A DNA stretch of 42,942 nucleotides from positions 1 to 42,942 of the forward strand of contig CALGLS010000047.1 in the NCBI GenBank assembly GCA_937959375.1. The letters run 5' to 3'. Position numbers and translations under genes: made by a program. The notes beneath the pieces are model-generated. The model had not been told where the DNA came from. It saw nothing but the letters and a program-made list of their open reading frames with translations, and did not search any database. Position 1 is the first letter of the stretch, and each line of letters opens with the position of its first letter. This document shows positions 1 through 42,942 of the stretch, piece by piece. Origin of the DNA: an uncultured Saprospiraceae bacterium (GTDB lineage Bacteria; Bacteroidota; Bacteroidia; Chitinophagales; Saprospiraceae).

Positions 1-103
1 GTACGCGTTCGGGCATCCTTCAAACCTTCAATCCTTATCACCTTCAAACCTTATCACTTTACCAAATGAAATCAATTAACACATAAAAAATTTCCGATCA
101 AAC

Positions 104-550
104 ATGAAGAATTTATTTTTTCTATTTGCGATGTGCTCAGCGTTAACTTTTATTTCTTGTGCAAAAGACAAGGAGGATCCTGAACCGTCTAAATATATGA
201 CTGCCAGCATTGATGGCAATACCTTTGAAGCGGTAACGATTTCATCTGTTGTTTCTGATTCGATTGTTCTATCTACTGGTACAAATGAAGATGCAACATT
301 TACTATTGGTTTAAACATTCCAGTCGACATTATTGTTAACGAAGAACTAATTATTGACGAATTTGATTTTGGAATTACTTTTACGGATGTCGATGATAAT
401 ATATTCTCAACAGTTGGCACAGTAGAGTTGACAGAAAATGATGCCGAAGCAGATGTACTAGAAGGCGTTTTTACCTTTACGGCAACGGAAGATGGAAACG
501 AAACAAATGTACATGAAATCACGAATGGTACTTTCAAGTTTACTTACTAG
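104..550 (+). CDS. hypothetical lipoprotein (148 aa)
   Basis: ATG ORF. N-terminal signal peptide MKNLFFLFAMCSALTFIS-C with a lipobox-like Cys19. No family recognised. Preferred over the overlapping antisense ORF 76..537, which is Ser/Thr-rich and low in complexity. Confidence 0.55.
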   Translation: MKNLFFLFAMCSALTFISCAKDKEDPEPSKYMTASIDGNTFEAVTISSVVSDSIVLSTGTNEDATFTIGLNIPVDIIVNEELIIDEFDFGITFTDVDDNIFSTVGTVELTENDAEADVLEGVFTFTATEDGNETNVHEITNGTFKFTY

Positions 551-583
551 AAAACATTAGGAAATTAGACAAGGACAAAATAC

Positions 584-1930
584 ATGGAAAAGAAAATCAT
601 AATTATTGGAGCAGGACTTTGTGGAACCTTACTCGCTATTCGAATGGCACAGAGAGGTTATACCGTTAGCCTACACGAAAAGCGATCTGACATGCGTAAA
701 GAAGATGTAGATGCAGGTCGTTCCATCAATCTTGCACTTTCTAGCAGAGGTTTGATGGCATTAGAGAAAGTTGGACTAAAAGACCGTGTACTCAAGACCT
801 GCATCCCGATGCATGGCCGTTTGATTCATCCAATTGAAGGAGACAATTTTTTATCGCGCTATAGTGGACGTGAGGAAGATTACATCAACTCCGTTTCACG
901 AGGAGGTTTGAATATTACCTTGTTGGAAACAGCAGATGAATTTGACAACCTAACCATTTACTTTAATAGCAAGTGTGAGCGGGTTGACCTAAAAGGTGCC
1001 AAAGCTACCTTTAAAAATATTGTCACTGGAGAAACGATAGAAGAGCAAGGAGAGGTTGTGATTGGAACAGATGGTGCTGGCTCTATTGTCCGCAAAAGTA
1101 TGATGAGCCAAACAACCCGATTACTATTCAATTATTCTCAAAACTTCCTTCGTCATGGCTACAAGGAATTGAGTATTCCTCCAACGAAAGATGGTGGCTA
1201 TCAAATTGACAAAAATGCCTTACACATCTGGCCACGTGGTAGTTTTATGATCATCGCTTTACCCAACCTAGATGGTAGCTTTACGGTAACTATGTTTCAT
1301 CCGTATGGTACAGATATCGGTTTTAATAATCTAGACACTAAAGAAAAGGTACAGTCCTTTTTTGAAAAATATTTCCCAGATTTGATTCCGCATATGCCAG
1401 ATTATGTGGAGGAGTATTTTGAAAATCCGGTGGGTACACTAGGTACCATCAAATGTTATCCTTGGCAGGCATACGGCAAGACTTTAATCATGGGAGATGC
1501 TTCTCATGCAATCGTACCGTTTTACGGCCAGGGAATGAATTCCTCTTTTGAGGATGTTCGTGTATTTGATGATTTGATGGATGAGCATGATGGGAATTGG
1601 GAACTACTTTTTGAAAAGTTCCAAGAAGCCCGTGTTGTGAATGCAGATGCAATTGCTGATTTGGCGATTGACAATTTTCATGAGATGCAAGACAAAGTGG
1701 ACGATGAAGATTTTAAGCGAAAGCGAAAATTAGAAATGCAGTTGGAACAAAAATTCCCAGATTACTATTCTAAATATTCACTAGTTACCTTCAAACCGGA
1801 ACTCCCCTACTCTGAAGCAATGAAATTAGGACGTGCTCAAGATGATTTGCTTTTGAAGCTTTGTGCGAATGGTGAGACGGAGGTTCCGTTGGAGGAGATT
1901 CGGGAAATGTTGCGGGAGTTGGGGAGTTAG
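584..1930 (+). CDS. kmo: kynurenine 3-monooxygenase (FAD-dependent)
   Basis: N-terminal Rossmann FAD motif KIIIIGAGLCGTLLA. Later motif GDASHAIVPFYGQGMNSSFEDV is typical of KMO-type flavoprotein hydroxylases. The 448-aa length fits. The 33-bp gap after the upstream ORF suggests co-transcription. Confidence 0.85.
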   Translation: MEKKIIIIGAGLCGTLLAIRMAQRGYTVSLHEKRSDMRKEDVDAGRSINLALSSRGLMALEKVGLKDRVLKTCIPMHGRLIHPIEGDNFLSRYSGREEDYINSVSRGGLNITLLETADEFDNLTIYFNSKCERVDLKGAKATFKNIVTGETIEEQGEVVIGTDGAGSIVRKSMMSQTTRLLFNYSQNFLRHGYKELSIPPTKDGGYQIDKNALHIWPRGSFMIIALPNLDGSFTVTMFHPYGTDIGFNNLDTKEKVQSFFEKYFPDLIPHMPDYVEEYFENPVGTLGTIKCYPWQAYGKTLIMGDASHAIVPFYGQGMNSSFEDVRVFDDLMDEHDGNWELLFEKFQEARVVNADAIADLAIDNFHEMQDKVDDEDFKRKRKLEMQLEQKFPDYYSKYSLVTFKPELPYSEAMKLGRAQDDLLLKLCANGETEVPLEEIREMLRELGS

Positions 1931-2142
1931 AAATTTGAATTAGAGTTAGAATTGTAATTAGAATGCCATCTAACGTAGTACGTACCTAGTTTACTCTCCG
2001 TTGTGCTGCGCGCAGACTTCCTTTTATCCAGCGGCCGAAGCCTTATGAAGAAGGACTTAAAGATTAAGGGCGCGAGAGAGGAATGGAAATTAGAACATGC
2101 TATTATCACTGATCACCTAACTTATTAATAAAAAAACAAGCC

Positions 2143-2799
2143 ATGAAACAACACTTAGCAATTCTTATCCTAGCCATAACCACCCTCTCTTATGCTTGTA
2201 ACAAAAAGTGTGAAAGTGTAAAAACTGGAGCGGTTGCCCTCAATGAAATTTCACAAACCTATACACCTTATCAAGATGGAGCCTCGCTTACTTTCGTAAA
2301 TGAGCAAGGCGAGGAAATGGTTTTCACCAATGAACGTATTGCTGAAGATTTTAGAATTTGTGTCAAATATCTTTGTAAAAACACGAGTGATCCTTTTGAT
2401 CAGATTCCATGTGAGTATTATGAAGCGCAGGGATTTCGGAATTTATTGCGGACAGCTTCTAATGATACGATGATAATTGAGTTGGTCGTTTCTACGGAGA
2501 ATTATCAATCAGAAAGCACTTTGTTTTATGACCTCTTTAGTATACATATGTCAACGATTGGTCCATTAACACGGGGACAGTATGTTCCTCATATTGGATT
2601 TACCGATCCTGTTTTTGATCAAAATACAACTTCTATCACGGAGCCGATGATTGAAGTGTCGGAAATTGAATTGATGGGTAAAACGTACACCGATGTTATT
2701 TATACAAATGATTCGACTGACCATACGCTTTACTTTCAAAAAGGAAAGGGACTCGTGGTTATTCAGTTGGCGGGAGAACTTTGGGAGTTGGTGGAATAA
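2143..2799 (+). CDS. hypothetical lipoprotein (218 aa)
   Basis: ATG ORF. Signal peptide MKQHLAILILAITTLSYA-C with lipobox Cys19. Followed by a strong terminator. No family recognised. Confidence 0.55.
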   Translation: MKQHLAILILAITTLSYACNKKCESVKTGAVALNEISQTYTPYQDGASLTFVNEQGEEMVFTNERIAEDFRICVKYLCKNTSDPFDQIPCEYYEAQGFRNLLRTASNDTMIIELVVSTENYQSESTLFYDLFSIHMSTIGPLTRGQYVPHIGFTDPVFDQNTTSITEPMIEVSEIELMGKTYTDVIYTNDSTDHTLYFQKGKGLVVIQLAGELWELVE

Positions 2800-2825
2800 A
2801 CAAATGTACTAAGCCTTCAAAAAAA

Positions 2826-2858
2826 GCGTCTGATCTTAATTGATCAGACGCTTTTTTA
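2826..2858 (+). terminator. rho-independent terminator
   Basis: Perfect 10-bp stem gcgtctgatc (2826..2835) / gatcagacgc (2842..2851) with a 6-nt loop, followed by tttttt. Lies 27 bp after the stop at 2799. Confidence 0.75.
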
Positions 2859-3277
2859 ATAAATTAGTACACATTAAAAATATTTTTTTATTTTTTTTTT
2901 CGAAATTCATTATCACTTCTAAAAAGTGCAAAATAATTCCAACGAAGAACTTATGTTAGGTAAAAACCTTGTGCTAACTGTCATATGATGAAAAACAAAA
3001 TACAACAAACTTATCTCTTCTTTGTACTGCAAAAATCATTCCACCACATTAAAGAAAAAGTTAAGACATAACCATATGATTACAAGTCTTGATTTCTTTT
3101 GATATTCCCCTTATTTTTGTATTACGAAACTTATATTTCTTACTTTTTATCAGCAGCAAAAGTAGAAACATCTTTGACTTCCGATTCAGTTTCATAACCG
3201 TACGTAACCATAGCCTTTTCATTTATCGGCATAGATTATTGCTACCCTCAGCTGTAACTAAACTAAAATCTTATATT

Positions 3278-3544
3278 ATGGAAAACGTCCTTCTTTTGAC
3301 CATCATCATTTCATTTACATTAGTTTTCAAAACAGTCATTAACATCAACTTTGGCAACAACAAGCCTAACAAAAGGTGTGAGAATCAACAACCAACTGTT
3401 ATTGTTGTACAACCGGCGCTACCTGCTAATCAAGATGATTCATCGTGGTTGTTTTTAGTTTTATTCGGATTGATTGGATTTTTGATGTATCTATATCTAC
3501 TCTCGCCAAAACTGTTTACTGATTTATTTCTAATTGGCAGCTAA
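3278..3544 (+). CDS. small hypothetical membrane protein (88 aa, two predicted TM helices)
   Basis: The track ORF 3089..3544 starts at TTG and its first 63 codons are low-complexity and AT-rich. The in-frame ATG at 3278 gives MENVLLLTIIISFTLVF... plus a C-terminal hydrophobic helix WLFLVLFGLIGFLMYLYLL. No homology recognised. Confidence 0.35.
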   Translation: MENVLLLTIIISFTLVFKTVININFGNNKPNKRCENQQPTVIVVQPALPANQDDSSWLFLVLFGLIGFLMYLYLLSPKLFTDLFLIGS

Positions 3545-3600
3545 TTAACATCAAAAAGCAAAGCTATTGAAAAGGTGGCTTATGCTTTTCCAAAACTAAA

Positions 3601-3632
3601 AAGCCGTCAAACCAATACTGGCTTGACGGCTT
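3601..3632 (-). terminator. rho-independent terminator between convergent genes (mainly for 3653..4063)
   Basis: Stem aagccgtcaa (3601..3610) / ttgacggctt (3623..3632) with a 12-nt loop. On the minus strand it is followed by a T-run (complement of the aaaaa just upstream of 3601). The T-tract on the plus strand is weaker. Confidence 0.6.
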
Positions 3633-3652
3633 TCATACTTACGAGGAGAATA

Positions 3653-4063
3653 CTATGATTCGCTAAAAATAACATACAAGGTATAAATTGATCCTGGTAA
3701 AACGAACAACAAACTCAACAATAAAGAGATCCAAAATCGATCGTTAATCTCTCCTTCATATAAGTACATCGCTAGTGGTGGAAGTAAAATTGCAAGAACA
3801 ATCAACAAGGCGAAACTTATCTCAGTGTTTGAGTTCTTTTCTTTCTTTATCTCCTTTAGTGCTGACTTTAGTTCCTTTCGCATTTCTTTTTTCTTAGCAC
3901 GTTTTTCTTTTCGACCTAGTTCTTTCCATTCTTTTTCTATAGGATGTACAGGAGTTTCAGTTACAGTTTTTTCAACTGGCTTGACCGTTGAGTTTACTGA
4001 ATAAGCAGGCATTGTAAATAGCAATAATAGTAGTGTGTAAATAAATAATCGGCAACTTTTCAT
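3653..4063 (-). CDS. Pmp3/YqaE (UPF0057) family proteolipid fused to a signal peptide and a Lys/Glu-rich N-terminal extension
   Basis: The C-terminal 55 aa, ALLIVLAILLPPLAMYLYEG...FWISLLLSLLFVLPGSIYTLYVIF, match the two-helix Pmp3/YqaE signature (LLPPL ... PG-IY--YVI). The N-terminus MKSCRLFIYTLLLLLFTMPAYS looks like a signal peptide. The middle region is KE-rich (KEKRAKKKEMRKELKSALKEIKKEK). Confidence 0.6.
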   Translation of the reverse strand: MKSCRLFIYTLLLLLFTMPAYSVNSTVKPVEKTVTETPVHPIEKEWKELGRKEKRAKKKEMRKELKSALKEIKKEKNSNTEISFALLIVLAILLPPLAMYLYEGEINDRFWISLLLSLLFVLPGSIYTLYVIFSES

Positions 4064-4198
4064 GTTTTCTTTTTTTATTATTGAAGAAGTTATTTTTATG
4101 AAAATTATTCATTCTCATCACTTTATAAAATTTGCTCAACAAAGATAATATTTACATCTTAAATTTGATTGCACTTGTTCGTTATTTTCAAATTCAAC

Positions 4199-4236
4199 AA
4201 AAAAAACCACTAACACAATTTGCATTAGTGGTTTTC
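4199..4236 (-). terminator. rho-independent terminator of the OmpA/SPOR gene
   Basis: Stem aaccactaa / ttagtggtt (about 4205..4213 and 4225..4233). On the minus strand it is followed by a run of 8 or more T (the a-run at about 4199..4206). Lies 20 bp downstream of the stop at 4257. Confidence 0.65.
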
Positions 4237-4256
4237 TTTTATTGAAGTTGTTTATA

Positions 4257-5000
4257 TCACTGTTGTCGAAGTGGTGCTGGTACATTAATATCTTCTACTA
4301 CCTGCGCCAACTGTCCATCTGTTTTTACAACTTTCAATTCGACACGACGATTGTACTGACGACCTTCCGCTGTATCTCGACCATCTTCTAATTCATTTTT
4401 TGCAATTGGAGCTTTCTCTCCGAATGTACTCACTCTAAGTCGATTGCTGGAAATGCCTTTGCTTTCTAAATATTTCTTTGCAGCATTTGCCCGACGAGTA
4501 GAGAGTGCCTCATTGTATTCAAAAGATCCCTTTGCATCGGTATGTGCATTCAACTCGGCATTGTAATTTGGATTATTGGATAAGATGGTATAGAGTTGAT
4601 CCAATTGTCTTTTAGATTCTGTGCGCAAAGTTGAACGATCAAAATCAAAAAAGATAGATTGAATTTTAGATGGGTCCATCTTAGGAGCCATACCACAAGC
4701 TAGTGAGCAAGCATTTCGAATGCGCCCCATGTCGATTACACGAGCGTTGTATCCAAGAGCAGTTGCTTGTTGTGCAGTAGCTGAAGCAGCTGCTTCATCT
4801 GCAAATCCACTGATCAAATACTTATGAATATCGTTGTGATCTTTTACATAATAAATGCCGCTTAGCCCTTTGAAATAATCCTTAATTGACACTTGTGTTT
4901 CAAAAGCTGCAACTTGCACAATGTAATCGCTACTTTGCGAAAAGGCGGAAAGACTAAAAAAAAGGCATAGGAATAACGGAAGGAAAGTTTGTTTTCTCAT
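4257..5000 (-). CDS. OmpA-family peptidoglycan-binding protein with an N-terminal SPOR-like domain
   Basis: Signal peptide MRKQTFLPLFLCLFFSLSAFS. SPOR-like segment YIVQVAAFETQ...KYLISGFADEAAASATAQQATALGYNARVI. C-terminal OmpA_C signature FDFDRSTL...LNAHTDAKGSFEYNEALSTRRANAAKKYLESKGI...NRRVELKV. Confidence 0.8.
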   Translation of the reverse strand: MRKQTFLPLFLCLFFSLSAFSQSSDYIVQVAAFETQVSIKDYFKGLSGIYYVKDHNDIHKYLISGFADEAAASATAQQATALGYNARVIDMGRIRNACSLACGMAPKMDPSKIQSIFFDFDRSTLRTESKRQLDQLYTILSNNPNYNAELNAHTDAKGSFEYNEALSTRRANAAKKYLESKGISSNRLRVSTFGEKAPIAKNELEDGRDTAEGRQYNRRVELKVVKTDGQLAQVVEDINVPAPLRQQ

Positions 5001-5256
5001 TTGATTTGTATTTTGGTTAAAAAAATGCAGTACCTCGTAACTAGGAATTACAAAGCGCTAGTATGTTTATAAAACTAAGATATGGAATTTTATAAAATTG
5101 GAGAAATTTATAAGAATTAGATCATCTAGATCCACTAAAAACAACCTAAATAGAGTATTTATGCGTTTAAATTTTTTTTAATATAACTAGGAATTGTTAT
5201 TGGAATAGTGGTAGAAAGGACTTACCAGGCCGACCACTTGTAAAAAGATAGGGCTT

Positions 5257-8200
5257 TTACTTTTTAGAAATCACAGGGGCTTTCGCTTCACAATTTGTAG
5301 AACAGGAATTATTTAACAGCGGATTTTGCCATTCATTATTCGTTGGAGTTGTATAAACGTTTCCATTTACCAAGCCACTCCCATCAACTAAGGGTGCACC
5401 TGTACCAGCAATTCCATCTGCATCTCCGTCAACGATACCTTCTTCCTGTGTGTCGAAACATGCATCCGCATCTGCATCAAGTTCATAGGCATCATAAACT
5501 CCATCAGGAGTCGTCTCACTATCGGCGATAACATAGCTAATGGTTCCATTATCTGTTACCGTCTCAATATTATTAAACAATCCATTTAGACCAAACAGAG
5601 TCGGTGTTCCATCAATAACACCATCTCCATCCGCGTCGGTTTGTCCATGTCCTGCTTCGTCTACATCATAGATACCATCATTGTCAGAGTCGAGATCAAG
5701 ATAATCAGCAACAAGATCATTATCCGTATCTCTAGATTCACAACTAAAAGCAACATTTCCTAATCCAAAGTATTCTCCATCTGTACAATCAGAAACAGAC
5801 CAATCTTTTCCTGATATCGATTCCATTTCTATCTCGATTCGATCTAAGTCGGAAAGTACAGTCAGTAAATCTGCCGCTGTACCGCTCCAAGTTGCATCAT
5901 CTAAGTCAAATGTAAAGGTTGTCCAAATACCAATATTAGCCAAACCTGTAGCATCAAAAGTGGTTGTTATTGTCGTTCCTCCTCCAGTTAAATTAACCTC
6001 CATCACTGCAACTCCAGGATCTTGCGTTCCTGTGATACCATCATAAGTTCCATTAATCCAATTAAAACTAAATTCTCCATTGAGTTTGTTACTTAGGTCT
6101 GCATTTAAATTATTTAGACTCTCAAAATGCATGGTCCCTCCATACGTATCATCTGCCATGATAAAGTTACCTGCTGGATTGGCAGGAATATTAGACATAG
6201 TACAACCTTCTGATGTAAGTAGACTTGAAGAGTGGATAACTCGTCCCTGTATATTTCCGTCATTCAAGTTATCTTGCCACCAACCTTCTCTATCTGCTTC
6301 GAATCCAAATTCATAAGTTGGACAATGCCCTTCTTCTAAATCAGGAATTCCATCATTATCATCATCCAAGTCGTAGGCATCACAGATCGTATCTCCATCA
6401 GTATCAACACCCGAGCAATCTCCATCTGCACAATCTACGTTTCCATCTCCATCATCATCTAATCCGTTATTACAAATTTCTGGTGTAAGCACAGTGACGG
6501 TAAATGTAGTACTGTCTACGCAACCGTCATCATCAAAATAAACGACTTTGTAATCTCCTGCTTGATTGGCTTGGATATTACTTAAATCTATCCGATCTCT
6601 ATCAGTCCCTGAATCAGTCACTTGATAAAATGAATTAGGTCCTGTCCATATAAATGTCCAGTCGTCGAAAGTATTTCCTATAAATTCTAATCGTAAATGA
6701 TTTCCTTGTACGGCAGTCGCATTAGTTCCTGTAAAGTAATTCTCAAAATCAATTTGATACTCTTCTGTCATGGTAGGCGTTGGCTGACAAATACAACCGT
6801 AATTAAACGCAGCATCTAGTGATAATGACGCAGCCCCCAGAGTAACTTCCTCAAATGTCAATCTCAAATAGCGGGTATGCACTTCAGTCGTAAACGCATA
6901 ACTAGTGGGAGCACCAATGCTCATATTATATGGAGAAGCACTGTTTGTAAAAAAGTTAACACCATCAATTGATTCTTCAACCGTTGTGGCAATATTATTT
7001 CCAATTCCTCGTATAAAATAAACTATTGAAGTATCCATCGCAACTCCTAGGTCAATGACCATCGTATCGCCAACAGTAATATTTGCATACAGGTCATCTG
7101 TAGCTCCTGTAGCAAAAGAAGGATTCACAACGCCAACACTTGTTTGACTAATTGCATAATTGAATATCGCACAATCACTATCTGCGCAATCTATATCTCC
7201 GTCGCCGTCATCGTCTATTCCGTTATCACATATTTCGGGAACAAGTAAGTTTACAGTAAATGATGTACTATCAACACAACCTACATTATCGTAGTAAACC
7301 ACTTTGTATTCACCGATTTGATTGGCTTGAATATTAGTTAAAACTAAACGATCTCTTGCATTTCCATCTCCGGTATCAGTTACCTGATAAAACGAGTTAG
7401 GGCCTGTCCAAATAAAAACCCAATCATCAAATCCTCCTCCGTCAAAATTTAAAATTAGGTCGTCTCCCACAAAAACTGGAGCGATAGATCCCGTCACAAA
7501 ACCTCCTGCATTAATTTCATATTCCTCTACCATGGCAACAACAGGTTGACAAATACAATTGCCGTAAGTAATCGCATCTACTCGTACAATTGTTGCCCCA
7601 GCAGTAAGTCGGAGATAACGTGTATGAGAACTTGTCGTAAACGTTGTATCTGCTAAAGAAGCTGAAGGAACTGTAATTGGTGATCCAGCTGCCGGAAAGA
7701 AGTTAATACCATCAATTGATTCCTCTATCGCAAGCGTTGCACCTGAAGAAACATGAGCTATAGTTAATGTATAATCTTCTCCAATATCTAAGGCACTACC
7801 TAAATCAACTACCATTGAGGTAGCAGTTCCGATAGTTGTAACTTGTCCATCAGGAGCACCTAATAAACTCTCCGGATTTAATACTGATCCAGTATTGGTT
7901 TGAGCTGTTGCATAATAAGTTGTGTTACAATCTGAATCGGCACAATCTATGTCTCCATCACCGTCATCGTCTATTCCGTTATTGCATATTTCGGGTGGAA
8001 CCGATACGTTTACCGTAAAAGTTGTACTATCAACGCAACCTACCGGATCAAAGTAAAAAACGGTATATACACCAGCTTGATTGGTTTGAATATTATTTAA
8101 TGTTAATTGATCTCTAGAATTCCCATCGCCGGTATCCGTTATCTGATAAAAGAAATTAGGACCTGTCCATACAAATACCCAATCATCAAATCCACCTCCC

Positions 8201-11200
8201 ACAAAATTTAGTGTTACATTCTCTCCTACCTCAGCAGGTACAGTTGCCCCAATTACAAAACCTTCTGCATTTATTTGATACTCTTCTACCATAGAAGCGG
8301 CGGGCTGACAGATACAATTGCCATAAGAAACTGCATCAATAATGAAAGCTGATGAAGGGGAAGAGATTCGTAAATAACGTGTATGAACCGTTGTGGTAAA
8401 AACTTCATCCGCTAAAGTTGGTGAAGTAATTGTAAAAGGCGAAGCTGCTGCAGTAGCGAAATTAATTCCATCTAATGATTCATCAATAACAATTTGTGCA
8501 CCTGGCAAAAGGTAGGTTAGCGTTAGGATGTATTCCTCACCAACATCTAATATACTTCCTAAATCAATAATATACGAAGCTGGTCCAGCTCCCACTCCTG
8601 CGCCTTGTCCATCAGGAGCACCTAATACATCGTTTGGATTTGATACAGACCCATCATTTACTTGAGATACTGCATAATAAGTTGTGTTACAATCTGAATC
8701 GGCACAATCTATATCTCCATCTCCGTCATCGTCTATTCCGTTATTACAAATTTCTGGAACGACTACATTGACAAAAAAGGAATCTAGGCCCATGCAGCCT
8801 AGTGTATCTATCATATTTGCGTAATAGGTCCCAGATTGATTGATTTGAATATTATTTAAAATTAGATGATCTCTCAACGTTCCAGAATCATTTACTTGAT
8901 AGAGTGAATTAGGACCTGTCCAAACGAACACCTCTGAATTAAAGGTTCCAACAAAGTCTAATCTTAAGTTATCGCCTTCAAAAATCAAAACACTGTCACC
9001 TGCTATATCTGGAGCTGCGTTAATTGAATATTCTCCCACCAAGTTAATCGCAGATTGACAATCACAATGGTCATAAGTCACTGCATCTAAAATTAAATCA
9101 TTAGAGCCTGTAGGAGGAAATATTAATCGCACAAATCTAGTATGTACCGTTGTAGTTATCGTAATATCACTTGCACCTCCCACAGTATAAGGAGAAGCTG
9201 AAGAGGCAAAGAAGTTAACGCCATCTATAGATTCTTCAATCGTTAAACTTCCATCAAAAGTTACAACATCTAAGGTATAATCTTCACCAACACCTAGTAT
9301 ATTACCTAAATCAATAGTCATCTGATCTCCATCACCAAAAATCGCAGACAAAAAGTCGGGAGCTCCAAGAACATTATCACCTGACAAAACGCCAATATTC
9401 GTTTGAGCAGCAGCGTAATATTGGACACTACAATCTTCATCTTGGCAATCTATCGCACCATCCCCATCATTATCAACTCCATCGTTACATATTTCTGGTA
9501 TTTTGATTCCGAATGAGAAATAACTATTTGCTGGATCAGCAATCGTAATTCCTCGAAGAGATGCGCTGATAAAGTTCAACTGTTGAACAGTGGTTCCACC
9601 ATTTGTAAAATCACCATCATCGTCAATAAAAATATAATAGCTACCATCTGAACTTGGATAAGGTGGTAACATTGGTAAATCAAATTGAGGATCATCTACA
9701 TCTACTCTTAGCGCCACATTTTGTACATCTTGTGTTTCGGTAAACTTCCAAACTCTATCAATTCCAAGATATCCTCCATTTGGAATATCGTAGTTTGCGC
9801 CACTCCAAGAAGAGTTAACAGCTGCCCCATTATGTCCCCAAACTAAGGCAGCTTTATCTGTCAAAAATGCAGATGAGTTGGCGCTATTCGTTACCGCAAA
9901 GCTTGCACTTGCAATAGATACAATGGCAGAATCATCTACGGATTTAGATTGTTTTTGAATTAAAGCACCACAAGAGTCTACGGCGATACCAGCAATATCA
10001 TTGGCGTAACCATCCGTTACATCTTTTATAATTGTTCCATCAGAAAATACATAATTGTGTGGAAGTTCCAATCCATATTTAATTGCTAAATAAGAATTCA
10101 CCTTTTCCTTATCTGATTGAGATAAAGTGTCGTCGTAAATTAAAACTTCAGCGATTGTTCCATCAAAGATTTTATCACTGGTAAAAGAACCAACCTTAGA
10201 TTGGCGGCCTATAGATACTGGACCAGCATTGCTAATCAAATAGCTATTGTCTTCTTTTATTTCTGGATTTGTGATTTGGGCTAACGATGCTATTGGATCA
10301 CTTGCTACCTGTGTTCCATTTTGAAGAAGTGATTGAGCATCACCAAAAGCAACTTTCATTTCTATAAGTGTAGGATTAACTCCATTGCTATGACTGAACA
10401 AGGTGTTTGTACCACCAAATGCACCAGGCGTTATAAATTGAGCCTCAGCAGCAGACCAAGCTAAACCATATGATTCAAGATTTGTACTTCCAAAATCTAC
10501 GACAAATCGGGTGCTTTCTGTTGTTCCTACCGTTGGTTTTACGATAGAGAATATTTCCATACCTCCTTCCTCAGAAAAAATATAATCGTCCCCTAAATGC
10601 AATCCATCTGAAAAATCATCGGTATACGTTCCATCAAAAGTTACACCTGGATGATAGTTGATTGAGTTTGAGGAATAAGTCGGAAAATCTGTAGCATTTC
10701 CGTTTGCATTCGCTGAATAAAAGTTTGCTGATCGATCTGCCCAGCTATTTACGGCAGCAGCAGGGATGTCCGTGTTAAGTCCATTCTCTGCATCAAGCCA
10801 AAGTTGTAAATTGGATTGTACTCCACCAGGATAAGCTTCATCAATACGACCATCTCCATTGTCATCAATTCCGTTTCCACAAATCTCGAAGGTAGCGCAG
10901 CCTGTTGGAGCATTCGGTGTCCCTATCGTACTTGAACAAACTATGGATGGCGCAATAGGAACTGATCCATCATCCGTATTGGAAAAAGTATCGTCTGTAA
11001 AATTATAGGAACCAGGACTTGGGGAACCATTTTGGAGTACATAATCTACCGCAGCTGCCAACTGCATCTTATTGCCTGACATTGGTGTAAATGAGGTGGA
11101 CGTATTGTAAGCGATAATATCGGCACCTAATATCGAATTGGCCGTTCCTTTTTGGTTGTTGTAAAATATATTGTTTACCAATTCTATATCGGCTCCATAA

Positions 11201-12723
11201 TTATTTATCGCTCCACCAAATCCAGTGGACGTCACCAAGTTATCTACAAAAGTAGAACTTGTAATTTGCATGTTAGCGTTGAAAGATTTCACTGCTCCCC
11301 CTCCGTCATTCGCTCCGTCTGCATCTTTGAATGCCTCGTTTGATTTAAAGGTACAATTGATAATCAAGTTTGGTGTACCAGAATTATTAAAGGTAGAATT
11401 CATAAAAATGGCTCCTCCCGCTCCTGCTCTATTATTATAGAAGGTTGAGTTTATCACATCAATTCCTGTAATATTAGTACCATGGATGGCTCCTCCTTGA
11501 TCTAGCGTATCTCCGACACAGGACACAAAGTTACATCCTGAAACCAATAGCTTTGTAGCAGATGCCCAAATAGCTCCACCATCATCGTCTGCTTCACTAT
11601 TGGCAATATCACAGTCTATTATTTCATTTGAATAGGATTGAAAAAATCTCAATGCTCCACCGTTTTGTACAGAAGCAGTATTACCACAAAAATCACTGTT
11701 TCTGATCGTCCATTGATGGGCATTTTCAAGATTGAAAGCACCACCTCCACTACCTCTGGCATTGTTATCATAGAACGAGCAATACTCTACTACTAAATTT
11801 CCATTATTAGGATCAGAACTACTGGAAGTATTATAAAATTGAGAAAAAGATAGAGCACCTCCTCTTCCTATATTATTATCGTGAAAAACACAATTTTGGA
11901 ATAAGACTTCTGAATTTACATGCGACTGGTTGGCAAGAAATATTGATCCAAATCCAGTACTTCCAGCATCATTATTATTTACTTTTAAATCTATAAATTT
12001 ATAATCTACCTGAGCCGAACTTACTTGCTCAATGAGTATTGCTGGACCTCCTCCAGAAGCTGCATCTCCATTTGAGAGAACAAGTCCTCTGAATTCTAGT
12101 GAAGTGGCGGCGCTACTAGTTACCCTAATTAATCTATGCGAGGCTGCACCATCTATAGTTGTCTGATTCGTAATGGGATCATAATTGGTACATATTTCTG
12201 TACCCGTAGCAGCATTAGGAAAACCACCAATGACACATACATTAGTAGCAATATCTATCTGCAATCCGGGAGCATAGGTACCAGCAGCTATATAGACTGT
12301 TCCACCGGCTTCAATGGTAGTTTTTAAATCTGAAGAACCGAGTGCATTATCCCAGTCAGAACCCGATCCGTCTCCAGTAGCTATTACTTTCACATACTTT
12401 GCGACTCCATTGTAAGACGACTTACCTTCACTTAGAAAGTCATTTTCATCTTTAGCAACAGCTTGTTTACTAACAGGAAGATTTGTTTTGTTGAAATCAG
12501 AAAGGTAAGAAACTGAGTTTGTCTTCTGATTAGAAAAAGAAGTTGAATCAATTAAGTAAGAAATTTCATTTTCTGCTCCGAGTAGTTGATGATTTACATA
12601 AACACTGTTAGCATAAAAAGTATTTATATTGTTATATTCAACAAGCAATTTCTCTAAAGTTGGTGTAGCACCAATTTTAAAAAAAAATAAAAACCCAATG
12701 ATATGATAAATCGTAAATTTCAA
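5257..12723 (-). CDS. giant modular cell-surface/adhesin-like protein 1 (2488 aa)
   Basis: Uninterrupted 7.5-kb ORF. The only start after the in-frame stop at 12730..12732 is TTG at 12723, and a hydrophobic signal-like N-terminus follows. Order of parts: Pmp/choice-of-anchor-Q-like parallel beta-helix repeats (recurrent GGA[IL] ... N-A motifs); [22 protein letters not shown]; a LamG-like block plus a conserved block; four tandem modules of about 250 aa; TSP3-like Asp-rich repeats ([53 protein letters not shown]). It ends ...[16 protein letters not shown]. Confidence 0.85.
   Translation of the reverse strand: [2488 protein letters not shown]
6484..9498 (-). repeat. four tandem intragenic modules of about 750 bp (247-254 aa) in giant protein 1
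   Basis: Module boundaries were taken from the PEIC motifs at aa 1076, 1323, 1577, 1829 and 2081 (nt 9498, 8757, 7995, 7239, 6483). Each module is a Cys/Asp motif, then a discoidin-like segment (...LGAPD...ES[IL]DG[IV]NF...HTR[YF][LV]RL...C[IDL]C[QT]), then an Ig-like segment (F[VI]WTGPN[SF][FL]YQ[VI][TN]D[ST]G...NIQ[AIT]NQ[AIS]G.Y...GC.DS..F.V.V). Nt 7910..7992 and 8672..8754 match at 79 of 83 positions. Confidence 0.85.
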
Positions 12724-13030
12724 TATTAATTACTCTTATATTTAAGAGAGCATCAGATACACTCAATAATTTTGATTCATTTATATAATGATAACCATCT
12801 AGGTACTATTTATAACAAGCATACTCCCAACGAATGGTAATACTCATGTTAAGTTAGTTTTTTTAGAAATCAAAAAAATTGGCAGAGAAGGTAACCTTCT
12901 ACTGGCTGTAATATTATATTAGAAATTAGGGGTGATAGTTATTCGGATTAACACATTCAAAAAATATGCCATGAATTAGAACTAAACTGACTAAGGTAAA
13001 AATATTCACTCATGTAAAATATTAGCAAAA

Positions 13031-16000
13031 TTATTGTTTGCTGAGGACAGGGGCCTGTGCTCCGCAATTTGAAATACAAGAGCCTACAAGAGGATTTTGC
13101 CACTCACTATTAGGTGGACTTGCATAAGTGATTGTAGTTACTCGACCATTCATATCGATAGAAGGCACACCTGTTCCTGCGATTCCGTCTGTATCTCCAT
13201 CCACAACTCCTGCCTCTAATGCATCGAAACATGTATCCCCGTCGGCATCTATTTCATAGGCATCATAGATTCCATCAGGAGTAGTTTCGCTATCCGCAAT
13301 GGTATAGCTTAATGATCCATTATCAGCAATGACCTCTACTCCATCAAACAAACCATTTGTTCCGAAGCTAGTAGATAAACCATCGATTATTCCATCTGCA
13401 TTCGCATCAGTTTGTCCATGACCAGCTTCGTCTACATCAAAAATTCCGTCATTATCAGAATCAAGATCTAAAGAATTAACAACGCCGTCACCATCTGTAT
13501 CGGTACAGTAAGTTCCAAAAATTGTTTGTAAACCTATACCTCCATTTGAAAGGGCTCCTGTCTGAGAATATCGAATGACTATATAATCAATTGGCTGATT
13601 AAATACAACGTCAATGGCTGCTTGCTCGGCAGTTCCAGCTGCATTAGCATCTCCTGGAATAAATGGTAAGTTGTCACTGGTCGTTGTTGTTGTTCTAACC
13701 CATTGATTCGCGTCGGGTGCGTTAATAACTAAAAAACCAGTCTGCTTTGCTGTTACTATTGGAGCAACAGGGGTCGCTCCATTATAACCTACGATATCCA
13801 CAACCTCTCGTGTGTTTACGTTACCACCTCTATCAATATCACCAATTACAAAAGAAACTTCCTGTAATAACACACCGGGTGCATTATTAATGTCCATTGC
13901 AAAATCGACAAAATCTTGTAAACTATCTAAACCTATAGCATCAATACTAAGTGCATGATATGATCCAATATTAGTTTGATTAAAGGTGTTATCATCGGGG
14001 TTGTCCACATACAAATTATAATTAAAAGTACCGTCGGCATTGGTATAAGCAACAGATTGAACAGCAGATGGTGTTCCACCTGATACGTTTGTAAAAGCCG
14101 GTGTAATTTCATTCCAAGCCAAAATAGTATCCGTCATACATCCTTCGTCTATATCAGGGATCCCATCATTGTCATCATCCAAATCAAGATAATCACAGAT
14201 CAGATCTCCATCATTATCAAAATCTGAACAGTCTGAGTCTGCGCAATCTATATCACCATCGCCATCATCGTCGATACCATTACCACAGATTTCATCTGGT
14301 AGTATAACATCCACAACAATAGAAACACTATCAAAACAACCTAAATCATCAAAATAAAAGACGTTATAAACACCAGATTGATTTGTTTGAATATTAACTA
14401 AATATAGATGATCTCTCGCCAATCCTGAGTCCGTGACTTGATACAGTGAATTGGGCCCTGACCAAATGAATGTCCCTGTATTATAGGTCCCAACAATATC
14501 TAGTGTTAAACTATCACCTTGATTCAACGTGACACTATCACCAACTATTTCTGGATCCGAATTAATTGCATATTTTTCTTCTATCGCAGGAAAAGGCGTA
14601 CATAGACAATTCCCATAAGTCACAGCTTCTAAGTCTAATGAATTCCCCCCTCCAGACGAAAGTGTTAATCGAACATATCGAGTATGTACTGTTGTTGTTA
14701 CAACAAGATCCTCTGCTCCAGAAAGACTATATGGAGAAATGGAAGCAGGTGAAAAATTAATTCCATCTATAGATTCTTCAATAGTCATATTCCCATTGCC
14801 GTTTGTGATATTCAATGTATATTCCTTCCCAACATTTAAAGGAGTTCCTAAATCAAGGGTCATTTGATCATTAGAGCCAAAAAGCGCAGATAAAAAGTTA
14901 GGTGCACCTACAGCAAAATCTCCATTTATTATTCCAGTATTCGTTTGTGAAACAGCATGATAAATAGTAATACAGTCTGCATCAGCACAATCTATATCAC
15001 CATCCCCATCATTGTCTCCTCCATCATTACAAATTTCTGGCACTTTCATTCCTATTGAAAAATAACTATTGGTCGGATCTTCAATGGTCGTTTCCCAAGT
15101 TGATCCATTTACAAAACTCATTTCTTGAACTGTTGTTCCTCCATTTGAAAAATCACCGTCATCATCAATAAAAAGATGATAGGTACCATCTGAGGAAGGA
15201 AATGGCGGTAAAGCGGGTAGGTCAAATTCAGGATCATTTACATCTACTCTTAACACTACATTTTGAACGTCTTGTGTTTCTGTAAATTTCCAAACTCTAT
15301 CTATCCCCAAATACCCTCCGTTAGGAATATCATAGTTAGTCCCATTCCATGAGGCATTTTCAGCTGCGCCATTATGTCCCCAAACTAATGCAGTTTGATC
15401 ACTGATAAATGTTGATGTGTTGGCACTATTAGTTGCCCAATAAGCAAGATGCGCCATAGAAATAATAGCCGAATCACCTACGGCTTTAGATTGTTTTTGA
15501 ATTAAGGCACCACAAGAATCTACTCCAACACCTGCGATATCATTGGCATATCCATCGGTGATATCTTTTATTAGTGTTCCATCTGAGAAATAATAATTGT
15601 GATTTAAAGTCAGACCATATTTAACAGCTAAATAAGAATTGACCTTCTCTTGATCAGATTGACTAAGCGTATCATTATAAACAAGCACTTCTGATATAGC
15701 TCCGTTAAAAATTCTAGATTGGCTTAAGGCAAAACTTGATGCTTGCCGACCGATAGTAACTGGTCCAGCTGCTACATTTCCGAACGTATCCACTTCTGCG
15801 ATTTCGTTGGCTGTTATTTGAGTAAGGCCTGGTATCGCTGTAGTTTGTAAAGCAGAACCATTTTTCAATAAGGTTTGGTCTGTTTCAAAATCTATTTCAA
15901 GACCTACCAGAGTAGCTAAGGGACCGGTATGATGAAAAAAGAATTCATCTGCTCCTCCATGCGAGGTTGGTGTTTGATTCTTTGAATAAATGTGTGTCCA

Positions 16001-19000
16001 GTTTAAACCAATAACTTCATTACTCCCATGTCCAAAATCATATATATTGGCAAAAGAATTTCCTGTAGGTGCATGTTCTACCACCGAGAATATTTGCATT
16101 CCTCCATTATCGGAATAAATATAATCTGATCCAAGATGTAATCCATCTGAGTAAATATCAGTAAAACTTCCATCAAAACTAATCCCTGGATGATAGTTGA
16201 TCGCATTTTCTTCATAAGTAGGATCATCGGTAGAATTAACATCTGAATTTGCAGAATAAAAATTAGTGGATCGGTCTGCCCAACTCGTTACATCATCACC
16301 AAAGACGGTTGTATTAGTTCCTTGTTCTGCATCAAGCCATAATTGTAAATTGGTTTGTACGCCGCCGGGATAAGCTTCATCAATTCGGCCATCTCCGTTA
16401 TCGTCGATACCATTTCCACAAATTTCCTCTGAGGCACAAGGATTGACATCTGTAATTTGAATAAAAACTTCAGAGGTATCTACACAAGCATTTCCATTGG
16501 TAAGCGTGTATAAAAATGAGATTAAAGAATCACTATTTAATGGACAATCACCTGGAGCAGTAAACGTGAATGCTCCTGAATTTGGATCAGCTAATGTCAC
16601 AGAACCTACAGTAGGTTGAGCAATGATATTAAACGTAAGAGAATTGTTTCCAGACAAATCTACACCATTCAATGTATCAGAAAAAGAGGTGAGCTCATCA
16701 GTTTGATAATTTTGAGTCCAGATCAATATACGGTTACTTGCGTATTCTGCTAAAGCTAAATAGGTTTGGTTCCCTTCCGTGAATACCACTGCCTGGCCCG
16801 AGTTTCGAATTCCTGTAGCAGATGTGCTAGCTCCTGTTGAAGTAAAGTCAGGTTGTCCTAATACGTAATCACCATCTGCGCCATTTGCTTTTGAATTAGC
16901 ATCTATAAAAACAAGAATTCTTGGTCCATAATCAGATACATATAAATTTCCTGCTTTATCAGAACTCAATTGATATGGAACATCGATAGAGCTTGCAGAT
17001 AAACTAAAAGTAGTGGTTGTGAAATCGGTTTGACCAAGTACACGATCCGCATCTGCACCATTTGATTTATTTTTAGCATCTTCCCAGATCAGTATTCTAT
17101 TGTCCGCAGCAGCTCCAACATACAAGTCACCATCAATCACTGTGACACCCGATGTTGCATTGGTCGTTGAAATAGTTCCACCAGATGAAGCCGTTACAAA
17201 ATCAGGCTGTCCAAGAACACCATCTGCATCTGCACCGTTGGCTTTACTAGCTGCCGCATCATATCTTAGGGTTCTTCTATTTCCTCCATCCGTAACCCAT
17301 AATGTCCCGTCTGGTTCAATAGCCAGTCCAATGGGTTGATTGAGCTTAGAGGCAGTTATTGCTGCTGTTCTTGTAACAAAGTCTGTTTGCCCCAATACGC
17401 CATCTGCGTTTGCTCCACTTGTTATCGTAGAAGCATTATCAAATCGTAAAACTCTATTGTTATCAAAATCAACGACCCAAAGGCTTCCATTTTGATCAAC
17501 CTGAATAGCGGTTAAGCGATTAAATTTATTCGCAGCTAAACCACTTGTATTACTAATAAAATCAGTTTGTCCAAGTACTACTTCAGCAGGATCTCCATTT
17601 AGGAAAGCTGCTTTAGAGCCAAAACGAAGAATTCGATTATTCATTTGTTCTGCAACAAAAACTTTCCCACTAGATTCATCGACAGCAATTCCTCGTGGAT
17701 CACGGAAGGTTGTGTCAGAAAGGCCATTTGTATTAGAAGTAAAATCTTCTTGACCAACTACTTGATAAGCGGTTTGTCCATTTTCATATCCTATGACAGA
17801 AACGCCACAATCTGGATCATCACAATCGATTAAGCCATCTCCATCATCGTCAAGACCATTATCACAGATCTCTGGTGGAACGCCCAAGACAATGCTTTGA
17901 TTATTACCAAATTCAGAAGTATTGTTAGTCGGATCAATAGCAAGTGCCGTAATTGGTGTATTTGCAGCTAGACCTTTTCCTGTTACATCAAATGTAAATT
18001 CAAAACGATTTTCTGTTTTTGAAGCAGTGGCTCCTGTTCCATCATCGGTGTAGGAACTAGTGGAAGCATCTACATCACCGACACTACCTTCCAATTCTGA
18101 GTCGATAAAAATATGTCCCTCTCCAAAGCTACTCGTATAAGCGGGAGGAAGTGGACTTGGGTTAGTTGATAAATCCGTTACATAAAATTCTACTTCAGAA
18201 CCTGCAGGAGCAAATCCGGTAATGATTAAATCATCGCCAACTAAAGTAGCGCCATCAATCACAGGAAAATTTAGTAAGTTATTTTCTCCTGTATCTACAT
18301 CCCCATCATCATTGGGTGTAACAGAAAAACTACCTAGTGGGTTATTCAAACCAATACCTAGACCAGCATTATTAGCAAATTGATTTCTACTAATTCGATT
18401 ATTCACTCCAGTTCCTAAGATAGCAATTCCAGAATCTCCATTATTTTGAATTCGATTTCCAACGAACAACTCATTGGTATTAAGCATAGAAGGTGCCCAA
18501 CCAATAATTGTATTTGAAGAAGCACTCTCTAAATATATTCCTCTATTTTGGTTGCCTAATGGTGTCAACCAATCTGATGCAATACCTATTACATTTCCGG
18601 CTATTATCGAGGTACCTGTGCTGTTTATTCGAATTCCATCTCCTGTATGCCCTGATATAATATTGTATTCAACAGTATCATTTACATTATCTCCATTTGT
18701 TCCGATTATCGTATTGGTAAAAGCCCCATAGATATAAATTCCATTTGATCCTAACAGAGCTGTTGTACCAGTTAAATCTGTTCCAAGATAATTACCCGCG
18801 ACTATATTTCCGTCTCCTGTCCCGGCAGATGAAAACCGAATGCCCGTATTTCCTACAATAATATTTCGTTCTGAAACATCATGAATACCATTTGAGTTAG
18901 TTCCTATAATGTTATGATTATTATCATCCGTTAATTGAATCCCATAGTCTGTATTCTCTAACAATCCTAATCCGACTACATCGGTACCGATATAATTTCC

Positions 19001-21871
19001 AGAAACGACAAGACTATCACATCTTACAATTCGAATACCATCATTGCCACTTCCTGAAATTATATTTCTAAATTGATTCTGGTCTGAATTTGGCATATCA
19101 TCTTTAAATCCAATATAATTTGGTCGAGTAGAGAAACTGCTGTAAACACCCACAAAGAGATTTCCTTGCTCTACCATACCTGTTTTATCTGTACCAACAA
19201 AGTTGCCTGCAACCAAGACATTCTCGTTCCCAACCATTTGAAGACCAAAATTAGAGTTAGAAATAAGATTTCCTTCATTCGCATCATTTACATTATCTCC
19301 ATTGGTTCCTATAAATGAATTTACAGTCTGATAAAGATGAATACCAGATCCATCATTGACAGAGGCCAGTATTCCATCTGCTTCCATTCCAATATAATTC
19401 CCCCAAATAAAAATGCTTTCCAATCCACTAATAGATGCATAAATTCCTCTACTAAAATCATGAATCGCCAATCCAGAAACTGTGATACTATCATCACGAA
19501 TCACTAGAGCATCAAAAGTCGTGGTATTACCATCCAATTCAATATTAATGGTACGACTTGAAATAGGTCCTTGCGACGAACCGTTTTGGGTATACCCTGT
19601 TATTTCTGTTCTTGGATCTTCAACAAATGGTAATTGGGTCAGCGGTTGAATCACATGTGGTCCAGCTCCTGGTATCATAAATAAGGAAACTTCCCATCCC
19701 TGTTCTTTTGGATAGGATTCACCTCCTGCTGGATTATTTCGTTGATTTATATTTGTATTATCTAACTCATTACTATTTAAAATAAACTGACGTAAGGAAC
19801 CTTGTCCACTATCATTTGTGTTGACAATAACGTCGAAGTTAAACCCAAAGTCAACGCCATAGATATGATTATCAACAATAGTAATTGGTGTCAAAGATTG
19901 AACAGTGGCTGTGGCACTAGTAAGTGTTGATAGATTAGCGGATGTTGTGTTCATACTTGTATCCACTAGAGCAGGATTAGCTCCACCTACTTCATTCACT
20001 ATATCTGTTGTTCCGTCTGATCTAAAAGTTTGCACTCCAACCGCAGTTTGTCCTGTTGCATTACTAACTCTGTTCGAGTAGATAGTGCTATTAACTACAC
20101 GAACTTGATAATTCCCTGGAGGCAAATTTATAAACGTATATTGACCAGCTATGTTTGTAACGGCATCGTTTACAAAATTCCCAGCATTATCGTAGAGTTC
20201 AATGCGAGTACTAGTAATCCCAATATCACCTGCGGTCCATCCTATTGCTTGAACGTCTGCGGTGCTATAATCACGACCATTTCCTCCTCCATAATTAATG
20301 TCTTCGAAAATGGTTCCAGTAACATTAAATTCCGTTGCACAAGGAGAAGCAGGTGCAGGTGAGATAGATCCATCATCCGTGTTAGAAAAAGTATCGTCCG
20401 TAAAAGCATAAGAAGAGGCATCTGTTGGAAGGGTTTGATTGGTGTATGCTGCAGCATCAGCTAATTGCATTTTGTTACCATTCATAATATAAAATCCTCC
20501 GGTGTTATCAAGGTTTTTGATATCACTACCTGAGATATTCGCATCGCCTCCCTTTGTATTGTTATAAAACAAACAATTGGTGATACTCGTTTCTGTTTCT
20601 CTATGAGAGATGGCTCCTCCCCAACTAGCTGCATTAGCTTTATTATTTACGAAAGTACAACTATCAATATCCCATCCATTAGGAAAGGAAGCTGATCCCT
20701 CAATACGCAAAGCGCCTCCTCCATTTGTTCCTGCAAAAGAGCCAACCCCCAAAGCTTCGTTACCTGAGAAGATACAATTATTAGCGGTACTTCGAATACT
20801 TGAGTACCAAGAAGTTGAATTTATGGCTCCACCATCAATGGCAACATTATCGTAAAATTGACAATTATCTAATTGCCAACTTGAGACAGAAGCAGATATC
20901 GCTCCCCCATCATTCGGGGTAGCTGCATTACCAACAAAAGTGGTATTAGAAATATTTGCACTTGTATTGGTCGCATATATTGCACCACCAAATTCGTTCG
21001 TTGTATTATCACTAAAAAAAGAGCTATCGATAACCGTATTATGGCTATTGTAAGAATGAATAGCGCCTCCTCTTGCCGCGGGAGCAGAGTTTGTACAAAA
21101 ATCTGTATTCTTAATGGTCCATGCATGTGTAGTACCAAAGTAAATGGCCCCTCCTCCAACTGAATTAGCAGAATTATTCTCGAATGTACAATTTAAAATA
21201 TTGAAATTTCCAGGAACTGCGGAGGTACCAACAGGAGTATTATATACTGCTTGAATGTACATTCCAGCTCCATTAGCTGCAGTATTATCATGAAATGAAC
21301 AATTTATAAAAGATATCTTGGCGTTGGCGTTTGTTTTGTCATTTATGAAAAAAATACCGTTAAAATCAGCAGCACAATTCCGAATTTCTAAATCGGTAAA
21401 AATAAATTCAATTGGATTAGAATTCCCAATATTTGAATGGAAAGCTGAGCCACTTGCACTATTCGCATTTTCGAGTATTAGACCTTTAATGCTAATATTG
21501 TCTACCAAACTCGTATTGTCAAAGATTCTATCTGAACCATCTCCATCTAGACTAGTTGGATTAGCGACGGGGTCATACCCACTGAGGTCTGTTCCGGTTG
21601 CACTAGCAGGAAATCCACCTTGTATTGAATGAGGCACATTAACAGAGAGGAGAATAGTGGCACTAGTAAAGTAAGCTCCACTAGCAATATATACCGTTCC
21701 ACCTGCCTCTATGGCAGCCTTCAAACCAGCTTCTCCAATGGCATTATCCCAATCGACTCCAGTCCCAGCACCTGTCGCAACATGTTTTACGAAAGTTTGA
21801 GCATTTAGAACTTGCATGCTTACGCAGAGGCAAAGTAGTAGTATTATATAATATCTTGGGTTAGTTATCAA
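13031..21871 (-). CDS. giant modular cell-surface/adhesin-like protein 2 (2946 aa), partial paralog of protein 1
   Basis: Uninterrupted 8.8-kb ORF. TTG start at 21871 (in-frame stop at 21887..21889). Signal peptide MITNPRYYIILLLCLCVSMQVLNA-Q. Order of parts: Pmp-like beta-helix; SdrD/Cna-B-like domain (VTGTIFEDINYGGGNGRDY...GQYTFINLPPGNYQVRV); a second PbH1-type beta-helix (GNYIGTD/GNVIG repeats); PPEICDNGLDDDGDGLIDCDDPDC; six NHL-like blades (VLGQ[TP]DF ... NR[IV]LR[FY]); the LamG-like cassette shared with protein 1; one discoidin+Ig module; TSP3-like repeats. It ends ...SCISNCGAQAPVLSKQ. Confidence 0.85.
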   Translation of the reverse strand: MITNPRYYIILLLCLCVSMQVLNAQTFVKHVATGAGTGVDWDNAIGEAGLKAAIEAGGTVYIASGAYFTSATILLSVNVPHSIQGGFPASATGTDLSGYDPVANPTSLDGDGSDRIFDNTSLVDNISIKGLILENANSASGSAFHSNIGNSNPIEFIFTDLEIRNCAADFNGIFFINDKTNANAKISFINCSFHDNTAANGAGMYIQAVYNTPVGTSAVPGNFNILNCTFENNSANSVGGGAIYFGTTHAWTIKNTDFCTNSAPAARGGAIHSYNSHNTVIDSSFFSDNTTNEFGGAIYATNTSANISNTTFVGNAATPNDGGAISASVSSWQLDNCQFYDNVAIDGGAINSTSWYSSIRSTANNCIFSGNEALGVGSFAGTNGGGALRIEGSASFPNGWDIDSCTFVNNKANAASWGGAISHRETETSITNCLFYNNTKGGDANISGSDIKNLDNTGGFYIMNGNKMQLADAAAYTNQTLPTDASSYAFTDDTFSNTDDGSISPAPASPCATEFNVTGTIFEDINYGGGNGRDYSTADVQAIGWTAGDIGITSTRIELYDNAGNFVNDAVTNIAGQYTFINLPPGNYQVRVVNSTIYSNRVSNATGQTAVGVQTFRSDGTTDIVNEVGGANPALVDTSMNTTSANLSTLTSATATVQSLTPITIVDNHIYGVDFGFNFDVIVNTNDSGQGSLRQFILNSNELDNTNINQRNNPAGGESYPKEQGWEVSLFMIPGAGPHVIQPLTQLPFVEDPRTEITGYTQNGSSQGPISSRTINIELDGNTTTFDALVIRDDSITVSGLAIHDFSRGIYASISGLESIFIWGNYIGMEADGILASVNDGSGIHLYQTVNSFIGTNGDNVNDANEGNLISNSNFGLQMVGNENVLVAGNFVGTDKTGMVEQGNLFVGVYSSFSTRPNYIGFKDDMPNSDQNQFRNIISGSGNDGIRIVRCDSLVVSGNYIGTDVVGLGLLENTDYGIQLTDDNNHNIIGTNSNGIHDVSERNIIVGNTGIRFSSAGTGDGNIVAGNYLGTDLTGTTALLGSNGIYIYGAFTNTIIGTNGDNVNDTVEYNIISGHTGDGIRINSTGTSIIAGNVIGIASDWLTPLGNQNRGIYLESASSNTIIGWAPSMLNTNELFVGNRIQNNGDSGIAILGTGVNNRISRNQFANNAGLGIGLNNPLGSFSVTPNDDGDVDTGENNLLNFPVIDGATLVGDDLIITGFAPAGSEVEFYVTDLSTNPSPLPPAYTSSFGEGHIFIDSELEGSVGDVDASTSSYTDDGTGATASKTENRFEFTFDVTGKGLAANTPITALAIDPTNNTSEFGNNQSIVLGVPPEICDNGLDDDGDGLIDCDDPDCGVSVIGYENGQTAYQVVGQEDFTSNTNGLSDTTFRDPRGIAVDESSGKVFVAEQMNNRILRFGSKAAFLNGDPAEVVLGQTDFISNTSGLAANKFNRLTAIQVDQNGSLWVVDFDNNRVLRFDNASTITSGANADGVLGQTDFVTRTAAITASKLNQPIGLAIEPDGTLWVTDGGNRRTLRYDAAASKANGADADGVLGQPDFVTASSGGTISTTNATSGVTVIDGDLYVGAAADNRILIWEDAKNKSNGADADRVLGQTDFTTTTFSLSASSIDVPYQLSSDKAGNLYVSDYGPRILVFIDANSKANGADGDYVLGQPDFTSTGASTSATGIRNSGQAVVFTEGNQTYLALAEYASNRILIWTQNYQTDELTSFSDTLNGVDLSGNNSLTFNIIAQPTVGSVTLADPNSGAFTFTAPGDCPLNSDSLISFLYTLTNGNACVDTSEVFIQITDVNPCASEEICGNGIDDNGDGRIDEAYPGGVQTNLQLWLDAEQGTNTTVFGDDVTSWADRSTNFYSANSDVNSTDDPTYEENAINYHPGISFDGSFTDIYSDGLHLGSDYIYSDNGGMQIFSVVEHAPTGNSFANIYDFGHGSNEVIGLNWTHIYSKNQTPTSHGGADEFFFHHTGPLATLVGLEIDFETDQTLLKNGSALQTTAIPGLTQITANEIAEVDTFGNVAAGPVTIGRQASSFALSQSRIFNGAISEVLVYNDTLSQSDQEKVNSYLAVKYGLTLNHNYYFSDGTLIKDITDGYANDIAGVGVDSCGALIQKQSKAVGDSAIISMAHLAYWATNSANTSTFISDQTALVWGHNGAAENASWNGTNYDIPNGGYLGIDRVWKFTETQDVQNVVLRVDVNDPEFDLPALPPFPSSDGTYHLFIDDDGDFSNGGTTVQEMSFVNGSTWETTIEDPTNSYFSIGMKVPEICNDGGDNDGDGDIDCADADCITIYHAVSQTNTGIINGDFAVGAPNFLSALFGSNDQMTLDLGTPLNVGKEYTLNITNGNGNMTIEESIDGINFSPASISPYSLSGAEDLVVTTTVHTRYVRLTLSSGGGNSLDLEAVTYGNCLCTPFPAIEEKYAINSDPEIVGDSVTLNQGDSLTLDIVGTYNTGTFIWSGPNSLYQVTDSGLARDHLYLVNIQTNQSGVYNVFYFDDLGCFDSVSIVVDVILPDEICGNGIDDDGDGDIDCADSDCSDFDNDGDLICDYLDLDDDNDGIPDIDEGCMTDTILAWNEITPAFTNVSGGTPSAVQSVAYTNADGTFNYNLYVDNPDDNTFNQTNIGSYHALSIDAIGLDSLQDFVDFAMDINNAPGVLLQEVSFVIGDIDRGGNVNTREVVDIVGYNGATPVAPIVTAKQTGFLVINAPDANQWVRTTTTTSDNLPFIPGDANAAGTAEQAAIDVVFNQPIDYIVIRYSQTGALSNGGIGLQTIFGTYCTDTDGDGVVNSLDLDSDNDGIFDVDEAGHGQTDANADGIIDGLSTSFGTNGLFDGVEVIADNGSLSYTIADSETTPDGIYDAYEIDADGDTCFDALEAGVVDGDTDGIAGTGVPSIDMNGRVTTITYASPPNSEWQNPLVGSCISNCGAQAPVLSKQ

Positions 21872-22187
21872 TGAAATATTTCTTTTCTACAATTGGTTTA
21901 AAAATCTATCCTTTTCTAATCCAGTTTCATATGTTTTTTTTTAAGGCCAAAACAGTAAAAAGTCCCATAACATAGAAGCATTTCCATATTATTCACTCAA
22001 TAACTTTGCCACATATTATTATTTTTCACATACATTTTTTTCTTTAATCTCCTCCTTATAGTTATCGAGCTCGCTTGTTTCTCGAATTCCTCTTTATCTA
22101 CGCAGGAAAATCACCAAATTAAGTTCTCTTAGATCGTAAATTGTTTGATAAAATTTAATCCTTTACCTTGAGGAAAAATAATGACCT

Positions 22188-23273
22188 ATGAATCAATTCA
22201 TTCCATCTTACATCATTGCATATTCTAACTCAGATTTTACCAATCCACATGAGGTAATTCTTCCCGAAGAACCTGAAGACCGTACTGCAAATTTTACGCA
22301 TATGGGGGTTCAATATTGGGGGCTAGAGACTAAGCGACATACTGCTACAAAAATTGATGGTCATGACAAACGAATATTTTATGACCACAACGCCTTTCAA
22401 TGGGTCAAAATTGGATTTAAAAACCGAGCAGAAATCTCTAACTTGAAGGTTAGCACTAAATGGTTTACAGGTAATCAAGTTCGTGCAATATCTGTAACCC
22501 TAATAGACGAATTAAACGGAACTGAAAAAGAGGTTATCACACAGCAGAAACTAGCGCCTGATCAAGATCATAATCTGAATTTTGAATCGACTACTGCTAC
22601 TGAATGTTTCGTCAAAATGTACTACGAAGGTGGAATATCAAGAATTAACTTTTTTGGGAAAATAACAAAAAAACAGCCATCTACCCGTACTAATATTTTA
22701 TCAAAAGCAAAGATTACAAATGTATCAAATGAACATTATGGTAACCCTAAAATGGCAGTAGAAGGCTGTAGAAAGGAAATGCATATGGTGGGTTGGGAAT
22801 CCGCTCGAACTGGTTTTGGAGAACAAGCTATTTTTCATTTAGAAAAGCCTGCAAACATTGAGGAAATTGTGGTTGACACTTATTTACATCGCCTTAATCC
22901 TCCATTGACTTGTCATATTTTTGGTCTACTGCATGATGCAAATAAATCTTTTCACGAAAGTGCATTGTTGATTCCTAGATGGTCTTTAAAATTTGAAGAT
23001 GAAACGATCATTAGTCCAACTAACTTTCAGCAATACATGTTGGATCAAGATTACCTCAATGAGTCTCTTACGAATACTTCGCGTTTTGAAATATTTTTAG
23101 ACAATCCTTCTAACTCTCCTTGGAAGGCAATTTTGCCTTTTGAGTCGCTATCAGCAGATACCTATCATCGGTTTACTGAATTTGAGCACGAGGGAACTTT
23201 CTCTCATTTACTTTATTTACATTATCCTAACGGAGGGATACATGGTTTGAAAGTCTTTGCATCAGAAGCGTAG
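22188..23273 (+). CDS. allantoicase-family protein (two-repeat, divergent)
   Basis: Two internal repeats resemble the allantoicase repeat as I recall it. Repeat 1 has WGLETKRH ... VSTKWFTGNQ ... YEGGISRINFFGK. Repeat 2 has VGWESARTG...IEEIVVDTYLHRLNPP ... LHYPNGGIHGLKVFA. Compare DGWETRR / IDTAHF.GN.P / PDGG[IV].R.R[LV].G in known allantoicases. Recognition is from memory only. Confidence 0.55.
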   Translation: MNQFIPSYIIAYSNSDFTNPHEVILPEEPEDRTANFTHMGVQYWGLETKRHTATKIDGHDKRIFYDHNAFQWVKIGFKNRAEISNLKVSTKWFTGNQVRAISVTLIDELNGTEKEVITQQKLAPDQDHNLNFESTTATECFVKMYYEGGISRINFFGKITKKQPSTRTNILSKAKITNVSNEHYGNPKMAVEGCRKEMHMVGWESARTGFGEQAIFHLEKPANIEEIVVDTYLHRLNPPLTCHIFGLLHDANKSFHESALLIPRWSLKFEDETIISPTNFQQYMLDQDYLNESLTNTSRFEIFLDNPSNSPWKAILPFESLSADTYHRFTEFEHEGTFSHLLYLHYPNGGIHGLKVFASEA

Positions 23274-23357
23274 TTTTCTAGTCTCAGGGCTGCACAATAA
23301 GTTCTTAGAGCATGTTTAAATTTAGGGAAGACTTCTAGCCTTTTTTGAGTAGGATTT

Positions 23358-24431
23358 TTATTGTATTTTAAAAACGGCGGTGCTAACTGATTTTGAGATG
23401 CTGCCATCTTCTTGAGTTTCCGTTAAGACTAAGTCTTGTGCTGCTGGTATGTTAAAAACAGCTTCCATATTATTGATTGGTGCGATGGTTATTTTTTTCT
23501 CCATACATTCAGCTTTAAAGTCTTTGTAGATTTTTTCGCCAATTGCTTTTTCCAAATATGCGTTTAATGCTACCCTATTTGCCAAACGTAATGAGTTTGT
23601 TAAAAATCGTTCATCACTAATTAACCCAGGCAAACTAAGGCATTCGCAGAGACCTTCATATTGTTTTTGTGTTCCCGTTCCTAAAATGATTCCAACCTTA
23701 TCTTTCGTTTGAAAAACATCTCCATAGGGTGCAATATTGGGATGTTGGCTTCCCATTCGCTGAGGTAATACGTTTGCGTTTAGCCAATTGCTGGCTTGAT
23801 TAGCGAGTGCTGCTACAGAAGCATCGAAGAGAGAAATACTGACAAAACTTCCTTTTCCTGTTTTATATTTTTTTAGTAATGCGATCAATACTCCTTGCTT
23901 GAGTTGGTGCGCAGCTAGGATATCGACTAATGCTACTGGCATTTTAACGGGTGGGCCATTCTTTTCGCCATTCATAAATATCCATCCCGTTTCTGCTTGA
24001 ATCATCACATCGAATCCGGGAGCTGGATTATCATCTCCGTAGGCCGTTATTGCGGCATAGATTAGATTGGGATTATGAACTTTCAGTGATTCGTAGTCCA
24101 TTTGTAACTTCGAAGCGGAATCTGCTTTAAAGTTACTGATGACGATATCTGCTTTCTTAATTAGCTCCAAAACTTCCTCTTGATCTTTTCCAGGGCGGAG
24201 ATCGAGTAATCGTTTTTCTTTTCCCCAGTTGATGCTATGATAGTAAGCGGAGTATTCATTGTTTGGATCCTCAACAGGTAGTTTCCATGATCGAGTGACA
24301 TCTCCTTTTGTCGACTTATTTTCGATCTTGATGACTTTGGCTCCTAGTTCTGCGAAGAACATACCTACTGCTGGACCAGCTAGGACGCTGGCTAGTTCTA
24401 CTACGATTAGGTCTTTGAATATTTCTTTCAT
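23358..24431 (-). CDS. family III CoA-transferase (CaiB/BaiF family)
   Basis: The N-terminus KDLIVVELASVLAGPAVGMFFAELGAKVIKIEN is the canonical family III CoA-transferase opening. The 357-aa length is consistent. Confidence 0.85.
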   Translation of the reverse strand: MKEIFKDLIVVELASVLAGPAVGMFFAELGAKVIKIENKSTKGDVTRSWKLPVEDPNNEYSAYYHSINWGKEKRLLDLRPGKDQEEVLELIKKADIVISNFKADSASKLQMDYESLKVHNPNLIYAAITAYGDDNPAPGFDVMIQAETGWIFMNGEKNGPPVKMPVALVDILAAHQLKQGVLIALLKKYKTGKGSFVSISLFDASVAALANQASNWLNANVLPQRMGSQHPNIAPYGDVFQTKDKVGIILGTGTQKQYEGLCECLSLPGLISDERFLTNSLRLANRVALNAYLEKAIGEKIYKDFKAECMEKKITIAPINNMEAVFNIPAAQDLVLTETQEDGSISKSVSTAVFKIQ

Positions 24432-24553
24432 ATGAATGAGGGCAATGCCCTTTTTAAAATTATCTGTACTGGTTAAGCGAAATCAATATTCAGCATTCTG
24501 CCTAGCGAGATTTTGATTTTGTAAAACTACTAAACACATGGTAAGCTTTTGAA

Positions 24554-26017
24554 TTAGGCTTCTACCCCAGACCAAAGCATGTATTTCAATTCCAAATAAT
24601 CGTCCATTCCATATTTAGAACCTTCTCGTCCCATACCACTTTCTTTTACTCCACCAAATGGTGCAACAGTTGTAGAAACGGTATATGAGTTAATTCCGAC
24701 CATTCCATATTCTAGTGCCTCCGCAACTCGCCAAAGTCGCGCATAATCTCTTCCATAAAAATAAGCAGCGAGTCCGTAAGGAGTGTCGTTGGCTAGGGCC
24801 AAAACTTCTTCTTCTGTTTTGAATTTATAGATGGGAGCAACTGGTCCAAATATTTCAGTGCGGAATACCTTCATTTCAGGATTCGCATTTCCTAAAATCG
24901 TAGGTTGATAAATTAGTGAATTTGATCCACCTTCTCGTTGACCACCGCATAATACATTTGCACCTTTTGCAATAGCATCCTCAACTAATTCCTCAACAGA
25001 GGCTACTGCTTTTTCTTCTATCATTGGACCAACAATGGTTCCGCGTTCTAAGCCATTTCCCGTTTTTTGTGCCTTAGCTGCTTCGGTAAACTTTTGAATA
25101 AATTCATCGTAAATTCCCTCTTGTACAAAAATCCGATTGGTGCATACACAGGTTTGTCCAGCGTTCCGATACTTAGAAGCAATCGCCCCTATAACTGCTT
25201 TATCAATATCCGCATCATCAAAAACAATGAAGGGTGCATTCCCGCCAAGTTCCATGGACACTCTTTTGACTGTATTTGCGCATTGCTTTAACAATAGCTT
25301 TCCGACCGCCGTCGAACCTGTAAATGATATTTTCCGAACGGTAGGATTTGAAGTCAACTCCCCTCCTACAGTTGCCGCATGATTGGTTGGCAATACGTTG
25401 AATACCCCAGGAGGAATTCCGGCTTCAACCGCCAATACTGCAAGTGCCATTGCAGACAGTGGTGTCAATTCTGATGGCTTGATGACAACCGTACAACCTG
25501 CGGCTAAGGCAGGTGCTACTTTTCTAGTGATCATAGCGCTTGGAAAATTCCATGGGGTAATGGCCCCTACGACTCCAATTGGTTGCTTAATTACTAGGAT
25601 GCGTTTATCCTTTTGATGTCCAGGTATGACATCACCATAGGCACGACGCGCTTCTTCTGCAAACCATTCAACGAAGGAAGCCCCATAACGGATTTCTCCA
25701 ACGGCCTCCCCCATTGGTTTTCCCTGCTCAATCGTGATAAGCTGAGCTAGATCTTTTTGATGCTCCAACTGTAGTTCATACCAGCGACGTAGGATTTTAC
25801 CTCTTTTTGTGGCCGTGTATGTTTTCCAGATTTTGAAAGCATCTGCTGCTTTGGCTATCGCGAGTCTTGTTTCATCTACTCCACAGTCTGCTACCTGCGC
25901 GATTTCTTCACCTGAATATGGATTGAATACTGGGAAGGTATTTTTAGATTTTGCTTCCACAAATTCGCCGTTGATAAAGGCTTTTTGCTGGAAGAGGTCT
26001 GTTCTAACTAGGTTCAT
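24554..26017 (-). CDS. gabD: NAD(P)+-dependent succinate-semialdehyde dehydrogenase-like aldehyde dehydrogenase
   Basis: ALDH superfamily with catalytic motifs ELGGNAPFIVFDDADIDKAV and NAGQTCVCTNRIFV, plus FGPVAPIYKFKTEEEVLALANDTPYGLAAYFY. Closest by eye to GabD/SSADH-type enzymes. Confidence 0.8.
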   Translation of the reverse strand: MNLVRTDLFQQKAFINGEFVEAKSKNTFPVFNPYSGEEIAQVADCGVDETRLAIAKAADAFKIWKTYTATKRGKILRRWYELQLEHQKDLAQLITIEQGKPMGEAVGEIRYGASFVEWFAEEARRAYGDVIPGHQKDKRILVIKQPIGVVGAITPWNFPSAMITRKVAPALAAGCTVVIKPSELTPLSAMALAVLAVEAGIPPGVFNVLPTNHAATVGGELTSNPTVRKISFTGSTAVGKLLLKQCANTVKRVSMELGGNAPFIVFDDADIDKAVIGAIASKYRNAGQTCVCTNRIFVQEGIYDEFIQKFTEAAKAQKTGNGLERGTIVGPMIEEKAVASVEELVEDAIAKGANVLCGGQREGGSNSLIYQPTILGNANPEMKVFRTEIFGPVAPIYKFKTEEEVLALANDTPYGLAAYFYGRDYARLWRVAEALEYGMVGINSYTVSTTVAPFGGVKESGMGREGSKYGMDDYLELKYMLWSGVEA

Positions 26018-26211
26018 ATTTTATAATTCTTGGGATGCTATCCAAGTTAAGTAGTTTAACAAATGTTGGTTCTTCTTGGTTCAAACAAAATACGGGAATT
26101 GGCTGCTTGAACACCTTAACCCTAAGTAAGCTTAAATCTGGCTCAAAAATAGCTAATACTACAGTAAATTTTATCCCTCTTTCATAACTAAAGAAATAAA
26201 TCTTCGTTATT

Positions 26212-27855
26212 ATGACTAAATCACATCTAACTAAATTACCGAATATGACTAAAGCTGAAAAAAGCAAGCTACGTGCTGATTTGTTCCGACATTTGGATGG
26301 TATTGTTACTGCGCCAACGGCCTATACTTTACACGAAAGTGGCGTATTGGATTTTATTTTGAAAAATGAAGAAGTAACATTAACGAGTCTAACAGAAGAG
26401 TTTAAAGCCAATGAAGGTTACTTGAATGTTGGTTTGAGGGTACTTGCTTCACAGGGATGGTTGGAATACGATATCGAAGATGGTGATCAAATTTTGGTGC
26501 AAACCAATGAAAAAAGTAAGATTGCCTTTGACATGATTCCCATGTATAAGGATGTGGTAGACTTAATGATTTTATCGGAGAAATATCATCAACGAAAATT
26601 TGAAAAAGAGCCTTTTCAGGCATTGGAGAAGATATTTGAAAAGTATAGTCAAAACTATGGTATCAGCTTTTCGGAAGATGCTATGGTTCGCGAAATTCAA
26701 GAACAGGTATTGAAGCATATTGAAGGACACATTGTGGGACCAACGTTAGTCGCGTTGGGAATGGGTGGCATGTTTCACAAGTACTTTATGGAGGCTTCGT
26801 TTATGCCAGAGGAATTTCATAAGGATGGTGAAAGCTTTAGTCGACTGTTGGACTTTTTCGTTTTTATGGGATGGTTTAACAAAAAGAATGGTACTTATAG
26901 TTTTACAGAAAAAGGATTTTTCTTTGCGCGACGTGCCAGTGCCTATGGGGTGACTGTTTCGTATATTCCTGCGTTTAGAAAAATGAAAGACTTGATGTTT
27001 GGAAAACCAGATCTCTTTTGGAATCAGCCAGCGGGATCAAAAGAGATTCACGTCGACCGAGCAATGAATGTTTGGGGATCTGGTGGTGCACATTCTAGCT
27101 ATTTCAAAGTCATTGACGAAATTATAATTGACTTGTTTAATAAACCTATTGAAGAACAACCAAAAGGAATTTTGGATATGGGTTGTGGTAACGGTGCATT
27201 TTTGATTCACTTATTTGATGTGATTGAGAGTCGTACCAAACGAGGCGAAATGCTGGAAGAGCATCCTCTATTTTTAGTTGGTGCGGATTATAATAAAGCG
27301 GCCTTGAAAGTAACTCGTGCGAATATCATCCAAGCAGACATTTGGGCAAAAGTTATTTTCGGCGACATTGGCCGTCCTGATCTTTTAGCGGATGACTTAG
27401 AAGAAAACTATGGTATCCAACTGGGTGATTTACTCAACGTACGAACCTTCTTGGATCACAACAGAATCTACAACGATGCAAAGGCTAAAACACCCAATCG
27501 AAAAAGTGAGTCAACAGGTGCTTATGCCTTTCGTGGCAAACGAATCAGCAACGCCGATGTTGAAGATAGCTTGAAAGAGCATTTGCAAAACTGGGCTCCT
27601 TATGTTGAAAAATTTGGTTTGCTAGTCATCGAATTACATACCATCTCTCCAAAGCATACTTGCAAAAACTTGGGTCGAACGGCAGCCACTGCTTATGATG
27701 CAACCCATGGTTTTTCAGATCAGTACATCGTTGAGATTGAGGTGTTTAATAAAATGGCGAAGGAAGCTGGTTTGCATCCAGTGGAGAAACATTTTAGACG
27801 CTTTCCTAATTCGGAATTGGGGACGGTTAGTATTAATTTGTTGCGGGCGAAGTAG
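26212..27855 (+). CDS. large class I SAM-dependent methyltransferase (547 aa) with an N-terminal winged-helix/dimerisation-like domain
   Basis: Motif I ILDMGCGNGAF, followed by LVGADYN (acidic post-I residue). The N-terminal segment LFRHLDGIVTAPTAYTLHESGVLDFI...LRVLASQGWLE resembles the dimerisation/wHTH domain of small-molecule O-methyltransferases. An alternative start exists at Met12. Substrate unknown. Confidence 0.65.
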   Translation: MTKSHLTKLPNMTKAEKSKLRADLFRHLDGIVTAPTAYTLHESGVLDFILKNEEVTLTSLTEEFKANEGYLNVGLRVLASQGWLEYDIEDGDQILVQTNEKSKIAFDMIPMYKDVVDLMILSEKYHQRKFEKEPFQALEKIFEKYSQNYGISFSEDAMVREIQEQVLKHIEGHIVGPTLVALGMGGMFHKYFMEASFMPEEFHKDGESFSRLLDFFVFMGWFNKKNGTYSFTEKGFFFARRASAYGVTVSYIPAFRKMKDLMFGKPDLFWNQPAGSKEIHVDRAMNVWGSGGAHSSYFKVIDEIIIDLFNKPIEEQPKGILDMGCGNGAFLIHLFDVIESRTKRGEMLEEHPLFLVGADYNKAALKVTRANIIQADIWAKVIFGDIGRPDLLADDLEENYGIQLGDLLNVRTFLDHNRIYNDAKAKTPNRKSESTGAYAFRGKRISNADVEDSLKEHLQNWAPYVEKFGLLVIELHTISPKHTCKNLGRTAATAYDATHGFSDQYIVEIEVFNKMAKEAGLHPVEKHFRRFPNSELGTVSINLLRAK

Positions 27856-27895
27856 CACACATCTAGTTCTAAAGAACTAAACTAGTGTTTGAAAA

Positions 27896-27930
27896 AGAGC
27901 AGCTTCTTAATTAGAGGTTGCTCTTTTTTA
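27896..27930 (+). terminator. rho-independent terminator
   Basis: Stem agagcagc (27896..27903) / gttgctct (27917..27924, one G-U pair), followed by ttttt. Lies 41 bp after the stop at 27855. Confidence 0.65.
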
Positions 27931-28100
27931 TTTCTCCAAACACATCATTTAAATTAAGAACCTGACCATTGACTTATAAAGGTTTTGGTACTAATACACA
28001 ATAAGTTATCTTAGTCTTGAGTCATCTTATTAGAAAGACCGCCAAACAGAAGTAGTGCAAAGTCAGCTTCACTTAAACAACTGTTAAACAAAGACTTACG

Positions 28101-31100
28101 ATGAAACTTATTTTTACTTACTTTCTATTCTTCTTTCCCTTTTTCCTGATGGGACAAACCGTGCTCATCCCTCATCAACAAGATAGTCTTTGGGGTTATG
28201 TTGACCTAAACAGCGATCAACTGATAGTCCCTTACCAATATGAGGTCGCGGAGGAACACGATCCATATGGTTATGCGATGGTTCAAAAAAATGGCTATTG
28301 GGGGATCCTGAATGCAGATGGAATAGAAGTGTTGGAAACCAAATACGATAGTTTGGCTTGGCAAGGGAATACTCATTACAACATTTATAAAGCGCCATAT
28401 TTAATAAATCAATTGAATGGTTCTTTTGGAATTATGGATCTTGAATTTAATGCAATTATTCCAAATGAATACGAAGCAATAAGTTTTTTCCATGGGACTT
28501 TTTTCAAAAAAAATCCAAAAGAAGATTACACCAAATCTGAAAGACGATCTATTCCTAGATATTTCAGAGTAAAAAAGAATGACAAGGTAGGTTTAGTTGA
28601 CGAACAACATCAACTTATAGTTCCATTCGAGTATAGTGACATCAAATCAGTTGTTCATTATAAAGTTGATTATGATTATGATTCTGAGAAGAACCCTTAT
28701 CAGATTCTCAGTAATATGCACAATGATCCACTATACGATATTAGCTTAATCTCTAAGCAAATTTTCTTTTCAGAAAAGGATAGTTTAAACCAACTGATCA
28801 CAGTCGGCGGTAAGGCACTTACTCCAATTGGAAATTATAAGCACCCTATTATCTTCACTTATATTTCTTCAGACAAAGAAGAAGATGAGATGATTTTAAT
28901 CAGTAAGGATAAAAAAAGAGGCATGATCTCTATGGAAGGAGATATCTTGATTCCTTTTGAATATCTTCAAATCGAACAATTGACTGGACCTTATTTTAAA
29001 CTTACAAAAAGTCATACAGGAAATGAAAGCCAAATCCACGACTATGGCATTGCGAACATCCAAGGACAAATCCTCCAAGCCGCTATCTATGCACATCTTA
29101 ATGGTCAACTGGCTCACAAGCATGGTAAATCTGGAATATTTACTAAAGACTTTAAAAAATTTCTAGTTGAACCACAATATGATTACATCTCATCTATTCG
29201 AAAAAATCATACAAAAGTGATCGTTCATCAAAATGGAAAAAGAGGAATACTAGACATTGAAAAAGGAATGGTGATTCCTGTTGAATACGATTATCTAAAG
29301 GAAGTATATAAGCTAAATTACATCGCTAAGCGAGATGACAAATTTGGAATTATTGACTCCAACAATAATATAATTCTTCCGATCGAGTACAAATACATTT
29401 CTCTTATACCGAGGAGTCATAACACTTTCATTGTACAAAAAGACAAAAAATATGACCTCTGGTTTTCTCGCGACAAGGAGTGGCTAACTACGGTTCAATA
29501 CGATTCTATTTACACGACAGACTTTAGTAAAATACACGTCCAACTCAATGGTAAATGGGGGAAGATAAATAGCGCTAACAAAATCTTAATTCCAATAGAG
29601 TATGATGAAATTAGTTTAACAAACCAAGTACGAAAAGGCGACAAATGGGGGCTCTACGATAGAAGCAATAAACTTCTTTTAGAACCTATTTATGATGAAA
29701 TAAAAAATGAACATTATGCACGAATAGGCTCAGAATGGCTACTAATAACTGAAACTAAGAACTGGCCGCTCTCTGAAAAGTACGACAAGATACAAAGCTA
29801 TTCTAATCGATATTACACCGAAAAAAATAAAAAGAAAGGCTTGATTATAATCAAGGACTCGTCACTTTACTCCATCCCTGCAGTGTACGAACAAGTCAGT
29901 CCTAGTCAGTCATCGGATTTGGTGCGGGTAAAAAAAGCAGGAAAATGGGGACTAATAGATATGAATAAAACCATCATCCCAATCATATATGATCGTATAG
30001 AACAATTAGGAAATGATAGATGGAAGGTTTATGATGGAAAACAATGGGCCTTTTATGAACTAAATGGCAAACAAATTTTACCTTTTATTTTTAGTGACAT
30101 TAAAAGGAATCCTCACGATGGAAACTACGTCATAGATGGAATAAAAACACTCTACCTTGTCAAACAAGGAAACCGAGTTGGTGCAATTTCCAAAGATGGC
30201 GAATGGATATTCCCTTGTAAATATCAAAACATTGTGCTCAGTTTTCACAATAGTAATCAAATCAAAAATCCTCCTCTATTCCCTGTTCAACAAAAAAGAA
30301 AATGGGGATACATCAGACAAAACGGTGAAATAGTTTTGCCTTTTCAATACAGCTCTGTAGGACCTTTCTATGACAATATTGCGATCGCTTCTAAAGGAAA
30401 TGGCTTTTTTCTAATTAACGATTCAGGTGACCGAATTACTAAAAACACTTATAAATACATCGTTCCACTTCAAGGCTATTATTCACTAATTAACGTACAA
30501 AATGAAGCAGGACTTCATGGTGCCCTCAACAAAAAAGGTGAGGAAGTTATCCCACCAATTTACGACAAGGCTCTTTTCCCTATCTGCCAACATTTTTATA
30601 AAATTGTTAAAAATGGCTTAAATGGCATCGTTCACTCATCGGGAAAAATAATCATGGAGTGTAAAGAAAATACTAGACCTAAATATCCAAGTCGTCAAGT
30701 TTTTCTAAAAAGTACTCAAGTAGATAACAAATTGTATAAAAATTATTCTCTCATCAAAAAAGACAATCATTTTGGTGTTAAAAACATAAAAACAAATACA
30801 TTGGTTATCCCCTATGAATACAAAAAAATAAGTATTTCGTATGGCAAAAAACCAATCGCTTACCTTTATGCTACCAAAGATGGTTTTAGTGGAGTTATCG
30901 ACTCTACTGGCAAAATCATTATCCCTTTTGAATATGATCAAGTTTCAATTAATCAAAAGATGGATCGCATCAGTTGCAAGAAAAAAAGCAATTACAAAAT
31001 CTTCAATCTGAAGGGACAATTCATTGCAGAGCATGCCCTTGACCATTTTAATCACAATGGAGATGGCCCCTACCGTGCTTCAAAAAATGGAAAGTGGGGG

Positions 31101-31943
31101 TTTGTTGACCTTGATGGTAATATGGTCATTCCTTTTCAATTTGATGAAGTTAAATATTTTCGAAAAGTTTATTCCACTGGTGAGGAGTTTTTCGAATGTC
31201 CTATGCTTGCCAAAAATAATCCACTACCAATTGACACGATTAAAGTAGCAACAGTAAAGGTTGGTGAGATCAAAAAATACATCAATCAAAAAGGAGCATT
31301 TATAAAACCCAGCCCTGCAAATATGAATCGTATTTACATTAACTCAGAACTCATTGGAGTACGTCAAGATTCTACAAAAAAATATGGGATAGTAGATACC
31401 GCCGGTAACATCGTTTTGCCTTTTGAATACAAAGATTTATACTATGATAGTGGTCATTATGTTTACCTATACAAGGATGATCAAGATGCCTATTTTTACA
31501 TTGCCAACAAGACAGTATCTCCCTTGTATGAAGAAGTCGAAGACGAAGGTGAAACTTATAATACTCAGTGGGTTTCAGATGGTACCTATTATGGTTTTGT
31601 AAATAAATTTGGAGAAGCGATTACTCCCATGCATTTTGATTTTGTCCGTCGGACAGGTGACGGCCTAGTCGCTGTAAGTAAAGGAGGCCTAGTTGGTTTT
31701 TTGAACGACGATATCGACAAAGAAGTTATCCCCTTTATTTTTGATGCAATTCCTTGTTCTTATGGTAGTTACCAATTTAAACAAGGAAATGCCTTGGCTT
31801 TAAAAAATAACAAATACGGGATCATAAATACAAAAGGGGAAGCTATAATTCCATTTGAATACGATGCGATTAAAGAGTACGATCATTATCGTGCTCTAGG
31901 ATTAAAAAATGGGGAGTGGAAGGAGATTGTGATTAATAAATAA
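28101..31943 (+). CDS. WG-repeat (WG_beta_rep) containing protein, 1280 aa, secreted
   Basis: Signal peptide MKLIFTYFLFFFPFFLMGQ. About 25-30 degenerate repeats of about 40 aa, each centred on [GK]KWG[LFIY][IV][DN] followed by IPxxYD (GKWGLID, DKWGLYD, GKWGKIN, RKWGYIR, GKWGFVD, KKYGIVD, NKYGIIN ...). Confidence 0.8.
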   Translation: MKLIFTYFLFFFPFFLMGQTVLIPHQQDSLWGYVDLNSDQLIVPYQYEVAEEHDPYGYAMVQKNGYWGILNADGIEVLETKYDSLAWQGNTHYNIYKAPYLINQLNGSFGIMDLEFNAIIPNEYEAISFFHGTFFKKNPKEDYTKSERRSIPRYFRVKKNDKVGLVDEQHQLIVPFEYSDIKSVVHYKVDYDYDSEKNPYQILSNMHNDPLYDISLISKQIFFSEKDSLNQLITVGGKALTPIGNYKHPIIFTYISSDKEEDEMILISKDKKRGMISMEGDILIPFEYLQIEQLTGPYFKLTKSHTGNESQIHDYGIANIQGQILQAAIYAHLNGQLAHKHGKSGIFTKDFKKFLVEPQYDYISSIRKNHTKVIVHQNGKRGILDIEKGMVIPVEYDYLKEVYKLNYIAKRDDKFGIIDSNNNIILPIEYKYISLIPRSHNTFIVQKDKKYDLWFSRDKEWLTTVQYDSIYTTDFSKIHVQLNGKWGKINSANKILIPIEYDEISLTNQVRKGDKWGLYDRSNKLLLEPIYDEIKNEHYARIGSEWLLITETKNWPLSEKYDKIQSYSNRYYTEKNKKKGLIIIKDSSLYSIPAVYEQVSPSQSSDLVRVKKAGKWGLIDMNKTIIPIIYDRIEQLGNDRWKVYDGKQWAFYELNGKQILPFIFSDIKRNPHDGNYVIDGIKTLYLVKQGNRVGAISKDGEWIFPCKYQNIVLSFHNSNQIKNPPLFPVQQKRKWGYIRQNGEIVLPFQYSSVGPFYDNIAIASKGNGFFLINDSGDRITKNTYKYIVPLQGYYSLINVQNEAGLHGALNKKGEEVIPPIYDKALFPICQHFYKIVKNGLNGIVHSSGKIIMECKENTRPKYPSRQVFLKSTQVDNKLYKNYSLIKKDNHFGVKNIKTNTLVIPYEYKKISISYGKKPIAYLYATKDGFSGVIDSTGKIIIPFEYDQVSINQKMDRISCKKKSNYKIFNLKGQFIAEHALDHFNHNGDGPYRASKNGKWGFVDLDGNMVIPFQFDEVKYFRKVYSTGEEFFECPMLAKNNPLPIDTIKVATVKVGEIKKYINQKGAFIKPSPANMNRIYINSELIGVRQDSTKKYGIVDTAGNIVLPFEYKDLYYDSGHYVYLYKDDQDAYFYIANKTVSPLYEEVEDEGETYNTQWVSDGTYYGFVNKFGEAITPMHFDFVRRTGDGLVAVSKGGLVGFLNDDIDKEVIPFIFDAIPCSYGSYQFKQGNALALKNNKYGIINTKGEAIIPFEYDAIKEYDHYRALGLKNGEWKEIVINK

Positions 31944-31970
31944 TCAATTTCATAAAAAATACCTCCAATT

Positions 31971-32010
31971 AAAAAAAGCGGAAAGAAAAAAATTTTCTTT
32001 CCGCTTTTTT
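31971..32010. terminator. bidirectional rho-independent terminator between convergent genes
   Basis: Perfect 12-bp stem gcggaaagaaaa (31978..31989) / ttttctttccgc (31993..32004). Flanked by an A-run on the left and tttttt on the right, so it can work on both strands. Confidence 0.8.
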
Positions 32011-32025
32011 CAATTAAGAAGTTTT

Positions 32026-33240
32026 CTAGTAAGACAAATTAAATTCAACCCGTCGATTAGCTTTTCGACCAGCTGCTGTATTGTTATCTGCTACAGGTTT
32101 AGCTTCACCAAAACCATTTGAAGAAAGACGACTAGCATCAATCCCTTTGCTAGCAATATAGTTGAGACATGATTTGGCTCGCCCTTTTGACAGCTCTAAA
32201 TTGGCGGCATCATTCCCGATCGCATCGGTGTAACCTATCATTGATAGTTTGTAATCAGGATATTTTTTCAACAAACCAACCACATCATCAAGTAAACCTT
32301 TGGAGTACGGAGTCAGTGTGTTTTTGTTAGGTAAGAAAATAACCGACTTAAGCGCTTTGTCGAGGATCGCTTTTTCAGTTGCATCTATTTTGATTTCAGG
32401 GCAACCTGCATTTTCTTTAGTTCCTACTTTGTTTGGACATTTGTCATTTGTGTCATAAATACCATCGCCATCTGTATCGGCAGGGCAACCATTATTCGCT
32501 TTGACACCTTTGAGTTTTGGACATTTATCGTCTGCGTCGTAAACACCGTCGCCATCTGCATCAGGAGGACAGCCGTTACTTTCTTTCGTTCCTGCTAATT
32601 GAGGACATTTATCGTCTGCATCATATACACCGTCGCCATCGCTATCAGGAGGACAACCGTTATTGTCTTTTGTTCCTGCTAATTGAGGACAGTTGTCATC
32701 TGCATCAGAGACACCATCGCCATCGGCATCAGGAGGACAACCGTTATTTTCAACAGACCCTTTTTTGAATGGGCATTTGTCTTCTTTGTTTGGAATACCA
32801 TCACCATCTTGATCTGGTGGGCAACCTTGATCTTCGCCTGCCAATTGAGGACATAAATCATCTGCGTCATAAACACCGTCACCATCACTATCTAAAGGAC
32901 ACCCCTTATCTTCTGCCAGACCTGCTAGTTTAGGACATCTGTCGTCTGCGTCATATACACCGTCGCCATCCGTATCAACAGGACAGCCATTGTTTTCGGC
33001 AATACCTACTAATTCAGGACAAGCATCCTGATCGTCAGCAATACCGTCATTATCTTTATCTGAAATTGGTGAATCGATTACTTGTGAAGTAACAGGAGCA
33101 ACATAATCAGTAAGTGGATCACCACTTTTTTTGTAACCGAACTGCATGAAGATCCATCCGAAGAATGCAATGACAACTAATGCGATTAAAAAGTCATTGC
33201 GTTCTCTCTTGTTTTTGAAGCTTAATAGGTTGTTTGTCAT
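32026..33240 (-). CDS. OmpA-family protein with eight thrombospondin type-3-like Ca-binding repeats
   Basis: N-terminal TM anchor FLIALVVIAFFGWIFMQF. Eight copies of D-x-DGDG[VI]-x-D-x-D-x-CP-x-x-x-G-x-x-x-N-x-GCP. C-terminal OmpA_C signature (MIGYTDAIGNDAANLELSKGRAKSCLNYIASKGI...NRRVEFNL). Confidence 0.85.
   Translation of the reverse strand: MTNNLLSFKNKRERNDFLIALVVIAFFGWIFMQFGYKKSGDPLTDYVAPVTSQVIDSPISDKDNDGIADDQDACPELVGIAENNGCPVDTDGDGVYDADDRCPKLAGLAEDKGCPLDSDGDGVYDADDLCPQLAGEDQGCPPDQDGDGIPNKEDKCPFKKGSVENNGCPPDADGDGVSDADDNCPQLAGTKDNNGCPPDSDGDGVYDADDKCPQLAGTKESNGCPPDADGDGVYDADDKCPKLKGVKANNGCPADTDGDGIYDTNDKCPNKVGTKENAGCPEIKIDATEKAILDKALKSVIFLPNKNTLTPYSKGLLDDVVGLLKKYPDYKLSMIGYTDAIGNDAANLELSKGRAKSCLNYIASKGIDASRLSSNGFGEAKPVADNNTAAGRKANRRVEFNLSY
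32398..33060 (-). repeat. intragenic tandem repeats of about 87 nt (TSP3-like, 8 copies)
   Basis: Protein residues 61-281. Neighbouring copies around 32520..32700 are nearly identical at the DNA level (ggacatttatcgtctgc.tc.ta.acaccgtcgccatc...caggaggaca.ccgtta). Confidence 0.8.
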
Positions 33241-33558
33241 AGTCGTTTTGTTTATACAATTTCTCGTAGGTTGATGTGCTACGTTTTGTGTGTGATTTGT
33301 TAAAAACTAGTTTTAACTGTGCGTATATTGACTTAGACGTAAATTTTTAAATTTGTAACGGTTTTTATAAGCATAAATCCCTTGTAAATAAGGAATTATG
33401 ACACTTTTATTAGTTTGTCTCTTTAAGATCACCTCTAGCAGAAGAGATGGTGCAGTCCATAAACTGAGACAAATGGATTCGATTGAAAAGTCGATTCAGC
33501 TAGGTAATTTTTACGTTTTACACTTGTATCTTGATAGCCTGTCTGCTCCAAGTTTTAC

Positions 33559-34365
33559 TCAGTCAAACCGAGCCGCTCGCTTCTCCACCACCGCCATCAC
33601 CGCCTCCATTTGATTCTTCTTTCCAATCACTGCAGACTGTTCTTCCGATTCCAAAAGCAAGCCATCTGCCTCATTTAAATAAGGAGCCTGATTAAAAAGG
33701 TTTTTAGCTTTAGATACAGCAGTTGGATTTTTTGAGGCAATCTCTTCTGCCAATTTTAGTGCATCTTCGTAAGGAGTTGTCGACAGATGCGTTGCAAAAC
33801 CGTAGCGCACTGCATCCTCTCCCGAAAAAATTCGATGTGTATAAGTAAGCTCTCTAATAATATCATCTCGTACAGAATGCCGCCACAATTGTGAACCAGC
33901 CATGTCCGGAATTAATCCGTATTTGAATTCCATAATCGCAAGTTTGGTATCTGGAGTCACAAATTTAATATCAGCTCCCGACATGATCGCCAATCCTCCA
34001 CCTATGGCAGCACCATGTACGGCGGCGATGACTGGTACTGGTAGTTCTCGCCAAATCCAAGCGACTTTTTGAAAAATGTTGGCGACACCATGCGTTCGTT
34101 TCATCAAGGGGTTTGCAAAAATACCTGTCCCTGCTTTCGCACTAAAATTGGTGGTATCCATTCCTGCACAAAATGCTTTTCCTTCTCCCACCAGTACTAC
34201 ACATCTTAGCGATGGATTTGTCCGGATGGATTCTCCAGCTTCGATGATGGCATGAAACATGGGCTCGTCCAGCGCATTCATTTTTTCTGGCCGATTTAAT
34301 TTTACAGTTGCTACGTGATTGTTGATGGTGATGTTTATTCTATTATTCATTTTTATTTTTTTCAC
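33559..34365 (-). CDS. enoyl-CoA hydratase/isomerase (crotonase) family protein
   Basis: ITINNHVATVKLNRPEKMNALD opening, FCAGMD oxyanion-hole motif, and AAVHGAAIGGGLAIMSGADI. All are typical of the crotonase fold. Confidence 0.85.
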   Translation of the reverse strand: MKKIKMNNRINITINNHVATVKLNRPEKMNALDEPMFHAIIEAGESIRTNPSLRCVVLVGEGKAFCAGMDTTNFSAKAGTGIFANPLMKRTHGVANIFQKVAWIWRELPVPVIAAVHGAAIGGGLAIMSGADIKFVTPDTKLAIMEFKYGLIPDMAGSQLWRHSVRDDIIRELTYTHRIFSGEDAVRYGFATHLSTTPYEDALKLAEEIASKNPTAVSKAKNLFNQAPYLNEADGLLLESEEQSAVIGKKNQMEAVMAVVEKRAARFD

Positions 34366-34487
34366 TGGAGACAGTCCCCCCTGATTAATGGTAAATCTCT
34401 TTTAGGAATTTCTGAATTTTATTTATTTGGGGACGTGTAGCCCCTCTTGATCGCAACTATTTTCTGCAGGAGAGGCATGACTGGTCA

Positions 34488-36074
34488 TCACAAAACTTCG
34501 TATTCCATCCAATCAAAATCAGCACAGACTCCTTCCCCCGTCAAATCCTGACAACAAAGCCCAACAAAAGCCCCAGTAAAAGCAGGTCGGTATCGAATTT
34601 TCTCATCCCTAACATAATCATCCGACAATATACTTGCATCCAAAACAGGACCTATCGGATGCCAATCATTTTCCGTAAGGGCATAATAAAACTGCAAAGA
34701 CTCCCGACGCATTTCTGCTTTTAGCAAAACACCTACTCCCTTTCCAATATCAATCGGATCATCTAATGGCTCTGTGAACTTATGCTTGTCGCAAGTTACA
34801 ATATTCAACAAACGATGAGTACTTTCATCGGTGCTAAGATGAAGGTAATGAAAATGATAGGTATTGTAATAAAAAATCAATCCCGCCATTTGCTGAAAGG
34901 AACTTGGTTCGAATTCTAAATAAGTAGTTACCGAAATATCAAAATGTTGGATTCGGCGTGCGACCAGACTTTGCTCATGAAAAGAGCTCAGCGATTCACG
35001 GCCATACAAACGCAGAAATCCTGAGCGCGCAGTTAGCGTACACCAGTCCTCCGCAACAGGCACCCTAAGTGACTGAAAATCAATAGAAAGAAAACTTTGA
35101 TCAAAGTGATATTTTATTGATTCTGACTTAGTAATCGAAGTAGTTTCAATACTTGGTACTTCTGTACGAGGCACTTTCCCTGTTAACAAATAAGGCCAGC
35201 CATCATCGCTCCAAGCCAACTGTTCAATCGCAGTTTCGCGTCCGAGTATGCAAAACCCCTGCTCAGTCAAAGGGCGGCCAACTAGAAAAACAATGTACCA
35301 ATCTCCATCTTGAGTTTGCACTAAATCGGCGTGACCTACTTTTTGAAGTGGCGCGCTAGGGTGATTCCTTGCCGTTAGAATTGGATTGTCAGGATGAACT
35401 TCATAAGGCCCTGTAATTTGTTTTGAGCGAGCGACGGTAACGGCATGCCCATATTCCGTTCCTCCTTCTGCTGTGATTAGATAATAGTATGCTCCCTTTC
35501 GGTAAAAGTGCGGAGCTTCGGTAAGGCCTAGTTCCGTACCCTCAAATATTTTATGTTGGACTCCAATTAATTTTTGAGCAAGCGGATCGTATTCTCGCAA
35601 TATAATACCACCAAATAATTTTCCTTTTCGGTGATCCACAATCATTGATGAAAAATACTTCCGCCCGTCATCATCATGAAACAGGGAACCATCAAAACCT
35701 ACTGAAGTCAGATAAACAGGATCCGACCAATCGCCCAATATATCTTTGCTTGTCACCAAATAATTCGGTGTGTCTTTCCAGTTACCGTCAAAGCTTCGCA
35801 CATTACTATACACCAAATAGAAAATCCCATTATCATAAGTCAAGCAGGGAGCCCATACACCACAAGAATCGGGGTTGCCCCGCATATCTAATTGCGACAA
35901 GCGATTCAAAGGTTGCGCAATCACTTCCCAATTTATTAAATCTTTGGAATGATGGATTTGCACTCCAGGAAACCATTCGAAGGTAGAGGTAGCAATGTAG
36001 TAGTCCTCTCCTACTCTGATAATGGAAGGATCTGGATTGAAACCTTTTAGTATTGGGTTATTTATTTTTTTCAT
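34488..36074 (-). CDS. glycoside hydrolase family 43 beta-xylosidase/alpha-L-arabinofuranosidase
   Basis: The N-terminus NPILKGFNPDPSIIRVGEDYYIATSTFEWFPGVQIHHSKDLINWE is the classic two-domain GH43 (XynB-like) opening. TEAPHFYRKGAYYYL contains the catalytic acid region. A C-terminal beta-sandwich domain is present. Confidence 0.85.
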   Translation of the reverse strand: MKKINNPILKGFNPDPSIIRVGEDYYIATSTFEWFPGVQIHHSKDLINWEVIAQPLNRLSQLDMRGNPDSCGVWAPCLTYDNGIFYLVYSNVRSFDGNWKDTPNYLVTSKDILGDWSDPVYLTSVGFDGSLFHDDDGRKYFSSMIVDHRKGKLFGGIILREYDPLAQKLIGVQHKIFEGTELGLTEAPHFYRKGAYYYLITAEGGTEYGHAVTVARSKQITGPYEVHPDNPILTARNHPSAPLQKVGHADLVQTQDGDWYIVFLVGRPLTEQGFCILGRETAIEQLAWSDDGWPYLLTGKVPRTEVPSIETTSITKSESIKYHFDQSFLSIDFQSLRVPVAEDWCTLTARSGFLRLYGRESLSSFHEQSLVARRIQHFDISVTTYLEFEPSSFQQMAGLIFYYNTYHFHYLHLSTDESTHRLLNIVTCDKHKFTEPLDDPIDIGKGVGVLLKAEMRRESLQFYYALTENDWHPIGPVLDASILSDDYVRDEKIRYRPAFTGAFVGLCCQDLTGEGVCADFDWMEYEVL

Positions 36075-36236
36075 TTTGATAACACTGTGGTGATTGCTAA
36101 GTTAAGAAAAGATAAGTAACCTGAGTTTTGGATGACTCATGTAATTTCTAAAAACGTGATAGTTAAATTCGCTTGAATTTCAGTCATCGGATTTCACAGC
36201 TTGATCGAAAATTTATTTTGGTCTTTGGAGCAGGGA

Positions 36237-36409
36237 TTAAACCTGTCGAGTTTATCTGGCTAGTCCATCATGCAGAAAATAAAATGTAAAACCGCAAAAG
36301 TCAAAATGTAAAAGTTTTCCCACTATCGTAAATACACATTGTTTGCTACTGTATTCGTCCACTTTTACATTTTGCCTGGCGGCCTGTCAGATAAACCCAA
36401 CAGGCTTAA
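36237..36409. repeat. nested imperfect inverted repeat in an intergenic region (structured RNA or MITE-like remnant)
   Basis: Outer arms ttaaacctgtcgagtttatctg (36237..36258) and cagataaacccaacaggcttaa (36388..36409) pair at about 19 of 22 positions. Inner arms aaaatgtaaaagt (36303..36315) and acttttacatttt (36361..36373) pair perfectly at 13 bp. There is also a direct repeat of aaaatgtaaaa at 36281 and 36303. Confidence 0.5.
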
Positions 36410-36602
36410 AAATTTGACAAGAAGTGATGTCGTCAAAAATCCAGCTAACTGAATTGTTGCTCGACCTATAAAGTCCGGCAACCGAAGCCCCTGACTAGTT
36501 ACTTAAAGTCTATCTAAAACAGGTAGCGCAACCTATGAATACCCTTTCCTTTAAGCAAAAGAAATCTAATCCAAAAATTTAGCTCTATATTGTTTCTTTT
36601 CC

Positions 36603-36636
36603 TATTTTTGATTGTCAGACAACAGGTTTACCTTTG
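36603..36636 (+). promoter_or_regulatory. candidate Bacteroidota-type promoter (-7 TAnnTTTG boxes) for the OmpA-like lipoprotein gene
   Basis: Two matches to the TAnnTTTG -7 consensus: TATTTTTG at 36603..36610 and TACCTTTG at 36629..36636. TTG triplets lie about 20 bp upstream of the second. The region is 80-115 bp upstream of the ATG at 36718. Pattern match only. Confidence 0.25.
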
Positions 36637-36717
36637 TTTTAGTTATATTCAATATAACATAAAACTCTTTCGTATATAATCTATTTCTTAACAAAACCTA
36701 TTAAATCAATTCAGTCA

Positions 36718-37632
36718 ATGAACTCAATCATCAAATTAACCAGTTTATTAAGCCTCTGTTTATTCTTGGCATCTTGCGTTAGCAATAAAAAGTTTAACGC
36801 TATGCAGACTAGTCTAAAAGAGGATTTGTCACAAGCAAACAAAGACTTAGGCATTTGTGGAGAAGACCTCAATAAATACATGAACAAATTAAGTGCTTGT
36901 GAGCAAGAAAAAGAAAATTTAAAATCGACTATTAAATTTAAGGGTGAACAAGAAGCTGACCTGAGAGCACAATTAGCTGATACTAAAAAGGTGCGAGATA
37001 AACAATTAACTCAGGTAGGAGACCTAACGGTACTTTCTCAATCTGCCAATGAGAACATCAAGGAGACCTTAAGTCAATTAGAGCGAAAAGACAAATACAT
37101 CAATCTTCTACAAGCTGCAAAAACGAAAGCGGATTCTATTAATTTAGCATTAGCTGTTAACTTGAAAGGAGTGCTTACTCAAGGTATTGACGACAACGAT
37201 GTAGAAATCAAAGTGGACAAAACGGTCGTATTTATCAATATCTCAGATAAAATGCTTTACCAAAGTGGAAGTTCCAACCTGACTGCTCGAGCCAATGATG
37301 TACTCGGAAAAATTGCAAAGATTGTAGAATCACGACCAGAGTTAGAAGTCATGATAGAAGGCTACACCGATAATGTTCCTATGAGCAATTCTTGTATCGA
37401 AGACAATTGGGATTTAAGTGTAAAGCGGTCTACTGCAGTGGTCAGAGCGCTACAAAAAAACTATGGGGTGAATCCAAACAGATTGATTGCTGCTGGACGA
37501 GGAGAATACAATACGCTTGCCAGTAATGATACTGCTGAAGGAAGATCAACCAATAGAAGAACTAGAATTATTCTTCTACCAAAGTTGAATCAATTTTATG
37601 ATTTATTGAATCCAGCAACTGCTCCAAAATAA
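36718..37632 (+). CDS. OmpA/MotB-domain lipoprotein with a coiled-coil N-terminal half
   Basis: Lipobox LFLAS-C (Cys20). Heptad-like charged region (LKEDLSQANKDL...EQEKENLKSTIKFKGEQEADLRAQLADTKK). C-terminal OmpA-like domain (MIEGYTDNVPMS...NWDLSVKRSTAVVRALQ...AEGRSTNRRTRIILLPK). Confidence 0.8.
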   Translation: MNSIIKLTSLLSLCLFLASCVSNKKFNAMQTSLKEDLSQANKDLGICGEDLNKYMNKLSACEQEKENLKSTIKFKGEQEADLRAQLADTKKVRDKQLTQVGDLTVLSQSANENIKETLSQLERKDKYINLLQAAKTKADSINLALAVNLKGVLTQGIDDNDVEIKVDKTVVFINISDKMLYQSGSSNLTARANDVLGKIAKIVESRPELEVMIEGYTDNVPMSNSCIEDNWDLSVKRSTAVVRALQKNYGVNPNRLIAAGRGEYNTLASNDTAEGRSTNRRTRIILLPKLNQFYDLLNPATAPK

Positions 37633-37661
37633 TCCAATAACTAGAACTCTCTCTAGTTGCT

Positions 37662-37706
37662 TCTGTCTGGTATGGCTGCTTTATCAAAAGTACTATACCA
37701 GGCAGA
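37662..37706 (+). terminator. hairpin downstream of the OmpA-like lipoprotein gene (possible weak terminator)
   Basis: Arms tctgtctggtat (37662..37673) and ataccaggcaga (37695..37706) pair at 12 bp with one G-U and a 21-nt loop. There is no clear T-tract afterwards, so terminator function is uncertain. Confidence 0.3.
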
Positions 37707-37918
37707 TGATAAGGCTAGATTTTACATAAATTTTCCCTTTCTTAATTTCTAGGACACTCTTAATGATTCGTTCTTGACTTAGTCCAAGAATCAACAATTT
37801 CCCTTTCGCTCTAAGCGTATATTCTCCCGCAAGTTTACCAACGACACTTTTTATAAAATAGCCTTTGTGAATCACAATTGTAAATGTCTTAAATTTCCAT
37901 CTTCTCGTTCATTCCTCC

Positions 37919-37955
37919 TCAAAAAAAAACGCTCTCAAAAAATGAGAGCGGCTTT
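37919..37955 (-). terminator. rho-independent terminator of giant gene 3
   Basis: Stem cgctctca (37930..37937) / tgagagcg (37943..37950) with a 5-nt loop. On the minus strand it is followed by 9 T (the a-run at 37921..37929). Lies about 100 bp downstream of the stop at 38054. Confidence 0.7.
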
Positions 37956-38053
37956 TATAATTATCAAATCGATTTCCTTTCCGTTTGAGTCTGTTAGTCA
38001 ATCCTCATCATGACGTGTTCTTTGTTTGCATATAGCAGCTTAGCTCTTTTTGT

Positions 38054-41000
38054 CTAATTCTTGATGAGAACCGGTGCTTTTGCTTCACAACAAGAGCAGT
38101 CCAAATCATCACAGTCTGCTTGCCCATCACCATCATTATCGATTCCATCATCACATATTTCTGCACAAGCAGCTCCAACGGTAAGTGTAACAACTGCAGT
38201 TGCAAAACATCCACTAATATCATTTTCAACTCTTGCGTAAATAGTTGAATTAGGGCTATCATATGAACTAGTTAAGTCATTGACTCCATTTTGAGCATCG
38301 GACAAAGTCACATATAAGGATACTGTTACTCCTGTAGCTCCTCCTGAGACATCCGTATTTACATCGGGTAAGAAAAAAGTTCCAGAACCTGCTCCGCTTG
38401 AATTATCACAAGTAGTGAGTGTTGCAGGGTTTGCTATCGGAATACAAATTGTTTCTTCACAATCTGTCAAGCCATTCAAATTATCATCAAAACCATTATC
38501 ACAAATTTCTGGGCAAGAGCTATCTTGTAAAGTCAAAGAAATATAATTACTGGCACAAGAATTACCATCAGCAACTTGAATAGAATCATAAATACCAGTA
38601 CTTAAACCAGTTAATAAAATCTCATTACTTGCATTTAAGGTTTGGGCAAAAATTGTATCCCAAACACCATTGTATTTATAAGAAATATCATACGGCCCGC
38701 CGTCACCTAAATAACAATCTAAAACGTCTAAAGTTATATCCTCACAAATATTGGATCCAATATTACCAGAAATATTGGGTATACAAGAAGTTGCCCCTAA
38801 TCCGTAAACCATATTATTAAGCCCTCCGGTAACAGCTCCGCCAGGGCTAAGTAAATCAGCTTGAAAATTACAAGCCACCCCTGCTAAATTTGGAAAATCA
38901 ATGACATGAATTGAATTAATACCGCCGTTTGCCCCTAAACCAGTAGATGCATAAATACGGCCATCAGGCCCATTCATAAGACCTCCGATTTGCGAATCAG
39001 AACCTACTATGATTCCGCTATTTTCAATATCAGTAGCATCTCCAGCACTTAAGTTATATTGCACTATATTGTCACCTCCGCTTAGTCTTCTATATGTTGT
39101 ATACAGCTTCGTCCCATCTGGAGAAAATGCAACATCATAATTTACATAAGGATCAATAGGCACCGTTTTACTAAATGGGTTTAAATATAAAATGTTAGAA
39201 AACTGACCATTGCTTACATCAAAATTTGCAACCATCATTTCATGAGATTCAAATGGGTAAAATCCTAAAGTTGCCGCAAATCTATATCCGTCTAAAGAGA
39301 AAGCTGAGCTATAACGTTGATCAGTATCTTTATGAATATTAGCTGTTACGACAGGTGCTTCAAAACCAGCGCTCGTCCATCGAATAGCCTCCATATCCAA
39401 TTCATTTCTATAAACTATCCAAGTCGTATCACAAGAAACCTGAACTGCACTAATACTCTCCGACATAGCATAGGCTGTTAGTTGTGTAGGATTACTTATT
39501 GTACCTGCCGGAACATTTACAATAACATAGTAAAGTTCTGGAGTAGCTCCGCCATGATCATCTGTGAAGAAAATATACAATTCCTCATTGGCATTACATT
39601 GCCCTGGAGCGGGAACAATTATAGGTGTTCCAGCAGCACTTGCCAAATTAGAGGACAGGGTATTAAAACGATTTTGTGCATCTGAAGTTGAAAATTCATT
39701 TCCATCTTTATCCCATGCTTTTCTACCATCTGAATAAATAAGCACTTCACCAGATCTAGGATCACAAAATGTTGCTCCACCCTCTTGTTTGGGCATAAAT
39801 GATGTCGTACCTAAATCGGCAAAAGTTGAAGGATATCCAGCTAAAGGGCCAGATGTTTGTAATTGATTAAAATCTAATCCACCTCCACTTCCAGTATGCC
39901 ATACATTATAGGTAGCTGTAACTAGTGTATCTCCTGTTGTACATATTTCGGGAACTGAGCATCCACAATCGAAATCCATGCAATCTGCCAAACCATCTCC
40001 ATCATTATCAATTCCGTCATTACATATTTCAGCACAAGGAACAATAACTACATCTACACTTGCAGGACTTGTTGCAATAACAATAGCATTGCTTTCATTT
40101 GCACAACCTGAATTATCAGATGTGGTATATACTTGAAGTACATAGGAACCACTTGTACTAGCCGAGAAGGTCGTTGCTGTCGTACCTGATGATACCACTA
40201 CTCCATCTCTAAGCCATTCATAAAAAAACCAATTACTTTCTATTGTATTATCCGTTGCACTTAACAGTACTGGTTCGCCTGGACATACTGAAGTCAAGTT
40301 CGTTTCAATATCAACATCACTTCCACACATCGCCAAATAAATACCATCTATTGCTATATCATTCCCTGTAGTACCACGTTTTGTATTTACAATCCGCATT
40401 TCAGCAGTAGTCGCCGTTCCTGAATTCCATAAGCCATTCATTTGAAACCAAATCATAGAATCTGCTCGTGATTGTTGTGGAACCTCAAATGAAGCACTTG
40501 GCAATAAAACATCATTAATATAAAAAGAAAAATTAGGTACAGGTTGTATCCCAGCTTCAAGGTAAAATATATTTTTTGCCCATGCACTAAATACAAAATC
40601 AGTATTGGGACATACATCAACCGTCTGTCTCCATATATCATCATTTACCCCAGTAGAAGCACTCGGATCTGCTGCTAGAAAATTACCATCTATTACATTT
40701 CTATCAACAGCCTTCCATATATTATAAGTGTTGGACAATGTATTATCAAGGATAACCGAATAGTTTCCATAATTACCATTAGTATTAAAAACTGGAAATG
40801 ATACGTAGTTATAGTCTGAATCAAATCCAACATTTCCATCATCAAATTCTCCATTGATAACTAGATTGGGGCCTAAGATAAGACAGATAGAATCTAAAGG
40901 ACAAGGACAATCAACATCTGCACAATCAGCAAAAGTATCACCATCATCATCTATTCCATTATCACATATTTCTACACCTGATAATATCAATCCTGCATCC

Positions 41001-42942
41001 CACGTATTATCATAATTACCACTAGTAACAGTAAATACTTCTGTACGATTAGTACTTGAATTAAAATCAGAATCTGAAGGGTCACTTGAACCATTTGGTC
41101 CTTGAGTGGCATAACTTACACCTGACGGTAAATTCAATTCTAGAAAATAATTTCCTGAAGGAACTTCTGAAAACAAATAATATCCTCGATTACCATTATT
41201 GTCATTTGAAGTAATCACAGAGTCTATTGGAATTGTAGGATTATTGTTATTGTATAAATAAATGGTCACTCCATTAATACCTTCCGAAGTAGATTCATCT
41301 TGCACTCCATTTCCATTCGCATCATTCCAAACATAATTTCCGATGGCACCAGTAGTAGATGTATGCAAACCTAAATCCCAACTTAAATCGTAGGCAAAAT
41401 TATCTAAAGTTACAACGGGAGTTATCGCTACATCAAATCCATTATAGGTTGCAGCTATCCCATCAGAATCAACCGCGTCATTTCCACCTGCATCAGTTGT
41501 TGTAATATCCATAGCCGCAGGTTTATAAAAAACGGCATAATAATCACCATCATCCAGATTTGGAAAAAGATAATATCCTCCATTCGCAGTCACCGTAAAA
41601 TTGATAAATCTATCTGATGCAGGATCTGAAATCCCATCTCCATTATCTTCAAATAATTCTACTCGAACGCCATTGATTCCAGGTTCGCCTCCGTTTTGAA
41701 TTCCATTTTGATTCGTGTCTTCCCACACAAAATCACCGAATACATTTGGAACAATATTATTTAAATCAATACCTACTTTTACAGGTTCTGATGCTAATGT
41801 ATAATCTCCATTGTCTGTTCGTCTTCCGATATATCCAAATGAATTCCATGCAATAGAATCAGGTTGTGCTCCTATGGTTGAAAAAATATTTACAGGAACC
41901 CGCATTGCCCAAGCTAATTGAACAGTATCCATAGGTTGTAACACCGTACTTCCAAAATCAAATTTCAAGGAACGAACCGTTGTTAAATCGGTGGGAATAG
42001 TTGCCGACCAATTTGGAGCGACACATCCTGCTGGCCCTGAAGGTACTAGTCCTTCATCAGCTCGACATGGATTAGCGACTGTACTATAATAAACGGTTAT
42101 TCCTGCTGGAGCACTTACTGAACTCACCAAATTTGGTTGCCAACGAGAATCTCTATTCGTTACATCAATTACACCTATATCTCCTACTGATGGTAAAATG
42201 TCAATTACGATTACACTATCCATTGGAATATTTCCTGGATTTCGAACTTCTAAAATATAATCCGCTAGACCTCCAGGTACAGAATTCCCGACATCTGGAA
42301 ATTTAGTGTAGGTTTCATCGAATTGTCCTTTTACCAATTTTTCACTTTCCAATGCTAATAATTCATTGATATTCACCGCTACTCTATTTCCACAAAACAA
42401 TTCACTTACATCTCCATCATTATCAAAGTCATAAATATCAGCATCTCGAATTCCACTTATACAATCTGTAGCATTAGGCGTTTGAATATAAGTATCATTA
42501 TAAAATGCAGGTAATCCACCGACCGCCTCATCTGTAATTTCTGTATTAAATGCTATCACAACTCTTTCCCCTGGAGGAATTTCTATTCCTGCAGGCCATT
42601 CCCATTTTAAAAATTCTCTTCCTGTACCTTGATAATCTGAAATAAATGTGAACGTTGGGTCAGGAAAACCATAAGTATTTCCCCAGCCTGGCAAACTCCA
42701 CGTCCCAGAAACATATTCCATTCCTTCTGGCAATAAATCATATGCAATAGGATTTACTACGGAATAAACTGCTCCTAATTCATTTCTTATAGCTATTTGA
42801 AAAACGATTACATCACCTCGATCATGTGTTCCACTTGGCCATATACTTTTAACAGGATTTAATTTTGCGATACCTGCTTCTGCAAGAATTGTTAAATCAA
42901 CACACTCATCTCTTAATTCAAAATTAGGTGAAGTCGTACTTA
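38054..42942 (-). CDS. giant modular cell-surface/adhesin-like protein 3 (5'-truncated by the window edge; more than 1629 aa)
   Basis: The track begins at an internal TTG (42733). My translation of 42734..42940 in the same frame has no stop (...DRGDVIVFQIAIRNELGAVYSVVNPIAYDLLPEGMEYVSG), so the ORF runs off the window. Order of parts: DUF11-like repeats (G-x-V-x-F-x-I-x-x-x-N-x-G ... LP-x-G-x-x-YVSG); two SdrD-B-like repeats (GDFVWEDTNQNGIQNGGEPGINGVRVELF; GNYVWNDANGNGVQDESTSEGINGVTIYLY); a CBM/galactose-binding-like domain (GNDIAIDGIYL); an Ig-like domain; a propeller-like region (FSPDGTKLYTT, GPDGRIYAS); four Cys/Asp motifs. It ends ...DCSCCEAKAPVLIKN. Confidence 0.85.
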   Translation of the reverse strand, partial: STTSPNFELRDECVDLTILAEAGIAKLNPVKSIWPSGTHDRGDVIVFQIAIRNELGAVYSVVNPIAYDLLPEGMEYVSGTWSLPGWGNTYGFPDPTFTFISDYQGTGREFLKWEWPAGIEIPPGERVVIAFNTEITDEAVGGLPAFYNDTYIQTPNATDCISGIRDADIYDFDNDGDVSELFCGNRVAVNINELLALESEKLVKGQFDETYTKFPDVGNSVPGGLADYILEVRNPGNIPMDSVIVIDILPSVGDIGVIDVTNRDSRWQPNLVSSVSAPAGITVYYSTVANPCRADEGLVPSGPAGCVAPNWSATIPTDLTTVRSLKFDFGSTVLQPMDTVQLAWAMRVPVNIFSTIGAQPDSIAWNSFGYIGRRTDNGDYTLASEPVKVGIDLNNIVPNVFGDFVWEDTNQNGIQNGGEPGINGVRVELFEDNGDGISDPASDRFINFTVTANGGYYLFPNLDDGDYYAVFYKPAAMDITTTDAGGNDAVDSDGIAATYNGFDVAITPVVTLDNFAYDLSWDLGLHTSTTGAIGNYVWNDANGNGVQDESTSEGINGVTIYLYNNNNPTIPIDSVITSNDNNGNRGYYLFSEVPSGNYFLELNLPSGVSYATQGPNGSSDPSDSDFNSSTNRTEVFTVTSGNYDNTWDAGLILSGVEICDNGIDDDGDTFADCADVDCPCPLDSICLILGPNLVINGEFDDGNVGFDSDYNYVSFPVFNTNGNYGNYSVILDNTLSNTYNIWKAVDRNVIDGNFLAADPSASTGVNDDIWRQTVDVCPNTDFVFSAWAKNIFYLEAGIQPVPNFSFYINDVLLPSASFEVPQQSRADSMIWFQMNGLWNSGTATTAEMRIVNTKRGTTGNDIAIDGIYLAMCGSDVDIETNLTSVCPGEPVLLSATDNTIESNWFFYEWLRDGVVVSSGTTATTFSASTSGSYVLQVYTTSDNSGCANESNAIVIATSPASVDVVIVPCAEICNDGIDNDGDGLADCMDFDCGCSVPEICTTGDTLVTATYNVWHTGSGGGLDFNQLQTSGPLAGYPSTFADLGTTSFMPKQEGGATFCDPRSGEVLIYSDGRKAWDKDGNEFSTSDAQNRFNTLSSNLASAAGTPIIVPAPGQCNANEELYIFFTDDHGGATPELYYVIVNVPAGTISNPTQLTAYAMSESISAVQVSCDTTWIVYRNELDMEAIRWTSAGFEAPVVTANIHKDTDQRYSSAFSLDGYRFAATLGFYPFESHEMMVANFDVSNGQFSNILYLNPFSKTVPIDPYVNYDVAFSPDGTKLYTTYRRLSGGDNIVQYNLSAGDATDIENSGIIVGSDSQIGGLMNGPDGRIYASTGLGANGGINSIHVIDFPNLAGVACNFQADLLSPGGAVTGGLNNMVYGLGATSCIPNISGNIGSNICEDITLDVLDCYLGDGGPYDISYKYNGVWDTIFAQTLNASNEILLTGLSTGIYDSIQVADGNSCASNYISLTLQDSSCPEICDNGFDDNLNGLTDCEETICIPIANPATLTTCDNSSGAGSGTFFLPDVNTDVSGGATGVTVSLYVTLSDAQNGVNDLTSSYDSPNSTIYARVENDISGCFATAVVTLTVGAACAEICDDGIDNDGDGQADCDDLDCSCCEAKAPVLIKN

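What the first reader, a model, noticed from the sequence alone, without database searches (positions are those of the whole stretch)
5260..5307. Identical short C-terminal tail on three otherwise different giant surface proteins: a candidate new sorting or attachment tag
All three giant ORFs stop right after the same motif. Protein 1 ends SCSTNCEAKAPVISKK (5260..5307), protein 2 ends SCISNCGAQAPVLSKQ (13034..13081) and protein 3 ends DCSCCEAKAPVLIKN (38057..38101). The consensus is C-x(1-3)-C-[EG]-A-[KQ]-A-P-V-[IL]-x-K-x-COOH. In proteins 1 and 2 the tail follows a shared Asp-rich block. In protein 3 it follows a Cys/Asp motif with unrelated upstream sequence, so the roughly 12-residue tail is conserved on its own. 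Large Bacteroidota surface proteins with N-terminal signal peptides normally end in a T9SS type A or type B C-terminal domain of about 80-100 aa. Proteins with choice-of-anchor-type beta-helix N-termini generally carry some C-terminal sorting signal. By eye I find no such domain here, and no TM helix plus basic tail of the PEP-CTERM or LPXTG kind. The [IL]-x-K-x ending does resemble the last strand of many flavobacterial type A CTDs (...K[ILV][ILV]K[KNQ]). A minimal or degenerate secretion signal, a Cys-dependent tether, or a processing site are all possible.
Basis: partly seen in the sequence, partly recalled or inferred. Interest (0 to 1): 0.82.

Follow-up and report, generated by a model that had tools for sequence, protein, structure and literature searches.

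The report
Conserved cysteine tail ending giant adhesins
Three giant surface-type proteins of an uncultured Saprospiraceae bacterium, and at least two dozen relatives in other genomes, end in the same undescribed 12-residue cysteine-containing tail where related proteins carry known sorting signals, so it is a credible but unproven new tag for placing or tethering proteins on the cell surface.

Summary
P1, P2 and P3 end in ...C-[EG]-A-[KQ]-A-P-V-[IL]-x-K-x-stop.

- **Not a T9SS CTD.** No type A, B or C CTD, or any other sorting-domain model, matches even at E<=10. The tail has no hydrophobic stretch, and no coding potential follows the stops.
- **Found elsewhere.** 27 non-redundant tails from at least 8 Saprospiraceae/Bacteroidota MAGs give the consensus [DE]-C-C-x-A-[QKS]-A-P-[VT]-[LI]-S-K-(x).
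- **Strictly terminal.** The core occurs 23 times at the C-terminus and 0 times internally in 478,374 residues.
- **Selected as a peptide.** Conserved Ser and Leu use both codon families.
- **Independent of its neighbour.** It survives deletion of the adjacent acidic double-disulfide repeat, occurs on several architectures, and is absent from 150 other repeat-rich proteins.
- **Flexible.** AlphaFold2 models it as coil (pLDDT 48).
- **In the sorting-signal slot.** Homologues end instead in T9SS CTDs, LPXTG or TM+Arg signals. One MAG has both tail proteins and a canonical CTD protein.

Best reading: a C-terminal linear motif read in trans for surface sorting or attachment, with the invariant Cys as a likely disulfide tether (SprF/PorG-GldK precedent). 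Function is unproven, no partner gene was found, and the closest P3 relatives keep CC but drop AP-x-L-S-K.

The parts
5260..5307 (-). C-terminal tail of P1 (SCSTNCEAKAPVISKK). The core from the invariant Cys is 5260..5292; the stop codon is 5257..5259.
13034..13081 (-). C-terminal tail of P2 (SCISNCGAQAPVLSKQ). The core is 13034..13066; the stop codon is 13031..13033.
38057..38101 (-). C-terminal tail of P3 (DCSCCEAKAPVLIKN). The core is 38057..38089; the stop codon is 38054..38056.
38090..38155 (-). Last acidic double-disulfide repeat of P3 (AEICDDGIDNDGDGQADCDDLDCSC), directly preceding the tail. The NF033662 match covers model positions 4-27 of 32 and stops before the tail.
5257..12723 (-). 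P1, a 2488-aa giant adhesin-like protein. It has an N-terminal hydrophobic signal, six acidic double-disulfide repeats, Ig-like modules, a TSP3-like Asp-rich block (5320..5700) and the tail.
13031..21871 (-). P2, a 2946-aa giant adhesin-like protein. It has a signal peptide, beta-helix/Chlam_PMP, SdrD_B and NHL regions, four acidic repeats, a TSP3-like block (13091..13471) and the tail.
38054..42942 (-). P3, a DUF11/SdrD_B-type adhesin-like protein of more than 1,600 aa whose N-terminus lies beyond the window edge. It has three acidic repeats and a confident beta-rich domain before the last repeat and the tail.
37930..37950 (-). Terminator-like hairpin plus T-run about 105 nt downstream of the P3 stop. 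The gene really ends at the tail.
   Evidence: downstream frames are all closed
4257..5000 (-). OmpA+SPOR (peptidoglycan-binding) protein encoded 257 nt downstream of P1 on the same strand. Its linker contains ACSLACGMAPKMDPSK (4683..4709). It is a possible but unproven envelope partner, and the adjacency is not conserved in other genomes.
   Evidence: non-conservation

Best explanation
The tail is an autonomous C-terminal short linear motif, [DE]-C-C-x-A-[QKS]-A-P-[VTI]-[LI]-S-K-(x)-COOH. It is carried by Sec-exported giant adhesin-like proteins in a clade of uncultured Saprospiraceae.

Shown here:
- It is strictly terminal.
- It is flexible and is not part of a folded domain.
- It is conserved as a peptide.
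- It moves between protein architectures, together with or without the last acidic double-disulfide repeat.
- It occupies the position where homologues carry recognised sorting signals.
- It coexists in one genome with ordinary T9SS cargo.

Inferred:
- Envelope machinery reads it in trans as a surface-sorting or retention tag, in place of a T9SS C-terminal domain.
- The free-end peptide AP-x-L-S-K is the recognition element. This resembles the Lys-bearing last strand (motif E) of type A CTDs, where 13-22 terminal residues carry much of the signal.
- The invariant Cys forms a covalent, most likely disulfide, link to an envelope partner. The C-tail cysteines of SprF and PorG do this with GldK/PorK.

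Which export route is used, T9SS or another, is not determined.
For: - **Terminal only.** The core AP[VTI][LI]SK occurs 23 times at the C-terminus and 0 times internally in 518 proteins (478,374 aa). In the window's six frames it occurs only at the three gene ends.
- **Peptide-level selection.** In 14 DNA copies, Ala uses 3-4 codons, Pro 3, Leu both CTN and TTA, and Ser both TCN and AGY. DNA similarity stops at the stop codon.
- **Autonomy.** It is kept when the adjacent repeat is deleted (P1, P2, P0241). It follows non-repeat sequence in L009, P0166 and P0277. It is absent from 150 repeat-rich proteins.
- **Several architectures.** Beta-helix/NHL giants, DUF11+SdrD_B and cadherin-like proteins all carry it.
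- **Several copies per genome.** Three in this window, two in SGMAG-66, two in MAG-96 and two in tandem in L005.
- **Export signals.** Full-length carriers have N-terminal signal or anchor segments.
- **Flexible tail.** AlphaFold2 gives pLDDT 48 and coil for the tail, against more than 90 for the preceding domain.
- **Sorting-signal slot.** Homologues end in PF18962, PF13585, LPXTG+TM or TM+Arg.
- **Coexistence with T9SS cargo.** The gene next to P0168 in MAG-96 has PF18962.
- **Precedents.** SprF and PorG C-tail Cys form a disulfide with GldK (PMC12635249). The last 13 aa and the motif E Lys residues are required, and the last 22 aa of HBP35 are sufficient, for T9SS export (PMC10202324).
Against: - No experiment and no localisation data exist.
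- No conserved neighbouring gene was found: no PorP/SprF, and an OmpA gene only in some loci.
- The closest relatives of P3's C-terminal module (50-60% identity) keep CC but end in QGKY, ESNN or NGN instead of AP-x-L-S-K. That part can therefore be lost.
- SprF and PorG tails are periplasmic tails of outer-membrane barrels, not ends of secreted adhesins. The analogy is mechanistic only.
- No HMM similarity to CTD motif E was found.
- The vicinal Cys may simply complete the disulfide set of the preceding repeat.
- The first AlphaFold2 alignment held only 3 tail-bearing rows, and the second model was uninformative (pLDDT 42).
Confidence: 0.4

Rival explanations
1. Structural or redox cap. The CC and the following residues simply finish the terminal Cys-rich, Ca-binding acidic repeat module, for example by completing its disulfides or protecting the end from exoproteases. 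There is no sorting or attachment role. The tail is shared because a C-terminal cassette was shuffled among paralogous adhesin genes.
For: - The tail usually follows an NF033662 repeat.
- The nearest relatives keep CC but replace AP-x-L-S-K with unrelated 3-4 residues.
- No partner gene was found.
- The TSP3 block, repeat and tail occur together as a cassette on both P1/P2-type and DUF11/SdrD-type proteins.
Against: - The tail is predicted to be flexible coil and is not packed on the module.
- It is retained after the repeat is deleted, and it occurs without any repeat.
- 0 of 150 repeat-rich proteins have it.
- Eleven positions show strong peptide-level constraint and a fixed distance to the carboxyl end. 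This is typical of a motif read in trans, not of a cap.
Confidence: 0.25
2. Minimal T9SS export signal only. The tail mimics the last strand (motif E, with a conserved Lys) of a type A CTD and is enough for recognition by a PorV-like shuttle and SprA. The cysteines are purely structural.
For: - The last 13 residues and the motif E Lys residues are required, and the last 22 residues of HBP35 are sufficient, for T9SS secretion (PMC10202324).
- Lys at position -1 or -2 is near-invariant (Lys in 26 of 27 tails, Arg in one) and is preceded by [VT]-[LI].
- The same genomes encode T9SS cargo.
- Homologous proteins use type A or type B CTDs.
- Other CTD-less relatives end in different short strand-like K/R tails.
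Against: - No detectable similarity to PF18962 or TIGR04183 even at E<=10.
- The tail has one Lys and no K-[LIV]-[LIV]-K pattern.
- There is no motif D.
- This reading does not explain the invariant Cys.
Confidence: 0.15
3. C-terminal propeptide or processing site. The 8-11 residues after the Cys are removed by a C-terminal processing (PDZ/S41-type) or other protease during maturation. This would expose or activate the Cys-rich end.
For: - A strict distance to the free C-terminus and a flexible conformation fit recognition by C-terminus-binding domains.
- The small-residue A-x-A-P pattern is present.
- An S41/PDZ peptidase gene lies near P0162 in L018, but this is a single case.
Against: - No conserved protease neighbour was found.
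- Relatives with 3-4 residues after CC would have nothing to process.
- There is no direct evidence of cleavage.
Confidence: 0.1
4. Recent duplication or gene conversion of one gene end, with no function of its own.
For: P1 and P2 are adjacent paralogues that share about 170 C-terminal residues.
Against: - P3 shares only the tail and the repeat type.
- Codons differ at nearly every conserved residue, including Ser TCT versus AGC.
- The tail is present in at least 8 other assemblies, and the tandem pair is conserved in another species.
Confidence: 0.03
5. An ordinary but divergent T9SS type A, B or C C-terminal domain that the first reader missed by eye.
For: These are Bacteroidota giant surface proteins with signal peptides. 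Saprospiraceae GhpA uses a normal T9SS sorting domain (bioRxiv 10.1101/2024.01.29.577165).
Against: - No Pfam or NCBIfam CTD hit at E<=10 or in the full-length proteins.
- The last folded domain of P3 is followed by a repeat and a coil. Its best PDB matches are weak Ig-like hits, with no CTD.
- All frames downstream of the stops are closed.
Confidence: 0.02

Closest known systems
T9SS type A C-terminal domain, especially its terminal motif E and the HBP35 last-22-residue signal (PF18962/TIGR04183)
   Same: It lies at the extreme C-terminus of Sec-exported Bacteroidota surface proteins. A conserved Lys sits one or two residues from the end, after hydrophobic residues. It occupies the same slot in homologous proteins.
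   Different: The tail is 12 residues of flexible coil, not a 70-100-aa seven-strand Ig-like domain. It has no motifs A-D and gives no HMM hit even at E<=10. It carries an invariant Cys that CTDs lack.
Twin-cysteine C-tails of SprF and PorG that disulfide-bond to GldK/PorK (Liu et al. 2025, PMC12635249)
   Same: Both are short C-terminal tails in Bacteroidota envelope proteins with an invariant Cys, or CC / C-x-C / single-Cys variants. The precedent shows that such a tail can make a permanent intermolecular disulfide used for mechanical tethering.
   Different: SprF and PorG are outer-membrane beta-barrel proteins with periplasmic tails. Here the carriers are giant adhesin-like passengers with no PorP/SprF or PorG homology. 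The AP-x-L-S-K peptide after the Cys is not part of the Cys motif that paper describes (Cys-Xaa-Cys in SprF and F. johnsoniae PorG, a single Cys in P. gingivalis PorG).
Tripartite C-terminal sorting signals processed by sortase, exosortase, rhombosortase or myxosortase (LPXTG, PEP-CTERM, GlyGly-CTERM, MYXO-CTERM)
   Same: These are short signature motifs at the C-terminus of many otherwise unrelated surface proteins, with several copies per genome and a lineage-restricted distribution. MYXO-CTERM also has an invariant Cys (own knowledge). Firmicutes homologues of P3 end in LPXTG.
   Different: The tail has no transmembrane helix and no basic cluster after the motif. No NCBIfam signal model hits it. 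No sortase-like gene was found nearby.
Acidic double-disulfide repeat (NCBIfam NF033662) / MopE-like CxDGxDNDxDG metal-binding motif
   Same: All three proteins are bona fide members, above the cut-off. The tail normally abuts the last repeat and shares its Cys-rich, Asp-rich context.
   Different: The tail lies outside the repeat model. It is absent from 150 repeat-rich proteins. It persists without the repeat.

Membership tests
T9SS type A CTD (PF18962 / TIGR04183) | Profile-HMM match in the last ~100 residues | tested here: not met
   No hit at E<=10 in the last 199 aa or at E<=0.01 in the full-length proteins.
T9SS type A CTD (PF18962 / TIGR04183) | Terminal seven-strand Ig-like beta-sandwich of about 70-100 aa (PMC10202324) | tested here: not met
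   In the AlphaFold2 model of P3's last 150 aa, the beta-rich domain ends at residue 113. It is followed by the acidic repeat and a coil tail with pLDDT 48. Foldseek against the PDB gives no hit at E<=1e-3 and no CTD among the best hits. The P2 model was uninformative.
T9SS type A CTD (PF18962 / TIGR04183) | Conserved Lys-containing last strand (motif E) needed for secretion | tested here: inconclusive
   The tail has a near-invariant Lys at position -1 or -2 (Lys in 26 of 27 tails, Arg in one) after [VT]-[LI]. It has only one Lys and no K-[LIV]-[LIV]-K pattern. This is a resemblance only.
T9SS type A CTD (PF18962 / TIGR04183) | T9SS-dependent export with PorV binding and PorU cleavage | not testable with these tools
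   This needs genetics or proteomics. The host is uncultured.
T9SS type B CTD (PF13585 / TIGR04131) | Profile-HMM match in the last ~100 residues | tested here: not met
   No hit. Relatives that do have PF13585 end in ...GFIYLNR.
T9SS type B CTD (PF13585 / TIGR04131) | Cognate PorP/SprF-family gene clustered with the substrate gene | tested here: not met
   No PorP/SprF gene was found among the window ORFs that were scanned (ten of the mid-size ORFs plus the three giants) or beside tail genes in L005-L007 and L018-L021.
T9SS type C CTD (ChiA-type) | Homology to the ChiA C-terminal ~100 aa | tested here: not met
   No NCBIfam hit of this kind at E<=10. I did not verify that the library copy holds the ChiA model.
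Sortase/exosortase-type tripartite signals (LPXTG, PEP-CTERM, MYXO-CTERM and others) | Signature motif followed by a hydrophobic TM helix and a basic cluster | tested here: not met
   Only 8-10 mostly polar or small residues follow the Cys. No NCBIfam signal model hits the tail.
SprF/PorG-type cysteine C-tail (PMC12635249) | Invariant Cys or twin-Cys in a short C-terminal tail | tested here: met
   The Cys at -10 is present in all 27 non-redundant tails, but most were collected with patterns that require that Cys, so this invariance is partly by construction. A second Cys at -11 (not required by any pattern) is present in 22 of 27. P1 and P2 have C-x3-C.
SprF/PorG-type cysteine C-tail (PMC12635249) | Carrier is a PorP/SprF or PorG outer-membrane beta-barrel with a periplasmic tail | tested here: not met
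   The carriers are 770-2946-aa adhesin-like proteins with beta-helix, DUF11, SdrD_B, Ig-like and TSP3-like regions.
SprF/PorG-type cysteine C-tail (PMC12635249) | Disulfide bond to the conserved GldK/PorK cysteine | not testable with these tools
   This needs NEM-trapping with non-reducing blots, or complex modelling with the MAG's GldK.
Acidic double-disulfide repeat proteins (NF033662) | Whole-protein score above the curated cut-off of 41 bits | tested here: met
   P1 scores 104.7 bits, P2 48.7 and P3 62.0. The tail itself lies outside the model match.
T1SS RTX-type substrates | RTX nonapeptide repeats, no N-terminal signal peptide, an uncleaved C-terminal signal, and adjacent ABC/MFP genes | tested here: not met
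   No PF00353 hit. N-terminal signal or anchor segments are present. No T1SS genes were found among the window ORFs that were scanned.

The most novel reading that the evidence does not exclude
The tail defines a new class of Bacteroidota surface-protein signal. It would be a roughly 12-residue 'CC-tail' that lets giant adhesins lacking a T9SS C-terminal domain be exported. It would then tether them covalently, through its invariant cysteine, to an envelope partner such as a PorP/PorV-like carrier, an OmpA-like peptidoglycan anchor or the GldK track. It would be one member of a wider, unrecognised set of short Cys-preceded C-terminal tails. That set includes ...CGRVNVIRN in a Chitinophagales MAG and related uncultured assemblies, ...DCPxxxPVxRVSQ, and ...ITNRRITYRVNKN in cultured Maribacter and Flagellimonas.
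Probability: 0.2. Interest if true: 0.85.

Novelty: new variant of a known kind. Interest (0 to 1): 0.62.

Why it matters
In Bacteroidota, large surface adhesins are expected to reach the surface through a 70-100-aa T9SS C-terminal domain. Genome surveys count T9SS cargo by those domain models.

A conserved, strictly terminal 12-residue tail on CTD-less giants, sitting where homologues carry CTD or LPXTG signals, means one of two things:
- A class of cargo or anchoring signal is being missed by current models.
- These giants use another route to the surface.

Disulfide tethering through C-tail cysteines was discovered for SprF and PorG only in 2025. A CC-tail on the adhesins themselves is therefore a directly testable extension of that mechanism.

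In practice, a 12-residue display or anchoring tag would be useful for surface engineering. The motif could also be turned into a profile that improves annotation of Saprospiraceae surface proteomes, including those of predatory or filamentous relatives such as Aureispira.

Tried and rejected
1. **DNA-level repeat or recombination site: rejected.** Similarity ends at the stop codon and the codons differ.
2. **Hidden CTD after a frameshift or read-through: rejected.** All frames downstream are closed, and a terminator follows P3.
3. **Conserved OmpA partner: not supported.** OmpA-family genes flank P1 and P3 here, but the adjacency is not conserved elsewhere. The tail-like ACSLACGMAPK motif in the OmpA/SPOR linker has no robust counterpart.
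4. **Profile of 8 tails against the 5.8-billion protein set: little gained.** It returned only proteins of 91 aa or less, nearly all generic CxDGxDNDGDG repeats, with one tail (P0002).
5. **Tail-only profile against 1.84 billion representatives: failed as designed.** All 34 columns were modelled, so repeat-rich proteins filled the list. I reused it as a negative control, with 0 of 150 carrying the tail.
6. **Metagenome DNA-pattern scan: low yield.** It gave 10 hits, of which only L009 is credible. The rest are short ORFs, mostly in higher-GC DNA, at about the chance rate.
7. **AlphaFold2 of the P2 C-terminus: uninformative.** pLDDT was 42.
8. **Sequence search of the PDB: nothing useful.** The only hit was a 16-bit teneurin repeat match.
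9. **Literature searches: no hits.** I searched the motif strings, 'acidic double-disulfide' and Saprospiraceae plus T9SS.
10. **Source contig look-up: not found.** I looked up only the OmpA/SPOR protein encoded downstream of P1, and no gene with exactly that product is on record.
Full report
**1. Observation**

The window has 38% G+C. Over 3.2 kb it is 99.3% identical to a contig of 'uncultured Saprospiraceae bacterium R3_Bin_Bin_237_sub_1' (L004).

The three giant ORFs lie on the minus strand:
- P1 = 5257..12723 (2488 aa).
- P2 = 13031..21871 (2946 aa).
- P3 = 38054 to beyond the window end. Its frame is open to 42942.

They end in SCSTNCEAKAPVISKK*, SCISNCGAQAPVLSKQ* and DCSCCEAKAPVLIKN*, exactly as reported. 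A back-translated pattern that includes the stop codon matches only these three sites, against 0.00 expected from shuffles. In six-frame translation the motif occurs nowhere else in the window.

**2. The genes really end there, and the ends are not T9SS CTDs**

- Downstream of each stop, all three frames are full of stop codons.
- P3 is followed by a terminator-like hairpin at 37950-37930.
- Neither NCBIfam nor Pfam gives any type A, B or C CTD or other sorting-signal hit, either in the last 199 aa at E<=10 or in the full-length proteins at E<=0.01.
- The proteins do contain NF033662 acidic double-disulfide repeats (P1 104.7 bits, P2 48.7, P3 62.0; cut-off 41). P2 also has beta-helix, Chlam_PMP, NHL and SdrD_B regions. 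P3 has SdrD_B regions and is related to DUF11 proteins.
- AlphaFold2 on P3's last 150 aa gives mean pLDDT 86.9. It shows a confident beta-rich domain (residues 28-113), the acidic repeat (pLDDT 81-88), and then the tail as coil with pLDDT 48.
- Foldseek against the PDB finds nothing at E<=1e-3. The best weak matches are Ig-like pieces of Aureispira GhpA, and none is a CTD.

**3. The constraint is on the peptide, not the DNA**

DNA similarity among the three ends stops at the stop codon.
- The invariant Ala residues use 3-4 codons.
- Pro uses 3 codons.
- Leu uses both CTN and TTA.
- Ser uses both TCN and AGY.

This rules out recent duplication or gene conversion as the reason for the identity.

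**4. Distribution**

- *GTDB species representatives.* The pattern scan gave 7 hits. By my own estimate from the pattern's ~39 bits and the 596 Gb searched, about 2 are expected by chance. Six hits are in Saprospiraceae MAGs. One of these, L004, is the contig that matches this window at 99.3% identity and carries P3's own end, so five are independent hits from four other MAGs. The seventh, in a Eubacteriales MAG, looks like a chance hit.
- *Metagenome collection.* This added one credible case, L009 (...GDACSAKAPVLSKK*). The other nine hits look like chance.
- *Protein searches with P3 and with P2's C-terminal 600 aa.* These added about 20 more tails.
- *Consensus.* 27 non-redundant tails give [DE]-C-C-x-A-[QKS]-A-P-[VT]-[LI]-S-K-(x). 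Position -4 can also be Ser.
- *Source.* All carriers come from uncultured MAGs or metagenomes.
- *Copies per genome.* There are three in this window, two in SGMAG-66 (L001, L002) and two in MAG-96 (L006, L021). L005 has a tandem pair that mirrors the P2-P1 arrangement here.

**5. Anatomy and autonomy**

In most carriers the tail directly follows an intact acidic repeat (...D-x-x-D-x-[DE]-C-C-x-A-x-A-P...).

Alignment A6 shows that P1, P2 and P0241 share the TSP3-like block and the WQNP motif with relatives that have an intact repeat. In these three the repeat has been deleted, yet the tail is kept at the end.

The tail also follows non-repeat sequence in L009, P0166 and P0277. P0277 is a tandem-95/cadherin-like protein.

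Conversely, none of the 150 best repeat-rich proteins from 1.84 billion representatives has the motif anywhere. Across all 518 proteins retrieved (478,374 residues), the core AP[VTI][LI]SK occurs 23 times, always within a residue or two of the C-terminus and never internally.

Full-length carriers have N-terminal hydrophobic signal or anchor segments.

Together, a flexible segment, strong sequence conservation and a fixed distance from the free carboxyl end are the signature of a short linear motif that is read in trans.

**6. Position relative to known signals**

Homologues of the same adhesin scaffolds end in the following:
- T9SS type A CTDs (PF18962; ...KLVRVKE).
- Type B CTDs (PF13585; ...GFIYLNR).
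- LPXTG plus a TM helix (Cohnella, Paenibacillus).
- A TM helix plus an Arg cluster (several homologues, including Chloroflexota-affiliated MAGs).

The tail therefore occupies the sorting-signal slot. It does not replace the T9SS in the lineage: in MAG-96, the gene next to tail-bearing P0168 encodes a protein with a canonical PF18962 domain. Saprospiraceae such as Aureispira export GhpA through a normal T9SS sorting domain, with PorP/PorE-like anchor genes downstream.

No such partner genes accompany the tail genes. Neighbourhoods differ between loci.

**7. Mechanistic leads from the literature**

1. For type A CTDs, the last 13 residues and the motif E lysines are required for secretion. The last 22 residues of HBP35 are enough to secrete GFP (PMC10202324). 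A short Lys-bearing end acting as a T9SS signal therefore has precedent.
2. SprF and PorG carry Cys-x-Cys, or a single Cys, in short C-tails. These form permanent disulfides with GldK/PorK and transmit force (PMC12635249). A Cys in a short C-tail acting as a covalent tether therefore also has precedent in this phylum.

Neither lead is a membership. There is no HMM similarity to CTDs, and the carriers here are not outer-membrane barrels.

**8. Evidence against a necessary sorting role**

The closest relatives of P3's C-terminal module (50-60% identity over 140 aa) keep the CC but end in QGKY, ESNN, NGN or a degenerate KSYAPILDELNKKEP. No conserved partner gene was found. The vicinal Cys could simply complete the disulfide set of the repeat. 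For these reasons I keep the structural-cap rival at 0.25.

**9. Verdict**

The most likely reading (0.4) is a lineage-restricted C-terminal tag, read in trans, for surface sorting or attachment, with the invariant Cys as a probable disulfide tether. The rivals are:
- a structural cap (0.25);
- a minimal T9SS signal only (0.15);
- a C-terminal propeptide (0.1);
- a recent duplication (0.03);
- a disguised CTD (0.02).

No Pfam or NCBIfam model and no paper in the searchable library describes the motif.

**10. Limits**

The true number of carriers is unknown, for three reasons:
- The strict DNA pattern required Val at -4 and a residue after Lys.
- The word-indexed search is bounded by length.
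- The tail-only profile search did not work as intended.

Noticed in passing
Proteins P0224, P0229, P0230, P0237, P0238, P0193, P0194; P0220, P0222, P0225, P0227; P0244, P0246, P0249, P0251, P0252: Homologous Bacteroidota adhesin-like proteins that lack any CTD model end in other short Cys-preceded tails. Examples are CCPPxKCGRVNVIRN, CSDCPPVNCVSIQATMIRGSKQ and, after an acidic repeat, DCP[GS]xxPVxR[IV]S[QN]. This suggests a wider, undescribed family of short C-terminal tails.
   Followed up: partly
P0313 (Maribacter sp. HTCC2170), P0336-P0355 (Flagellimonas/Muricauda); loci L023-L025: Ig-domain proteins of 625-627 aa from cultured Flavobacteriia share the TSP3-like block and end in ...VNTxITNRRITYRVNKN. 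NCBIfam finds no sorting domain and there is no conserved neighbour gene. Variants include C..ALTNPHIMY[FY]RR. These hosts are experimentally tractable.
   Followed up: partly
window 4683..4709 (-), inside the OmpA+SPOR gene 4257..5000: The linker of the peptidoglycan-binding OmpA/SPOR protein encoded just downstream of P1 contains ACSLACGMAPKMDPSK. This loosely resembles the tail (C-x3-C-G-x-AP...SK). The OmpA protein near P0162 (L018) has CYGCGAAASQLL. The similarity may be coincidental.
   Followed up: partly
L005 6881..7984 (-) and 2274..6578 (-): A second Saprospiraceae species (H3_Bin_2_1_1) has two tandem tail-bearing giant genes, ending ...CCNAQAPSLSKN* and ...SCDAQAPVISKN*. This mirrors the P2-P1 tandem in the window.
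   Followed up: yes
window 38156..38440 (-); model maad54b960c09: The beta-rich ~85-aa domain before P3's last repeat (Cys-bracketed, pLDDT above 90) has as its best, weak structural matches Ig-like segments of the Aureispira grappling-hook protein GhpA (9fls, 9flp). In close homologues it is labelled PF26689, which hmmscan did not report for P3 in the Pfam copy used here.
   Followed up: partly
window 6409..9489 (-), P1 residues ~1079-2105: P1 contains about five tandem ~250-aa super-repeats. Each opens with PEICNNGIDDDGDGDIDCADSDC and is followed by a discoidin- or Ig-like unit.
   Followed up: no
window 26212..27855 (+): A 547-aa protein has the full AprA-like architecture (AprA_N + WH_AprA + MT2-like methyltransferase; E=3e-119). 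It lies among metabolic genes between the adhesin loci.
   Followed up: no
window 28101..31943 (+) and 32026..33240 (-): A 1280-aa WG-repeat protein lies here, next to a 404-aa protein with multiple Cys-bracketed TSP3 repeats fused to an OmpA peptidoglycan-binding domain. Together with the two other OmpA-family genes, the window is rich in envelope-anchoring proteins.
   Followed up: no
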